A stretch of 64,000 bases of DNA from positions 448,001 through 512,000 of the forward strand of contig CAVSGG010000005.1 of assembly GCA_963727455.1 (NCBI GenBank), in the 5' to 3' direction. Below, one piece after another: positions 1 to 64,000 of this stretch (positions are counted from its first letter, which is position 1; every line of letters starts with the position of its first letter). This DNA comes from Candidatus Krumholzibacteriota bacterium. Its GTDB lineage: Bacteria > Krumholzibacteriota > Krumholzibacteriia > JAJRXK01. The notes beneath the pieces are model-generated. The model was not told the origin of the DNA and did not search any database. It worked only from the letters and a program-made list of their open reading frames with translations. The position numbers and the translations under genes were made by a program.

Positions 1-2
1 CC

Positions 3-854
3 TACAACGGAATTCCTCATCTTCTGCATCCGGTCATCACCGATCCAAAAGAGGCATTGAAAGCGCTGAAGCTCATGGTGGTGGAGATGACCGTGCGCTA
101 CAACAGCCTGGCCAAGCACGGTGTACGCAACATCCACGAATACAACGCCAAGGTGAAGGCGGGAAAGATCAAGGACGCCGAAGGAGCAAAGGTCGAGGAT
201 GCGATGAACTACATCGTCATCATCGTCGACGAGCTCGCGGATCTCATGATGCTGTTGGGGTCGGAGCTGGAGACTCCGATCGCGCGCCTGGCTCAGATGG
301 CGCGCGCGGTGGGAATTCATCTGGTTCTCGCCACGCAACGTCCCTCGGTGAACGTGATCACTGGAGTCATCAAGGCTAATTTTCCTTCGCGGATCGGGTT
401 TCGAGTCATCTCGAAAGTGGACAGTCGGACCATCCTCGACGTGATGGGAGCGGAGGCGCTTTTGGGGAAGGGCGACAGCCTGTTTATCATGGGGGGAATG
501 TCACAACCCAAGCGCGTGCACGGTGCATTCCTGAGTACGGAGGAGTGTGAGAGGATCGCCGAACACTGGATACCCTTGGCCGAGGAAGTCGCTCATCTGG
601 ATCTCATGGACGCCGATTCGGTAAAGAGCGCCCTCGATCTGGGAGAGGATGATCTGCTGGAGGATGCCCGTCGGATCGTCGTGCTCGCCCAGAGCGGTTC
701 CACCAGCATGCTGCAGCGGAAACTCCGCGTGGGGTACACCCGCGCCGCTCGCCTCATGGACATGCTGGAGGAGTTGGGAGTCGTGGGTCCCTTCGAGGGT
801 TCCAAGGCCCGCGAAGTGCTCGTGAGTCCCGAGGAATTCGAGGCCGAGGGATGA
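3..854 (+). CDS. ftsK: DNA translocase FtsK, C-terminal part (5' end outside window)
   Basis: Frame open from base 3 (YNGIPHLLHPVITDPKEA); IIVDELADLMM, ARAVGIHLVLATQRPSV, GAEALLGKGD; gamma domain STSMLQRKLRVGYTRAARL. Confidence 0.96.
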   Translation, partial: YNGIPHLLHPVITDPKEALKALKLMVVEMTVRYNSLAKHGVRNIHEYNAKVKAGKIKDAEGAKVEDAMNYIVIIVDELADLMMLLGSELETPIARLAQMARAVGIHLVLATQRPSVNVITGVIKANFPSRIGFRVISKVDSRTILDVMGAEALLGKGDSLFIMGGMSQPKRVHGAFLSTEECERIAEHWIPLAEEVAHLDLMDADSVKSALDLGEDDLLEDARRIVVLAQSGSTSMLQRKLRVGYTRAARLMDMLEELGVVGPFEGSKAREVLVSPEEFEAEG

Positions 855-2248
855 CCTCATCGCCGCGCGTATATCTCGAGACCTTGGGCTGCGAGAAGAA
901 CCTCGTCGATTCGCAGGCGGCGATGGGTCTTCTGCAACAACGGGGCTTTCGACCGGCCGAGAGTCCCGGGGACGCCGAGCTGGTGGTGCTCAACACCTGC
1001 GGTTTCCTGGCGGCCGCGCGCAACGAATCGATGGAGCGGATTCGAGAGCTTGCCCTGCTCAAGGGGAACGCGAAGTTCGTGGTGATGGGATGTTTCGTCC
1101 AGGGACAGACTCATCCCATCATGGATCTGGTGCCCCAGGTGGACCATGTTCTGGGAGTTGGCCAGTACGACAAGTTGGAAGAGCTCTTTGGCGAGGCTTC
1201 GACGAGTTTTCCTCTCGCCGCTCCCGAGGAGGCGCCCTACGCGGGTTACGGGGTGCGAAGCCCGGGCAGGTTGCGCCACGTAGCGCACATCAAGATCGCC
1301 GAGGGCTGCAATCAGAGCTGTTCCTTCTGCAAGATCCCCGTATTGAGAGGAAAGCAGCGCAGCCGCCCCATAGAGCAGATCGTGCAGGAGGCGCGGTCGC
1401 TGGTGGCAGGTGGCGTCAGAGAGCTCATCTTGATCGCACAGAACACTTCCGCCTACGGGGTGGACCTGCCGGGCAAGCCGCGGCTCGGCGAGCTGTGCCG
1501 GGCCCTGGACTCGATCGAGGATCTGCGCTGGATTCGCATCATGTACGCCTACCCGCCGATGTTCACTGACGAACTCATGCGCGAGGTCTACGAGGTCGAC
1601 AAGGTGGTTTCCTATCTCGACATCCCCATCCAGCACGCGTCCTCTCGCATTCTCAAGGCCATGGGTAGGGGGTACGACCCGGAGCGGCTGCGTCGCCAGA
1701 TCGAAGCTCTCCGCGAGCTGCGCCCTGAGATCATGCTTCGCACCACGGCTCTGTTGGGCTTTCCGGGGGAGGAAGAGGAGGATGTGGTTCGCTTGCTCGA
1801 TTTCTTGGCCGAAGTGAGTTTCGACCATCTAGTCACCTTCGCCTACAGCCACGAGGAACAGACCTCTGCCTACGCGCTGAGGGATGAAATCGATCCCGCG
1901 GAAAAGGAAGATCGTCGCGCGAGGGTGGAGGACCTGGGTTGGGACCTCGCGCTGGAACGCAAGCGCAGGCTCCTGGGTAAAAAGCTCTCGGTCGTGGTCG
2001 ACGAAGTCTACGACAGCGCAGAGGAGGCCGATTTGAGCACCTTGCCGCTGGATATAACAGAGGAGCTCAGGGCGGACCAGCCGGTGGCGTTTGCTCGCAG
2101 CGAAGGATTTTGCGAGGGTATCGATGGAGGAATTTGGCTGGCGGGAGAGGGGCTCTCTGCGGGCCAAATGCTGGAGGTCACTCCAAAATTTTGCGGACCC
2201 TATGACCTGTGGGCACACGCAGCGGACCCAGCCGGGAGATTGGCATGA
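851..2248 (+). CDS. rimO: Ribosomal protein S12 methylthiotransferase RimO
   Basis: LGCEKNLVDS, NTCGF, radical SAM CNQSCSFC, C-terminal TRAM-like domain; ATGA overlap with ftsK. Confidence 0.92.
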   Translation: MTSSPRVYLETLGCEKNLVDSQAAMGLLQQRGFRPAESPGDAELVVLNTCGFLAAARNESMERIRELALLKGNAKFVVMGCFVQGQTHPIMDLVPQVDHVLGVGQYDKLEELFGEASTSFPLAAPEEAPYAGYGVRSPGRLRHVAHIKIAEGCNQSCSFCKIPVLRGKQRSRPIEQIVQEARSLVAGGVRELILIAQNTSAYGVDLPGKPRLGELCRALDSIEDLRWIRIMYAYPPMFTDELMREVYEVDKVVSYLDIPIQHASSRILKAMGRGYDPERLRRQIEALRELRPEIMLRTTALLGFPGEEEEDVVRLLDFLAEVSFDHLVTFAYSHEEQTSAYALRDEIDPAEKEDRRARVEDLGWDLALERKRRLLGKKLSVVVDEVYDSAEEADLSTLPLDITEELRADQPVAFARSEGFCEGIDGGIWLAGEGLSAGQMLEVTPKFCGPYDLWAHAADPAGRLA

Positions 2249-2898
2249 TACGGACGATTCTGTTGCTCCTGACACTTTCGTTGGCGTTGGGATCCTACGC
2301 CGCCGTGAGCCGGGCGGCGGTGCCGCTCAGCAATCGCGAACTCGTGGAGAAGGCGACGGCGGATCTTAGCAAGCAGGTGGAGAAGATAGTGGTCGAGAAA
2401 GTCGACGACACTCCGAAGATCGCGCTGCGGGCGAGCCTGGCTTCCGGCTTCAACGAGACCTTTCAGGACGCCTTGGCTCCGGCGCTCCTGGACCGTGGAT
2501 TCGACGTGTGGATTCTGAAGGAGGGTCAGGATGCACAACCCGGCGCGCTGGTGCTGGAATACAAATTGTTGCAGGCATCGCTGCGCTATCCCGCGGAACG
2601 CCACGGATTTCTCGGCCTCGGTACACCCACGATCGGGAGGGTTCTCGATATGGAAATGGACGGTCGTCTCGAGTCTCCCAAGGACGGCCGTCTCTTCTGG
2701 CAGGGCAAGGCTACCACGCAGATTTCGGATCGGATCGCGCTCAACCAACTAGCATCGGCGAAGACCGGGCAGCCAAGCTGGGTGAGCGGTCCGGGGCCGG
2801 ATACCACCACGGACTCTCATGCAGGCTTTCTCGAGAAACTCACGATCGCGGGACTCGTGGGAGCCGTCGTGACGCTCTATATCTCGGGGGCGCAATGA
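2245..2898 (+). CDS. Hypothetical exported protein with C-terminal hydrophobic segment
   Basis: ATG 2245 overlaps rimO stop (ATGA); signal peptide MIRTILLLLTLSLALGSYA; stop overlaps next start. Confidence 0.7.
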   Translation: MIRTILLLLTLSLALGSYAAVSRAAVPLSNRELVEKATADLSKQVEKIVVEKVDDTPKIALRASLASGFNETFQDALAPALLDRGFDVWILKEGQDAQPGALVLEYKLLQASLRYPAERHGFLGLGTPTIGRVLDMEMDGRLESPKDGRLFWQGKATTQISDRIALNQLASAKTGQPSWVSGPGPDTTTDSHAGFLEKLTIAGLVGAVVTLYISGAQ

Positions 2899-3842
2899 TC
2901 ATGTACAGTTCCAAGTCCACTCTCTCCGTTTGGGCGCTCTCGCTCGCGGCGCTTCTCTCGCTCTTCGCATGCGGGAAAAATGCGTCGCCGAACCACGATG
3001 AGGAGTTCCGCGCGCTTGCGGACAAGAAGGATTACAAGGAGATCGAGGCCAGAATCGAGCTGTACCAAAAAAAGGGGGAACACGGAGCCAAGTTGGATTA
3101 CTGGAAGGGGGTTGTCCTCTTGCAGCAGGATCAGGACGTTCCGGCCAAGCGAGCCTTCGAGCAGGCGGTGGCAGCGGATTCGAGTCTGGCCTTCGACGCG
3201 GCCAGCCAGTACCGCGAAGCCGCCGAGCAGGATCTGAAGAACGGCTGGAAAGGGCGCGGGGCACACCGCCTCGAGCAAGCGTATCTCTGGGACCACAAGC
3301 CGCAAATGGGGGATCTCGAACTGGATGTCGCCAAGCTCCTCTACGACGGCAAGAAATACAAGCTGGTTATTCCCGTACTACAGGACTTGCTCACGCGGGG
3401 CGGTGCGAGCGCGACCAATCAGCAACGCTGGAGATATCTCCTGGGTCGCAGCTACGAGGAATCCGGTCTCCCCGAGGCGGGACTGGCGCAGTATCGCCAG
3501 TACTGGGCGGATTGGCGAGACGAACCCGAAAGCGTGTGGCGCGATCGTGTTTCCTATCGCAGCGGCATCATCCTGCTCGCTCAGGCCAAAGACCAGAGAG
3601 AGCGGGGATTTGCATCAGCGGCCCTCAAACTCCTGGACGAGGTTCATCAGATGCGTTGTGAAATCGACCAGCAGGCAGAAGCATATTACGAGGCGGGTCT
3701 CTGCTACGAGGCCTTGGGACAACCCCAGGAGGCGCTTGCGAGTTATCGACGCTGTCTGGATCTTCCTAGAAACGCGGGCGGAAACGGTAGAGATGAAGCG
3801 AGGAAACGTATCGTCGAGCTCAGGGCTTCCAGTGTTCACTAG
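2895..3842 (+). CDS. TPR-repeat lipoprotein
   Basis: ATG 2895 coupled to previous stop; lipobox LFAC; TPR-like helices (YYEAGLCYEALGQPQEALASYRRCL). Confidence 0.75.
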   Translation: MIMYSSKSTLSVWALSLAALLSLFACGKNASPNHDEEFRALADKKDYKEIEARIELYQKKGEHGAKLDYWKGVVLLQQDQDVPAKRAFEQAVAADSSLAFDAASQYREAAEQDLKNGWKGRGAHRLEQAYLWDHKPQMGDLELDVAKLLYDGKKYKLVIPVLQDLLTRGGASATNQQRWRYLLGRSYEESGLPEAGLAQYRQYWADWRDEPESVWRDRVSYRSGIILLAQAKDQRERGFASAALKLLDEVHQMRCEIDQQAEAYYEAGLCYEALGQPQEALASYRRCLDLPRNAGGNGRDEARKRIVELRASSVH

Positions 3843-4605
3843 GCCTCGCTCTCATTTGCTGGCGTTTCTCTCGGTGCTTCTGCTCGGAACTGGGCTGGGA
3901 TGCAGCCATCCTTGGAATGCCCTGCCGGAAGGAAGCTACGAGCGCGGGAAAGCCGAGGCAGAGGGTGGCGCTACGCTGGACGCGATCGAGGACCTGAAGC
4001 TGTTCATTCGCAGGAACCCACAGGATCCGCTGGCTGACGACGCGCAATTTCTGGTCGGGCAATCTTACATGGAAACCGAGGATTATCCGGTGGCCGCTGT
4101 CGAGTTCGAGATCATGCAGGTGGACTATCCGAGCAGTGAGTTGGCCGATGATGCGGCCTACCTCGAGGCATTGAGCTACGTGAGGCAAGTCCCCGATTAC
4201 CGCCTCGATCAAACCATCACCAAGACGGCGATGGACAAACTCAACCACTACCTGAAGACCTATCCTTCCGGTAAGCACGTGAAGGAGGCGCATGACGAAC
4301 TCGATCAACTCCAGACCAAGCTCGACCGCAAACATCTCGATGCCGCCGCTTTCTACAAGCGGAGAGGTCAATTGGCGGCGGCGGACCAGGTCCTGGAGAA
4401 CCTCCTGCAGGAGAGCCCCAATTCGAAACTGCGGCCACGAATCCTGATGATGAAGGGACAGACGGATTTCAAGCTAAAGAACTACGAAGATGCGGTGGCG
4501 GCGCTCCGTGAGCTCGTGGACCGCTGGCCCGATTCCGCGGATCGGGGAAAGGCTGAAAGGCTGCTGAAGAAGGCACAGAAGGCGGCCGGGGGAGACGCTT
4601 CATGA
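3832..4605 (+). CDS. bamD: Outer membrane protein assembly factor BamD
   Basis: GTG 3832; lipoprotein signal GLGC; YPSSELADDAAY, DQTITKTA, A-FY motif typical of BamD/YfiO. Confidence 0.85.
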   Translation: MFTRPRSHLLAFLSVLLLGTGLGCSHPWNALPEGSYERGKAEAEGGATLDAIEDLKLFIRRNPQDPLADDAQFLVGQSYMETEDYPVAAVEFEIMQVDYPSSELADDAAYLEALSYVRQVPDYRLDQTITKTAMDKLNHYLKTYPSGKHVKEAHDELDQLQTKLDRKHLDAAAFYKRRGQLAAADQVLENLLQESPNSKLRPRILMMKGQTDFKLKNYEDAVAALRELVDRWPDSADRGKAERLLKKAQKAAGGDAS

Positions 4606-5228
4606 CGCGGCACGGGATTGGACTTTTCGGAGGCACTTTCGATCCGGTTCACGATGCGCATCTGGAACTGGCGCGGCGGGCCAAGAAGCAACTCTCCTTG
4701 CGGGAGGTGTGGTTCGTGCCAGCCTGGCAGCCGCCTCACAAGTCCGAGCAGCTCCTGAGCCCCGCAGAGGATCGTTTGGCGATGTTGGAGCTCGCGATCG
4801 AAGGGCACAAGGGGCTGGCCATCTGCACCATCGAGATCGAGCAGCAGGAAGTGGCCTATTCGGTACAGACGGTCGATGCGCTCACGCACACCCATCCAGG
4901 GGCGCGCTTCTATCTTCTCTTGGGAGAGGACAGCCTACGCGAGCTTCCGCGCTGGAGGGAGCCCAGACGGCTCTTGCAGATGGCTCCGCCCGTCGTCATG
5001 CCGCGTTCGGTCGATCTCAGGCGCAGCGGGGCCTTCGGCGAGGGAGGGCGTCGCATGTCCGCGGTCATGGGTAGCTCGATCCTCTGGCTCACCGGACCGC
5101 CGCTGAATGTCTCTTCGACGGACCTGCGCGCGAGCCTGGCCCGCGGAGAGCGACCCAACGGAATGAACCCCAAGGTCCTCGACTACATCGAGAAGCAGGG
5201 TCTCTATCGCGAGCACATACTTCCGTGA
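4602..5228 (+). CDS. nadD: Nicotinate-nucleotide adenylyltransferase
   Basis: GLFGGTFDPVHDAH, PPHK, LLGEDS, VSSTDLR. Confidence 0.93.
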   Translation: MTRHGIGLFGGTFDPVHDAHLELARRAKKQLSLREVWFVPAWQPPHKSEQLLSPAEDRLAMLELAIEGHKGLAICTIEIEQQEVAYSVQTVDALTHTHPGARFYLLLGEDSLRELPRWREPRRLLQMAPPVVMPRSVDLRRSGAFGEGGRRMSAVMGSSILWLTGPPLNVSSTDLRASLARGERPNGMNPKVLDYIEKQGLYREHILP

Positions 5229-8008
5229 AGCTACTTTTGGTTGATGGGTCGGCTCTTCTGTACCGCAGCCACTTTGCGTTTCGCGGAAGGCCGTTGACCA
5301 CGAGTCACGGAGAGCTGACATCGGCCGCCTACGGAGTCGCCACGGCACTCGTGCATCTCCGCGAGGATGAGGGCGCGCAGTCGATGGTAGTCGCCTTCGA
5401 TGCCAAGGGTGACACCTTCCGGCACGAAATGTATTCCCAGTACAAGGCGAATCGCCCTCCCATGCCGCCAGAGCTCAGCGAGCAGGTGCCGCGCGTCCAC
5501 GAGCTGGTGCGCGCGATGGGACTCCCGCTTCTTTCTCCGCCGCGCTACGAGGCAGACGACGTGCTGGCCACTTTGGCCCGGCAGGCCGTCGAACGAGGCG
5601 ACGAGGCTTGGATCTACTCGGGGGACAAGGACTTCATTCCCCTGGTGCGGCCGGGAGTGGGGATTCTCAAGCCGGCGAGCAAGGGGGGCAACGATGTCTA
5701 TCTCGACGAGGAATCGATCCAACGCGAACTTGGCCTCGCTCCGGCGCAGTATCTTCACGTTCTGGCGTTGATGGGGGACAAGGCCGACAACGTTCCAGGG
5801 GCGCCCGGAGTGGGGGAGAAGACTGCCCTCAAGCTCATTTCGGATTTCGAGAGCATCGAGGGAGTCTTCGCGAATCTACAGGACTCTCGTATTCGTCCCA
5901 AGCTACGCGACAAGCTGCTCGAGAACCGGGAGCTGATCGAGTTGAGTTTGCGCCTGGTGACCATCGATGAGAACGTACCGTTGAGCATGGAATGGGAGAA
6001 GGCCGCGCTCGGCGAGTATCCCGAGGATTTCTACGAGCTGTGTCGCGAACTAGAATTCACGCGCCTTCTGCAACGCCTACCCAAGAGTAGCCGGCAAGAA
6101 GAGGCGCTGACCCTAGTCAGTCAAGAACCCGGGCTGGCGGCCGAGGAGGAAGCGGAAGAAGATACCGGACGCCATTACGAACTCGTCGAGTCCCTGGAAC
6201 GCCTCGACGGGGTTTTGCGTGAATTCGATGCGCACGAGGGTCCCATCTCCCTCGACACCGAGACAACCTCACTGGATCCACTTCAGGCCGAGCTGGTGGG
6301 AATCTCCCTCTGCAAGGAAGGGGGCCATTCCTATTACATTCCGGTGGAAGCGGGTGCCAAGGGGAGCGGTGGGCCGGACCTGTTCTCCGAATCGAACGAA
6401 GAACTTCGCTTGCCGTGGGAAGAGGTTCGCAAGCGGGTGGCGCCCCGATTCGCGAACCCCAAGAGAGCTTTCCTCGGACAGAACCTGAAATATGATCAGC
6501 TGGTACTGGACCATCATGGGGCTCCGGTGACCCGGGTGGATTTCGATACCATGATTGCGAGCTATTTGCTCGCCCCCGAACGCCGGCAACACAATCTCGA
6601 CGTGCTTGCAGAGGAGGAGCTCGGCCTTTCCACCATTCGCTATTCGGACTTGTTCAAGGGTTCGGGCACGAAGGACATCCGCAAACTGCCGTTGACAAAA
6701 GTGGCGGAATACGCCGCCGAGGATGCAGATGTTGCTTTCCGTCTCAGTGAGGTCTTTCGCCCCCGACTCGTGGCCGAGAAACTCGATCGTCTCATGAACG
6801 AGGTCGAGCTGCCTCTCTCTCAGGTCCTTTTGCGAATGGAGAGGCGTGGAATCAGGCTGGACAGCGAGCAGCTCGACAGCCTGGCCAAGGAACTAAAAGC
6901 CACCATGGGCGAACTCGAGGCCGAGTGCCACGAACTCGCCGGCGAGCCCTTCAACCTCAACAGTCCCAAGCAGCTGCAGGTCATCCTATTCGGGAAACTC
7001 GGGCTGAAGACGGGGAGGAAGACAGCCACCGGTTACTCCACGGATGTGGAGGTGCTCACCCGTCTCGCGGAGGAGCATCCGTTGCCCAAGGCGCTCCTGG
7101 AATATCGCCACGTCTCCAAACTACTTTCCACTTATGCGGAGGCACTCCCGCGCTTGGTGAATCCCGAGACCGGTTGCGTCCACACCTCCTTCAATCAGGC
7201 GGTGGCGGCGACTGGACGCCTCAGCAGCACCGATCCCAACCTGCAGAACATCCCTGTGCGAAGCGCGCTGGGAAAGCGGATTCGCGAGGCATTCATTCCG
7301 CGGGAGAAGGGTTGGTGCCTGCTCGCTTCGGATTACTCTCAGATCGAACTGCGCCTAATGGCTCACTTCGCGCAGGACGAGGCGATGATCGCGTCCTTCG
7401 CCAGAGGAGAGGACATTCACGCGCGTACCGCAGCGGAGGTCGCCGGCGTGGAGCTGGATGAGGTCGAGCCCTCGATGCGCGCCCGCGCCAAGGCCATCAA
7501 CTTCGGAATCCTCTATGGAATGGGATCCCGCGCGCTGGCGCAGCAGATCTCGGTCTCGAATACGGAAGCCAAGAAGTTCATCGAGGATTACTTCGCGCGC
7601 TTCCCCAGGGTGCGAGCATATATCGACGAGACGATCGCCAAAGCCAAGACAGAGGGCGAAGTCCGAACGATCCTGGGCCGCCGCCGCCGCCTCCCCGAGC
7701 TGAGTTCGAGTCACCCCCGTCAGCGCTCCTTCGGTGAGCGCATCGCGGTAAACACGCCCATCCAGGGTTCCGCCGCCGACCTCATCAAGGTCGCGATGAT
7801 TCGGCTGGATGCGCGAATCGTGCGCGACGAGCTGCCCGCGAACCTCCTCTTGCAGGTGCATGACGAACTGGTGCTGGAGGTGAAGAGGAAACACAGGGAC
7901 GCAATCGCTGCCGTGGTTCGCGAAGAGATGGAGGGTGTCTTCGACTTGAGCGTACCCTTGCTCGTCGACATCTCTTTTGGCGAGAATTGGGCAGAGGCGA
8001 AACCGTGA
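5225..8008 (+). CDS. polA: DNA polymerase I
   Basis: 5'-3' exonuclease (LLVDGS, YEADD), 3'-5' exonuclease (LDTETT), polymerase motifs TGRLSSTDPNLQNIP, DYSQIELR, LQVHDEL. Confidence 0.98.
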   Translation: MKLLLVDGSALLYRSHFAFRGRPLTTSHGELTSAAYGVATALVHLREDEGAQSMVVAFDAKGDTFRHEMYSQYKANRPPMPPELSEQVPRVHELVRAMGLPLLSPPRYEADDVLATLARQAVERGDEAWIYSGDKDFIPLVRPGVGILKPASKGGNDVYLDEESIQRELGLAPAQYLHVLALMGDKADNVPGAPGVGEKTALKLISDFESIEGVFANLQDSRIRPKLRDKLLENRELIELSLRLVTIDENVPLSMEWEKAALGEYPEDFYELCRELEFTRLLQRLPKSSRQEEALTLVSQEPGLAAEEEAEEDTGRHYELVESLERLDGVLREFDAHEGPISLDTETTSLDPLQAELVGISLCKEGGHSYYIPVEAGAKGSGGPDLFSESNEELRLPWEEVRKRVAPRFANPKRAFLGQNLKYDQLVLDHHGAPVTRVDFDTMIASYLLAPERRQHNLDVLAEEELGLSTIRYSDLFKGSGTKDIRKLPLTKVAEYAAEDADVAFRLSEVFRPRLVAEKLDRLMNEVELPLSQVLLRMERRGIRLDSEQLDSLAKELKATMGELEAECHELAGEPFNLNSPKQLQVILFGKLGLKTGRKTATGYSTDVEVLTRLAEEHPLPKALLEYRHVSKLLSTYAEALPRLVNPETGCVHTSFNQAVAATGRLSSTDPNLQNIPVRSALGKRIREAFIPREKGWCLLASDYSQIELRLMAHFAQDEAMIASFARGEDIHARTAAEVAGVELDEVEPSMRARAKAINFGILYGMGSRALAQQISVSNTEAKKFIEDYFARFPRVRAYIDETIAKAKTEGEVRTILGRRRRLPELSSSHPRQRSFGERIAVNTPIQGSAADLIKVAMIRLDARIVRDELPANLLLQVHDELVLEVKRKHRDAIAAVVREEMEGVFDLSVPLLVDISFGENWAEAKP

Positions 8009-8673
8009 ACCAATCGACGAAACACCGAGCGAAAATTCTGGTGGTTACCGGACAGACCGGCACTGGCAAGAGCACAGTATGCGAATGGCTGGCCCAGCGC
8101 GGCGCGTTCGTGCTGGACGCCGATCGCGTGGGACACGAGATTCTCCTACGGGAAGAAACGGTTGTTCAACTGAAGGAAATCTTCTCGCCGGAGATCGCGG
8201 ATCAACGCGGACGTATCGATCGCGCTCGATTGGGGGAGATCGTGTTCTCCGATCCCGTGGCCCTTCAGAAACTCAACGAACTGGTGCATCCTCCTCTCCT
8301 GCAAGAGATCGAGTTCCGAATTGCCGCGCTCGAGCGGAGCCAGGTCGCCACGCTGATCGTGGTGGACGCCGCGCTCCATTTCGTTTTCTCGCCGCGCATA
8401 CGCTGTGATGCGGTATTGATGACGAAGACGGCACCCGAGGTTCAGCTGCGGCGGATCATGGAGCGGGATGGGCTCGACGAGGAGCGGGCGCACGAACGCC
8501 TGCGGCGGCAGGCTTCCATCGCCGAGCACGAGGGCGAGGCGGACTACGTCCTGGACACCACGGCCGCGCCTAGCCAAGTACGCCGAGAACTGCTACTTAA
8601 CATGGACGCCTTCATGGGGACCTCCCTGGTGTTGAGTGACCCCTTTGTTCTAAGCCGGCATTCGGAGGATTGA
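8005..8673 (+). CDS. coaE: Dephospho-CoA kinase
   Basis: TGQTGTGKST, DAD, IDRARLGEIVF, LNELVHP; follows polA with GTGA overlap. Confidence 0.9.
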   Translation: MNQSTKHRAKILVVTGQTGTGKSTVCEWLAQRGAFVLDADRVGHEILLREETVVQLKEIFSPEIADQRGRIDRARLGEIVFSDPVALQKLNELVHPPLLQEIEFRIAALERSQVATLIVVDAALHFVFSPRIRCDAVLMTKTAPEVQLRRIMERDGLDEERAHERLRRQASIAEHEGEADYVLDTTAAPSQVRRELLLNMDAFMGTSLVLSDPFVLSRHSED

Positions 8674-8678
8674 AAGCG

Positions 8679-9780
8679 ATGACCGAGGCAAGTACACCGT
8701 CCCTGCAAGAGATCCGCAGCAGAACCACCCGACTCAAGGAGGGTCTTTGACCTCCCGCAGATGAATGCCCGTCTGGCGGAGCTGGAAAAGGCCATGCTGG
8801 CCGAAGATTTTTGGTCGGATCAGGAGAACGCCCGCGAAGTGATCGAGGAGTCCAACCGAATCAAGCGTTGGACCGAACCGCTCCAGGAACTCGAAAAGAC
8901 GCTCGAGGAGGCCGAGCTTTATCTGGAAATGGGTAAGGAAGACCCCGATGCCGAAAACGAAGCCGCGCGAGCGCTCGCCGCGGCCGAGAAGAGGATCGGC
9001 GTTCTGGAAGCTCAATACATGCTCGGCGGTCCGGACGATCCCAAAGGCGCCATGATCGAAATCCACCCCGGCGCGGGCGGCACCGAGAGCCAGGATTGGG
9101 CCGAGATGCTTCTGCGAATGTACAGTCGATTCTGCGAGGCCGAGGGCTGGAAATTCAAGCTCATGGAGGTCGCGCCTGGAGACGAGGCGGGAATCAAGAG
9201 CGCCACCATGGAGATCACCGAATCCTTCGCCTACGGATACCTCAAGGGGGAGAGCGGAGTACATCGTTTGGTGCGGATTTCGCCCTTCGACGCGCAGAGC
9301 CGGCGCCACACGTCCTTTGCCTCGGTCTTCGTCTACCCACTGGTCGAGGACCAGGATTTCGACATCGAGATCGAGGACAAGGACCTGCGAGTGGATACCT
9401 ATCGCGCCAGCGGCGCAGGGGGGCAGCACGTCAACAAGACGGACAGCGCAATCCGTATCACCCACCTTCCCACCGGGATCGTCGTGCAGTGCCAAAACGA
9501 ACGCAGTCAGCACCGCAACCGCGAGGCGGCCATGCAGATGCTCAAGACGCGCCTCTACCACTTGAAGCTGGAGGAGGAACGGGCGAAACAGCAGGAACTG
9601 GAGGATAGCAAGATGAAGATCGACTTCGGCAGTCAGATCCGCTCCTACGTCCTGCAGCCCTACACGAAGGTGAAGGACCACCGAACGGAGGTGGAAACCG
9701 GCGACGCAAGGGGCGTCCTCGACGGTGACCTGCGGACCTTCATCGACTCGTACCTGCGCTGGTCGGGGCAGGCCGCTTGA
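8679..9780 (+). CDS. prfB: Peptide chain release factor 2 with programmed +1 frameshift
   Basis: ATG 8679 leads in frame to CTT TGA C (8745-8751) with AGGAGG just upstream; +1 frame carries SPF and GGQ motifs. Confidence 0.97.
8737..8751 (+). promoter_or_regulatory. prfB programmed ribosomal frameshift site
   Basis: AGGAGG-GT-CTT-TGA-C, canonical RF2 autoregulatory cassette. Confidence 0.95.
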
Positions 9781-9866
9781 CAGCTGCCGCGGGCCCTACG
9801 ATACTTCCGGCCCCGGTGGATATCCTTGGAATTCAGTCACTTGCGAACTCGACCCTAGGAAGAAGC

Positions 9867-11336
9867 ATGGAAGACCAGCATCGGCTCGTACAGATGCGCC
9901 TGGAACGACTGGAGGGACTGAGAGAGCGGGGCGTCGACCCCTATCCCCACGCCTTCGCTCGCACGCACCGGCTCGCAGAGATCCTAGAACTGAGCGAGGA
10001 GTTTCTCGCGTCCGCCGTGCCACTCCGCCTGGCGGGGCGGATGATGTCCAAGCGCCGCCACGGGAAAGCGGGATTCGCGCACATCGAGGACGAGCGCGCG
10101 CGTCTGCAAATTTACATCCGTAAGGACGAGGTGGGCGAGGAGAACTACGAGGTCTACAAACTGCTAGAAGTGGGCGACTTCGTAGGGGTGGAGGGTTCGC
10201 TGATGCGAACCAAGACCGGCGAACTCACTGTGCACGTCAAGGAGATCACGGCTCTCACCAAGGCCCTGCGTCCGCTGCCCGAGAAGTGGCACGGTCTGAC
10301 CGACAAGGAAATCCGCTACCGGCAGCGCTATCTCGATCTCATCATGAACGAGGAAGTTCGATCCGCCTTTCGCCGCCGCAGTGAGGTGATCGCCGCCATT
10401 CGTGAAGTGCTTCTGGAAGAGGGCTTTCTGGAGGTCGAGACCCCGATCCTACAGCCCCTGTATGGAGGGGCAACCGCGCGGCCTTTCACCACCAATTACC
10501 ACTCTCTGGGCGACATGACGGTCTACCTGCGGATCGCCAACGAGCTGTACTTGAAACGGCTCATCGTCGGTGGCTTCGACCGAGTTTTCGAATTCGCGAA
10601 GGATTTCCGCAACGAAGGGATGGATCGCACACACAATCCCGAGTTCACCATGATGGAGTGCTATGCGGCCTACTGGGACTATCAGGACGTCATGGGGCTG
10701 GTGGAACGAATCTTTGCCCGTCTGGCCGAGCGCTTTACCGAGAACGGAATCCTGCGCTATGGGGAGCATGAGATCGATTTCAACGGCGGATTTCGCCGGG
10801 CACGCTACCTCGATCTTTTGCAGGAAGCGACCGGAGTCGATTTCGCCCGGCTGGATTTGGAGCAGACTCGCGCCCAGCTCGAGAAGCTCGGCGTGCAAGT
10901 CGACAGTGGCATGGGGAAAGGAAAGCTGCTGGACGAGGTGTTCAGCGAAAAGGTCGAACCAAGCCTCTTGCAGCCTACTTTCGTGTGTGATCATCCCAAG
11001 GAACTGAGTCCTCTGGCCAAGTCGCATCGCAGCGATCCAGAACTGGTGGAGCGCTTCGAACCCTTCATCGCCGGATTCGAAGTGGGGAATGCCTTCAGCG
11101 AACTGAACGATCCGCAGGACCAGAGGGCGCGTTTCGAGGATCAGCTCCGCCTGCGTGAGAAGGGCGACGACGAGGCGCAGCAGCTGGACAACGACTTCCT
11201 GCGCGCGCTGGAATACGGCATGCCTCCCACCGGTGGACTCGGACTGGGGATCGACCGCATCGTCATGCTCTTCACCGGAAGCCACAGCATTCGCGACGTG
11301 CTGTTCTTCCCCCAGATGAGATCCGAGGCCGAATAG
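9867..11336 (+). CDS. lysS: Lysine--tRNA ligase (class II)
   Basis: RYRQRYLDL, FLEVETP, FRNEGMDRTHNPEF, GMPPTGGLGLGIDR; start placed after AGGAAG. Confidence 0.97.
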   Translation: MEDQHRLVQMRLERLEGLRERGVDPYPHAFARTHRLAEILELSEEFLASAVPLRLAGRMMSKRRHGKAGFAHIEDERARLQIYIRKDEVGEENYEVYKLLEVGDFVGVEGSLMRTKTGELTVHVKEITALTKALRPLPEKWHGLTDKEIRYRQRYLDLIMNEEVRSAFRRRSEVIAAIREVLLEEGFLEVETPILQPLYGGATARPFTTNYHSLGDMTVYLRIANELYLKRLIVGGFDRVFEFAKDFRNEGMDRTHNPEFTMMECYAAYWDYQDVMGLVERIFARLAERFTENGILRYGEHEIDFNGGFRRARYLDLLQEATGVDFARLDLEQTRAQLEKLGVQVDSGMGKGKLLDEVFSEKVEPSLLQPTFVCDHPKELSPLAKSHRSDPELVERFEPFIAGFEVGNAFSELNDPQDQRARFEDQLRLREKGDDEAQQLDNDFLRALEYGMPPTGGLGLGIDRIVMLFTGSHSIRDVLFFPQMRSEAE

Positions 11337-11376
11337 AGTCTTGCTGGACCGTTTGCTTCGGTCCGAAGGGGTGCAG

Positions 11377-12654
11377 ATGGGTTTCGCCGCCTTCATCGCC
11401 CAGCGCTATCTGAGGACCCAGCGCTCGCGCTTCGTGAGCGTCATCACGATCATCGCCATCGTGGGGATCACCCTGGGGGTCATGGTCCTGGACACCACCC
11501 TCGCCGTGATGAACGGATTCCAGGACCAGATTCGTTTCACCTTCGTGGAAAACATGCCGATGGTCACGGTGATGACCCAAGCGCCTTCGGGCTTTACCGA
11601 CGTGGAGAAGATCGTCGATCGCGTGAAGGAGTTTCCTCCAGTGGTGGGTGCCGCTCCTTACATCCGCAAAGAGGCTTTGCTCACCTTCGAGAGGTTTGGA
11701 GGCCGCACGAAGGACCGGCCATGCGTGATTTGGGGTGTCGATCCCAATCGGCAGAATAGCGTGACCAAGACTCTGGATACGGTGACGCCCGCGTTCACCG
11801 ATTTCTCCACCGAGGGCTTCACGGGGGTGGATCCCGGCACTCCGGGAATCGTCCTGGGAGACATGTTGGCGCGCAGTCTCCGGGTGGGCGTCGGTGATCG
11901 TCTCACACTCACTACCGTGCGCAAGACGGGTGGGTCGAGGCAGTACGAGGGACACTCCGTCGAGGTCGCGGTAGTGGGGATCTTCACCAGCGGGATGTAC
12001 CAATTCGACGACGTGTTTGCCTACATGGACATCGATGCGGTGCGGAAGATCTTCGTGGTCATTGGAGGCGCCGACGGAGTGGGGATCAAGGTGGACAAGA
12101 TGATGCGCGCGCCCGCCTACGCCGACTCCTTGGCCGACCGGCTCGGCCTGCCCTACTTCACCAACGATTGGATTTCGCTCAACAGTGCCCTCTTCCGCTG
12201 GATCCGGATCGAGAAGGTCTTGATGTTCGTTCTGCTCTCGCTGATCACCCTGGTGGCGAGCTTCATGGTGGTGGCGATTCTGCTCATGATGGTGCGCGAT
12301 CGGCAGCACGACATCGGCATCTTTCTCTCTCTTGGGGTACGAAAGGACCAGCTCGTTGGGGTCTTCGTGCAACTGGGGATGATCATCGGGGGTGGGGGCG
12401 TGGTTCTGGGAACGATCCTGGGCTATTTGCTGTGCCGCTTTCTCGACAGCCAGGGTCTGTGGACCCTGGTCGAGCGCATGGGGCTTCCCTCGCCGGCCGA
12501 CGTCTACTTCGTGGACAAGCTTCCGGTTCACATGGAGGCGGGCGACTTCCTATTGGTGGGAGGCGTCACTCTCTTGATGTGTCTGCTCGCCACCCTGCTC
12601 CCTTCGTGGTTCGCCACTCGCTTCACTCCGGTGGAGGTGCTCCGCTATGAATGA
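11377..12654 (+). CDS. lolE: Lipoprotein-releasing ABC transporter permease LolC/E
   Basis: FIAQRYL, AVMNGFQ, FtsX-type C-terminal TM domain, DVYFVDKLP, PVEVLRYE. Confidence 0.88.
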   Translation: MGFAAFIAQRYLRTQRSRFVSVITIIAIVGITLGVMVLDTTLAVMNGFQDQIRFTFVENMPMVTVMTQAPSGFTDVEKIVDRVKEFPPVVGAAPYIRKEALLTFERFGGRTKDRPCVIWGVDPNRQNSVTKTLDTVTPAFTDFSTEGFTGVDPGTPGIVLGDMLARSLRVGVGDRLTLTTVRKTGGSRQYEGHSVEVAVVGIFTSGMYQFDDVFAYMDIDAVRKIFVVIGGADGVGIKVDKMMRAPAYADSLADRLGLPYFTNDWISLNSALFRWIRIEKVLMFVLLSLITLVASFMVVAILLMMVRDRQHDIGIFLSLGVRKDQLVGVFVQLGMIIGGGGVVLGTILGYLLCRFLDSQGLWTLVERMGLPSPADVYFVDKLPVHMEAGDFLLVGGVTLLMCLLATLLPSWFATRFTPVEVLRYE

Positions 12655-13342
12655 GCCCTGGCTCGCGGCGAACGATCTTCACATGGCGTATCACACGATG
12701 AAGCGCGACGTGACGGTATTGCGCGGAATCGATTTGAGGGTTGCTCCCCGTGAGGTCGTCGCGGTGACTGGCGGTAGCGGATCGGGAAAGACGACCCTCT
12801 TGAACCTGCTCGGTTCCCTCGATCGTCCCGTATCCGGCTCCATCCGCTGGGGAGGGGAGGAGATCCTCTCCTTGAAGCCGGTCGAGTTGAGCCGTTTGCG
12901 CAATCAAGCCGTGGGATTCGTGTTTCAGTTCCACCACCTGCTTCCCGATTTTACCGCCCTGGAGAACATCATGATGCCGGCGCGGATCGCCGGAGGCTCT
13001 TTGACCGAGGGACGCGCGAGAGCGCAAGAGCTGCTCTCGCGTGTGGGGTTGCGCGACCGCGCCGAACATCGACCTGGAGAGCTCTCGGGCGGAGAGCAAC
13101 AGCGGGTGGCGGTGGCTCGGGCCTTGATGAACCACCCGCGTCTGTTGCTGGCGGACGAGCCAGCAGGTAATTTGGATTCAGGGCGCGCCGCAGAGCTCAC
13201 GCAGCTCTTGCTCCAGGCGCGTGACGAAGAGGACTTGGCCGTGGTTGTCGTCACCCATGACGAACGAGCGGCGGCGCGCGCGGACCGGTGGTATACGCTT
13301 CACGAGGGGCGTTTGGAAGACCGCTCGGCGAGCAAGACCTAG
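12647..13342 (+). CDS. lolD: Lipoprotein-releasing ABC transporter ATPase
   Basis: GGSGSGKTT, GFVFQFHHLLPDF (LolD motif), LSGGEQQRVA. Confidence 0.9.
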   Translation: MNEPWLAANDLHMAYHTMKRDVTVLRGIDLRVAPREVVAVTGGSGSGKTTLLNLLGSLDRPVSGSIRWGGEEILSLKPVELSRLRNQAVGFVFQFHHLLPDFTALENIMMPARIAGGSLTEGRARAQELLSRVGLRDRAEHRPGELSGGEQQRVAVARALMNHPRLLLADEPAGNLDSGRAAELTQLLLQARDEEDLAVVVVTHDERAAARADRWYTLHEGRLEDRSASKT

Positions 13343-13350
13343 GGCGTTCA

Positions 13351-13878
13351 ATGATCTGCCAGCGATGCAGCAAGCGACCGGCCGAAGTGCAATACACCGA
13401 GATGGTCGGTGGCCAGAAAACCATGCAGTGGCTGTGTTCGGAGTGCGCGCGGGAGGCCGGTCTCCTCGTCAATCTCAAGCTGCATCCCATGGCCCCCGCC
13501 GCGACCGCGAAGATCCTCTCCGGCACCGAGCGCTCGCCAAATGTCCCCAAGTGCCCCGAGTGCGGCACCGACGGCGAGAGCCTGCGGCGAACCGGCCTGC
13601 TCGGCTGCCCCAACTGCTACGAAGTCTTCCGCGTCCAACTCGAACCGCTGCTGCGCAGCGTGCATCACGCGGTCGACCACAATCCACGCGCGGGGCGCGA
13701 TGACCCGGTGAGTCGTCTGGAACGCGTCCTGGAGTCCCTGCGCCGCGAGCTCAGTGAATCGGTGCGCAGGGAGGAATTCGAGCGGGCGGCTTCGATCCGC
13801 GACGAGATCCGCCGTTACGAAAAGGAGAAGGCGGAGCTGGCCTCGCCCGAGATCGAGGAGGGGGACGAGGACGCATGA
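13351..13878 (+). CDS. mcsA: Protein-arginine kinase activator McsA
   Basis: Four CxxC pairs, GLLGCPNCY, C-terminal UVR motif EEFERAASIRDEI. Confidence 0.9.
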   Translation: MICQRCSKRPAEVQYTEMVGGQKTMQWLCSECAREAGLLVNLKLHPMAPAATAKILSGTERSPNVPKCPECGTDGESLRRTGLLGCPNCYEVFRVQLEPLLRSVHHAVDHNPRAGRDDPVSRLERVLESLRRELSESVRREEFERAASIRDEIRRYEKEKAELASPEIEEGDEDA

Positions 13879-14942
13879 GATTCGAGGAGATGGCCAAGTC
13901 TCCGGCTCCCTGGCAGAGCCAGGACGCTCCCGAGCGGGACATCGTGCTGAGCTGTCGCGTGCGTTTGGCCCGCAACGTGGAGGGCCAGGTCTTCCCGCAC
14001 CTTCTGGGCGAGGACGCGCTGCGCAACCTCAGGAGCCGGATTCTCCGGGCGGCCGCGAGTTGCCCGAGTGCGGCGCTCCCTTCGTCCTGGGCGATGGAGG
14101 AGCTGGAGGAATTGGAGCGGCGCTTCCTCTTGGAACGGCACTTGGTCTCTCAGGAGCTGGTGGCCACTCCCATCGGGCGCGCGGTCCTGATGAGCCGAGA
14201 CGAATCGCGGGGCCTCATGGTCAACGAGGAGGACCACCTGCGGATCCAGGCCTTCGGCCCCGGGCTCCTGCCCAAGGAAACCTTAGAAATTGCAATGTGT
14301 TTTGCGTCAGAGTTAGAGGAACACTTGACCTTTGCCCACAGCCCGCGGCTGGGCTACCTCAGCGCCTGCCCCACCAATTTGGGCACCGGAATGCGCGCCT
14401 CGGTCCTTCTGCACCTGCCCGGTCTCGCTCTGACCCGGGATTTGGAGAAGGTATTGCACAGCCTGAAGGTCCTGAACTATACCGTACGGGGCTTCTACGG
14501 CGAGGGAAGCGGGGCCCTGGGAGAGCTCTTTCAGGTCTCCAATTCGGCCACTCTGGGCCTCTCAGGGGCCCAGATCGTGGACGATTTGCTGCATCATCTC
14601 CGCAAGGTGATCTCGGTGGAACGGGAGGCACGCGCCGTGCTTCTGGAGCGCGAGGGGACCCGGATCGAGGACCGAGTCTTTCGAGCCTGGGGAATTCTGA
14701 AGAACGCTCGTTTGCTCACGACGCGTGAGGCCTTTGATTTGCTTGGAGATTTGCGGCTGGGGATGAGCTTCCGATTGCTTCCAGGGGTGGACGAAACCAC
14801 CCTCCGGTGTCTTCTTGTAACCATCCAGGGAGCGCACCAGGAAATCATGGCTCAGCGTAGCCTGAAACCGCACGAACGGGACGAACGAAGAGCCGACTAT
14901 GTACGGCGGGCGCTTGCCAAGGCAAGGAAGGACCAAGAATGA
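13875..14942 (+). CDS. mcsB: Protein-arginine kinase McsB
   Basis: [39 protein letters not shown]. Confidence 0.93.
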
Positions 14943-17416
14943 ACGATCGCTTCACCGAGAGAGTCCGCAAAGTCCTGTTTCTCGCCAGAGATGAGGCGGG
15001 ACGGATGCAGCACGACTACATCGGTACCGAGCACCTGCTGCTCGGGATCATCCGCGAGGGAGAGGGCATTGCGGCCCAGGCTCTCCAGCGCCTCAACATC
15101 GGTTTCGATCAGATTCAGCAAGCGGTCGAAGACATCGTAACCGCCCAAAGCGGTACGCTGACCATCGGCGAGATCCCCTTCACCCCGCGCGCCAAGCGAG
15201 TCCTCGAGCTTTCCATCGACGAAGCGCGCATGCACAACCACAACTACGTGGGCACCGAACACCTTCTGCTCGCCCTGATTCGAGAAGGGGAAGGAGTGGC
15301 GGCGCGTGTTCTGAACGAACTCGGCGCCGATCACGACAAGGTCAAGAAGGAAGTCATGAAGCTCTTGGGCGGCACCGCCAAGGGCGGCACCTCGTCCGGA
15401 AGTTCGCAAAAGAAAGAGACTCCGGTTCTGGATCAGTTCGGCCGCAACCTCAGCCAACATGCGCGTGACGGAAAGCTGGATCCGACCATCGGGCGCGACA
15501 AGGAGATCGAGAGAGTCATTCAGATTCTGTCACGTCGGAAGAAGAACAACCCGGTCCTGATCGGCGAACCCGGTGTGGGCAAGACCGCCATCGCCGAGGG
15601 ATTGGCTCAGACCATCGTGGATGGACGAGCCCCCGAGCTGTTGAAGGACAAGGAGATCATCACGCTCGATCTCGCGAGTGTCGTGGCCGGAACAAAATAT
15701 CGCGGTCAGTTCGAGGAACGGCTCAAGGCAATCATGAACGAGATCCACGAGAGCGAGCACGTCATCCTCTTCATCGACGAGTTGCACACCATCGTGGGGG
15801 CCGGCGGTGCCGAAGGCGCCATCGACGCGTCCAACATGTTCAAGCCCGCTCTGGCTCGTGGGGAAATTCAGTGCATCGGCGCCACCACCCTCGACGAGTA
15901 CCGCAAATTCATCGAGAAGGATGGGGCGCTCGAGCGCCGTTTCCAGTCCATCATGGTGAACCCACCCAGTGAGGACGAGACGGTCGAGATCATTTTCGGA
16001 TTGCGGGACAAGTACGAGCAACACCACCAGGTCCATTTCACGGACGAGGCGATCCGGACCGCGGTTTATTTGAGCGTGCGCTACATCGCCAACCGTAGCC
16101 TGCCGGACAAGGCGATCGACGTCATCGACGAGGCGGGCAGTAGGGCCCGGCTGGCCGCCTCGGCGGTTCCCGGCGATCTGCGCGATCTGGAGAAGAGGAT
16201 CGAGGAACTCTCCGAGCAGAAGGAAGCCGCCATTCTGGGCCAGGAATTCGAGAAGGCGGCGGGCTTCCGGGACGAGGAGAAAGAGCTGCGTATTCAGCTG
16301 GGCAAGCAGCGCAAGACATGGTCGGAGCAGAGAAACGAGGTCAGGACCGAGGTCTCGGCTCGCGATATCAGCGTGGTCATCGCCGACATGACCGGGATCC
16401 CGGTGACCGAGGTCGAGGAGGAGGAGACCGAGAAACTGCTGCGGATGGAGGAGTGCCTGAGAGAATCGATCATCGGCCAGGAGGAAGCCATCTCCGCCGT
16501 GAGCAAGGCGATCCGCCGCAACCGCGCCGGTTTGCGCGATCCGCGGCGCCCCATCGGTTCCTTCGTGTTCTTGGGACCCACCGGGGTCGGAAAGACCGAG
16601 GTAGCGCGTCAACTCACCAAGTTCCTCTTCGACGATCTGAAGAACATGATCCGCATCGACATGTCGGAGTACATGGAGAGGTTCTCGATTTCCCGGCTGG
16701 TGGGAGCACCTCCCGGTTACGTGGGGTACGACGAGGGCGGAATCCTCACCGAGAAAGTGCGGCGCCAACCCTATTCCGTCGTTCTGTTGGACGAGATCGA
16801 GAAGGCCCATCCCGACGTTTTCAACCTGCTGCTGCAGGTGCTCGAGGACGGAGTCCTGACCGATTCCTTCGGGCGCAATGTCGACTTCAAGAACACCGTT
16901 CTCATCATGACGAGCAACGTGGGAAGCCGCAGAGAGGCGCTTCGCAAGAACGTGGGCTTCGATGCTCCCGGCAAGGGGGGCGACGAGAAGACCATGCGCG
17001 CCAACGTGACCGAGGATCTGAGAAAGACCTTCAGCCCCGAGTTCCTCAATCGTATCGACGAGGCCATCATCTTCCATCCGCTGGACCGGGCTCACATGAC
17101 GCGCATCCTGGAGATCCTGCTGCGAGAGATGGAAACTCGCATGGAAAGCCTGGACATCAAACTGATGTATTCACAGGAGGCCAAGGAGTACTTGGTCTCC
17201 ATCGGCTTCGATCCGGAGCTCGGAGCCAGGCCGCTGAGACGAGCCCTACAGCGGCACGTGGAAGATCCCCTCAGCGAGCGCCTCTTGCGCGGTAACATCC
17301 GCAGCGGGGACAGGGTGGAGGTGCGGGTCGTGGAGGACAAGCTGTCCTTCGAGGTGGTGGACCGCGATAAAAAAGGCAAACGGTCCGAGGCGGAGCCAGC
17401 CGGCAACGCCTCGTGA
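14939..17416 (+). CDS. clpC: ATP-dependent Clp protease ATP-binding subunit ClpC
   Basis: Two Clp-N repeats (GTEHLLL), two AAA+ modules ([16 protein letters not shown]), UVR middle domain, VGF ClpP-docking loop. Confidence 0.96.
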
Positions 17417-17427
17417 TCCGGGCGGCG

Positions 17428-17459
17428 AGAGGGGCGGGTTCCAGTGAATCCGCCCTTTT
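17428..17459 (+). terminator. Rho-independent terminator after clpC
   Basis: AGAGGGGCGGGTTC-CAGT-GAATCCGCCCTTTT stem-loop ending in a short U tract. Confidence 0.7.
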
Positions 17460-17472
17460 GACCTCCCATAGG

Positions 17473-17501
17473 TTGACCGCCGCCAGGCCTGCGCTTACCT
17501 T
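17473..17501 (+). promoter_or_regulatory. Putative sigma70 promoter for bamA operon
   Basis: TTGACC-N17-TACCTT. Confidence 0.5.
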
Positions 17502-17610
17502 CCCCTCTCATTTGGTGGCGGACGAAATGGGAACCCTTCCCTTCGCCTGACGTACACCAGTTTAGGCCAGCCCCGCGTACAGTCTTGAACCCTAGGTCTT
17601 CTATTAGCGA

Positions 17611-19923
17611 ATGAACGCAATTCCGCCTTTGCGTGCCCGGTCCTGGGTCCTTGCCTTGGTAGTCGCGGCAGTCCTGATCTCGTCAGCCTCGCAAGCGCAG
17701 GCGACGAGACTCGTACGTATTCGGGTAGTGGGAGTCAGCACGGTGACGGCGGACCAGGTCGTCGCGTGGAGCGGCCTCGAGGCGGGCAAGGAGATCTCCA
17801 AGGAGGGGATTTCCGCCGCGGTGAGGAAGCTCGCGGCCCTGAACAAGTTCAGCGAGATCTTCGCCTACAAGAACGAGGTCAAGGGCGGCATCGAGCTCAT
17901 CCTGAACCTCTCGGAGTATCCCCGGCTGGCTGGCATCGAGTTCTCCGGAGCGAAAGAACTCAAGCCGAAGGATCTCAAGGAAGAGATCGACCTGAGGGTG
18001 GGTGACTTTCTCACTCCGGGGGCGGTCACGCGCGCGAAGCTGAAGCTCAAGGACAAGTATCAATCCGAGGGCTACTTCAACGCCACCGTCAACACCGACT
18101 CGACCACCTTCTCCGCCGGTGGTCGCCAGACTCTGGTGTTCAAGATCGTCGAGGGCAAGAAGGTGAAGGTCCACTCCATCAAGATCGAGGGCAACCATCA
18201 GGTCAGCGCGGATGACCTGCGCCACGGGTGGAAGACGAAAACGGACAACTGGATTCGTAGTGGCACCTTCAAACGTCCGGAGTTCGAGGAAGATTTGCAA
18301 AAGCTGGTAGACAACTATCGCGACAAGGGCTTCCTGGACGCACAGGTCTTGGACCAGCGCAAGGATTTCGTCGAGGACGGCAAGAAACTCGATATTACCA
18401 TCAAGGTGAGCGAGGGGCCCCAGTATGAGGTGGGGAAACTCAGCTGGGAGGGGAATACCGTCTTCCCCGACGATAGAATCGCTTCGGTGATCACCCTGCG
18501 GACCGGCAGCGTGTTCAGCGAATCCGTGTTCCAGGAGACGGTGCAGGCCCTCAACAGTCTCTACTGGGAAGCCGGGTACATCTACATCACGGTGGAGCCC
18601 ACACGCGACATCCAAGGGCACGTAGTGAACGTGCACTTCAAGTTCCGCGAAGGCAAGCCGGCCAGCGTTCACGACATCATCATCACGGGCAACACCAAGA
18701 CTCACGAGACGGTGGTGCGCCGGGAGCTACGAATTCGTCCGGGTGAGCTCTTCGTGAGCAGCCGTCTGCAAGACAGCCAGCGACGCGTTTTCCAGCTCGG
18801 TTTCTTCGAGGACGTCCAGGTGGATTTCAAACCGGCTACGCCCGACGGTGACATCGACCTCATCCTGAACGTCAAAGAGAAACAAACCGGGCAGTTCAGC
18901 ATGGGCATGGGATTCTCGCAGCAGAGCCGGGCCACGGGCTTCTTGCAGGTCGGAGAAACCAATCTGTTCGGGACCGGCAACGCCTTGCAGTTCTCCTGGC
19001 AGTTCGGATCGCGCGCGAGTTACCTGAACCTCAGCTACACCATGCCCTGGTTCAGGGGGACGCCCACTCTTTTGGGGATTGACGCGTTCAACCGTTTCAG
19101 CAACCAGGTGAACGACTATTATGATACCCGGGTCAAAGGCGGAGCCATTCGCCTGGGCCGGCCCATCCCCGGTACGCGCTACAGCCGAGCCAGCGTGCGC
19201 TACAGCTACTCGCTGACCACGCTGAGTAATTTCGATCCGGCGTATGTGAGGACTCTGGATCAGCTGGAGCGTCAGCAGGGGCAGACTGGACTCCAGCGTC
19301 TGGACAAAACGGATTGGCCGCAGACTCGGAGTACACTGACCCTGTCGCTCTCGCGAAACAGCACCGACAGTCCGTTTTTTCCTACCAGCGGGAGCAGCGC
19401 AGTAGTGCGCTACGAGCTGAACGGCGGGCCTTTGGGGGGAGATCTGAACTTCCATCGGATCGAGGCCAACTACGACTTCTATCAAGCCCTACCCTGGAAA
19501 TTCGTGTTCCACGTGGGCAATGTTGCCGGCTGGCTGAGTGCATTCGGGAAAACCTCCGAGGTTCCCGACTACGAGAAATTCCGCCTCGGGGGCAACCGTC
19601 TCTACGCGCTGCGCGGTTACCGCGACCTGGAGGTCGTGCCCCGCGGCAATCTGAACTTCGTGGGAGGCGAGTTCTTCACCACCCTCACCACTGAGATGCT
19701 CTATCCACTCACCAAGGCGGTGCAGCTGGTGGGCTTCGTGGATCAAGGGGATACCTGGAATTCGTTCTCCGAGGCCGATCTCACCAATCTGCGGAAGGGA
19801 GCGGGCTTTGGCGTGCGCCTGGAGGTTCCGCTGGTAGGACGGGTAGGACTTGACTACGGTTACGGATTCAACAAGGCGAATCCCTCCTGGGAGACGCATT
19901 TCAACTTCGGGGCCTTCTTCTAG
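17611..19923 (+). CDS. bamA: Outer membrane protein assembly factor BamA
   Basis: Signal peptide, five POTRA-like repeats (e.g. GNTKTHETVVRREL), LRGY lid motif, C-terminal Phe. Confidence 0.95.
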   Translation: MNAIPPLRARSWVLALVVAAVLISSASQAQATRLVRIRVVGVSTVTADQVVAWSGLEAGKEISKEGISAAVRKLAALNKFSEIFAYKNEVKGGIELILNLSEYPRLAGIEFSGAKELKPKDLKEEIDLRVGDFLTPGAVTRAKLKLKDKYQSEGYFNATVNTDSTTFSAGGRQTLVFKIVEGKKVKVHSIKIEGNHQVSADDLRHGWKTKTDNWIRSGTFKRPEFEEDLQKLVDNYRDKGFLDAQVLDQRKDFVEDGKKLDITIKVSEGPQYEVGKLSWEGNTVFPDDRIASVITLRTGSVFSESVFQETVQALNSLYWEAGYIYITVEPTRDIQGHVVNVHFKFREGKPASVHDIIITGNTKTHETVVRRELRIRPGELFVSSRLQDSQRRVFQLGFFEDVQVDFKPATPDGDIDLILNVKEKQTGQFSMGMGFSQQSRATGFLQVGETNLFGTGNALQFSWQFGSRASYLNLSYTMPWFRGTPTLLGIDAFNRFSNQVNDYYDTRVKGGAIRLGRPIPGTRYSRASVRYSYSLTTLSNFDPAYVRTLDQLERQQGQTGLQRLDKTDWPQTRSTLTLSLSRNSTDSPFFPTSGSSAVVRYELNGGPLGGDLNFHRIEANYDFYQALPWKFVFHVGNVAGWLSAFGKTSEVPDYEKFRLGGNRLYALRGYRDLEVVPRGNLNFVGGEFFTTLTTEMLYPLTKAVQLVGFVDQGDTWNSFSEADLTNLRKGAGFGVRLEVPLVGRVGLDYGYGFNKANPSWETHFNFGAFF

Positions 19924-19950
19924 GCTTCCGCAGACGAGGAGAGTCGAGCT

Positions 19951-20502
19951 ATGAGACTCATACAACGAATCACCACTCTGTTCCTTCTCACGGCGCTTTC
20001 TGTCCTGGCCTTCGCGGGATCGGCTCGGGCCGACGAGAAGAACCTGAAGATCGGAACCATCGACAGTCAGCGGATTTTCCGGGAGTACCAGGAAGCCAAG
20101 GACGCGGAGGCGGTTTTCCAGGACGAAATGAAGCAGTGGCAGGAGGATCTCCAGGGAATGGAGCGCGAGATTCTCTCCCTGCAGGAGAAGATTCGTTCGC
20201 AGCAGCTGCTTCTTTCCCAGGACAAGCTCAACGAACTCCAGAGCCAACTGGATGAGAAGAGCCAGGCCTATGACAAGAAGCGCAGCGAGATCCTGGACCC
20301 CAACAACGGTCTGGCGGTGAAGCGAAATCAGGAGCTCAGCCAGCCGATCAACGACCAGATCACTTTGGTGGTCGAGCGCCTGGGATCCGAGGGCGGGTAC
20401 GACCTCATTCTGGATACGGCCACGGTCAATATCGTCTATCAGAACAAGGACTTGGATCTGACAGACAAGGTTTTGGAAGAACTGGAAAAGTCGGGAAAGT
20501 AG
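19951..20502 (+). CDS. skp: Periplasmic chaperone Skp/OmpH
   Basis: KIGTIDSQRI, coiled coil, YDLILD...DLTDKVL; lies between bamA and lpxD. Confidence 0.9.
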   Translation: MRLIQRITTLFLLTALSVLAFAGSARADEKNLKIGTIDSQRIFREYQEAKDAEAVFQDEMKQWQEDLQGMEREILSLQEKIRSQQLLLSQDKLNELQSQLDEKSQAYDKKRSEILDPNNGLAVKRNQELSQPINDQITLVVERLGSEGGYDLILDTATVNIVYQNKDLDLTDKVLEELEKSGK

Positions 20503-20636
20503 CGGTCGAGCATTGGGATTTGACATTGTGCAGACGAGCTGCCAGCATGAATCGGCGTCATGCGCGAAGAGGGGCCGCCTTGGCCCCTTCGACGTATGGT
20601 CCCCTATTCGCCCGTCCCCGCCGAGGAGGCCGTAGA

Positions 20637-21692
20637 GTGGAGTCAATCGAATTACGGGAGCTAGCGGAGCGGATCGGCGGCCGCCTGGAGGGCAGCAGCA
20701 ACCCGCTCATCTGCGGCGTCGCGGGGATCCGTGAGGCGCAAACGGGGGAGATCACCTTTCTCGCCCACGCGCGGTATCTCAACTACCTGGACGGTACCGC
20801 GGCTTCGGCTCTCATCTGCCGGCCCGATCTGAAGACGAGCCTGCCCACGATTCGCATGGACGACCCGCACTTGGGCTTCTTGCGCTCCATCGAGTTGTTC
20901 TGTGAACCCAAGCAAAACTACTTCGCCGAGGGAATCGATGCGAGCGCGCGAGTGCACGAGACCGCGACCCTCAAGAAGGGTGTGAGAGTCGGTCCCGGCG
21001 CGATCATCGGGGAAGGCTGTGTGGTGGGGGAGCACACTATCGTGGGATCGGGCGTGGTGGTCATGCCGAAGGTCAAGATCGGCAGCCGCTGCCTCCTCTA
21101 CCCGAACGTCGTGGTGCGTGAAGAGTGCCAAATAGGTGACAGGGTCATTTTGCACGCGGGAGCGATCATCGGAAGCGACGGCTTCGGATACGCCAAACAG
21201 GCCGGCTCTTACCATAAGGTGCCGCAGATTGGCAGGGTCATCATCGAGGACGACGTGGAGATCGGCGCCAACAGCTGCGTCGATCGCGCCACCGTGGGAC
21301 GTACTGTGATCGGAACCGGAACCAAGATCGACAACTTGGTGCAGATCGCGCACAACGTCACCATCGGCCGGCACACGGTGATCTCGGCGCAGACGGGAAT
21401 CTCCGGGTCCACCAGCGTCGGAAACGACGTGATGATGGCAGGTCAAGTGGGCGTGGTGGGTCACATCAGTATCGGAGACGATGTGCGTATCGGCGCTCAG
21501 AGCGGCATCTCCAAAGACATCCCCGAAGGAGAGCAGTGGTTCGGCTATCCGGCGCGCAATTCGCGCGAGGCCCGCAGACTTCTGGTTCATTACAATCGTC
21601 TGGAACGCTACGCGGAAGAGATCAGCGATTTGAAGCGCCGTATCCAAGAGCTGGAGAAGTCGAAGAGTGCTGCGTCAACAACGAACTCTTAA
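20637..21692 (+). CDS. lpxD: UDP-3-O-acylglucosamine N-acyltransferase
   Basis: GTG after GAGGAGG; hexapeptide repeats, IGSDGFGYA, KIDNLVQIAHNV. Confidence 0.95.
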   Translation: MESIELRELAERIGGRLEGSSNPLICGVAGIREAQTGEITFLAHARYLNYLDGTAASALICRPDLKTSLPTIRMDDPHLGFLRSIELFCEPKQNYFAEGIDASARVHETATLKKGVRVGPGAIIGEGCVVGEHTIVGSGVVVMPKVKIGSRCLLYPNVVVREECQIGDRVILHAGAIIGSDGFGYAKQAGSYHKVPQIGRVIIEDDVEIGANSCVDRATVGRTVIGTGTKIDNLVQIAHNVTIGRHTVISAQTGISGSTSVGNDVMMAGQVGVVGHISIGDDVRIGAQSGISKDIPEGEQWFGYPARNSREARRLLVHYNRLERYAEEISDLKRRIQELEKSKSAASTTNS

Positions 21693-22980
21693 GGCACCGG
21701 TAGAATTTGACGGAATCGGGCTTCACACCGGCGAAAAGGCGCGCGTCCGATTCGTTCCCGCCGAGCCCAATCACGGACTACAGTTCAGAGTGCGCAGGGG
21801 AGAAGATTGGGTGGTCATTCCCGCGAATGTGGATTCCATCCAGGACGATCAGCCTTTCCAGCGCAATACCACACTGCGCGGCGGTGGAGTAGAGATTCAC
21901 ACTGTCGAGCACGTGCTGGCCTCCCTCTATGGACTTCGGATCGACAACGCGTGGATCGAACTGGATGCTTCCGAGCCACCGGAGCCGGAGGAAGGATCCT
22001 GTCGCGCCTTCGTGGACAAGTTGCTCGAAGTTGGCATCGTCGAGCAGGGCGTTCCGGTCGTCTATTACGAGGTGAAGCGGCCGGTCCAATGGAGTCAGGG
22101 ACAGATCGGAATTACCGCCATCCCCTACGATGGTTTCCGGCTCAGCTTCACCATTCAATACGACAACTCGGTGATCGGAACTCAGTATGGCAGCTATGCC
22201 ATCACACCCGAATCCTTCGCCAAGGAAATCGCGCCCAGCCGGACCTTTGCTCTCAAGCGGGAAATCGACCACCTGCAGGCGATGGGACTCATCAAGGGGG
22301 GAACCTATCGCAATGCGCTGGTGGTAGACGAAGACCGAGTCCTGAACGACGAAGGATTGCGTTTCCCCGACGAGTTCGTCCGGCACAAGATCCTGGACCT
22401 GTTGGGGGACTTGGCGCTCCTGGGCATGCCGATCAAGGGTCACGTCATCAGCCTGAAGAGCGGTCACGAGACGAACGTGCGCTTCGTGCGGCGTCTTGCT
22501 TCCTTGGAAAAGCGTCGGATGGGCATTTATCCGGCGAAGAAACCGACCTACTGGGACATCAGCGCTCTCATGGAGTTCTTGCCCCATCGCTATCCGTTCC
22601 TGCTCATCGATCGAGTACTCGAAGTGGAACCGGGGAAGCGCGCGAGAGGCCTCAAGAACGTCACGATCAACGAGCCCTTCTTTCGGGGCCATTTCCCGGG
22701 GCATCCGATCATGCCCGGAGTATTGATCGTGGAGTCCATGGCGCAATTGGGCGGTGTGTTGCTGCTCAGCATGATCGAGCAACCGGAGACCAAACTCGTA
22801 TATTTTTCTTCAATCGACAAAGCCCGTTTCCGCAAACCGGTTTTGCCCGGTGATCAGTTGATCATCGATCTCACGCTGGTTCGTTTTCGGCGGAACACTT
22901 GCAAGATGGCCGCCTTCGCAACCGTGGACGGCGAACGCGTGGCCGAGGCGGAGATGTTAGCGGCAATCGTGAACCGTTAG
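21667..22980 (+). CDS. lpxC: Bifunctional LpxC deacetylase / FabZ dehydratase
   Basis: GIGLHTG, TVEHVL, RHKILDLLGDL (LpxC) fused to LPHRYPFLLIDR, GHFPGHPIMPGVLIVESMAQ (FabZ). Confidence 0.95.
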   Translation: MLRQQRTLKAPVEFDGIGLHTGEKARVRFVPAEPNHGLQFRVRRGEDWVVIPANVDSIQDDQPFQRNTTLRGGGVEIHTVEHVLASLYGLRIDNAWIELDASEPPEPEEGSCRAFVDKLLEVGIVEQGVPVVYYEVKRPVQWSQGQIGITAIPYDGFRLSFTIQYDNSVIGTQYGSYAITPESFAKEIAPSRTFALKREIDHLQAMGLIKGGTYRNALVVDEDRVLNDEGLRFPDEFVRHKILDLLGDLALLGMPIKGHVISLKSGHETNVRFVRRLASLEKRRMGIYPAKKPTYWDISALMEFLPHRYPFLLIDRVLEVEPGKRARGLKNVTINEPFFRGHFPGHPIMPGVLIVESMAQLGGVLLLSMIEQPETKLVYFSSIDKARFRKPVLPGDQLIIDLTLVRFRRNTCKMAAFATVDGERVAEAEMLAAIVNR

Positions 22981-22990
22981 AGGATCAGTG

Positions 22991-23788
22991 ATGAGCACCG
23001 ACAAGTCGCAAGATTTGGGACCTCTCATTCATCCCACTGCCATCATCGACAGCAGGGCTGAACTCGCCTCGGACGTGCGCGTCGGTCCCTACTCCATCAT
23101 CGGTCCCTACGTTCGCGTCGATGAGGGAACCGAGATCAGGGGTCACGTCGTTCTCGAGGGCAAGCTGCACGTCGGAAAACGAAACCGCATTTATACCGGA
23201 GCGGTGTTGGGTACGCCACCTCAGGACTTGAAATACCGGGGAGAGGTTTGCTCCGCTGAAATTGGCGATGACACGACCATCCGGGAATACGCCAGTCTGA
23301 ACGTCGCAACGACGCCCGAGGGCATTACCAGAGTGGGCGATCACTGTCTGCTCATGACCTACTCGCACGTGGCCCACAACTGTTCCATCGGCAATAACGT
23401 CATCATTGCCAACGCCACTCAGCTCGGAGGCCACGTTCACATTGCGGATTGGGCCATCGTGGGTGGAGTCGTGGGGGTTCATCAGTTCTCGGTCGTCGGC
23501 GCTCACGCTTTCGTGGGCGGAGCGAGCCGCCTGGTGGTCGATGTTCCACCCTTCGTCCGTGCCGCGGGAAGTCCGCTCAAAGCGGGAGGAATCAACTCCA
23601 TGGGGCTGCGCCGGCGCGGATTCAGCGATGCGCGCATTGCGGCCGTGAAGGAAGCCTACCGATCGCTGTACCGCCGCGGCCTCACGATCCAGGAGGCCAA
23701 GAAGAAGATCCAGGAATGTGGGGATGATCTCATCGCCGAGGCATTCGAGGACTTCTTCGCGCGGAGCCACCGCGGTATCTGCCGCTGA
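22991..23788 (+). CDS. lpxA: UDP-N-acetylglucosamine acyltransferase
   Basis: IHPTAII, PQDLKY, HVAHNC, VHQF, GINSMGLRRRGF. Confidence 0.95.
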   Translation: MSTDKSQDLGPLIHPTAIIDSRAELASDVRVGPYSIIGPYVRVDEGTEIRGHVVLEGKLHVGKRNRIYTGAVLGTPPQDLKYRGEVCSAEIGDDTTIREYASLNVATTPEGITRVGDHCLLMTYSHVAHNCSIGNNVIIANATQLGGHVHIADWAIVGGVVGVHQFSVVGAHAFVGGASRLVVDVPPFVRAAGSPLKAGGINSMGLRRRGFSDARIAAVKEAYRSLYRRGLTIQEAKKKIQECGDDLIAEAFEDFFARSHRGICR

Positions 23789-23799
23789 GTGTTCCCGCC

Positions 23800-24945
23800 A
23801 TGACCGCGAAGGCAGACAGCGTTCTCATCTCTTGTGGGGAACCGAGCGGCGAGAACTACGCGAGTGATTTGGCGCGCCAGCTGAAAATCGAGAGACCCGA
23901 ATTGTGGCTGGTGGGTGTGGGCGGCTCTCGCCTCCAGGAGCAAGTCGGAGAGATCTGGGCCGGGCTGGAGGAGCTCTCGGTCATGGGCTTCGCCGAAGTC
24001 ATTCGCCATCTCCCGCGTTTGCGCCGCTTGAGGGAAAAGATCGCCGAGCGCGCCCGTGAAGAGGGTATCAAACTTCTGGTTGCGGTCGACTATCCCGGAT
24101 TTCATCTCAGCCTGGCTGGCGCGATGAAGAAGCGCGGCATCAAGACTCTCCACTACATTCCGCCCAAGACCTGGTCCTGGGGTGCGTGGCGCAACCGCGC
24201 GCTCCGGGCGAGCGTTCATCGCTGCGCCGTCATCTTTCCCTTCGAGGAGGGCTACTACCGCCAGCGTGGAATCGACGCCACTTTCGTGGGGCATCCTCTT
24301 CTCGATCAACACGCTGCCGTGCTGCACAGAGGCAAGACACGGCGTGAGGGACTTCTCCTCGTTCCGGGCAGTCGGCCACAGGAAATTCGTCGTATCGGTC
24401 CCAGCATGGCCGAGGCCGCACGACGTTTGCGCGCCGAGGGGGCAGTGGATCGGGTTCGCGTGAGCCGCGCGCCCGGTCTTCCTGTTGAACTCCTGGCCGA
24501 AATGGCGCAGCTCTGTCCCTCATTGGAGATCGTCGAGGGCCCCCTGATCGAGCACCTGATTTCGGCGGAAGTCGCGATCGTTTGCAGCGGTACCGCCAGC
24601 GTGGAAACCGCCCTTTCCAGGACCCCGCATGCTATCGTCTATCGCACTTCCAGACTGACCTACGCGGTGGCGCGGCAACTGGCTACGGTGGAGGCCATCG
24701 GAATGTCCAATATCGTTCTGGGAAGGACCGCGTTCCCCGAGTTCTTGCAGAAAGAGCTGCATCCGGAGAGCCTGGTAGCTGCGATGCGAAAGCTCCTCGA
24801 TCCGCACTCCGCGGAGCGCTTGCGGCAGGAGCGCGCCTTCGATGAGCTCTTCCGGTGCCTGGGGAAGGGCGAGGGTGCGGCGCGAAATGTCGCGCGAATG
24901 GCCCTGCAGATGCTCGACGAGGAGCCCAGCGAAACCGTATATTGA
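23800..24945 (+). CDS. lpxB: Lipid-A-disaccharide synthase
   Basis: GEPSG, LSVMGFAEV, VDYPGFH, FVGHPL, PGSR, SGTA. Confidence 0.93.
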   Translation: MTAKADSVLISCGEPSGENYASDLARQLKIERPELWLVGVGGSRLQEQVGEIWAGLEELSVMGFAEVIRHLPRLRRLREKIAERAREEGIKLLVAVDYPGFHLSLAGAMKKRGIKTLHYIPPKTWSWGAWRNRALRASVHRCAVIFPFEEGYYRQRGIDATFVGHPLLDQHAAVLHRGKTRREGLLLVPGSRPQEIRRIGPSMAEAARRLRAEGAVDRVRVSRAPGLPVELLAEMAQLCPSLEIVEGPLIEHLISAEVAIVCSGTASVETALSRTPHAIVYRTSRLTYAVARQLATVEAIGMSNIVLGRTAFPEFLQKELHPESLVAAMRKLLDPHSAERLRQERAFDELFRCLGKGEGAARNVARMALQMLDEEPSETVY

Positions 24946-25643
24946 GTGCTACCGTGGATGACCTGTCGAAACCCGCTTTTGATCCGCGCATTTCCCCCCT
25001 GCGTGTGGTCTATGCTCTTCTGCGCAAGAGCGTGCGGATTCGTATGGAGGGGCAGATCGAGCTACTCGAGCGAGCCCGGAAGGGCGAAGCCATGATCTTC
25101 GCCTCGCGGCACGGGCAACTTCTTCCGCTGCTCTTCGCGGTGGAGCGCTATGGCTTGAGCATCGTGATCAGCAGGAGCCGCGATGGCGAGCTTTTGGCGG
25201 CTTTGCTGCGTCCCTATGGCTTCCACTTCGTGAGGGGCAGCACCTCCTTGGGCGGTCGTGTTGCCGCTCTGGCGGCTCTGCGAACTCTGGCGCGGGGCGA
25301 GAGCCTGGGTCTAGCAGTGGACGGACCTCACGGACCGCGCGGAATCGTCCAGGAGGGGGTTCTGCGCCTAGCGCGGCGCGCGGCAGTGCCCATCGTGCCT
25401 CTGGTGGCCACGGGAGGATCCAAAGTCGTGCTGCGCAAGTCCTGGGATCATTTCGAACTCCCCCTACCAGTGAGCCGGGTGCGGGTGCAGGTCAAGAGCC
25501 CCGTATTGGTCGGCGAGGGAGCGCAGGGTCTGGATGCAGCCGGGCGATCCCTGGCGCGGCAGCTCGAAGGAAACTGGCGGGATGAACTGCTGCTTCAACC
25601 ACAACCTCCCGCTCATTCCACTTATGGACATACTGGATCATAG
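24942..25643 (+). CDS. DUF374 family acyltransferase (LpxJ-like lipid A secondary acyltransferase candidate)
   Basis: ISRSRDGE, VRGSTS, AVDGPHGP, SWDHFELPLP; lies between lpxB and lpxK; start uncertain. Confidence 0.75.
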   Translation: MSATVDDLSKPAFDPRISPLRVVYALLRKSVRIRMEGQIELLERARKGEAMIFASRHGQLLPLLFAVERYGLSIVISRSRDGELLAALLRPYGFHFVRGSTSLGGRVAALAALRTLARGESLGLAVDGPHGPRGIVQEGVLRLARRAAVPIVPLVATGGSKVVLRKSWDHFELPLPVSRVRVQVKSPVLVGEGAQGLDAAGRSLARQLEGNWRDELLLQPQPPAHSTYGHTGS

Positions 25644-26694
25644 AGGCTGGCCAGAGAGATTGCTGTCCGCGCTGGACGAGCGCGACAGCCCCTGGTCACT
25701 CTTTCTGGAGCCTCCCTCTTGGATTTACCGCGGGGTCAGCTGGGCCGATCGAGCCCTGCGGACGCGATCCCCGCTTTCTGAACCCCCTCTCAGTGTGGGG
25801 ATCGGTAATCTGCGAGTGGGAGGAACCGGAAAGACCCCTCTTGTCTCCTGGTTGTGCCAGAAGCTCCACGAGCGCGGTCTGCGCTGTGCGATCCTGAGCC
25901 GCGGTTATCGTTCCGCGGGAGGGGGAGACGAGCCGGAGTGGTTGCGAAAGGAGACCGGGGCCCTCGTCGTCCTCGACTCCGATCGCCGCAGGGCCCACGC
26001 GCAGGCAGCGCGTGAAGGGGCGCAGATCGTCATTCTGGACGATTCCCTGCAGTCACGGGTTTGCGCTTCGCTACAGGTCGCCGTTCTTCTGGCCGCCGAC
26101 CTCATGAGTCCGCCGCGAGTTCTTCCCGCGGGCGCTGCACGCGAGCCGATGAGTGGTCTCAGGCGCTGCCAGATGATCATGGTGCGCCGGGAGAACGGTG
26201 ACCCTGTGAGAGAACGCCTGGTGGAGGTGGCGCAGCAATACTGCCCACGGGTCTACGTCTTTCGCCTCGCTCCGGAGAAACTTCTCGGTCCTGAAGGGGA
26301 GCAGGCGCCGTTGAGCGCCCTCGAACCCATGGGCCCCTGTGTGTTGCTCAGCGGTTTGGCGCGTCCGGAGTCCTTCGAGGAAGATGCTAAGAGGGTTGGG
26401 GCGCAGGCCGTCGTTGCCCTGCGCTACTCCGACCATGCCTCTTTCGATTCAGGACGGGCGGAAGAGATCGAAAAAATGGCACGCCAACGGCAGGCCCGCT
26501 TTCTCCTCTGTCCGGAAAAGAACTTCGCGCGCCTGGTCGCTCTTGGGCTCGGCCTTCCGCTTTGGGCCCTGTGCTCTCGCGTGAAGTGGGAGGGCGAGGA
26601 TCCTCTGCCCGAGCTCTTGCGAGCCATCCAGGAGAGAGTTGGCGGCGAGAGCCAATCGTCCGGAGCTTCCGGCGAGAGTGCCTCGGGCTCGTAG
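25624..26694 (+). CDS. lpxK: Tetraacyldisaccharide 4'-kinase
   Basis: IGNLRVGGTGKTP, LSRGY, GDEP, ILDD, LPAGAAREP. Confidence 0.9.
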   Translation: MDILDHRGWPERLLSALDERDSPWSLFLEPPSWIYRGVSWADRALRTRSPLSEPPLSVGIGNLRVGGTGKTPLVSWLCQKLHERGLRCAILSRGYRSAGGGDEPEWLRKETGALVVLDSDRRRAHAQAAREGAQIVILDDSLQSRVCASLQVAVLLAADLMSPPRVLPAGAAREPMSGLRRCQMIMVRRENGDPVRERLVEVAQQYCPRVYVFRLAPEKLLGPEGEQAPLSALEPMGPCVLLSGLARPESFEEDAKRVGAQAVVALRYSDHASFDSGRAEEIEKMARQRQARFLLCPEKNFARLVALGLGLPLWALCSRVKWEGEDPLPELLRAIQERVGGESQSSGASGESASGS

Positions 26695-26698
26695 AAGC

Positions 26699-27286
26699 TC
26701 ACTTCGAGGCAGCCACTCCGGCAAATTGAACCGGGATCGTCACGCCGAAACTGTATGGGGTATCGCTGGCGGCGGTATCGTGTCCGGTGAAGGTGAGAAT
26801 CGCATTCGCCAGAAGGACATCCTCGGTGTTGACCAGGTCCTGGAGGAAAGGCTGCGATTTCATTTCGTCGGTGACCAATACGATGCTGAGGTTCACCTGG
26901 GTCCCGCGCCTCACGATTTCATTCAGCTCGTAGCTCCGATCGTAGGCCAGCAGTGGATCCGCAGCAGCATCCGGTCCCAGGGGTTGCCACTGGATATTCA
27001 CGCGGTCGATGATGAACGCACCGAAGGGCTCGGACTCGGTCGCGCTCAGCGAACCTTCGTTGGCACGGTTGGCCACCGTGACCGTCACACTACTGGCGGA
27101 AATGAAATCATCAGCCGTGTTGATCGTCCGGTCCGCGCCCAGATCTCTCTGGTAGACGATGACGGGGGCGCCGGCGTCGACGGAAACGACTTCCATCACG
27201 CTGCGATTGAAGCCGTCGTGGGAGCAGCCCGCGAACAGCAGGGCCGCAGGGCCCATGAGCAGGAAAATGGAAAGCCTCGAGCGCAC
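26699..27286 (-). CDS. Hypothetical beta-rich lipoprotein
   Basis: GTG 27286 after GAAGGGGG; lipobox FAGC; Ig-like composition. Confidence 0.7.
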   Translation of the reverse strand: MRSRLSIFLLMGPAALLFAGCSHDGFNRSVMEVVSVDAGAPVIVYQRDLGADRTINTADDFISASSVTVTVANRANEGSLSATESEPFGAFIIDRVNIQWQPLGPDAAADPLLAYDRSYELNEIVRRGTQVNLSIVLVTDEMKSQPFLQDLVNTEDVLLANAILTFTGHDTAASDTPYSFGVTIPVQFAGVAASK

Positions 27287-27374
27287 GAAAAGCCCCCTTC
27301 GCACTGCGTGCCGCCACGCTCGGCAACTCCGTGCGTACCCAGCAAGCGGCCGGCCTGGAACAGCTAGGGATTTC

Positions 27375-27389
27375 GCAAGCGACATGCCA
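27375..27389 (-). promoter_or_regulatory. Sigma54 -24/-12 promoter
   Basis: Minus strand TGGCAT-GTCGC-TTGC matches TGGCAY-N5-TTGC, about 90 bp upstream of the lipoprotein start. Confidence 0.65.
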
Positions 27390-27404
27390 TGACGACGAGC
27401 TTTA

Positions 27405-27417
27405 TAAGTCATTAATT
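27405..27417 (-). promoter_or_regulatory. IHF-like binding site
   Basis: Minus strand AATTAATGACTTA, one mismatch to WATCAANNNNTTR, in an AT-rich island just upstream of the sigma54 site. Confidence 0.45.
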
Positions 27418-27594
27418 AACAGTTAGCTATGCCATAGAAGAAATGTAATACTCGAGGTGGATGCCGCAGCTTGCGCGCAGAGAGACCTCGAGCGGCTGCA
27501 AGCTGCACTCTCGGAGAGAGAGACGAGGACTTCCGTTTCGCCATTGAGTCCCCTTTGGCCTACCCTATGGGCGCTAGCGGTGAAAGGACCCTGC

Positions 27595-29226
27595 ATGCGA
27601 TCGTTCTCGTCTTCCGTGGACGTCTTGGTCATCGGCAGCGGGCTGGCTGGCTTGCGCGCCGCCCTTAGTTTGGCGAAGACTGCCCGAGTGCGTCTGGTGA
27701 CCAAGGCCCGCGATCACCACAGCAATACCAACCGTGCCCAGGGTGGAATCGCGGCGGTGCTGGGCTCGGACGACAATTTCGAATTCCACGTACAGGACAC
27801 GCTGAATGCCGGGGCCGGTCTGTGTCACGAGACCCGGGTCCGCGCGATGGTGGAAAGCGCCCCTCGGCTCATCGAAGGTCTGCTTGCGGTCGGCATGGAC
27901 TTCGACCGCGAGGTGGACGGCAGCTACGAGATGGGCCGAGAGGGTGGGCACAGCCGACGTCGAGTGGTGCACTCCGGCGACTTCACGGGTCGTGCGGTGG
28001 AGCATTCGATGCTGGCGGCAGTGCGCGCGCATCCCTCGGTTCAGGTCTTGGAGGATCACTTTGCCATCGATTTGCTCAAGGACGAGAGTGGTGGGGTGGT
28101 AGGGGCACTCGTCCTGAACGAACGCAGTGGGGAGGCGCGAGCAAACCTCGCCCGCTATACCGTGGTAGCCACGGGGGGCTCGGGGAAAGTATACCGCTAC
28201 ACCACCAACCCGGACATCGCCACCGGCGACGGTGTCGCCATGGCGTGGCGCGCGGGCGCGACCGTGGGAAACCTGGAGTTCGAGCAATTCCATCCCACCT
28301 GTCTGTATCACCCCTTGGCGAAGAGTTTTCTCATCAGCGAGGCAGTGCGCGGAGAGGGAGCGGTACTCAGAACTCTGGATGGCGAGGCCTTCATGCCCCG
28401 CTATCATGAGCTGGCGGATCTGGCCCCGCGGGACATCGTGGCGCGCGCCATCGACAACGAGATGAAGGTGCGCGGAGACAATCACGTTCTGCTCGATGCC
28501 ACGGTCATTCCCACCGAGTTGGCTTCCCGCAGATTCCCCAACATTCGGGCCCGCTGCATGGAGTACGGGATCGACCTGACCCGCGATATGATCCCGGTGG
28601 TTCCCGCCGCCCATTACGCCTGTGGAGGAGTAGTGACGGACGATCGGGGCGCGAGCAATCTCGAAGGTCTGTTCGTGGTGGGAGAAGCGGCTCTGACCGG
28701 CATCCACGGCGCCAATCGCTTGGCCTCCAACAGCCTGCTCGAGGCGCTCTACTACGGCGAGAGGGCCGCGGAGGAAATCTCTCTGCGTTTGGCGGACGAG
28801 TCGCGCGAGATCAAGTCTGCGATTATCCCCGATCTGGGTAGCGGGGCCAAGGAGCCCACGCCCTTGCAGCACGATTGGGAAACCGCGCGCAAGACGATGT
28901 GGAATTACGTGGGCATCCAGCGGGACCTGGTTCGTCTGGAAGTCGCGCAGCGCCGGATGAACGAGATGGCGGCCGACGCGGAGCGTTCGTACCGGGCGCA
29001 ACGGCCGAGCATCGATCTCCTCGAACTGCGTAACGTCACGCTTCTGGGAAGTCTCGTGGTACGCTGTGCGAGCTTTCGCAAGGAGAGCCGCGGTCTCCAC
29101 GCACTGGCCCAGTTCCCGGAACGGAACGATGCGCAATTCTCGGGCGACACACATCTTCGAAGTGGCGAAGAGGCCCATCTTTGCCCCTTGAGAGAGAAGG
29201 ACGATGCGACTCGCAACCGCATTTGA
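27595..29226 (+). CDS. nadB: L-aspartate oxidase
   Basis: IGSGLAGL, AQGGIAA, REGGHSRRRVVH, QFHPT, LISEAVRGEG, HGANRLASNSLLE. Confidence 0.95.
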   Translation: MRSFSSSVDVLVIGSGLAGLRAALSLAKTARVRLVTKARDHHSNTNRAQGGIAAVLGSDDNFEFHVQDTLNAGAGLCHETRVRAMVESAPRLIEGLLAVGMDFDREVDGSYEMGREGGHSRRRVVHSGDFTGRAVEHSMLAAVRAHPSVQVLEDHFAIDLLKDESGGVVGALVLNERSGEARANLARYTVVATGGSGKVYRYTTNPDIATGDGVAMAWRAGATVGNLEFEQFHPTCLYHPLAKSFLISEAVRGEGAVLRTLDGEAFMPRYHELADLAPRDIVARAIDNEMKVRGDNHVLLDATVIPTELASRRFPNIRARCMEYGIDLTRDMIPVVPAAHYACGGVVTDDRGASNLEGLFVVGEAALTGIHGANRLASNSLLEALYYGERAAEEISLRLADESREIKSAIIPDLGSGAKEPTPLQHDWETARKTMWNYVGIQRDLVRLEVAQRRMNEMAADAERSYRAQRPSIDLLELRNVTLLGSLVVRCASFRKESRGLHALAQFPERNDAQFSGDTHLRSGEEAHLCPLREKDDATRNRI

Positions 29227-30022
29227 CGGCAGCTTCTATCCGGCCGAAGCGGACGCCTTGGCTGAGGTGGTGGACCACTTTCTCGACCATGCTCCCAAGA
29301 GGGTGAACGGGAAGATTCTCGGAGCGATGGTTCCTCATGCCGGCTACATCTACTCGGGAATGACGGCAGGAATGGCTTTCGGGACTTTTCGTGGTCTCGA
29401 GCCAGACGCCGTGGTTGTCCTCGGGCCGAGCCATCGCGTACGGGTGCGGGGAGTCCGGTTGTTGCGGGCCGAAGGATACGAGAGCCCCTTGGGTACTCTT
29501 CCCACCAGCCGCCAGTTGATGGACGAACTCCTGCAGGCTCTGGGTTCCGGCGCGGACGGTCCCGTATTTTGCGAGCACTCGGTGGAGGTGCAGCTCCCCT
29601 TCCTCGCCCGCGCGCTGCCCGATGTTCCGGTGATCGAGCTCGTGTTCGGACCCGCTGAGGAAAAGACGGTGGAGCGGGTGGTGAAGGCACTGGTCTCGCT
29701 GCGACGCGAGCATGAGATCTTGGTGGTCGCGAGCAGTGATCTCTCCCATTACTACGATCACCAGCGCGCGCAAGTCCTGGACGGACGATTTCGAGAACTA
29801 CTGTTGAAGAGCGACAGCACGCGCCTCGCCGAGGCCATCAGGATGGGGGAGACCGAAGCATGTGGCGCTGGGCCCGTGCTTGCGCTCATGGGGTACACCG
29901 AAGCTCTGGGGGGGCGCTTCGAAGCGATTCACCAGTGCGATAGCAGCCTGACCAGCGGCGACGAATCTCAGGTCGTGGGATATTTCTCGGCGCTCGCCAT
30001 CCTTTCCGGGGAGACCGGATGA
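29204..30022 (+). CDS. amrB: AmmeMemoRadiSam system protein B (MEMO1 family)
   Basis: GSFYP, PHAGYIYSG, GPSH, EHSVEVQLPFL, ASSDLSHY, ACG, VVGY. Confidence 0.88.
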   Translation: MRLATAFDGSFYPAEADALAEVVDHFLDHAPKRVNGKILGAMVPHAGYIYSGMTAGMAFGTFRGLEPDAVVVLGPSHRVRVRGVRLLRAEGYESPLGTLPTSRQLMDELLQALGSGADGPVFCEHSVEVQLPFLARALPDVPVIELVFGPAEEKTVERVVKALVSLRREHEILVVASSDLSHYYDHQRAQVLDGRFRELLLKSDSTRLAEAIRMGETEACGAGPVLALMGYTEALGGRFEAIHQCDSSLTSGDESQVVGYFSALAILSGETG

Positions 30023-30759
30023 GGGATTGGTACGAACTCGCGTTCGGCGAACTGTATCTCGAGCTCTATTCGCACCGAAACGACGCAGAGGCCGAGAAGG
30101 TTCTCGGACTCGTGTTCGCCGAGGGCGAGCTGCGAGATCGCTCGGTGATCGATGTCGCCTGCGGGGCGGGCCGCTATCTCGAGGAACTGGAAAAGCGCGG
30201 GGCATGGGCGATGGGAGTGGATCTGTCGGCTCCGCTCTTGCGGGCGGCGCGGGAACGCAATTCCGCATTGCACCTCACGCGTGCGGACATGCGTGCCATA
30301 CCCCTGGCGGATTTGGCAGTGGATTGGACCCTCTCGCTCTTTACCTCCTTCGGGTATTTCGAGACCAAAGCAGAGCACGCCGCTTTGGCGCGGGAGCTCA
30401 CGCGGGTTGCCAGAGAAGGAGTGATCGTGGACGTTCCGAATCCGCGTTATCTGGAGCGGAACCTGGTGAAAGAGAGTTCGCGCGAGTTGGGTGAGCGCCG
30501 GGTGGAAGAGCACAGGCGCCTCTTGCGTGATCCGAAGCGAGTGGTCAAACGAGTACGCGTTCTCGACGCGAAGGGTGAATTGGTCACGGAGTATGAAGAG
30601 CGAGTCATGCTATTTTCCAGATCCGAGTTCCTAGAACTTTTCGAAAGCGCCGGGCTCTCGCTTCACTCCCTGCACGGCGACTACGATGGCTCTCCCTTTG
30701 AAGAAGCCACGAGTCCGCGGCAACTGGCGCGTTTTGAATCGATGGAGAAAGTTTCATGA
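30019..30759 (+). CDS. Class I SAM-dependent methyltransferase, candidate bacillithiol N-methyltransferase (NmbA-like)
   Basis: DVACGAGR, GVDLS, ADMR, LFTSFGYF; N-terminal W..F...Y..LY.HR...EA; overlaps bshC start. Confidence 0.8.
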   Translation: MRDWYELAFGELYLELYSHRNDAEAEKVLGLVFAEGELRDRSVIDVACGAGRYLEELEKRGAWAMGVDLSAPLLRAARERNSALHLTRADMRAIPLADLAVDWTLSLFTSFGYFETKAEHAALARELTRVAREGVIVDVPNPRYLERNLVKESSRELGERRVEEHRRLLRDPKRVVKRVRVLDAKGELVTEYEERVMLFSRSEFLELFESAGLSLHSLHGDYDGSPFEEATSPRQLARFESMEKVS

Positions 30760-32351
30760 GTCAGAAAAGCTCTGCGGATTCGATCCAGCGCCTGAAACTC
30801 GAAACCTCTCCCGGGCTCTCCGAGTATGCGCGGCGTTGGCAAGCGGACGAGCCCATTCCAGGACTCGCTCGGAAAGCTCTGTTTCAGGAAGAGCTGAGTG
30901 TGCGGTCGGGCAGTGCGTTTCGTGACGAGGAATTTTCGCGTGAGCTACTGAGAAGGCACCAGTCTTTGCGCGCGAGCCGGGCGTCTCTGGCGAACCTCGA
31001 GGCACTGGCGGATGGCGCGCCATGCGTCATCACCGGGCAGCAGCCCGGTCTCTTGGGCGGGCCGCTGTATTGCGCCTGGAAGATCGCTGGGGCCGTGGGC
31101 ATCGCAAACTCGCTCACCCGCAAACTCGGCCGGAAGGTGGTTCCCCTCTACTGGTGCGGTGCCGACGACTCGGACTTCGAGGAAGCGCGCGCGGCCTGGC
31201 TCTGGAAGGCGGATTCAGGCGCAGTGCGCGCCGAGTTGTCCAAGGACCTGGCTCGACCGGGCAGCATGGTGGGTTCGCTTCCGGGGACCGCGGTGGCGGC
31301 AGTGGAGCGCAACGCTCTCAGCGCGATGGGGGCGAAGTCCGGCGGAGACTTGACGCGGTGGATGGAATCCGCGGATGAGGCATGGGACCTGGGGGAACGA
31401 ACCCAGGCCCTGTACTTGCGGCTTTTCGGTCAGGACGGTCTGGTAACCATCGACGCGCGATCGAACCGATTGCGGGAGCTGGGCCGAGAGCTGATGTTGC
31501 GCTACGCGCACAGAAGCGTGGAAGTCGCCGAGCGTGCGGAGGAGAGGGGCCGAGCACTTCAGGCGGCGGGGTTTTCCGTTCCCTTGCATTCCGCGGCCAC
31601 GAACAGCGGCCTGTTCCGCCTCCGCGAGGGACTCAGAGAAAAACTCGAGCCCGAGGAACTGGTGCCGGCCTGTGAGGCCGGGGACGATCTCAGTCCCGCA
31701 GTCCTTTTGCGTCCCCTTTTGCAGGACGAGCTGCTGGCGCCTCTGGCCGCGGTGCTGGGCCCCTCCGAACTGCATTACCACGCTCAGTTGGCGCCCGCGT
31801 ACGAGTTGCTAGGAGTTGAGGGGGCGGCGCCCGCTCTGCGACCTCAACTCACATTCTTCCCGGAAAGCCTGCCCTGGCCCGAGGACGAGAAGCGGCAGAG
31901 GGCTCTGCTCGAGGGAGGGGATGGCGCACGGGAAGCTCTGGGTACTCTGACCGTGCCCCCGCAGTGGGAGGAGGCCCGCAGCGCTTTGAACGACTCGCTT
32001 GCGGCTGCGCTGCACGCCTTCGAGGAGAACTTGGGTGATGCCGCGCGCGAGTCGAAGCTTGCGCGCGCGCTGCGGAAACTGCGCGAGACGGCAGAGCGTA
32101 TCGAGGACAGCCTCGCCGCGCAATCTCTGCAACGGGCAGGCGAGGAGCACCCCTTCGTGCTTCTGACTCCCGACCTATTGGGGCTGCGCGGCACTCCCCA
32201 AGAGAGGGCCTACGCGACGGTCGTGGCGTGGGAGTGGTTCGGGCAGGACTTTTCCCGCTATCTGCAGGAGCTGGGCAGGCGCTACGTCGAAGACTTGGAG
32301 GAGGGTGTGGCGCCGTTCTATCTGGGACGGATACGCTTGGAGACGACATGA
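30756..32351 (+). CDS. bshC: Bacillithiol biosynthesis cysteine-adding enzyme
   Basis: VITGQQPGLLGGPLY, PLYW...DDSDFEE, SPAVLLRPLLQD, GPSELHY.AQL, PQER. Confidence 0.88.
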   Translation: MSQKSSADSIQRLKLETSPGLSEYARRWQADEPIPGLARKALFQEELSVRSGSAFRDEEFSRELLRRHQSLRASRASLANLEALADGAPCVITGQQPGLLGGPLYCAWKIAGAVGIANSLTRKLGRKVVPLYWCGADDSDFEEARAAWLWKADSGAVRAELSKDLARPGSMVGSLPGTAVAAVERNALSAMGAKSGGDLTRWMESADEAWDLGERTQALYLRLFGQDGLVTIDARSNRLRELGRELMLRYAHRSVEVAERAEERGRALQAAGFSVPLHSAATNSGLFRLREGLREKLEPEELVPACEAGDDLSPAVLLRPLLQDELLAPLAAVLGPSELHYHAQLAPAYELLGVEGAAPALRPQLTFFPESLPWPEDEKRQRALLEGGDGAREALGTLTVPPQWEEARSALNDSLAAALHAFEENLGDAARESKLARALRKLRETAERIEDSLAAQSLQRAGEEHPFVLLTPDLLGLRGTPQERAYATVVAWEWFGQDFSRYLQELGRRYVEDLEEGVAPFYLGRIRLETT

Positions 32352-33091
32352 ACCGTGCACGAAGAAAGAGTGAGGTCGACGCGCTGTTTCTCTCACCGCA
32401 TCCCGACGATGTGGAGTTGTTCTGTGGAGGTACGGTAGCCCGGCTGGTCGAAGCTGGGTCCGAAGTCGCCATCGTCGACCTCACCCGCGGCGAAATGTCC
32501 AGCAATGGGACGGTAGAAGAGCGACGCGAAGCAAGTTTGCGTGCGGCCGAGATCTTGGGCGTGAAAGAGGAGCGCGAGGTTCTCGGGTTTCCCGACGGGG
32601 GAGTCAAGGAACACGATGCGCAACAGCTGAAGGTTCTGGTCGAACTCTTGCGCGTGAGACGACCACAACTGCTCTTCGCGCCCTATGGTGTGGATCGGCA
32701 TCCGGACCATGTGGCCGCAGGGGCCTTGGCGCGGCGCGCCATCTTTTTCGCGGGTTTGAGCCGCTTCGCCGCGGGGGGGAAGCCTTACCGGCCGAGGCTA
32801 CTCGTCGGCTATCCCTGTCACACTCTCGTTCCCGTTTCGTTCACAGTGGACGTTGGTAGAGTCATGGAAGCGCGCCGTGCGGCCATCGCGGAATATCGCA
32901 GTCAATTTCAGGCTGGACCCGACTCCACGGCGACCTACATCAATCGGCCCGACTTCCTGACGGCCCGCGAAGCCCGTCTGCGCGAGTGGGGACTCACGAG
33001 TGGGGTGGAGTTCGCCGAGGGCTTCGTCCTGGATGAGCCACTCCTGTTGACCGATCCACACTCTCTCTTCCTGCGAGGGGATGCACGATGA
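32348..33091 (+). CDS. bshB1: Bacillithiol biosynthesis deacetylase
   Basis: PHPDDVELFCGGT, DLTRGEMSSNGT, DRHPDH, YRSQF, AEGF. Confidence 0.9.
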   Translation: MNRARRKSEVDALFLSPHPDDVELFCGGTVARLVEAGSEVAIVDLTRGEMSSNGTVEERREASLRAAEILGVKEEREVLGFPDGGVKEHDAQQLKVLVELLRVRRPQLLFAPYGVDRHPDHVAAGALARRAIFFAGLSRFAAGGKPYRPRLLVGYPCHTLVPVSFTVDVGRVMEARRAAIAEYRSQFQAGPDSTATYINRPDFLTAREARLREWGLTSGVEFAEGFVLDEPLLLTDPHSLFLRGDAR

Positions 33092-34239
33092 CCGGCAAGA
33101 AGTACCGCATCGGGATGACCTCGTTCGCCGCGCAGGGTGGCAGTGGTGTGGTGGCCAGCGAGTTGGGTTTGGCGCTCGCCGCGCGCGGACACGAAGTCCA
33201 CTTCATTGCGAACGCTCTGCCCGTGCGTCTGCGCGAATTCCTCCCCAAGGTGTTCTTTCACGAAGTACAGACGGTTCAATATCCCGCGTTTCCCCACGCT
33301 CCGTATACGCTTGCTCTGGCCACGAAGATGACCGAAGTGGCGCGTTACCACGAGCTCGAGATTCTGCATGTACATTACGCCATTCCGCACGCCGCGAGCG
33401 CCTATCTCGCTCAGAAGATGCTCGAACCCACCCAGATCAAAGTGGTGACCACGCTGCACGGGACCGACATTACCTTGGTGGGTCAGGAGCCGAGCTTTTG
33501 GCCCCTGACACAGTTCGTGATCGAACAGAGCGACATCGTCACTGCGGTGAGCAAGGACTTGGCGCGACAGACGCGTGAGATCTTTCGCACCAATCGCGAA
33601 ATTCGCGTCATCTACAACTTCGTCGACCCCGAACACTTCCGTCCCCGACCCGATTTGAAACGAAACAACCCTCTGGCTCCCGCCGGCGAAAAGGTCCTGC
33701 TTCACGCCAGCAACCTCAGACCCGTGAAAAACGTGGAAACCGTCGTTCGCGTTTTCGCCCGCGTGGTGAAGGAGGTCGATTGCCGGCTGGTCATCGTGGG
33801 GGATGGTCCCGAGCGAGGTCCCGCCGAGCGACTCGCCCGTAGATTGGAAGTGGCAGACAAAGTCACCTTCCTGGGAGCGCGCGAATCCATGGAAGAGCTG
33901 ATGGCCATGGCTGACGTGCTTCTTCTTCCGAGCGAGCACGAGTCCTTCGGACTGGTGGCATTGGAGGCGATGAGTGCACAGACGCCAGTTGTCGCCAGCA
34001 AGCGCGGCGGTTTGCCCGAGTTGGTCGAGCACGGAGAAACCGGCTTCCTGCACGAACCCGACGATATCGAGGGCCAGAGCGCATCGGTGCTGCGCCTCTT
34101 GCGTGAGCCGAATCTGGCGCAGGTGATGGGAGAAAGGGCGCGTGAGGTGGCAAAGAACCGCTTTTGTACCGAGTGTGTATTGAACTCGTATCTGGATATG
34201 TATCACGAGATTAGCGGGAGCTCTCGCGCTCCGGGTTGA
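33088..34239 (+). CDS. bshA: N-acetyl-alpha-D-glucosaminyl L-malate synthase
   Basis: GGSGVVASELG, LHVHYAIPHA, TTLHGTDITLVG, ESFGLVALEAM. Confidence 0.93.
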   Translation: MTGKKYRIGMTSFAAQGGSGVVASELGLALAARGHEVHFIANALPVRLREFLPKVFFHEVQTVQYPAFPHAPYTLALATKMTEVARYHELEILHVHYAIPHAASAYLAQKMLEPTQIKVVTTLHGTDITLVGQEPSFWPLTQFVIEQSDIVTAVSKDLARQTREIFRTNREIRVIYNFVDPEHFRPRPDLKRNNPLAPAGEKVLLHASNLRPVKNVETVVRVFARVVKEVDCRLVIVGDGPERGPAERLARRLEVADKVTFLGARESMEELMAMADVLLLPSEHESFGLVALEAMSAQTPVVASKRGGLPELVEHGETGFLHEPDDIEGQSASVLRLLREPNLAQVMGERAREVAKNRFCTECVLNSYLDMYHEISGSSRAPG

Positions 34240-34263
34240 CACAGCCAGCCGGTGTTCTAGACT
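34236..34263 (+). promoter_or_regulatory. Putative sigma70 promoter
   Basis: TTGACA-N16-TAGACT overlapping the bshA stop. Confidence 0.5.
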
Positions 34264-34292
34264 CTGTCTGTAGCACACACGAACCCGCGAGG

Positions 34293-34700
34293 ATGGTAGA
34301 GGTGAGCGAAAAGCCAACGAGCAGCCGCGACGTGATCGCCCGTCTTCAAGAGCATGCCGAGAACGGGCGATACTGTCTCGCCGCTTACGATTTCGTCTTG
34401 CGCGGACTCGATCAAACCATTCGGGCACTCCCGGAGGTACGTCACGTCAGCGGACAGGAGCTCATGGAAGGGCTTCAGGCCTTCGCCAAAGAGCAGTTCG
34501 GACCCATGGCCAAGCACGTACTGAATTCCTGGAGTATCATGCGCACCGAAGACTTCGGTCAGATCGTGTTCGAACTCGTCGATCAGGGAATCCTGCGCAA
34601 GACGGAGGAAGATCGTCTCGAGGATTTCGTGGATCGTTTTGATTTCGACGAGGTCTTCGAGCGCGACTACTACAAAGACCACAAGATCCCGAGTGCTTGA
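34293..34700 (+). CDS. Minf_1886 family protein
   Basis: AYDFV..GL, RHVSGQEL, QFGPMA..VL..W, TEDFGQIVF.LV. Confidence 0.8.
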   Translation: MVEVSEKPTSSRDVIARLQEHAENGRYCLAAYDFVLRGLDQTIRALPEVRHVSGQELMEGLQAFAKEQFGPMAKHVLNSWSIMRTEDFGQIVFELVDQGILRKTEEDRLEDFVDRFDFDEVFERDYYKDHKIPSA

Positions 34701-35287
34701 TGGACGAAGTTTCGCGTTCCGCTCTCATTCTCGGGGGCGGGCGTTCACGCCGCATGGGCCGCGACAAGCGGCTCATTTCTCTACAAGAAACTCAGACGGT
34801 CCTTGCCTTGGAAGTGGCAGCGCTGCAATCCTTGCATTTGCCCATCTGGTTCGCAGGCGCGGCGCACGACGCCGCGCGGCCGCAGCTCGACGGGGTTGCG
34901 ATACTCTGGGACCTAGAATCTCTCGCCGGTCCCCTCATCGCCCTTCTCGACGCATGGCGAGTGGTGTCCGGTGAACTCCTGCTACTGAGCGCCGACTTGC
35001 CGCAGCTGCGCACCGAGTTCCTTCAGAAGATCTTGGGAGAAGCGGCTGCGCATCCGCAGGCCAAAGCCGTCATTCCCAGCGATGGCGAACACTGGCAGCC
35101 ACTATGCGCGTACTATCGAAGCGGGGCACTCCTCCAACTCCAGGAGCTGAGAAGGGCCGGGGAGCGCTCGCTGCTCGCTGCCCTGCAGGGGATGAAGACT
35201 CACGAACTCCACATCTTCGAGGCGCCCGACGAAGCGAGTTTGTGCAACTGGAATCGCCCATCGGATCGAGAGGAACCGCATCCGTGA
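34700..35287 (+). CDS. mobA: Molybdenum cofactor guanylyltransferase
   Basis: ILGGGRSRRMGRDK, GPL, SADLP, QPLCAYY, NWNRPSD. Confidence 0.82.
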   Translation: MDEVSRSALILGGGRSRRMGRDKRLISLQETQTVLALEVAALQSLHLPIWFAGAAHDAARPQLDGVAILWDLESLAGPLIALLDAWRVVSGELLLLSADLPQLRTEFLQKILGEAAAHPQAKAVIPSDGEHWQPLCAYYRSGALLQLQELRRAGERSLLAALQGMKTHELHIFEAPDEASLCNWNRPSDREEPHP

Positions 35288-35315
35288 ATTCCGACGAGAC
35301 CAAGAGGGGACCAAA

Positions 35316-35828
35316 ATGAAGAAGAAACCTCAGGCCAAGAAAATGTCGCACCTCGATGCCAGTGGGCGGCCGCGCATGGTCGACGTGGGGGATAAGCCGG
35401 CGACTGACCGCAGCGCACTTGCAAAAGGGCGGATTCAGCTCTCCACGCCCGCGTGGAAGGCGCTGCAGAGCCCGACGGGAACTGGAAAGGGAGATCCGCT
35501 GCAGGTGGCGCAGGTAGCGGCAATCCAGGCCGCAAAGCGGACAGGAGAGTTCATTCCCCTCGCGCATCCCTTGCCGCTGCGTGCGGTCGAACTGAGCTGG
35601 AAGAAGAGAACGCGTGCCCGCGTGCTGGAGGTCCTGGTGAAAGTGCGCGCCTTTGGGCCCACTGGAGTGGAGATGGAGGCGCTCACGGCGGTCAGTGCGG
35701 CTCTCTTGACGGTCTACGACATGCTCAAGGCAGTGGACCGGGGTATGGTCGTCGGACCAATCTGGCTGTCCCGGAAGGAAGGCGGCCAGAGCGGCCTCTG
35801 TCACTTCGACGATCCGCCGCTCCCTTGA
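35316..35828 (+). CDS. moaC: Cyclic pyranopterin monophosphate synthase
   Basis: HLD...MVDVGDK, KGD, IPLAHPL, TGVEMEALT, YDMLKAVD, KEGGQSG. Confidence 0.95.
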   Translation: MKKKPQAKKMSHLDASGRPRMVDVGDKPATDRSALAKGRIQLSTPAWKALQSPTGTGKGDPLQVAQVAAIQAAKRTGEFIPLAHPLPLRAVELSWKKRTRARVLEVLVKVRAFGPTGVEMEALTAVSAALLTVYDMLKAVDRGMVVGPIWLSRKEGGQSGLCHFDDPPLP

Positions 35829-36019
35829 TTCTGCTTGACCGCCGGCCGTAAGTGCATCTATACAACCAGAACACCCCTGGGAACCCATTCGTTCGGGAAA
35901 CGTACACGGTGGGGGTCGGTAGTCCCGCCAACCGACCTCGATGTGGGTAGGCGATGCCGACCCTCCTTCAAGCACAAAGTGAACGGGCTCGGTAGAGCGA
36001 AGAGCCCGAAGGAGCGACG

Positions 36020-36766
36020 ATGCTTCACACTCTGGCCCTCGCGACCATTTTTGGCGACTTCGGTGACATCATCGCGACCTCGTCCCCCTTCGCGAAGTTC
36101 ATCATTCTCGTTCTTTTCATTCTCTCCGTCGTGTCCTGGGCCGTGATCGGGGACCGCTATCGCCGCCTAAGGCGCGCAGAGCGCGAAGACAGCCAATTTT
36201 GGCAACGTTTCGACCGCCTGGAGAACTACGAGCAGATGGAAGGGCTCAGCCAGTGGTGCGAGAAGAGCCAGAATTCGAGTCTGGGGAGGATTTTCCGCTT
36301 CTTCCACCGGGAATTTTGGCCGCGCTATCTGAGCCATCGAGGACAGGGCAGCGAGGATACCCTACGAGGGCTGCTGCGCCGCGGCGCGGACCGAGTTGCC
36401 TCCCAACAGATCGAGGAGCTGGAGCGAGGCGTAACCTGGTTGGCCACGCTCAGCTCCATCGCCCCGTTTCTCGGTCTCTTGGGGACGGTCTGGGGCATCA
36501 TGGGTTCGTTTCTACAGATCGGGCGGCAAGGAACTGCCACCCTCGACGCAGTGGGGCCAGGAATTGCCGAGGCGCTGGTCACCACCGTGTGCGGGCTCTT
36601 CGTCGCCATTCCCGCCGTCATCGGATACAACTGGCTCCTGCGCCGGATTCGCGGACAGGAGAGCGATATGGTGCGTCTGATCAGCATGCTCGAGGACCAG
36701 GTCGCGGCCGAGACCCTCACCATGAGTGAGGAGGAGGTCCGAGTGAACGCTGGAGGATTCCACTGA
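36020..36766 (+). CDS. tolQ: Tol-Pal system protein TolQ (MotA/ExbB family)
   Basis: SVVSWAVI, APFLGLLGTVWGIM, PGIAEALVTT, AIPAVIGYN. Confidence 0.88.
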   Translation: MLHTLALATIFGDFGDIIATSSPFAKFIILVLFILSVVSWAVIGDRYRRLRRAEREDSQFWQRFDRLENYEQMEGLSQWCEKSQNSSLGRIFRFFHREFWPRYLSHRGQGSEDTLRGLLRRGADRVASQQIEELERGVTWLATLSSIAPFLGLLGTVWGIMGSFLQIGRQGTATLDAVGPGIAEALVTTVCGLFVAIPAVIGYNWLLRRIRGQESDMVRLISMLEDQVAAETLTMSEEEVRVNAGGFH

Positions 36767-37188
36767 TGCGTAGCGGCGACGCACTTCGTGGAAGAAAGCA
36801 CTACTCCCAGCTCGCGGAGATCAACGTGACGTCCCTGGTCGATGTCACTCTCGTGTTGCTCATCGTTTTCATGCTTACCGCCCCGTTCATTCAAGGCGGT
36901 GTCGAGGTCGACTTGCCCTCCACGCACTCGGTGCAGGAAGTGGCGCAGGAGGGCATCGTCATTTCTCTGGACAAGTCGCGGCGGGTGTACATCGACGATG
37001 ACCCGATACCAATGAGCCAATTGGCGGAAGTTCTTCATGCCAGTCATCCAGAAGGAGATTCCCGTCCGGTCTATCTCCGCAGCGATCAGGCCGTGCCGTA
37101 CGGCTTCGTGATTCGCGTCATGGGAGAGATCAAGGCGGCGGGAGTCGAAACGCTCAGCCTAGTGGTCGAGCCCGAGCCCGAGAGCTGA
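36766..37188 (+). CDS. tolR: Tol-Pal system protein TolR (ExbD family)
   Basis: EINVTSLVDVTLVLLIVFM, VDLP, PYG.V..VM. Confidence 0.88.
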   Translation: MRSGDALRGRKHYSQLAEINVTSLVDVTLVLLIVFMLTAPFIQGGVEVDLPSTHSVQEVAQEGIVISLDKSRRVYIDDDPIPMSQLAEVLHASHPEGDSRPVYLRSDQAVPYGFVIRVMGEIKAAGVETLSLVVEPEPES

Positions 37189-37203
37189 GCGGCGCAAGAC
37201 CTC

Positions 37204-37962
37204 ATGCGAAATACCCTCTTGGTATCGTTTTGCGCGCATCTCCTTGCCACACTCCTCTTCGGAGTGGTGAGCATCGCGTTGCGCCGGCCCCTGCAGCCGG
37301 CGGAGTACATCAGCGTGAACCTGGCCTCGATCCCTCCAGCTCAGGCTCAGAAGAAGCCTACCGAAGCGGTGCAGGAGAAGGTAGTGCCTCCCGAGCCCCA
37401 GGAAGTGAAGACGGCCCAACCCGAGCCCGAGATGGACCTGAGCCAAGAGAAGCCGAGCGAGCCCGCCGAACAGATCGTGCCACCAAAACCGGAACTGCCT
37501 CCGCCCACGAAGAAGGAAAAGCCGAAGGAGAAGGTGCAGGAGAAGTTCCCCGAACCGGTACAGCCCTCCAGAGCCAAGGAAGAACCGCAGAAGGAGAGCA
37601 AGGAAGCCCCCGCGGAGGAAACTCCCGCGACTCAAGCGCAGGCGGGTCCCGCGGTACAGGTCGAGAAGCATGAGGGGGTTCCGGACTACTATCTCGCCTT
37701 GCTCCAGCGCAAGATCGATCGCCGCTGGGAGCCTTCCGCTGCCAGGACGCGGGGAGGCCCCGCGGTCGCCTGTCTGATTCGTTTTCGCATTTCGCCGGCG
37801 GGAGTCATCGAAAATCCACGCGTGGTGGAGAGCAGCGGTTTCTCCGTATTCGACCGTGAGGCGCTGCGCGCCGTCCTCTCCGCCTCGCCTCTGCCGCCAC
37901 CCCCTGCGGGTTCGCGCGCCCTGGAGGTTCCCATCAGCGTTCGTTTCCACCTGGAACAGTAG
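37204..37962 (+). CDS. tolA: TolA/TonB-like energy transducer
   Basis: N-terminal TM with SxxxH, Pro/Glu/Lys-rich linker, C-terminal SSG..FDREALRAV domain; between tolR and tolB. Confidence 0.75.
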   Translation: MRNTLLVSFCAHLLATLLFGVVSIALRRPLQPAEYISVNLASIPPAQAQKKPTEAVQEKVVPPEPQEVKTAQPEPEMDLSQEKPSEPAEQIVPPKPELPPPTKKEKPKEKVQEKFPEPVQPSRAKEEPQKESKEAPAEETPATQAQAGPAVQVEKHEGVPDYYLALLQRKIDRRWEPSAARTRGGPAVACLIRFRISPAGVIENPRVVESSGFSVFDREALRAVLSASPLPPPPAGSRALEVPISVRFHLEQ

Positions 37963-37970
37963 GAGTCGTC

Positions 37971-39305
37971 GTGCGCGGATTCGTGCCCAAAATCCTGATC
38001 ACCTTGCTCGTCCTTTTCTCGCTCGGGGGCAACTGTCTCGCGCAGGACGATCAAGGAGTGCTCATCGACCTGCATCGTCAGGGGGCGCGCCGTGTGCGCT
38101 TGCGCATGATGCCGCTGTCCATCGAGAGCGCGCAGGCCAGCGTTCCGCCCGCGGCGACTGCCTTGGCCAATCGTCTCGTACGCGATTTCGTGTACAGCGG
38201 TGTTTTGGATCTGATGGATCCTCTGCCGGAGGGAGTCAGGCGGCCACCCTCCAGCGCTCGGGCCACACCCAAGGATGAGACGCAACCGGATGCCGTGGTT
38301 GCCCTCGGTCTGAGCGGCGAGGACCCGGCTTCGATGATCTTGACCGCCCGACTGCTCGCGCCCGGAGCGCAAACCCTCATCGTGGGGAAGCGCTACGTGG
38401 TGGATCTGAAGGACCCCGGGGCCGCAGTGCATCATTTCTGCGACGTCGTGGTGAACCAGCTCACCGGCGAGGCAGGAATTGCGCGCACCCGAATTCTCTT
38501 CAGCCGCGGCAATCGGGACCGGCGCGAAATCTATCTGGTGGATTACGATGGCGAGAATCTGAAGCAGATCACGCGCAACGGGAGCATCAATCTGGCGCCC
38601 CGCTGGTCGCCGGACGATGACCGTGCCTGCTACACCTCGTACTTTCAAGGTCAGCAGAGGCTCTTGATCTTGGACGGAAAGACGGGGCGAAGCGAGCGCG
38701 TAAGCGACTATCCCGGTTTGAACGTGGGTGCGAGCTGGGATCCGCTAGGCAAGGGCCTGGTGGTCACCCTCAGCCGGGACGGCAACGCGGAGATCTATAG
38801 GATTGACGGGAAGGGAGGCGTCGTGCAGCGTCTCACTCACAGCCCCTCGATCGAATGCTCGCCGGATTTCGATCCCACCGGTCAGCAAGTGGTCTTCACG
38901 AGCGATCGCACCGGGGTGCCGCAGATCTATGTCATGGATCGCGAAGGAGCTAACCGGCGCCGCTTGAGCTATGAAGGGAACTACAACGACAGCGCAGATT
39001 GGTCGCCGCGGGGAGACCGTATTGCCTACGTACGTCGCATCGACGGACGCTTTCAGGTGTTCACGATCGAACCCGATGGAAGCAATCTGCAACAGATCAC
39101 GTTCAGCCAAGATGGCAACAACGAGGACCCGTCCTGGGCCCCCGATGGTCGCCATCTCGTGGTAAGTAGCGACCGTTCGGGTCAAACCAATCTCTGGGTC
39201 CTCGACGTCGAAGGCGGGACTGCCCGCCGACTGAGCAGTGGAGCAGAGGATGACACCTGTCCCGACTGGAGCGGAGTGGAGAAACCCAACGCTCCATCGG
39301 ACTAA
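37971..39305 (+). CDS. tolB: Tol-Pal beta-propeller protein TolB
   Basis: Signal peptide, LTGEAG...TRI, repeated PD40 (P.WSPD) motifs. Confidence 0.9.
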   Translation: MRGFVPKILITLLVLFSLGGNCLAQDDQGVLIDLHRQGARRVRLRMMPLSIESAQASVPPAATALANRLVRDFVYSGVLDLMDPLPEGVRRPPSSARATPKDETQPDAVVALGLSGEDPASMILTARLLAPGAQTLIVGKRYVVDLKDPGAAVHHFCDVVVNQLTGEAGIARTRILFSRGNRDRREIYLVDYDGENLKQITRNGSINLAPRWSPDDDRACYTSYFQGQQRLLILDGKTGRSERVSDYPGLNVGASWDPLGKGLVVTLSRDGNAEIYRIDGKGGVVQRLTHSPSIECSPDFDPTGQQVVFTSDRTGVPQIYVMDREGANRRRLSYEGNYNDSADWSPRGDRIAYVRRIDGRFQVFTIEPDGSNLQQITFSQDGNNEDPSWAPDGRHLVVSSDRSGQTNLWVLDVEGGTARRLSSGAEDDTCPDWSGVEKPNAPSD

Positions 39306-39330
39306 TCCGATTCATGAGGAGGAAACGCGT

Positions 39331-39924
39331 ATGAAGCGTCGAACCATTCAAGCAGCGCGCAATCTCGGTTACCCGCTGGCTCTCATCGCACTTTTGATCC
39401 TGGGCTTCGCTCTGAGTGCCTGTGGAGGAAAAGACGAAGCGGTAGAGACCAATCCCTCCGAGAGCGGAATGAACGGTGACAAGGGAGTCGACAACGTCGA
39501 TCTCAAGGAAGGCGCCTTCGAGGGCAACAAGATGGGAGACGAAGGCGCGGAGAGCTCCGACCTTCAGGCTCCGAGCGAGGAGACTGCCCCTGCGGTGGTT
39601 CTCGAGGACGTGTTCTTCGACTTCGACAAGTACGAGCTGTCGGATGAAGCGCGCGCCACTCTGAACCAGGATGGGCGTCTGCTGCGCGACAAGAACGACG
39701 TTCGCATTCTCATCGAGGGTCACTGCGATGAGAGAGGGACGGTGCAGTACAATCTGGCCTTGGGGGAAAAGCGAGCCAAGGAAGCCAAGGCTTACCTGGT
39801 GGATCTCGGCATCGCACCCACGAGAATCGACATCGTGAGCTACGGTAAGGAGAGGCCTTTCGCCATGGGACATGACGAAACAGCCTGGCAGCAGAACCGG
39901 CGGGCACACTTGGTGGTTCGCTAG
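39331..39924 (+). CDS. pal: Peptidoglycan-associated lipoprotein Pal
   Basis: SD GAGGAGG; lipobox LSAC; FFDFDKY, IEGHCDERGT..YNLALGEKRA, SYGKERP, NRRA. Confidence 0.95.
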   Translation: MKRRTIQAARNLGYPLALIALLILGFALSACGGKDEAVETNPSESGMNGDKGVDNVDLKEGAFEGNKMGDEGAESSDLQAPSEETAPAVVLEDVFFDFDKYELSDEARATLNQDGRLLRDKNDVRILIEGHCDERGTVQYNLALGEKRAKEAKAYLVDLGIAPTRIDIVSYGKERPFAMGHDETAWQQNRRAHLVVR

Positions 39925-39937
39925 AGAGGAGCCGGCC

Positions 39938-40849
39938 ATGAGATGTGGAAGATCGATGCTCGCGGTGGCGTTTGCCCTCGTGTTGGCGCCGGGGTGCGCT
40001 CAGCTGACGCGAATCGAAGACAAAGTCGACGACGTTTCGGCGACGAGTCACGGCCTGCAGCGCCAGCAGGAGGTCACCGCCAAACAGGTGGACGGTCTGC
40101 AGAAGGCGCTGGATTCGGAGGGGATTACCAGCGACGAGAAGCGCGCCGATCTTCTCTCGCGGCTCAAGAACATGGAGCGCTCGATGCAGCAGCTCGAAGC
40201 TCGTGTCGACGATCAGGGGAAGCTGCTGCAGCGCATCCAGGCCAGCCTGGATCTCCTGGCTTCCGGTGGGCAGAGAAGAGTGCCTCCCATGGGCACGGCG
40301 CCCGCTAGCTCTGATTCCACCGCCGTCGATTCCAAGACGGCGCAGAGCGGTGCGAACCCAGCAGAGAAACAGAGCGACACTTTACCGCCGGACACCGCGG
40401 AGGATACCGAGGAGAGCCAGGCCGATTCGAATTCCGTCGACGAGGCGGCCACCTCTCGCTCTCCCGGAGTCGAGGTTTACGACGCGGCGTTCAGCGACTT
40501 CACCCGGGGCTCATACAGTTTGGCGCGAGAGGGGTTCGCGGAATTTCTCGCGCGCTATCCCGATACCGATCTCTCGGACAACGCGAGCTACTGGATCGGC
40601 GAGACTTGGTACGCTCAGGGGAACTACCAGGAAGCGGTGCGTCATTTCGATGCCGTTTTGCGGACTTACCCTGACGGTGATATAGTTCCTGGCGCTCTGC
40701 TGAAGTCGTCGAATTGTCATCTCGAGCTCGGTGAAAGAGACCGCGCTCTGGAGGGTTATCGACGCTTGGTTCGTGAGTATCCCGATAGCGATGAGGCGTT
40801 CATCGCTCAACACAAACTCGCTGAAGCTGGGGTCAGCACCAAGCCCTGA
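39938..40849 (+). CDS. cpoB: Tol-Pal system protein CpoB/YbgF
   Basis: Lipoprotein-like signal, coiled coil, TPR domain DNASYWIGE; follows pal. Confidence 0.88.
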   Translation: MRCGRSMLAVAFALVLAPGCAQLTRIEDKVDDVSATSHGLQRQQEVTAKQVDGLQKALDSEGITSDEKRADLLSRLKNMERSMQQLEARVDDQGKLLQRIQASLDLLASGGQRRVPPMGTAPASSDSTAVDSKTAQSGANPAEKQSDTLPPDTAEDTEESQADSNSVDEAATSRSPGVEVYDAAFSDFTRGSYSLAREGFAEFLARYPDTDLSDNASYWIGETWYAQGNYQEAVRHFDAVLRTYPDGDIVPGALLKSSNCHLELGERDRALEGYRRLVREYPDSDEAFIAQHKLAEAGVSTKP

Positions 40850-40856
40850 GAGAACC

Positions 40857-41192
40857 ATGCCGAAAATACCTGCCCTGCGCGTGGCACGGAGTCTGGAACA
40901 GGCTTTTCGCCCGCACGATCTCTGTTCCGTCGATTCGGATTATCACGTCTTCGTGGTGGCCTATTCGGGTTCGTACGTGGAGCACAGCCATCCGGCCGAC
41001 GAGTTCATCCTCATTCTGGAAGGTGAGCTCACGATCGAGGTGGGAGGAGGACAGCAGGTGTTGCGTCAGGGCGACGCCTTTCTCGTGCCCTCGGGCACTC
41101 TCCACCGGCCACGGAGCGCCCGCCGTACCCTCGCCCTGGTGATGGAGCGCCGGGGCCTGCAAACCAGCGCGCAGGGACCAATTCCCGGCTGA
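40857..41192 (+). CDS. Cupin domain protein
   Basis: HSHPADEFILILEG, GD..LVPSGTLHRP. Confidence 0.85.
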   Translation: MPKIPALRVARSLEQAFRPHDLCSVDSDYHVFVVAYSGSYVEHSHPADEFILILEGELTIEVGGGQQVLRQGDAFLVPSGTLHRPRSARRTLALVMERRGLQTSAQGPIPG

Positions 41193-41203
41193 GCCGAGCC
41201 CGG

Positions 41204-41241
41204 TTGCCTTTCCTGTTTTCTTCGCCTATGCTAATGCGAAG
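41204..41241 (+). promoter_or_regulatory. lexA promoter with overlapping palindrome (candidate SOS box)
   Basis: TTGCCT(41204)-N17-TATGCT(41227); CTTCGC-N10-GCGAAG (41220-41241) brackets the -10. Confidence 0.55.
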
Positions 41242-41255
41242 GAAGGAGGAGCGAC

Positions 41256-41858
41256 GTGTATCTCACCAAACGGCAGTCTCAGCTCCTGGACTATCTACGC
41301 TCGAGCATCGCAAGTAACGGTTACGCTCCCAGCTTGGAAGAAATCGCAGCTCATTTCGAACTCTCCTCGGTCGGTACGGTTCATAAACATCTGAAGGCGC
41401 TCGAAGACAAGGGCGTCATTCAGAGGCAATGGAACCGCAGTCGCGCGATCGAGGTTGTTGGCCTCATGGACGGCAAGGCGCGCCGTTTGCCGCTTCTTGG
41501 CACGGTGGCCGCGGGCCGACCCATCGAGGCGGTTCCGCAGTCCGAGAGCATCGCAGTTCCCGAGGACATGATCGGCCGCGGTCCCGCGTACGTACTGCGG
41601 GTGAAGGGCGATTCGATGCTCGGCGATTCCATTCGGGATGGTGACTACGTCGTGGTCGAGCAGCGCGAGCATCCGGACAACGGTGACATCGTCATTGCCC
41701 TGCTCGAGGGCGAAAATGTCACGCTCAAACGATTCTATCGCGAAGGAAACATGGTGCGGCTCGAACCGGCGAGTAGTTCGCACGAAGCGATTTCGGTTCC
41801 AGCGGATCAAATGCAAATCCAGGGAATCGTCGTGGGTATTCTGCGCCGTTTCCTCTAG
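41256..41858 (+). CDS. lexA: SOS repressor LexA
   Basis: LTKRQ...PSLEEIA HTH, VAAG cleavage site, GDSM serine, TLKRF lysine. Confidence 0.95.
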   Translation: MYLTKRQSQLLDYLRSSIASNGYAPSLEEIAAHFELSSVGTVHKHLKALEDKGVIQRQWNRSRAIEVVGLMDGKARRLPLLGTVAAGRPIEAVPQSESIAVPEDMIGRGPAYVLRVKGDSMLGDSIRDGDYVVVEQREHPDNGDIVIALLEGENVTLKRFYREGNMVRLEPASSSHEAISVPADQMQIQGIVVGILRRFL

Positions 41859-41861
41859 GCC

Positions 41862-42969
41862 ATGGCTCGTTCGCGCCTTCTCCATCTGCGACTTCAGCCC
41901 GGCCCCGCCCTATCCCGCCCTGCCGCGAAATCCGATCACCCTGCACCGGGCGACTTTGCCCGCGGCGGCTTTCCTCTGCACCGTCTTCGCCCGTGGTCTC
42001 CTTCTCCACGGGTCAGCAATCCGGATGCGTTCGACACTTTCGTGGCGGAGCCTCACCTCTCCGAGTCGTTTCTACAATTTCTTCAGAACAAGGCACCAAG
42101 AGTAGAACCCGTTGGACGCTGGGAAGTGTTGATGGATCTCAGCGGTTGCGAACGACTGTATCCCGAGACGGGGAACTCTGCTGGCGGAGATCAACCGCGA
42201 GTTGCCGAAAGAAAACTCACTCGTTTTGGCCGCGGGGGAGGGAGCAACGCGTTTGGTGGCTCGTCTCGCCGCGGCGGTCGCACCGGCGGGAAGTTGGTGG
42301 AGCGTGGAGACCAAGGCGAGCGCGAGCTTCCTGGCCCCCTTCCCCCTGCAGTGCGTGAAGGACGAATTTCCCGCTTGGGTGGAAGCACTTCAGGAGCTGG
42401 GGCTGTTCACTCTGGGAGATCTAGCTGCGATTCCCTTCGTACTTTTGCATCGTGCGCTGGGAGCGGGCGCGCGGACCCTCTGGGAGGACGCCAGGGGGGA
42501 GGGATCTCACGCCGTCTACCAGCGGCTCGAGTTGCCCTTGCTCCGTGCGCGACACCGCTTTCAGTCTCCTCAGAGCGAACCGGGCTTGGTTGCCTCGGCC
42601 CTGGGAGTTCTGGCCGATCGGCTCGCGGTCGAATTGCGCTCGCATCGGCTTGTCGCGGCACGCATTCAGCTTCGACTCGGCTTTCACGGTGGGACGCGCG
42701 CCTGCCGCGGCAGAACCCTCTCGCCCGCCTCGGATGAACTCGAGGCCATCCGCCGCGCAGCCTGGGCACTGTGGCGGGAGGAATCGGGGCGACGGACTGC
42801 GGTGACAGCTTGTGAGCTTCGCGCCGAGCTTCTGCGCAAACGGCCGGCCGAGAGCCTGTGCTTCGACTTCGTCAAGGCGCGTAAGGATCTGGCGCCGGCG
42901 ATTCGCTCCATCCGGCGGCGATACGGAACGGCGGCGATTCGCTGGTCTCCGGAGCTCTGGATGGATTAG
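41862..42969 (+). CDS. Catalytically degenerate Y-family polymerase homolog (ImuB/DinB-like); one frameshift near 42170
   Basis: First frame: PRVEPVGRWEVLMDLSGCERL; second frame: AGEGATRLVARLAA, LQELGLFTLGDLA, little-finger region, IRRRYG. Confidence 0.7.
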
Positions 42970-43967
42970 GCGTTCTCGTCGAAGAGATCGTGCTGTGTCG
43001 CTTTGAGCTTCTGTCGGCCGCGTTTTGTGCTCGGCGCTTCCTCGCGAAAAGATAGAGGCTTGGGATTCGACGCACCCGCGCGCTTCAGGTCCTCCTTGAT
43101 CTCGGGAAACTCCTCCTGAAGCCACGAAGGAAACTCAGCTACGTCTTCGCCGAGCAGGGCTCGAATCTGCAGAGCGTTCACCACCGCCTGCCCCTGGAAG
43201 TGGTTGTTGGTGATGATGTAGCTTTCATTCGCCGAGGCTTGGCTCTTGCTGAGCGCGTCGATCCAGGGGGTGAGTTCGGCGAGCGAATAGCGGTAATCGT
43301 AGCGCTGATCTCGTCCGGCATTCTTCTGAAACCAGTTCTCTCGGTTGCGCCCGTGGAGGCGCAGATAGAGAAGCTCGCCGCTGGATTGCAGCACTGGCGG
43401 CAAGCTGTCAGAGAGCTGAGGCTGATCGACACTGACCACGCACAGTTTCGAGTCGTGCAGCGGAACGATTCCCGAATCGTCCCCCCAGCTTCCGTGGCGG
43501 AGTTCGAAAACGAGCGAGTGGGGGGCGAGCTTCTCCGCGAGCCTCTGAAGGTAGGCGAGGTGCTTCTCGCTGCGCCGAAAGGACCAGGGAAACTGCGCCA
43601 GGATGGGGCCCAGCCGCCCACTCTCAGCCAGGGGCTTGAGAAACTCCTCGAAGTCCACCAGCGCCCCAGAGGAGATCTGTGGATCGTCGTGCGTGAAGGA
43701 GCGGTGCAACTTGACCGCAAAACGGAAGTCCGCGACCTCACGCAGCCGGCGCACCCAGCCCTCCGCGTTCTTGGGGGGAGGGATGTGGTAGAAGCTCGAA
43801 TTGACCTCGATCGTGCGAAAAAAGCGCGCGATCCACAGCAAGGGGTCGAATCGCCTGGAGGGGTGGGGAGGATAGACCCGGCCCTGCCAATCCGGATAGC
43901 TCCAGCCGGCTGGCCCAACCCGAGGGGGAGAGGAGGGCTTGGAAACGAGCGCAGAGGCAGATTCCAT
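42966..43967 (-). CDS. DUF72 (YecE/YunF-like) protein
   Basis: GPAGWSYPDW.G.VYP, EVNSSFY, QFPWSF, ELRH, YLRLHGRN, RYDYRYS, NNH. Confidence 0.9.
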   Translation of the reverse strand: MESASALVSKPSSPPRVGPAGWSYPDWQGRVYPPHPSRRFDPLLWIARFFRTIEVNSSFYHIPPPKNAEGWVRRLREVADFRFAVKLHRSFTHDDPQISSGALVDFEEFLKPLAESGRLGPILAQFPWSFRRSEKHLAYLQRLAEKLAPHSLVFELRHGSWGDDSGIVPLHDSKLCVVSVDQPQLSDSLPPVLQSSGELLYLRLHGRNRENWFQKNAGRDQRYDYRYSLAELTPWIDALSKSQASANESYIITNNHFQGQAVVNALQIRALLGEDVAEFPSWLQEEFPEIKEDLKRAGASNPKPLSFREEAPSTKRGRQKLKATQHDLFDENA

Positions 43968-44011
43968 GCTCTCAGTGTAGCGCAGACTCCCGCAGAAGGC
44001 CGCCTGTGGCG

Positions 44012-44040
44012 TTGACGTTCCGCTGAGCCGCTCCTACCAT
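44012..44040 (+). promoter_or_regulatory. Putative sigma70 promoter for hsp20-lon
   Basis: TTGACG-N17-TACCAT. Confidence 0.6.
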
Positions 44041-44114
44041 CCCGGAAACGGTCGAATTGGAGTTTTTGGCCCCCTCAGAGCGCCCGGAGAGGGGCGACGC
44101 ACCCCGGAGGAACC

Positions 44115-44570
44115 ATGTCCCAAACGGACACGCTCTCATGCCACGGCGGCGGCCGCATGGACGACGCCTTCGAATTCTTCTTCGGAGCGAGCCGTGGGCG
44201 CTCCCAGCCCTTCGGAATGCAGCCCGACCTCGGCTGGCACCCGGCGGCTGACGTCTACGAAACCAAGGACGAGTTCATCATCCAAATGGACCTCGCCGGA
44301 ATGCAACGGAGCGAGATCGAAGTCATCGTCGAGGACGATTTCGTGCGTGTCCGGGGAGAGAGGACCAATATCGCTCCACCCGGGAAGAAGCACTTTCACA
44401 AAATGGAGATTCAGATTGGTCCTTTCGAGCGCCACATTCAAGTTCCCGACACCGTGGATCTCTCGAGCGCGAGCGCGAGCTATCGCGCCGGATTTCTGTT
44501 CATCCACCTGCGGAGAGGAAACCTGAGTCCCTCACCGCGGCGCAGCATCCCCGTCGAGCAGAAAGACTGA
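44115..44570 (+). CDS. Small heat shock protein, Hsp20 family
   Basis: WHPAADVYET, GER, GPFERHI, ASYRAGFL, C-terminal IPV. Confidence 0.9.
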   Translation: MSQTDTLSCHGGGRMDDAFEFFFGASRGRSQPFGMQPDLGWHPAADVYETKDEFIIQMDLAGMQRSEIEVIVEDDFVRVRGERTNIAPPGKKHFHKMEIQIGPFERHIQVPDTVDLSSASASYRAGFLFIHLRRGNLSPSPRRSIPVEQKD

Positions 44571-44592
44571 AGGCCGTCCCGTCCAAGGAGTC

Positions 44593-46981
44593 ATGGTGTC
44601 CACAGAGCAGCAACAGCATCAGCCAGAGCTAAGCTCCGAGCTCGGGCGAATTCCGACGAGCATGCCCATCCTGCCCATCAGCGAGGCCGTGGTCTTCCCC
44701 TACATGATGGTGCCCCTGGTTCTCTCCGATCCCAATCTCATCCGCCTCGCGGACGATGCGCTCGCTGACGCCAAGGTACTGGGTACCTTCGCGCAGCTTC
44801 CTTCGCATGACGAGTCGGAAGACGAGGAGAAGCCCTTCGGGGAAGAGATCTACGAAGTCGGCACGGCGGTAGCCATTCAGAAAATGCTGCGGTTTCCCGA
44901 TGGAAGCATGCGGCTGCTTGGGCAGGGGGTCGCGCGGGTCCGGCGCAAACGCTACAAGTCAACCGAGCCCTATCTGGTGGCCGAGGTGGAGGTGCTGGAG
45001 GAGTTGCCCGCCACCGACACGCGCACGATTGCGCTCATGCGAGGAGTGGCCAACAACTTCATCAAGATCGTGGAATCGAGTGAATCTCTCAGCGATGAGC
45101 TGAGGGTCGTGGTGATGAACATCGACGATCCCGGGCGCCTGGCGGACATGGTGGCGACCAATCTGGAAATCTCGGTCGAGGAGAAACAACAGGCCCTGGA
45201 GATTCTGCACCCCCGCAAGCGGCTGGAGATGCTGAGCAAGATCGTGCTGCGTGAGTTGGAAGTGGTTGAGCTCGGCGAGCGAATTCAGAGCCGAGTGCGC
45301 AAGGCGATGGACAAGGACCAGCGCGAATACTACCTGCGACAGCAGCTCAAGGCGATCCAGCGTGAGCTGGGTGACGTCGATCAGAGCTCGGTCGAGTTGG
45401 ACGAGCTGCGCGAGGCGATCGATAAGGCGGATCTGCCCGACAGTGTCCGGGAAGTCACCGTGAAGGAGTTCGGGCGGCTCGCGCGCATGAGCCCCGGTGC
45501 CAGCGAGTACACCGTCAGCAAAACCTACATCGACTGGATTCTCGATCTTCCATGGCTGGTGACGACAGAGGACAACCTCAATCTCAAGCGGGCGGAGGAG
45601 ATCCTCGAACGCGATCACTATGGACTCCACGACGTGAAGGAACGCATTCTGGAGTTCCTCGCGGTCAAAAAGCTCAAGAGCGACATGCGCGGCCCGATTC
45701 TCTGCCTCGTGGGACCACCGGGGGTTGGCAAGACGAGCTTGGGCAAGTCCATTGGCGAGGCTATCGGAAGAAACTTCTACCGGCTGAGCTTGGGAGGTAT
45801 GCGCGACGAGGCGGAGATCCGTGGGCACCGTCGCACCTACGTAGGCGCCATGCCGGGGCGAATCCTGCACGGCATCAAGACCGCGGGTTCGAAAAATCCG
45901 CTGATCATGCTGGACGAGATCGACAAGCTGGGGAACGACTTCCGCGGGGATCCGGCCAGCGCACTGCTGGAGGTGTTGGATCCGGCGCAGAACAACACCT
46001 TCACCGACCACTACCTCAACATGCCCTTCGATCTCTCCGACGTGCTCTTCATCTGTACCGCGAACATGCTGGACACCATTCCCAGACCTCTGCTCGACCG
46101 CATGGAGATCATACACATCGCGGGGTACACGCGTCTGGAGAAGCTGGAGATCGCCAAACGCTATCTCGTGCCCAGGCAGGTGGTCGAGAACGGCCTCTCG
46201 CGAAACAAGATCCGCTTCACCGACGCGGCGATCAGCCACATGATCACCCAGTACACTGCGGAAGCGGGCGTGCGCAATTTGGAGCGGACCATCGGCAGCA
46301 TCTGCCGCAAGGCGGCACGCGGTTTCGCCACGGGAAAGCGCAAACGCGTGAACATCTCGGTGAAGAATCTGGAAGACTATCTCGGCGTTGCGCACTTCTC
46401 CGAGGACGAGAGAAAGAGCCACCCCATGATCGGCGTCACCGCGGGTCTCGCCTGGACCTCGGTGGGCGGGCGCATCCTCTTCGTGGAGGCAGTCGCCATG
46501 CCCGGGAACGGGAAGCCTACGTTTGACCGGGCAGCTCGGTAGCGTGATGCAGGAGTCGGCGCAGGCCGCGCTGAGCTACATTCGCTCGCGTTATGCGGAC
46601 ACTGAATCGCAGGCGAAGTGGTTCCGCAACAACGATATCCATATCCATCTTCCGGCGGGAAGTGTGCCCAAGGACGGGCCCAGCGCGGGCGTGGCCTTGG
46701 CAACTTCGTTAATGAGTCTCTTCCGCCGCATTCCCGTGCACCACCGAGTCGCCATGACCGGAGAGATCTCCCTGACGGGAGAGGTGATGGCCATCGGGGG
46801 GCTGCACGCAAAGGTCCTCGCTGCGCATCGCGTTGGGATGCGGGATGTCATCATTCCGGCCGCCAACGAGAAGGACGTGGAGGACCTCCCCGAAGAGGTA
46901 ACCGAGGCGATCAAATTCCACCCGGTAAGCGGCGTGGAAGAGGCCTGGGAAGTTGCTCTCACTCGAGACTTCCGGGAGTAG
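44593..46981 (+). CDS. lon: Lon protease; single frameshift at 46516-46517
   Basis: GPPGVGKTS, HRRTYVGAMPG; removing one C at 46516 gives PGNGKLRLTGQLG and joins the protease domain PKDGPSAG. Confidence 0.93.
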
Positions 46982-46983
46982 AC

Positions 46984-48042
46984 GTGCCACTCTCGTTCCT
47001 CAATCGAGTTCTGAAGCGCCCCAGCGATGTGGTGGCCAAGAAGGACGCTTTTCGTCTGCCTGGAGCTCTCTTTGACGGAGTGAGGGTGCTGCTCATCGAT
47101 TCGGACGATTACACCGATCTGCTCTTCGCCATGCCGCTAGTGGAGGAGATACACGACCGCTTTCCCAATTCCCGGGTGGGGCTGGTGAGCGACGAGCGAG
47201 CGCACTATTTGGCGCTTTCCAGCGGAGCATTTCATGAGCTGGTAGTGTATTCCCCCGAGCAGTTAAGTTTGAACTCGAAGGGCTTCGAGAACCTGGCGGA
47301 GGCGGTGCGGGCCGAACCCTGGGACGTGGTGATTCTGCTGGGCCGTCGAGCCCGATCCGGCGCGCGAGGAGTTGGCGCTGGCCAGCGGGGCCCAGTTGCG
47401 GGTGGGTTCTTTGCACCCCAAGAGCTATCCCGCGCATCAACTGTGCGGTGCGCGCCACGAAGGAAGATCACTACCCCTACCGGCGCACTGCGACCTGGGG
47501 CAAGTTCTTTGGATTGCCGCTGGATCATGCTCCGCTGCATTGGCCGCTGCCCGAGTCGAAAGTGCGGCAGATCGCGCAGCTGATTCACTTCAACAAGCCG
47601 CGCAAGGATGAGATCCTCCTCGGAGTCGATCCGGGGCAGGGCAAGGAGGGGACGCTTCTGGGAGCGGAGAACCTGGCATTTCTCGCGAATCATCTGGGGA
47701 AGCGCATGCGATCCAAGACCCTGGTGCTCTCGGCGGACGAGGACATGCAGCGCTTGGCGGAATTCGAAGCGTTGCTCACGGTGGAGAATTGGATCTGCCG
47801 CATCCCACCTTCTGGAGGTCGTGCTTCTTTTGAGCCAGTGTGAGGTCCTGGTGGCCGGGAATACGGACCTCTTCCATTTTGCGGTAGCCTTGGGCGTGCC
47901 CGCTCTCGGTCTCTTTACTACACGCGATGGCAAGCGTTGGCGACCGGACGAAGGGGAGCGAGTGGAGATTCTCGAGCTCGAAGACGGGGGAAATCTCGAA
48001 CTCTCCAACGTGTCGGCTTGTTTCGATCGTCTCCTCGGATGA
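46984..48042 (+). CDS. Divergent glycosyltransferase family 9 protein; about 3 frameshifts
   Basis: Segments in alternating frames: RVLLIDSDDYTDLLFAMP / LASGAQLRVG / LGVDPG / VAGNTDLFHFAVALGVPALGLF. Confidence 0.65.
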
Positions 48043-48096
48043 TCTTGCCCGACGAAACGCCCGTACCAGACTCTCAACGAAAGATCTACGGCGAAG

Positions 48097-50040
48097 ATGC
48101 GTGACTGGCTCCGACTGCTCAGAATGTTGCGCTACTATCGCCGACAGAGCGCCATGCTCGTCGTGAGCATTTTCCTGGCCTCGGTGCTCTCCACCGTGGG
48201 CATCACTTTCATCTCCCCGCTCTTGAGAATTCTCTTCTTGGAGCAGCCGACTCCCCCCGCGGTCGAGATGGTGCGCAATCCCAGCAGGATACATTCGCGC
48301 CGAGAACGGGAGCTGCAAGAGCCATCCGATGCGAGGAGTTCCCAAAATGCGATTCCCGTCCCCGAGAAGCTCTCCGAGGCGCGCCACAACCTGCAGACCT
48401 GGGTTGAGAGGCATCTGTACAAGGGGAACCGCGGGGACATGTTGCTGCGGGTGTCGATTCTTCTCTTCCTGCTCTATCTGGCCAAGAATCTCTTCACCTT
48501 CTCCCAGGGTGCCTTCACTGCGATCCTCGAACAGAAGGTCATCTACGACATTCGGCAGAATCTCTTCACGGCCATTCAGGACATGCCCTTGCGCTACTTC
48601 TCGCAGGAGAGAACGGGGTATCTCATGAGCCGCGTCATCATCGACGTGGACATGATGCGGGGAGCATTGGTGGGGTGCGCCTCGCAGATTCTCTCCAACT
48701 CGATCATGGTCGTTCTCGCACTCATCTTGGTTTTGTGGTGGAGCTGGCAACTCGTCCTTGCGACGCTGGTCATCGTTCCACCGAACATTCTGTTGATGGG
48801 CTATCTCAGCAAGAAGATGCGCAAGGGGAGTCACCGCACCCAGGAGTCGATGGGCGCGCTGGCCACCGTTCTGCAGGAGACGATCGCGGGAATTCGTATC
48901 GTGAAGGCCTTTACCATGGAGATCGCGGAGAGGCTGCGCTACGGCAAAGAAAATCACCGCTACTACAAGGCCTACAGCAAGATGAAAGTGCTGGAAGCGC
49001 TCTCCTCGCCAGTGAGCGAGATTCTGGGAATCACTACCGCGGTGGTGATCCTTGGCTTCGGCGGTCATCTGGTTCTGAGCGGTCGGCTGCGCCCCGATCT
49101 TCTGGTCGCATTCCTGGGCGTCATGCTCTGGGTGATCGGGCCCATCAAGAATCTCATCAAGGTCAACAGCACCCTCCAGCAGAGCCTGGCCGCGGCCCGT
49201 CGCGTGTTTCTCATTCTCGATGCGGAGAAGGAGGAGGCCAACGCGGATGGCATCAAGCGAATCGATGGCCTGAGCGATCGAATCGTCTTCGAAGAGGTTT
49301 CCTTCGACTATCGCGACGACGTGCCGGTGCTCCGCGAGATCTCGCTCAGCATCCCCGTGGGGACGACCCTGGGAATCGTGGGACCTTCCGGAGCGGGCAA
49401 GTCGACTCTGGTAGATCTCATCCCGCGTTTCTACCATCCCACTTCGGGCAAGATCACGCTGGACGGCATCGATCTCGAAGACATCTACCTGCCCACCTTG
49501 CGATCGCTGGTGGGAGTGGTCACGCAGGAAGTCATCCTCTTCAACGACACCATCGCGGCTAACATCTGCTACGGTTCTCCGCAGGCCAGCCGCGAGAAGA
49601 TCATCGAGGCCGCCAAGACCGCGAATGCTCACGAGTTCATCAGTGAGTTTCCCGAGGGCTACGAGACGATCGTGGGGGAGAGAGGTACGCAGCTCTCCGG
49701 CGGGCAACGACAGCGCATCGCGATCGCGCGCGCGATTCTGCGCGATCCGCCAATTCTCATCTTCGACGAGGCCACCAGTTCACTGGATACAGAGAGCGAG
49801 AAGTTGGTCCAGGAGGCGATCGAGAGACTGGTCAAAGGGCGCACCACCATCGTGATCGCGCATCGCCTTTCCACTCTGGTGCGCGCGGATCGCATCGTGG
49901 TGTTGCAGGAGGGACGGATCGTGGAGGAGGGTGTCCACGAGACGCTGCTCGCGCGACAGGGAGTCTACCGGAGGTTGTATGAGCTCCAGGACAACGGGCG
50001 ACCGCCCAAGCCTGGCCCTTCTCCCGAACTGGCTGGGTGA
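48097..50040 (+). CDS. msbA: Lipid A flippase MsbA-type ABC transporter
   Basis: TM domain plus GPSGAGKST, LSGGQRQRIAIARA, DEATSSLD; located in the LPS cluster. Confidence 0.85.
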   Translation: MRDWLRLLRMLRYYRRQSAMLVVSIFLASVLSTVGITFISPLLRILFLEQPTPPAVEMVRNPSRIHSRRERELQEPSDARSSQNAIPVPEKLSEARHNLQTWVERHLYKGNRGDMLLRVSILLFLLYLAKNLFTFSQGAFTAILEQKVIYDIRQNLFTAIQDMPLRYFSQERTGYLMSRVIIDVDMMRGALVGCASQILSNSIMVVLALILVLWWSWQLVLATLVIVPPNILLMGYLSKKMRKGSHRTQESMGALATVLQETIAGIRIVKAFTMEIAERLRYGKENHRYYKAYSKMKVLEALSSPVSEILGITTAVVILGFGGHLVLSGRLRPDLLVAFLGVMLWVIGPIKNLIKVNSTLQQSLAAARRVFLILDAEKEEANADGIKRIDGLSDRIVFEEVSFDYRDDVPVLREISLSIPVGTTLGIVGPSGAGKSTLVDLIPRFYHPTSGKITLDGIDLEDIYLPTLRSLVGVVTQEVILFNDTIAANICYGSPQASREKIIEAAKTANAHEFISEFPEGYETIVGERGTQLSGGQRQRIAIARAILRDPPILIFDEATSSLDTESEKLVQEAIERLVKGRTTIVIAHRLSTLVRADRIVVLQEGRIVEEGVHETLLARQGVYRRLYELQDNGRPPKPGPSPELAG

Positions 50041-51046
50041 TCTCGTCATGGCCGGGCCGGCCCTGCGCTGCCTCAAGGAGGAGGGGCCGGTGGTGGGTGT
50101 GGGTGCTCCCGCCCTGCTGCACTCTCGCGCGGGATTGGGGTTTGATCGACGAGGCGGTGGACTACGACCGCCGCGGGAGCGACCGCGGGATTGCGGGGAC
50201 TGTGGCGCGCGGCCCGGCGCATCCGGGCCCATCGTCCGCATCGCGCCCTCATCTTTCCACCGTCCTTTCGTGCCGCCCTCCTGGCGTTTCTCAGCGGTTG
50301 CCCGCGCCGTCGCGGATTTCCCCGGGACGGGCGTGCTTTCCTGCTGGACGAACCCTATCCCGCGCCGCAAGCCTCCACGTAGCCGGCATCAGGCGAGAGT
50401 CTGGCGCTCCATGGCGAGGGGGGAAGCCCTGGAGAAGAGCGAATCGTATGCGCCGCGAAGCCTGCAGGCGGGACCGGCTGCGCAAGCCACTCTGCGGGAT
50501 CTCAGGCTAGCGGGTGCCCGAGCTGGCCGCGGCGGGACGCTACGCTGTGCTGGCTCCCGCGGTTCGCTATGGACCAGCTAAGCAATGGCCCGCCAAGCTA
50601 CTTCCGTGATTTAGCGCAGAAACTGACCGAAGAGCGGGGGCTGCAAGTGGTGGTTGTGGCGGGGGTGGGTGGGCGAGGAGGCGGAAGTTGCCGCCGCCAC
50701 CAGCCAAGGGCTTCGGTGGTGGAATTGGCCGGGAAAGACCGATCTCTTGGGGCTGAGCGCACTCCTCGCGCAGGCGGCACTCTTCGTGGGCAACGACAGC
50801 GGTCCGGCGCATCTCGCGGCCGCCTTGGGGGCGCCCACGCTGACCATCTTTGGTTCGACCAACCCGAACTGGACGGCGCCACTGGGGGAGCGGGCGCAGA
50901 TCGTGGGGCCCCATCCCGTCCCCTGCACTCCGTGCTACTTGAAACTCTGTCCGATCGGACTTCCTTGCCTGAAGGAACTCACGGTCGACGAGGTTTGGCG
51001 GGAAGTTCTCGAATTGAGCCGGGGAGAGAATGCAAAACGCGTTTGA
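49979..51046 (+). CDS. waaF: LPS heptosyltransferase II (GT9), heavily frameshifted
   Basis: PNWLGDLVMA.PAL, PPSFRAAL, YGPAKQWP, VGNDSGPAHLAAA, CTPC..CP recovered across about 7 frame switches. Confidence 0.7.
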
Positions 51047-51643
51047 GAGTTCGAAGGCAAGCTGGAGGGGAGTGGTATGGCTCGACCGAGACGGGACCTT
51101 GGTCGACGACCCCGGCTACCTTTCCGATCCGGCCGCGCTGAAACTACTGCCGAATGGCCCGCGGGCGATCGCGCGAACTCAACGCGGCCGGACTTTGCGT
51201 GGTTCTCATCACCAATCAGAGTGGAATCGCGCGCGGACTGGTGAGCCGTGAAACGGTCGATCGCATCCACGAGAAGCTGAGCGCGGAATTGGCGAGCGAA
51301 GGCGCCCACTTGGACGGCATCTATCTCTGTCCCCATCTTCCGCGCGAGGAACTGGAGGAAGGGCAGCAGGCCTGTTCGTGCCGGAAGCCGCAGACGGGTC
51401 TCGTCGAACGCGCCATGCGGGAACTGCATCTGGAAGGTCTTTCCTCGATAGTGGTGGGCGACAAGATGAGCGACCTCGAACTTGCGAGGAGAATCCCCAG
51501 TCGCAGTGTACTCGTTCTCACCGGTGAGGGACGCGCGACGCGCGATGCGCTCGAGAATTCACCCGTGAAAGCGGATCATCGTGAGCGAAGATCTAAGGAC
51601 GGCGGCGGAGTGGATCATCCAGACCCTGGGGCTTTCTCGATGA
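51030..51643 (+). CDS. gmhB: D,D-heptose 1,7-bisphosphate phosphatase; 2 frameshifts
   Basis: LDRDGTL, TNQSGIARG, CPH...CSCRKP, VGDKMSD; last segment ends at TGA 51643. Confidence 0.8.
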
Positions 51644-52711
51644 ACGCAGAGCCAGGAACTTCAGTACGAAGAATTTTGGTGACGCGACTGCGCTATCTGG
51701 GCGACGTGGTATCTGAGCACGCCTCTGCTGGGTAGCTTGCGCGAGCTCCTTTCCGAAGGCCCGGATCGAGTATCTGACCTTCGCGAGCTACGCTCCGGTT
51801 CTCGCGCATCATCCCTGGGTGGATCAGGTGCACGCATTGCCTGACGAACGCGGGAGTTCTTGCAACCCTGCGCATGGCGGCGAAGCTCCGACGAGCGAAG
51901 TTCGATTGGTGGCTGGATCTTTTCGGCAATCCGCGCAGTGCGCTGCTGTGCGCATTGGCTCGGCCGAGGAATTCGGTGGGACCGGCGCGGGGAATTCGCT
52001 CGCGCTTCTTTGACTACCGTCGCACGGCACCCCAACATTCGCCCTCTGCGATCGTGCACCACCTCGACAAGGCGTCGCCGCTCGTGGGTCGCGCCGCGTC
52101 CGCGTCGCGTGCACCTGCGAGGTGACACCGGGAGAGCTGGAGGCGATCCGCCGAACAGTTTCCCGATTTGAATGGGCCACAGCCCTTGTTGTTGCATCCG
52201 GGCGCGACCTGGCCCAGCAAGGCCTGGCCCGACTCGAAGTGGTCGGCCCTGATCGATGCGCTCGACGCGCGAGCAGCTGGGGCCGATCTGGATTTTGAGC
52301 GCACCCGGGCAAGAGGCGATGAGCGAGAGGATCGTGCGCCAGGCGCTCGCGAGCTGCCGCGTCGTGCCTCCTCTTCCCTTGCGGCCATTGCTGGCGCTCA
52401 TTGCCAGCGCGCGCGCCTACCTGGGAAACGATGGCGGCGTGCTGCACTGTGCGGTCGGGCTTTCCACGCCCACAGTGGGAATCTTCGGGCCCACCGAGCG
52501 CGAGATCTGGTTCCCCCACGAAGAATTCGGCGGACTTCTACTGGTACAGGAGGAGGTGCCGTGCCGGCCCTGCCATCTCCACGAATGCGATCATCTCTCG
52601 TGCTTGCGCGAACTGCCGGTCACGAGGGTCGTCGCGGCGCTGCAGGAGCTCTTCAAGAGCGCGAGAGCGGCTTCGGTGTCGCGCCGGGAAGGCCTGGTGG
52701 TCCATGGCTGA
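51640..52711 (+). CDS. Glycosyltransferase family 9 (heptosyltransferase-like), multiply frameshifted
   Basis: RILVTRLRYLGDVV, DLFGNPRS, HPGATWPSKAWP, GNDGGVLH, FGPT, CRPC. Confidence 0.7.
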
Positions 52712-53739
52712 GCCTCGCCGTGTCCTGATCCTGAGGCGACGAGCGGTGGGAGACATCGTGGTGTCTCTGCCCATGGTCCATGCTCTGCGCCAGCTCTGGC
52801 CGGGCGCGAAGCTCTCGCTGGTGGTGGATCGCATGGCGGCGGAGCTCGTCGAACACTGCCGGGGCGGCGGACGAGGTACTCGTTTACGATCCTCCCGAGA
52901 GCGGCGCGGCGCGCGTCCTCTACGATTTGAAGTGGCTTGGAAAACTGCGCTGCCGCACAGTACGAAGTCACCATCGACCTTCTGGGCACTCCGCAGAGTG
53001 CGCAGTGGACCGAGACTCATTGGATCTCCTCTGCGAGTCGGAAGGAAGAGGCGCTTTCCGCAGCTGGGCCTACAATTACCTGCTCGAGACGGCGCGAAGG
53101 AGCGACTCGCTTCGCCGGTGAGGAAATGTTGGATTTCGCGCGCGCGCTGGGCGCGAGGACTTCGAATTGGCGGCCGGCTCGCTTGCTGCAGGAAGGCGAT
53201 TCCGGTCCGAGCGACCCGCCGCCTCCGGGAAGCGGAGCTTGGGTGATTCTGCATGCGCCCGCGAATTGGAGCGCGAAAGCCTGGCCCCAACGGCATTGGG
53301 TCGAGCTGGTCCGGCGCCTCGCGGCGGTGGGAATGGAGAGGATCGAGATCTCCTGGGGCCCCGGGGAGGAGGGCTTGGCGGGACGGGATTCTGCGAGAGA
53401 GTGGGGAATTGGCGATGGCGATGCCGCCCACTACACTGCTGGAACTCACGCGCCGCATCTCCCGCTGTGATCTGCTCGTGGCGGTGGATAGCGGACCGGC
53501 GCATATCGCCATGGCGGAAGGGACACCGACTCTGACTCTCTTCGGCAGTACCAATGAACGAGGATGGCACCATTCCTACTCCGATCCATCGTGCGCTGAT
53601 GCACGAGGTGGAGTGCCGGCCGTGCGACCTGACCGTGTGTCCCGTGCCGGGACACCCGTGTCTGGAGCTCCTCGAGCCCGAGCGCGTGTGCACGCAAGCG
53701 CTCGAACTGTTGGCGCTAGTAGCGGAGGGGGAGGCGTGA
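52704..53739 (+). CDS. Glycosyltransferase family 9 (heptosyltransferase-like), multiply frameshifted
   Basis: RVLILRRRAVGDIV, WSAKAWP, WGPGE, VDSGPAHIA, FGST, CRPC..CP. Confidence 0.7.
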
Positions 53740-54581
53740 GTTCCATCGGAGCGATCGTGATCACTTTAAACGAGGAGCGGAACATTCAGCAGTGCCTGAA
53801 GAGCCTCGAGTTTTGTGCGCAGCGTGTGGTCGTGGATTCGTTCAGCGAGGATGACACGGTGCAGCAAGCCTTGCCCCATGCCGACAAGATCTACCGGCGC
53901 CATTTCTCGAGCTGGGGCGAGCAAAAAAATTGGGCTCTGCTGCAACTCGATACCGAATGGGCCCTCATCGTGGATGCGGACGAGCGCGTGGGGCTCTCGC
54001 TCGCGCGGGAGATTCAAGAGGCCACCGAATCGGGCCAGAGTGACGCTTTTTGGATTCGCCGCAGGAATTTTTTCTTCGGACGTCCCATCCGCGGGGCGGG
54101 ATGGGGGCGAGATAGAGTGATGCGGCTCTTGCGCTTGGATGCAGGAACTTACGACCACAGGCAGGTACATGAGGAAATCCAACTCCATCCGGGCAAGCGC
54201 TGTGGGGAACTCGAGCACCGGCTCGATCATTTCTCTTATGAGGACTGGTCCTCCACGTTCGACAGGATGCTGCTCTACAGCAGCCGCGGAGCGGTGGACG
54301 CCCTGGCCTCGGGAAAGAGCGCTTCCATCGGGCGTCTGGCATTCGCACCTAGTCTGCGATTCTGGAAGCAGTACCTCCTGCAGGGAGGATTCCGGGACGG
54401 GGTGCATGGGCTGATTCTCTGTGGCCTCAGCGCATCGCAACTCTTCTTGAAGTTGGCGAAGATGCGCCTGGGAGAAGTTCCCGTCCCCTCGGAGAGCGGT
54501 GTTGCACGAGAGGTGGAGGTCGTGCTGGGACCGAGCCCCCGCGCGCTTGCCCGCAACGATGGTGGAGCCGAGAAGGAGTAG
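53736..54581 (+). CDS. GT2 glycosyltransferase (WaaE/KdtX-like)
   Basis: ITLNEERNI..CL, VVDSFSEDDT, QKNWAL, VDADE, GGFRDGVHGL. Confidence 0.85.
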   Translation: MSSIGAIVITLNEERNIQQCLKSLEFCAQRVVVDSFSEDDTVQQALPHADKIYRRHFSSWGEQKNWALLQLDTEWALIVDADERVGLSLAREIQEATESGQSDAFWIRRRNFFFGRPIRGAGWGRDRVMRLLRLDAGTYDHRQVHEEIQLHPGKRCGELEHRLDHFSYEDWSSTFDRMLLYSSRGAVDALASGKSASIGRLAFAPSLRFWKQYLLQGGFRDGVHGLILCGLSASQLFLKLAKMRLGEVPVPSESGVAREVEVVLGPSPRALARNDGGAEKE

Positions 54582-54582
54582 C

Positions 54583-55365
54583 GTGAGAACCAAACGCGCA
54601 GCAGCCACGAAACTCGCGATGCTACTCTTCGCGTCCGCCTGTCTGGTGGTCGGACTGGTACGGCTATCCTGGGCCGCTCCCGGATTCGGTCCGGGAGAAG
54701 AGGCCGTGTTCAACATCAGCTACGGAGTGATCAGCGCGGGTGAGGGAACTCTCTCCGTGATGCCCTACCTCGACTACGATGGTTCACACTGCTATCACTT
54801 TCGCACGCGCGCGAGGAGCAACCGGTTCTTCAGCGCCATCTTCAGGGTTCGCGATCAGGCTGATTCCTTCATGGACTCGGACTCCCTCGTTACGCGGTAC
54901 TTCAACAAACATCTACGCGAGGGGAGTTTTCGGCGCGACGTGGAGATCCACTTCGATCAGAAACACAACAAGGCCTACTTCCCCGACGGTCGCGTGAATG
55001 ACATTGTCCCTGATACTCAGGACGTGCTCTCTGCCTTCTTCAAAGTGCGCGCAATGAAGCTCGATGTGGGAATGGAGTTCGACGTGCCAACCCACGGCGA
55101 CAAGGAGATGTACCCTTTGAAGGTCAAGGTCCTGCGGCGCGAGACCCTCGACAACGATGCCCTGGGGAAGATCGACTGCATCGTGGTACAACCCTTCCTG
55201 GCTGACGATGGCCTCTTCAAACACGAGGGAGATCTCTTGTTGTGGATGAGCGACGACGAGCGGCACATTCCCGTAAAGATGCGGGCCAATGTTCCGGTCG
55301 GAGCGATCGAGGCCAACCTGATCAGCTACACCCCGCCGACCGTTTTGTCCTCCAGTGGGAACTGA
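54583..55365 (+). CDS. DUF3108 domain exported protein
   Basis: GEE..F.ISYGVISAG, D.LSAFF..R, W.SDDERHIPVK. Confidence 0.8.
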   Translation: MRTKRAAATKLAMLLFASACLVVGLVRLSWAAPGFGPGEEAVFNISYGVISAGEGTLSVMPYLDYDGSHCYHFRTRARSNRFFSAIFRVRDQADSFMDSDSLVTRYFNKHLREGSFRRDVEIHFDQKHNKAYFPDGRVNDIVPDTQDVLSAFFKVRAMKLDVGMEFDVPTHGDKEMYPLKVKVLRRETLDNDALGKIDCIVVQPFLADDGLFKHEGDLLLWMSDDERHIPVKMRANVPVGAIEANLISYTPPTVLSSSGN

Positions 55366-56650
55366 CGTGCGCGAAAGATTCTGTGACGTGGTGATCTTCG
55401 GGGGCGGGTTCGCGGGCTTGTGGATCCTCGATACGCTCGTGCAAGAGGGCTACGACGCTCTTCTGCTGGAATCGCGGGCTCTGGGTACGGGACAGAGCAT
55501 TCAGGCCCAGGGGATCATCCACGGAGGGGGGAAATACGCCCTGCGTGGGGTGGGGGACTTCGCGGCGGTCGAGGCGATTCGTGAGATGCCCGAGCGCTGG
55601 AGGCGAAGCTTGAGTGGACGCGAGCAGCCCGATCTCTCGCGTGCGTTGCTACTTTCCGATGTCTGCCACCTCTTCGTGCCGCGGGCAGGGCTCCTTTCCC
55701 ACCTGAGCGCACACGCCTTCCTGCCCGTAGTGCGCAAGGCGGGTCTCCTACATACCGGACCGGTGAAGCTGGAGTCCAAGGATTGGCCAAGAGCCTTACG
55801 CGGCTCGGCTCGGGCAGTGTACTCGATGGCGGAACCGGTGCTCGCGACGGGATCCGCACTGACCGCCCTCGCCGCCCGGCATCCGCAAAGGCTCCTGCGT
55901 TATGCGCCAGGAGCGTCTCTGGAGAATCTGAAGCTCGATCTGAAGAGAATCGAAGAATATATTGTAGAAATTGAAGATCCGGATGCCCCAGAGCCCCTGC
56001 GCCTGCGTCCCCGCTCCGTGGTCTTCGCGGCCGGGGCAGGCAACGAGGGATTGGTGCAGCGCGCGGAGCGAGGCGAAGCCCCCATGCAAAGGCGGCCGCT
56101 GCGCATGAGCATACTCCGGGGTTCGCTGCCTCCGCTCTACGGGCACATGGTTCGCGGCGGAAAGACGGCGATGACGGTGACCACCCATCCCCTGCAGGCC
56201 GACAGCATGGCTGACAACGCGGGGCAGTGCATCTGGCAGGTGGGAGGCGAGCTTGCCGAGCGTGCCGCTGAGGATGGGGACGGAGCTAGGTTGGAGCGCG
56301 AGTTGCCGCGGCAACTGCGGCGATTCTTTCCCGGAGTGGATTTTTCCCGCGTGCTGATGGCCAGCTATGGGGCGGTGCGTGCGGAAGCCCGCTCGCGAGG
56401 CGAGCGACGTCCCAGCGGGGTGCAGGTCAAAGAGCTGGGCGCGGGGGTGCTGGTCGCCTGGCCGACCAAGATGGCGCTGAGTCCGATTCTCGCGTGGGAG
56501 GTGCAGAGGGAGTTGAGCCGAATGCTTGGCCCACAGGAGCGCAGGGCGGGATTCCCCGCGCCCTCGGCTCCCGCGCTTGGCTGGCCGAGTCCGTCCGTGG
56601 CAAAGTACCCCTGGCAAGAGGAGGGCCTCAGTTGGTGCCCCGTGCGCTAG
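55355..56650 (+). CDS. FAD-dependent oxidoreductase
   Basis: DVVIFGGGFAGLW, GQS...QGIIHGG.KYAL, AGAGN, WPTKMALSP. Confidence 0.85.
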   Translation: MGTDVRERFCDVVIFGGGFAGLWILDTLVQEGYDALLLESRALGTGQSIQAQGIIHGGGKYALRGVGDFAAVEAIREMPERWRRSLSGREQPDLSRALLLSDVCHLFVPRAGLLSHLSAHAFLPVVRKAGLLHTGPVKLESKDWPRALRGSARAVYSMAEPVLATGSALTALAARHPQRLLRYAPGASLENLKLDLKRIEEYIVEIEDPDAPEPLRLRPRSVVFAAGAGNEGLVQRAERGEAPMQRRPLRMSILRGSLPPLYGHMVRGGKTAMTVTTHPLQADSMADNAGQCIWQVGGELAERAAEDGDGARLERELPRQLRRFFPGVDFSRVLMASYGAVRAEARSRGERRPSGVQVKELGAGVLVAWPTKMALSPILAWEVQRELSRMLGPQERRAGFPAPSAPALGWPSPSVAKYPWQEEGLSWCPVR

Positions 56651-57423
56651 GCAGGAGCGGACTTCAGGTTTCCAGGGTCGGTTTGGGTACGGTCAAACTG
56701 GGACGCACCAGTGGGGTCAAATATCCCGTGGCATTCGAGCTGCCAAGCGATGCTGAGTTGGATGAGTTTCTGGACGCAGCTTGGGAGATGGGGGTCCGCC
56801 TTTATGACACGGCGCCGGCCTACGGAAGCAGCGAGGAACGGCTGGCCCCCTTCGTGGCGCGGCATCGCCACGAGATGATCCTCTGCACCAAGTGCGGGGA
56901 GGAATTCAGCGAGGAGGGTTCACGCTACGACTTTTCGGCGAAGTCCTTGCGAGCGTCGCTGGAACGAAGTCTGCGCCGGCTCGGTAGCGAGTGCATCGAC
57001 CTCCTCCTTCTGCATTCCAACGGTGAGGACCTCGAGATTCTGAAGGAAACGGACGCGGTCGAAACTCTGCAGAACCTGAAGTCGGAAGGGAAAGCACGGG
57101 CCATCGGCATCTCCGCCAAAACCGAGGAAGGGGTTCGCGCCGCAGCGGAAACCTTGGACGTCGTCATGGCTCCCTACAGCTTGCACGCCCCTAAACTGGC
57201 TGAGGCCTTGCAGTACGTGCACTCCCGAGGGGTTGGGGTGCTGGGAATCAAGGGGCTCTCGAGCGGTCATCTCGCGCTGACGGGGGAAGATGCCACAAAG
57301 CAGGCCCTCCGTCATGTCTTGTCGCGGAGCTTTCTCGATGCACTGATCCTCGGTACAATCAACCGAGATCATTTGGCGCAAGCGGTGCACTTAGCCCAGG
57401 AAATGGATGAGTCCGGCGGGTGA
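56635..57423 (+). CDS. Aldo/keto reductase
   Basis: GLGTVKLGR..GVKYP, DTAPAYGSSEERL, TKCGE, SLRRL...IDLLLLH. Confidence 0.9.
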   Translation: MPRALGRSGLQVSRVGLGTVKLGRTSGVKYPVAFELPSDAELDEFLDAAWEMGVRLYDTAPAYGSSEERLAPFVARHRHEMILCTKCGEEFSEEGSRYDFSAKSLRASLERSLRRLGSECIDLLLLHSNGEDLEILKETDAVETLQNLKSEGKARAIGISAKTEEGVRAAAETLDVVMAPYSLHAPKLAEALQYVHSRGVGVLGIKGLSSGHLALTGEDATKQALRHVLSRSFLDALILGTINRDHLAQAVHLAQEMDESGG

Positions 57424-58981
57424 GATGAAGCAGGCTAGCACTTACTTTCCCGATACCTCAAGGCAACGAAGCCTCGGTGAAGAACGGCTTCCCTTGGCCC
57501 TCTTCCTCATTTTCTTGCTCGGACTCCTGTTGCGAGTGTACGGGCTGTCGCATCAGAGCCTTTGGATCGACGAGATCATCACCTTGCGCCAGGGCCTCGT
57601 TCCCGGGCACGGGCTCTGGGAACAGTTCCTGGACGACTATCACAATCCACTGCCGATGGTGGTGATCACCACTCTGGCTCGGATGAGCCACGCCGAACAG
57701 CTGCTGCGTTTTCCCGGAGCCCTCTTGGGTTCTCTCAGCGTGCTTTTGATCTTCTTCTTGGGAAGGAGGCTTTCCAGCGCGCGGGTGGGCCTCTTGGCCG
57801 CGCTGCTCTTGGCGGTGAATCCCTTCCATATCTTTCACTCGCAGGAACTCCGTGGCTACGCATGGATGATCTTCTTCGGATTGGCCACTGCCTTGGTTGC
57901 CGTGAACACCCGGGACCGGCTCAGCTGGCCGCGCGCAATCCTGCTCGCGGTTTTGGGGATTGCCACTGCTCTGTGCAATCTCGAGGGACTTTTCTGGATG
58001 GGGAGCCTGGCGCTTGCCTGTACGGCCGCGGGGAAAGTGCACCGTCACGACCTCAGGGCTTGGGGTGTGGCCTTCGGTCTCATGGTGCTCGTCACTTCAC
58101 CCTGGTGGACCGGGATCTCTCGCACCCATCACGAGGAGAGGCTCTTGCCGGGTCAGGAGACCGGGATACCCATGCGCGGACAAACCACCCTGGGAAAGTG
58201 GGCCATTCCCTACGCGGGTTTCGTGCTCGCCATGGGAAATACCATGGGTCCGACTCCACTGGAGATTCACGCGGAGAGTGAGGAGACGATCGAGGCGAAG
58301 CCGAGACTCGAGCGACGGCACTGGCCCGCCGTCGCGGGTGTGGCGGGAATCGTGTTGGTCCTCGGAGTGAGCGGGATCGTCGCGCTGCGCTCGCGCACTT
58401 GGCTTCTTCTTCTGTGGGTTGCCCTTCCAGTGTTGGTGGCGGTGTGGCTGGCCGCGCGCAACGTGAAGCCCCTGAATCCGCGCTACTGCATCGCGGCCTT
58501 GCCGGCGCTCATGCTTCTCCTTGCGGCTGGGATCGATGCCCTGCCGCGCAAGACCGCCTTCATGGTTCTCATCGCGTGGCTCGCCTTCTCGGCCGTGGCC
58601 GACTATCGCTATCACTTCGTGCCCCAGTATCAGAGAGAGGACGTGCGAGGAGCGGTCCGACTGGTGGAGGAGCGCGAGGGCCCCAAAGATTTCATCCTCG
58701 CTCCCACCGTCTACCGCGTCTTTCAGTGGTATTATCGAGGCAGCAATCCGGTCGAACCCTACTGGTGGTCGAAAGTGGATCATTCGCTCGCCGACGTCAC
58801 ACGCCGCTTGGATCAGTTGGACCCCGCGCGCAAGTACGCCTGGTACGTGCGCTGCCGCCCGTGGCACGACGATCCCAACGGCTGGCTGCTAGCCTCTTTC
58901 GAAGAAAACTGGCGTTCTCGGGCCCTATTTCGCCTGCCCGGTGTCGAGGTCTACCTCTTCGAGCGCAAGGAGACTCCCTGA
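57407..58981 (+). CDS. GT-C fold membrane glycosyltransferase (PMT/ArnT-like)
   Basis: LR..GL..QSLWIDE, H.PL, LRFP, P.HI..SQE.R.Y, multiple TM helices. Confidence 0.8.
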   Translation: MSPAGEMKQASTYFPDTSRQRSLGEERLPLALFLIFLLGLLLRVYGLSHQSLWIDEIITLRQGLVPGHGLWEQFLDDYHNPLPMVVITTLARMSHAEQLLRFPGALLGSLSVLLIFFLGRRLSSARVGLLAALLLAVNPFHIFHSQELRGYAWMIFFGLATALVAVNTRDRLSWPRAILLAVLGIATALCNLEGLFWMGSLALACTAAGKVHRHDLRAWGVAFGLMVLVTSPWWTGISRTHHEERLLPGQETGIPMRGQTTLGKWAIPYAGFVLAMGNTMGPTPLEIHAESEETIEAKPRLERRHWPAVAGVAGIVLVLGVSGIVALRSRTWLLLLWVALPVLVAVWLAARNVKPLNPRYCIAALPALMLLLAAGIDALPRKTAFMVLIAWLAFSAVADYRYHFVPQYQREDVRGAVRLVEEREGPKDFILAPTVYRVFQWYYRGSNPVEPYWWSKVDHSLADVTRRLDQLDPARKYAWYVRCRPWHDDPNGWLLASFEENWRSRALFRLPGVEVYLFERKETP

Positions 58982-59625
58982 TGGCGGCCCAGGCCATCGG
59001 CACGGAAGCCGTGAAGTCGCAGCCGTTGTATGAGGCGGCAAAGCGACTCTTCGACATCCTTGCCGCGACTCTGGGCCTCATCTTCTTTCTGCCCCAGATC
59101 CCGTTTCTGGCGCTCTTGGTGAAATTGGAATCTCCGGGTCCCTTTCTGTTCCGGCAAGAGAGGGTGGGGAAAGACGGCAGTCACTTTTTCTGTTACAAGA
59201 TCCGTTCGATGGTGGACAACGCGGAGCTGCTGAAGCAGAGCCTCTCGCATCTGAACGAAGCCGACGGAGCGGCCTTCAAGATCCGTCGTGATCCCCGCAT
59301 CACGCGGGTCGGACAGTTCGTGCGCCGTTCTTCCCTGGACGAGTTTCCGCAGCTTCTGAACGTTTTGCGCGGAGAGATGTCGGTCGTGGGACCCAGGCCA
59401 CAGGTGCCCGAAGAGGTGGCGCAGTACCGCCCTGAACACCGGGAGCGTCTGCTCGTAAAGCCGGGTTTGACCTGTCTCTGGCAGGTCAGTGGCCGCAACG
59501 ACCTGGACTTCGAGGAGTGGATGCGCATGGATCGCGAGTATGTCGCCAAGAGAGGAATGAAAATGGACATGTGGATCATCCTACACACCCTGCCCGCGGT
59601 GATCGCCCGCAAGGGCGCCTACTAA
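58981..59625 (+). CDS. Polyprenyl-phosphate sugar phosphotransferase (bacterial sugar transferase)
   Basis: KRLFDI, FRQERVG, DPRITRVG..VRRSSLDEFPQL.NVLRGEMSVVGPRP. Confidence 0.92.
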   Translation: MAAQAIGTEAVKSQPLYEAAKRLFDILAATLGLIFFLPQIPFLALLVKLESPGPFLFRQERVGKDGSHFFCYKIRSMVDNAELLKQSLSHLNEADGAAFKIRRDPRITRVGQFVRRSSLDEFPQLLNVLRGEMSVVGPRPQVPEEVAQYRPEHRERLLVKPGLTCLWQVSGRNDLDFEEWMRMDREYVAKRGMKMDMWIILHTLPAVIARKGAY

Positions 59626-59673
59626 AGAGCTGCGCGTGCAATCTTCCATCACAACCGTTTCCTCGATCCGCTG

Positions 59674-60591
59674 ATGACTCCCGCCGCCTCCAGCTCGGGC
59701 AGAGTCTCGGTGTGGCTGCGCTTCACGCGGCCGTTCACCCTCTGGCCTCCGGGTCTGGGAATGGTGAGCGGAGGGCTCACCGCCTTGGGCGCCTATCCGC
59801 GCGAGGCCTTCACCTTGACGATTCTGACCAAGCTCGTTCTGGGCGCCCTCATGGCGGCTGTACTCAACGCCGCCAGTAACGGCATCAATCAGATCTATGA
59901 TTTGAAAGTTGACCGGGTGAACAAGCCCGAGAGAGCACTGGTGACCGGAGAGATGAGCGTGCGCGAGGCCAAGTTTCTCTCGGGGGTTCTCTATCTCATC
60001 GCTTTGATCCTGGCGAGTCTGATCAATTTCCAGTGCTTTCTCTTGGCCGCGATCGCGGCAGTTTTGACCTGGGTCTACTCGGCACCGCCCTTGCGCAGCA
60101 AGCGGCACGGATGGTGGGCCAACATCACCATCGCGGTCCCGCGCGGGCTCCTGCTCAAAGTTTGCGGTTGGGCATCGGTAAAGACCTTCATGGCTTTGGA
60201 GCCCTGGTACATCGGTTCGATCTTCTTCCTCTTTCTACTCGGCGCATCCAGCACCAAGGACTTCGCGGACATGGAAGGGGACCGTCTGGGAGGCTGTGAA
60301 ACTTTGCCCCTGCGCTACGGGGTGCGGCGGGCAGCGTGGATGATCGCCCCCTCTTTCGTGCTTCCTTTCATCATGCTTCCTCTGGGCACATCCCTGGGTA
60401 TTTTGACCGGCAACGGCCTGCTGCTCGACCTTCTGGGGCTCACACTGGCGGCCTGGGGATGCTATACCGTGTATCTTCTGGTGAGGCGTCCCGATGAGCT
60501 CGCGACTACCGAGAATCATCCTTCCTGGACCCACATGTATCTGATGATGATGGCGCTGCAAGTTGGCTTCGCCATCTCATACCTCTTTTGA
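59674..60591 (+). CDS. UbiA-family prenyltransferase (DGGGP synthase / homogentisate prenyltransferase-like)
   Basis: RP near N-terminus, GINQIYDLKVDRVNKPER, YSAPPLRSKR, KDFADMEGD. Confidence 0.9.
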   Translation: MTPAASSSGRVSVWLRFTRPFTLWPPGLGMVSGGLTALGAYPREAFTLTILTKLVLGALMAAVLNAASNGINQIYDLKVDRVNKPERALVTGEMSVREAKFLSGVLYLIALILASLINFQCFLLAAIAAVLTWVYSAPPLRSKRHGWWANITIAVPRGLLLKVCGWASVKTFMALEPWYIGSIFFLFLLGASSTKDFADMEGDRLGGCETLPLRYGVRRAAWMIAPSFVLPFIMLPLGTSLGILTGNGLLLDLLGLTLAAWGCYTVYLLVRRPDELATTENHPSWTHMYLMMMALQVGFAISYLF

Positions 60592-60604
60592 GCTGGGAGA
60601 TTTC

Positions 60605-60988
60605 GTGATCGTCGGGATTGGAGTCGACCTCTGCGAAGTGAGCCGTCTACGTGAACTGGAAGAACGCTACGGCGAGCGCTTCTTAGCTAGGGTATTCACG
60701 GACACCGAGCTGAAGCGCTGCTCGGGTCGCCGGCATCACGAATGTCTCGCGGGACGCTTCGCGGCCAAGGAGGCCGCATTGAAGGCGCTGGGAACCGGAC
60801 TCTCGCAGGGGATCGCCTGGCGCGACGTGGAGCTCACGCGCGGGGAATATCAGGCCCCCACCATCGCCTTTCATCGTCGCGCCCGCGAAATCTTCGAAGC
60901 AGTGGGGGCAAGCAGAGTCGTGGTTTCCGTCAGCCACGACGGGGGGATGGCCATGGCCACCGTAATCCTCGAGGGTGAGGAACGATGA
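60605..60988 (+). CDS. acpS: Holo-ACP synthase
   Basis: GIGVDL, RVFT..E, AGRFAAKEA..KALGTG, VSVSHD. Confidence 0.95.
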   Translation: MIVGIGVDLCEVSRLRELEERYGERFLARVFTDTELKRCSGRRHHECLAGRFAAKEAALKALGTGLSQGIAWRDVELTRGEYQAPTIAFHRRAREIFEAVGASRVVVSVSHDGGMAMATVILEGEER

Positions 60989-61656
60989 GCCGGGATCTGA
61001 CGGCTATTTTGGCCTCGGGTGCTTGGTTGCTCGTGGTCCTCGCCGGCGCGGAGTTCGCCCGACGCCGGGGAATGGAACGCGTCGATACCCGCCGCCTGGT
61101 GCACGTTGCCGTGGCGAGCTGGATCGTTCCCACCTTTCTGCTCTATGAAAGTTGGCAGTGGGCTGCCGCGCCCGCCCTGGTCTTCGTGTTCGTCAACGCC
61201 TTCAGCCTGCGTTTTCGCCTGATCAAGAGTGTGGAGATCGACGAGCGCAGTTTGGGAACGGTTTTCTTTCCTCTCAGTGTGGGGGTCCTGACCGTCCTCG
61301 GCTGGCAGGATCCCTGGCGGGCCGTGGCGGCGGCAGGTGTTTTGAGCATGGGGTGGGGCGATGCAGCCGCCTCCTTCGTGGGTCGGCGCTGGGGGCGCCA
61401 CACCTACCATGTGGCGTCGCATCAAAGAAGCCTAGAGGGCTCGCTCGCCATGCTCGTGGTCAGTTGGTTGGCGATTGTGGTAGCGGGTGTCCTTGTCGGC
61501 CCGCAGTTCGGCGGCGGTTGGATCTTGGCCGGATTGCTTGCAGCCTTCGTGGCCACGGTCCTCGAGGGAATCTCACTCGTGGGAACGGACAATCTCCTGG
61601 TTCCGTTTTCGACTTCCGCGGTTTTGGCGCTCTTGCACGGGAGTTTTTGGGGATGA
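60985..61656 (+). CDS. CTP-dependent prenol kinase (phytol/farnesol/dolichol kinase family)
   Basis: TRRLVH, GTVFF, MGWGDAAASFVGRRWG, RSLEGS, GTDNLLVP. Confidence 0.85.
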   Translation: MSRDLTAILASGAWLLVVLAGAEFARRRGMERVDTRRLVHVAVASWIVPTFLLYESWQWAAAPALVFVFVNAFSLRFRLIKSVEIDERSLGTVFFPLSVGVLTVLGWQDPWRAVAAAGVLSMGWGDAAASFVGRRWGRHTYHVASHQRSLEGSLAMLVVSWLAIVVAGVLVGPQFGGGWILAGLLAAFVATVLEGISLVGTDNLLVPFSTSAVLALLHGSFWG

Positions 61657-62706
61657 TGGAAACCTCGAACTTTGCTCCCGTCGACCGATTGTTTCTCACC
61701 GGCGGCACGGGCTATTTGGGGAAGCACCTCGTGCGCGAGTTCCTCGAGGCCGGCTACGAGCTCTTGCTTTTGACCCGCGAAAACTCCGATCGCAGCGGGT
61801 TGCCACTGGACGGCATACGGTACGTGGAGGGCGACCTGCTCGATCCTTCGAGCTACCGGCATGTCCTGGGAGAGGTCGGCGCGGTCGTGCATTCGGCGGG
61901 CCTGGTGAGCAGCTGGGAAAAAGACAAGAGTCTCTTCGATCGAGTAAACGTGGGAGCTCTGGACGGGCTCTTGCACGCCTGCGGAGAGGCCCAGGTCGCC
62001 CGGGTGGTGTACACCTCTTCCTTTTTCGTGCTGGGTCCCGGAGAAGACGAAGCGCCACGCAACGAAGCGCAGCGCATGCCCGTGGCTGGATTCAATGATT
62101 ACGATCGCACGAAAATTCTGGCGGAACGCTGTGTGAAGCAGCACCGGCAACGGGGGCTCGACATCGTCAGCTCTACTCCCGACGGTGATCTATGGCCCTG
62201 GCGAGCGCACCCAGGGCAACCACGTGGCGAAGATCCTGGAGGATCTCCTGAACCAGAACTTGCCGGGCGTGATCGGAAGCGGGGAGCAAGTTTGGAACTA
62301 CGTGTTCGTGGGTGACGCGGCGCGCGGGCATCGCTTGGCCCTCGAAAGAGGCGAAGCCTGCGCGGACTATCTGCTGGGGGGGGAGAACGCCAGCATGTTG
62401 CGTTTCCTCGAGCTGGCGGCAAATTTGGGCGAGGTGGCCGTGCCCACGCGACGCATCCCTTTCGCCCTTCTGATGGCCGTGGCGCGTTTACAGATGCTTC
62501 GAGCCAAACTCACCGGCAAAGCTCCGGAACTGACCAGCGGGATGGTGCGCAGCTACCAGTATGATTGGGCCTTCGACGACGCCAAGGCCCAACGTGAGCT
62601 TGGCTACCAGGGCAGGCCTCTGCTCGAAGGGCTGCGCGAGACCATCGACTGGTTGCGCAGCGGAGGAGCTTCGCCCTTTCACGACGAACGGTGGGAGTTC
62701 GAGTGA
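61653..62706 (+). CDS. Extended SDR, farnesol dehydrogenase (FLDH)-like; one frameshift at about 62169
   Basis: TGGTGYLG, YTSSFFVLG, YDRTK; removing one base at about 62169 gives DIVALLPTVIYGPG; LPGVIGSG, GENAS, KAQRELGY. Confidence 0.82.
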
Positions 62707-63449
62707 GCGTGATGCCCGCTTTCAGCTACGGTTTCGACTTGCACAAGCTCGCACTCCCTTTAGCGGGGAATCTCGTTCTCGCGCTGTATGCGTGGCGTCG
62801 CAGGCTCGTCAGCCGCAGTGGTTTCATCGGAGGAGCGCTCCTGGGCAGCTGGATTTTGGTGCTAGGAGGAGGTGGAGCCTATCTGCTTCTCTGCGCCTTC
62901 TTCGCCCTGGGCACCGCCGCGACGCAGCTGGGGTATCGCAGCAAGGCGGAAAGAGGATTGGCTCAGGAAGAGGGCGGCCGCCGCGGGGTTCGTCACGTAC
63001 TCGCAAACTGCGGTGTCGGCCTGCTCCTGGTCTTGCTTTTTCCCAGTCGTTTCTCCTTCGCCCTGGGAGCGGCCTATGTGGCCGCCTTCGCCACCGCGAC
63101 CGCCGACACCCTGGGCAGCGAAATCGGGCAGCTGTGGGGAAGGCGCGCCTTCGATCCACTACGGATGCGTCCAGCCCCCTCGGGTAGCGAGGGAGCCGTC
63201 TCCTTGGAAGGGACCCTGGCGGGTGGGCTGGGAGCGGGAATTCTGGCTCTTCTAGGCTCAATTCTGCATTTTTACCCCTATTCCGTGCTCTGGGTCCCCC
63301 TTCTCGCGGGAGTTCTCGGAAGCGGCCTGGAGAGCCTCTTGGGCAGCTCAGGTGCGGTTCGAGGCCGTCTGGACAACGAAGTGCTGAACTTCCTCAACAC
63401 TGCGGTGGGGGCGCTCTTGGCCTGGACCGCGATCCAGATCTTGCCCTGA
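62703..63449 (+). CDS. DUF92/TMEM19 membrane protein (VTE6-like prenyl-phosphate kinase family)
   Basis: FF.LG...T..G...K, GRRG..HVLAN, ADTLGSEIG, GSEGAVSLEGT, ESLLG, NEVLNFLNT. Confidence 0.88.
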   Translation: MSVMPAFSYGFDLHKLALPLAGNLVLALYAWRRRLVSRSGFIGGALLGSWILVLGGGGAYLLLCAFFALGTAATQLGYRSKAERGLAQEEGGRRGVRHVLANCGVGLLLVLLFPSRFSFALGAAYVAAFATATADTLGSEIGQLWGRRAFDPLRMRPAPSGSEGAVSLEGTLAGGLGAGILALLGSILHFYPYSVLWVPLLAGVLGSGLESLLGSSGAVRGRLDNEVLNFLNTAVGALLAWTAIQILP

Positions 63450-63471
63450 GGCCTCCCGGCGGGGCACATGC

Positions 63472-63500
63472 TTGAGTTTTCCCCAGTCCAGTGATAGACT
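63472..63500 (+). promoter_or_regulatory. Putative sigma70 promoter with extended -10
   Basis: TTGAGT-N17-TAGACT with TG two bases before the -10. Confidence 0.55.
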
Positions 63501-63506
63501 TAGAAC

Positions 63507-63835
63507 TCGATCGAGAGGGACTCTCCGGGTACCTATGCGCTAGGTCACATCCGGCTGCAATCCTTCTCGATGGATTGCAACTGTGCTACCGCACCAGAAG
63601 GAGTGCCCGTAGAGCTTGGTTAACGCGGTTCCTCATTGCGAGGAACGTTGACATCCGGGGGGGACGTAGCTAGCTACCGATGGCAGGAGTCCGAAGGGAT
63701 GAACTGCGCGGTCTGGTGGAACCCTTGGTGAGAGCTCGAGGTGCACGATCCGAACGATCGTCTACCCGCTGCCATCTCGCTGAACTTGCCTCGTGGAGGC
63801 GAACCCTCGTGCCATAGTCGGTACGAGGGAGGAGC
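63507..63835 (+). ncRNA. Candidate structured RNA or long 5' leader, unclassified
   Basis: At least eight complementary stems in about 330 nt downstream of a promoter; no known family recognised. Confidence 0.35.
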
Positions 63836-63843
63836 GTAGTGTC

Positions 63844-64000
63844 ATGTCCCTCGATTTTGTCTCAGCGCGATCTCTACTCGCAACCCTCTTGACAGGTTTG
63901 CTTTTGTTCGGCCTCGCAGCGTGTGGCTCGAGCGCGTATACCGACGTCAATTTGCACAAGGATCTCGATGCGCGGAGCACAGGTCAAAACAGCCCGGCTG
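63844..64000 (+). CDS. Lipoprotein, N-terminal fragment (runs off window)
   Basis: SD GGAGGAG; MSLDFVSARSLLATLLTGLLLFGLAAC lipobox; frame open to the end. Confidence 0.7.
   Translation, partial: MSLDFVSARSLLATLLTGLLLFGLAACGSSAYTDVNLHKDLDARSTGQNSPA

Follow-up and report, generated by a model that had tools for sequence, protein, structure and literature searches.

A conserved bacterial gene cluster joining a putative isoprenoid-alcohol activation module to a UbiA-superfamily prenyltransferase

Introduction

Phytol salvage in plants and cyanobacteria runs through VTE5, a phytol kinase, and VTE6, a phytyl-phosphate kinase, to the UbiA-family enzymes HPT, ChlG or MenA, and the successive action of VTE5 and VTE6 is outlined as supplying UbiA-family enzymes with phytyl diphosphate (extracts of PMC13415981). 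In the farnesal/farnesol recycling of plants (FCLY, FLDH At4g33360, FOLK), FLDH is outlined as reducing farnesal to farnesol upstream of FOLK (extracts of PMC9782597). A link between the VTE6 family, COG1836 or DUF92, and the metabolism of phytol phosphate dates from 2011 (PMC3223725), and archaeal proteins in which this family is fused with a dolichol-kinase-like domain were described in 2015; in extracts from the latter source, these COG0170-COG1836 fusions (arCOG02245, e.g., Mbar_A3310) have an N-terminal Sec59-like domain, and one conserved neighbor is given for archaeal DUF92, namely the cis-prenyltransferase gene uppS (PMC5898192).

The locus described here draws on the three protein families of phytol salvage, in an order that follows the same logic. 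Unlike the phytol salvage genes, its genes are clustered and in some lineages fused, an extended SDR belongs to the set, a radical-SAM enzyme co-occurs with it, the UbiA protein falls in none of the known acceptor classes as judged by model scores, and the hosts are non-photosynthetic by their labels. Another relative is the DGGGP synthase of Methanocaldococcus jannaschii (MjDGGGPS, PDB 6m31), whose catalytic motifs are conserved in the UbiA protein at 25% identity, although the subfamily of the latter has a C-terminal block of its own and the partner enzymes GGGP synthase and CarS were not found (see below). The mycobacterial decaprenyl-phosphoarabinose pathway comprises a UbiA-type phosphoribosyltransferase (PRTase), DprE1/E2 and GT-C arabinosyltransferases.

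Organization of the gene cluster

The window, i.e., the whole stretch of 64,000 nucleotides analyzed, harbors five genes on the same strand (Table 1), which overlap or lie a few bases apart at their junctions, two of these being ATGA overlaps. The tight coupling proposed in the initial annotation is borne out by coordinates, strand and Pfam families alike, and the motifs quoted there can be found in UbiA (NQIYD, VDRVNKP, KDFADMEGD) and in the SDR (GGTGYLG, YTSSFF, YDRTK, LPGVIGSG, GGENAS). The source organism is an uncultured wetland bacterium, and no RNA run was among the runs found to hold the stretch.

Table 1. Features of the cluster and of its surroundings in the window
Feature	Coordinates	Strand	Details
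Upstream neighbors, lineage-specific, same direction	54499..59625	+	Pfam and NCBIfam
UbiA-superfamily prenyltransferase	59674..60591	+	305 aa; PF01040 139.2 bits (cut-off 34.2)
Holo-ACP synthase AcpS	60563..60988	+	Pfam ACPS 64.6 bits (cut-off 25); TIGR00516 95.2 bits (cut-off 59.8)
Phytol/dolichol-kinase-like membrane protein, CTP_transf_1 superfamily	60985..61656	+	223 aa; PF01148 24.2 bits (cut-off 24)
Extended SDR, FLDH/HpnA-like	61653..62706	+	Two frames: 61653 to ~62170, then to 62706
One extra base, breaking the SDR frame	62171..62171	+	Comparison with relatives and Logan contigs
DUF92/COG1836 membrane protein, VTE6 family	62691..63449	+	252 aa; PF01940 153.5 bits (cut-off 27.5)

The upstream neighbors encode a DUF3108 protein, a FAD oxidoreductase, an aldo/keto reductase, a GT-C glycosyltransferase and a polyprenyl-phosphate sugar-phosphate transferase. 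They are syntenic in all seven relatives of the same family, have no match in 73 loci outside Krumholzibacteriota, and are context outside the conserved module. AcpS is likewise without a match in these 73 loci and is the sole PF01648 match, hence the only phosphopantetheinyl transferase, of the genome; as had been suspected, it is a housekeeping hitchhiker unrelated to the module. Its TTG start as listed falls inside the UbiA gene, and homologues in family alignments align only from residue 15-16 onward; the true start is therefore probably some 40 nt further on.

Conservation of the module across phyla

The four-family neighborhood first seen in the window recurs across phyla, SDR, kinase-like, DUF92 and UbiA genes being found together in Krumholzibacteriota, Acidobacteriota, Gemmatimonadales and Glassbacteria. 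All seven same-family relatives preserve this arrangement of genes, with the SDR missing from the cluster in two of them, and UbiA orthologues across the loci are 48-89% identical. Of 80 loci, which span several phyla, 49 have DUF92 next to UbiA and 45 have both kinases there, the family HMM detecting the kinase-like protein in 45 of the 80. The kinase-like and DUF92 domains share a single open frame in 34 of the 80, the same architecture as that outlined for the archaeal fusions (extracts of PMC5898192). Two counts speak against the module reading: neither kinase is near UbiA in 31 of the 80 loci, and an SDR match was obtained in only 33.

In all five genomes with a lone UbiA gene, DUF92 is located elsewhere, fused or adjacent to the kinase. 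In one Eisenbacteria locus the kinase, SDR and DUF92 genes are kept together away from UbiA, which argues that the SDR belongs with the kinases. The order SDR-kinase-DUF92-UbiA of Acidobacteriota and Gemmatimonadales is that of the reactions proposed below. At the genome level, and with the reservation that these co-occurrence counts and those given below are drawn from genomes related to one another and make the cases look more independent than they are, UbiA is present in nine and DUF92 in eight of 41 genomes of the class, all from one family, and in 121 Acidobacteriota genomes DUF92 accompanies UbiA in 43 of the 44 that carry it; in the single class genome with UbiA but without DUF92, UbiA lies at a contig end. 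The clustering is far beyond chance. Polyprenyl synthases can also be found in the same putative operon, in a Glassbacteria locus and in an annotated Gemmatimonadales locus, where the enzyme is a short-chain FPP/GGPP synthase (FPPsyn 245.9, CrtE 239.8 bits).

The kinase-like protein, DUF92 and the SDR

The Pfam match of the kinase-like protein is marginal and no NCBIfam model matches it. The resemblance to phytol kinases put forward at the outset is supported by names and similarity: JGI automatic names designate 11 of its 49 homologues as 'phytol kinase' and two as 'dolichol kinase', and the protein, which carries the motif GWGDAAASFVGRRWG...SLEGS, is 37% identical to a polyprenol-kinase-family protein of Nostoc. 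Its nearest named relatives are 'phytol kinase' and cyanobacterial polyprenol-kinase-family proteins. It is presumed to be a CTP-dependent prenol kinase. The DUF92 protein belongs to PF01940, scores 146.7 bits with TIGR00297, under the cut-off of 205.85, and is presumed to be a prenyl-phosphate kinase.

The kinase-like protein can be aligned with either half of such a COG0170-COG1836 fusion, in agreement with homology of the two families. Kinase pairing and fusion are already on record (2011, 2015), and the earlier statement that no description of the cluster was known must be narrowed, as the link of COG1836 to phytol phosphate (PMC3223725) and the archaeal fusion (PMC5898192) precede it. In contrast to the archaeal fusions, the window encodes the two domains in distinct genes on either side of the SDR, and the archaeal context given in extracts of PMC5898192 is uppS, not UbiA.

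A suspected indel near 62169 in the SDR gene proved real, in the form of one extra base at 62171. It is lacking in two relatives and in short-read Logan contigs, otherwise identical, from two metagenome runs. The SDR gene is therefore probably intact, and the additional base probably reflects misassembly or a minor variant. The N half contains the NAD motif GGTGYLG (position 17), YTSSFF with the catalytic serine (position 120) and YDRTK (position 150), and Pfam Epimerase matches both halves, N with 88.5 bits and C with 24.6 (cut-off 20.9). With the intact orthologue of one relative, the scores are 212.4 bits for HpnA, 136.5 for SdmB, 108.8 for OleD and 60.9 for GalE. By these scores the SDR groups with lipid-acting extended SDRs and not with nucleotide-sugar enzymes, and the grouping with sugar epimerases that would have counted against the initial annotation was not obtained. 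HpnA itself (TIGR03466) can be rejected as an identity, its cut-off being 367.65. The best PDB match is a putative oxidoreductase (3wj7, 8.5e-41).

With regard to plant farnesol recycling, an FLDH-like SDR here adjoins a VTE5/FOLK-like kinase. The likeness to FLDH comes from automatic JGI names ('farnesol dehydrogenase' for 32 of 120 listed homologues) and from an Atlas look-up, taken as a lead only, in which plant-dominated and 'dihydroflavonol-4-reductase/farnesol dehydrogenase' clusters are among the nearest, whereas the best curated model is HpnA, under its cut-off.

The UbiA prenyltransferase

Profile, motifs and fold place the protein in the UbiA superfamily, the AF2 model (pLDDT 94) being an all-helical membrane fold. 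The Asp-rich motifs are N72-x3-D76-x3-D80 and D196..D199..D203, in the segments NQIYD (72-76), VDRVNKP (79-85) and K195DFADMEGD203, with Y135SAPPLRSK143 between them. MjDGGGPS (6m31) is the best PDB match by sequence (2e-21) and the top Foldseek match (TM 0.70/0.76), TM values to 6m31, 4tq3 and 4od4 ranging from 0.70 to 0.77. The resemblance to HPT and DGGGPS noted from the motifs is supported by NCBIfam and PDB matches, and extends to ChlG. No NCBIfam equivalog cut-off is passed, however, all scores lying far below: PRK12884 126.5 bits (cut-off 269), ChlG 117.7 (313) and a second ChlG model 71.6 (436), HPT 99.5 (226), BchG 99 (212), DGGGPS 97.7 (296) and a second DGGGPS model 85 (353). Judged from sequence, this UbiA falls outside every characterized subfamily, and its own subfamily has an invariant C-terminal block, N281-H282...W285...M288-Y289...Q296.

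Four identities were rejected: DGGGP synthase (EC 2.5.1.42), chlorophyll or bacteriochlorophyll synthase and homogentisate phytyltransferase (VTE2) on these scores, the first and third also for want of GGGP synthase and HPPD matches (see below), and decaprenyl-phosphate phosphoribosyltransferase, which is absent from the best 25 of 29 NCBIfam matches. The true decaprenyl-phosphate phosphoribosyltransferase of this genome is a paralogue at C5:170178 (262.3 bits, cut-off 234), beside another sugar-phosphate transferase, and a separate MqnP-like paralogue is its menaquinone prenyltransferase.

A variant radical-SAM enzyme with the motif C-x10-C-x2-C adjoins this UbiA in eight of the 80 loci and is encoded elsewhere in the genome of the window. 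It is present in the same nine of 41 class genomes as UbiA, and in Acidobacteriota in 35 of 44 genomes with UbiA and 2 of 77 without. The linkage and the co-occurrence, seen in two genome samples, are new here, and the enzyme probably acts in the same pathway as the module.

Proposed pathway and alternatives

The locus probably combines a module for activating an isoprenoid alcohol with a dedicated UbiA prenyltransferase. The extended SDR would interconvert short-chain (~C15-C20) prenal and prenol, in whichever direction; the phytol-kinase-like protein would convert prenol to prenyl phosphate, presumably with CTP; DUF92 would yield the prenyl diphosphate; and the orphan UbiA would move the prenyl group onto an acceptor, producing a membrane or envelope lipid. 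The sequence from prenal through prenol, prenyl phosphate and prenyl diphosphate to a prenylated product, as set out in the initial annotation, is thus supported in its logic by gene context, while the end products named there are not.

Those products were a quinone or chromanol and an ether lipid, with GGGP synthase and HPPD as the enzymes to look for. GGGP synthase (PF01884) was found in none of ten family genomes, nine of them at least 90% complete (the control matched in 7 of 14 genomes); in the genome of the window, CarS was not found, HPPD did not exceed its cut-off (28.9 bits against 277), and tocopherol cyclase was not found in a search that had no positive control. The prenol may be external or recycled from the cell's own lipid. 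The scavenging of external prenols envisaged initially is not supported, with synthases present in the putative operons of Gemmatimonadales, there short-chain, and Glassbacteria. The genome makes prenyl diphosphates de novo, with three polyprenyl synthases, which counts against the module reading in that no need for the kinase route is evident. Tentatively, the SDR, both kinases, the orphan UbiA and the radical-SAM enzyme might together constitute a bacterial pathway, as yet undescribed, that leads to a modified isoprenoid lipid of the envelope and in which the cell's own released prenol is re-activated, like phytol in the chloroplast, rather than drawing on de novo diphosphates only; such a pathway would occur in about one third of the sampled Acidobacteriota and in five or more further phyla, most of them largely uncultured.

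It is unlikely, though worth weighing, that the kinases instead recharge a long-chain, undecaprenol- or dolichol-like carrier for the adjacent polysaccharide machinery, with UbiA forming a polyprenyl-phosphate-linked sugar like the mycobacterial decaprenyl-phosphate phosphoribosyltransferase, and the SDR, FAD oxidoreductase and aldo/keto reductase remodeling that sugar for the GT-C enzyme. The surroundings are suggestive, with a sugar-phosphate transferase and a GT-C gene upstream, Wza/Wzz export genes downstream, lptD upstream in 23 of the 80 loci (Acidobacteriota), and the polyprenyl synthase/phosphodiesterase-like pair of the genome also among glycosyltransferases. The mycobacterial pathway likewise has a UbiA-fold enzyme near oxidoreductases and GT-C enzymes, and uppS is the conserved archaeal DUF92 neighbor given in extracts of PMC5898192. 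However, another gene of this genome encodes the true PRTase, this UbiA has no sequence match to PRTase chains at E up to 0.01, and its fold match to 8j8j is weak (E 2e-5, 15% identity, rank 15). Moreover, the glycan genes, GT-C and oxidoreductases included, go unmatched with the module in the 73 loci of other phyla, and the Gemmatimonadales synthase is short-chain.

An archaeal-type or mixed isoprenoid ether lipid, formed by a DGGGP-synthase-like UbiA on a glycerol-phosphate-based acceptor, is improbable. N62, D66, D70, Y125, K130 and KDFxDMEGD of MjDGGGPS, the best match by sequence and fold, all have counterparts in UbiA, three of 120 listed homologues carry a JGI name for the DGGGP-forming enzyme, and a different first ether-forming enzyme may take the place of GGGP synthase; against this stand the missing GGGP synthase and CarS, the low DGGGPS scores, and the loop around Y135, which is of the chlorophyll-synthase type. 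Similarly improbable is the prenylation of homogentisate or another aromatic head, or esterification of a tetrapyrrole as by chlorophyll synthase, in spite of ChlG and HPT ranking second and third among the NCBIfam models, a YSAPPLRSK loop resembling that of chlorophyll synthase and a plant salvage route outlined as feeding exactly these enzymes (extracts of PMC13415981), given model scores far under their cut-offs, the HPPD and tocopherol cyclase results, a separate menaquinone prenyltransferase and hosts from lineages that are non-phototrophic, judged by labels alone.

Significance

For annotation, bacterial 'DGGGP synthase-like' genes need not imply archaeal lipids. Both kinase activities would be easier to define biochemically from a bacterial operon of this compactness, in which some lineages have the two kinases fused. 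Linkage of UbiA with the radical-SAM enzyme suggests that soil and sediment lineages of high abundance make an isoprenoid lipid, and such a lipid would bear on membrane evolution and on the interpretation of environmental lipid biomarkers.

Genes of the locus and the frame break

The initial annotation described five tightly coupled genes at this locus; all five are found as open reading frames on the + strand, and every motif quoted for them is present in the encoded proteins. Two of the junctions within 59674-63449 are ATGA overlaps, and the remaining genes overlap or lie a few bases apart. The window corresponds to C5:448001-512000 of a MAG that comprises 3.46 Mb in 18 contigs (88.85% complete, 6.68% contaminated), and its closest relatives in the public record carry the label Candidatus Krumholzibacteriota.

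Genes of the module and AcpS, in window coordinates
Product	Position	Strand	Basis
UbiA	59674-60591	+	ORF; Pfam/NCBIfam family match
AcpS	60563-60988	+	ORF; Pfam/NCBIfam family match
Kinase-like 223-aa membrane protein	60985-61656	+	CTP_transf_1 24.2 bits, cut-off 24; no NCBIfam model matched
Extended SDR	61653-62706, frame change near 62170	+	ORF in two frames; family match
DUF92	62691-63449	+	ORF; Pfam/NCBIfam family match

An indel had been suspected near 62169, and this suspicion is borne out by DNA alignment with two relatives, where the window has one extra base at 62171. Logan contigs from the wetland-metagenome runs X1 and X2 lack exactly one letter at this position and are otherwise identical on those pieces; as the runs may include the window's own source sample, this is a check of the assembly and not of an independent population. 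Once the base is removed, the SDR can be read in a single frame, as in the compared genome G001, whose orthologue is stop-free (349 residues as read). The SDR is treated here as functional in the population. Runs X3 and X4 left parts of the stretch without contig cover, which carries no information, and none of the RNA runs contained the stretch. A scan of 53000-64000 found no promoter-like sites and nine terminator-like sites against 9.5 expected, which is uninformative. AcpS is the housekeeping enzyme and a hitchhiker: it is the sole PF01648 match in the window's genome and has no counterpart in the loci from other phyla.

Conservation within Krumholzibacteriota and across phyla

The presence of a conserved gene set at this locus is confirmed, and the four-family cluster proposed initially can be found both in close relatives and in distant phyla. 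The whole order (DUF3108, FAD oxidoreductase, aldo/keto reductase, GT-C, sugar-phosphate transferase, UbiA, AcpS, kinase-like protein, SDR, and DUF92) is retained in 7/7 family relatives with DUF92, save that the SDR is absent from the cluster in two of them, both of genus g4. The FAD oxidoreductase and aldo/keto reductase genes (window 55355-57423) overlap and stay with the cluster in each of the seven; the FAD oxidoreductase belongs to the DAO family and resembles GlpA only weakly, at its N terminus. Among 41 genomes sampled from the class, a UbiA orthologue is found in nine genomes and DUF92 in eight, all of family f1, and in the single genome with UbiA but without DUF92, UbiA lies 291 bases from a contig end. 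G003, a genome of the same genus, has neither UbiA nor DUF92, nor the GT-C and the radical-SAM protein described below; a clean deletion is unsupported there, since no DNA synteny with window 46000-64000 was seen.

A UbiA search over 185,579 species genomes returned 218 relatives, and the best 80 of these 218 loci (48-89% identity) were kept. Seven are from Krumholzibacteriota, six of them on the same contigs as the genomes already compared; the other 73 are labelled Acidobacteriota (Vicinamibacteria, Thermoanaerobaculia), Gemmatimonadales, Eisenbacteria, Wallbacteria, Glassbacteria, Cloacimonadota, Planctomycetota, or "uncultured." To locate the kinases, the loci were searched with a family profile for the kinase-like protein and iteratively for DUF92, genes in high-GC loci being called with a GC3-weighted caller. 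DUF92 adjoins UbiA in 49/80 loci, and both the kinase-like protein and DUF92 are present in 45/80, either sharing one open frame (34 loci, of which L038 and L057 are partial or odd) or as separate genes (11 loci). DUF92 occurs without the kinase-like protein in four loci, three of these at a contig start, and neither is near UbiA in 31. An SDR match is found beside UbiA or the kinases in 33/80 loci, and the common order outside Krumholzibacteriota is SDR, kinase-like, DUF92, and UbiA; the upstream glycan genes and AcpS have no match in the 73 loci outside this phylum.

Five genomes with a stand-alone UbiA were examined (two Eisenbacteria and one each of Wallbacteria, Planctomycetota, and Acidobacteria), and all five encode DUF92 elsewhere, fused to a kinase-like domain in two and adjacent to a kinase-like gene in one. 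In the Eisenbacteria locus L108 the unlinked order is kinase-like, SDR, and DUF92, while L107 is cut upstream. The SDR thus travels with the kinases and not with UbiA, which speaks for its acting on the prenol side.

A probable radical-SAM partner

When the neighbours of the 80 loci were clustered, a radical-SAM protein was found near UbiA in eight. It directly follows UbiA in Wallbacteria (three loci) and Cloacimonadota, lies one gene further in one "uncultured" locus, and closes the operon in Gemmatimonadales (two loci) and Glassbacteria. It matches NCBIfam NF045502 "variant_rSAM" (233 and 200.6 bits, cut-off 125) and carries cysteines in the pattern C131-x10-C142-x2-C145. Its family is small, with 112 representative clusters out of 1.84 billion at E up to 1e-30. 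No solved close relative was found; a fold search returned generic cores alone (LipA, HydG, BioB, and MqnE, TM about 0.4) and no specific function, and no paper on the family was found among open-access papers and preprints.

In the class sample, the radical-SAM protein is present in exactly the 9/41 genomes bearing UbiA, and it is present in 4/5 UbiA-bearing genomes examined from other phyla. Among 121 Acidobacteriota genomes, UbiA and the radical-SAM protein are both present in 35, UbiA only in 9, the partner only in 2, and neither in 75; for UbiA and DUF92 the counts are 43, 1, 17, and 60, but the genomes are related and these tables therefore overstate independence. Without G071, an unpublished genome of this sample with UbiA and DUF92 and no radical SAM, the counts become 35/8/2/75 and 42/1/17/60, respectively. 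The independent support for the link between UbiA and radical SAM is their physical adjacency in several phyla.

Two radical-SAM copies, 97% identical, occur in the window's genome on two other contigs (G000:C8:464420-465688 and G000:C9:193888-195156; loci L110 and L114), with similar neighbours, namely a GT2 glycosyltransferase gene and one coding for about 580 aa. Given the 6.68% contamination, the pair may come from two strains sharing one bin and not from a real duplication. A divergent aldehyde dehydrogenase gene adjoins one copy (G000:C8, L110:3662-5176), which may be coincidence. Elsewhere, in Wallbacteria and Cloacimonadota, the gene after UbiA and radical SAM encodes a Peptidase_M28 protein (L095:8178-9536, L083:3539-4861). 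In 11/80 loci from Eisenbacteria and others (L022:6897-7652, L037:6956-7708, L043:1236-2054, and eight more), UbiA is followed by a polytopic membrane protein (about 250 aa) that matches no Pfam or NCBIfam model; in L043 it sits between UbiA and radical SAM. A tblastn search of the window's genome found no homologue of it.

Relationships of the module proteins

UbiA scores under the cut-off for every NCBIfam equivalog (PRK12884 126.5/269, ChlG 117.7/313, HPT 99.5/226, BchG 99/212, and DGGGPS 97.7/296). Its best solved relative by sequence is MjDGGGPS (2e-21), with chlorophyll synthase at 4e-17, and by fold 6m31 (model pLDDT 94, TM 0.70/0.76, 25% identity), while the mycobacterial-type PRTase 8j8j reaches just E 2e-5 at 15% identity. 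The MjDGGGPS catalytic residues listed in a review (PMC9385802) all have counterparts in the window UbiA; its loop YSAPPLRSK conforms to the chlorophyll-synthase type and its motif KDFADMEGD to the DGGGPS type. An invariant C-terminal block is peculiar to the clade. Since the clade stands apart, and since UbiA enzymes cluster by acceptor according to the same review (PMC9385802), an acceptor different from the known ones is suggested.

Among 49 homologues of the kinase-like protein, 11 carry the JGI name "phytol kinase" and 2 the name "dolichol kinase." A Nostoc protein 37% identical to it is named phosphatidate cytidylyltransferase by NCBI and placed by UniRef in the diacylglycerol/polyprenol kinase family. 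The kinase-like protein aligns with both halves of a fused acidobacterial protein, which agrees with the DUF92-cytidylyltransferase homology published in PMC5898192; PDB sequence searches with it and with DUF92 returned nothing below E 0.3.

For the intact SDR orthologue, HpnA (212 bits, below its cut-off of 368), SdmB (136), and OleD (109) outscore GalE (61) and dTDP-glucose dehydratase (53). Among solved structures, 3wj7, a putative oxidoreductase, is its best match. Among 120 homologues listed, JGI automatic names give farnesol dehydrogenase 32 times and nucleoside-diphosphate-sugar epimerase three times. From these scores and names, the SDR does not group with sugar epimerases, a grouping that would have spoken against the initial reading. 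As a lead only, the nearest Atlas clusters include a plant-dominated one and one named "dihydroflavonol-4-reductase/farnesol dehydrogenase."

Proposed pathway and product

The initial annotation proposed a route from prenal through prenol, prenyl-P, and prenyl-PP to a prenylated quinone or chromanol or an ether lipid. Its logic appears to be the best reading of the locus, judged from context and family resemblance; the products named in it find no support. GGGP synthase (PF01884) was found neither in the window's genome nor in any of 10 family genomes, of which nine reach 90% completeness or more, in a search whose control worked. Likewise, the window's genome, 88.85% complete, yielded no CarS, no HPPD above cut-off, and no tocopherol cyclase (the last searched without a positive control). 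The archaeal lipid route is thus rejected on PF01884 and CarS, and the tocopherol route on HPPD and the cyclase. Besides the window UbiA, the genome encodes three paralogues, namely an MqnP-like enzyme, a heme O synthase, and a decaprenyl-phosphate phosphoribosyltransferase, this last above cut-off and adjoining another sugar-phosphate transferase; as the true orthologue is encoded elsewhere, a DPPR-synthase reading of the window UbiA is rejected. From these searches and paralogues, the quinone, chromanol, archaeal-ether, and arabinan-carrier readings each lack partners or are served by another gene. The phosphoribosyltransferase orthologue (L100, G000:C5:170178-170891; 262.3 bits, cut-off 234) directly follows a WcaJ-like sugar-phosphate transferase, a pair that suggests a polyprenyl-phospho-pentose route in this Krumholzibacteriota genome.

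In L063 (annotated Gemmatimonadales) and L042 (Glassbacteria), the operon also encodes, further along, two phosphodiesterase-family proteins, the first of them large, with a polyprenyl synthase between them. The L063 synthase is short-chain (FPPsyn 245.9, CrtE 239.8 bits). In the window's genome a polyprenyl synthase lies 55 kb downstream on the same contig, followed by a protein weakly like the second phosphodiesterase (E 3.5e-9, no Pfam match). This linkage points to a C15-C20 donor. It also shows that scavenging, as proposed initially, is not the module's sole use. The large phosphodiesterase (PDE1) was rejected as a module member, being present in 23/41 class genomes, including UbiA-less ones, and so not co-distributed.

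The module lies inside a large exopolysaccharide region, flanked by the sugar-phosphate transferase and GT-C genes and by Wza/Wzz export genes. Downstream of DUF92 (window 63793-64000, continuing into L113, G000:C5:511794 onwards) are genes for Poly_export/Wza, Wzz, an AAA ATPase, a SPOR protein, and a phosphodiesterase-family protein. In 23/80 loci, all Acidobacteriota, lptD is upstream. Because these neighbours differ between phyla, they are read as a hint to the product's site of use and not as pathway parts; the glycan and lptD neighbours hint at an envelope role for the product.

Parts of this scheme have precedents. COG1836 was listed under "phytol-phosphate metabolism" in 2011 from plant-prokaryote comparative genomics (PMC3223725), its homology (as DUF92) to cytidylyltransferases and a Sec59-like domain fusion in archaea were described in 2015 (PMC5898192), the FCLY-FLDH-FOLK and VTE5-VTE6 steps were summarised in a 2026 review (PMC13415981), and bacterial DGGGPS homologues were assumed to have other functions (Villanueva et al., PMC7852524). 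Among open-access papers and preprints, no paper was found describing a bacterial operon that combines SDR, kinase, DUF92, and UbiA, nor any on one pairing a phytol kinase with a UbiA enzyme. The proposed pathway reading is directly testable.
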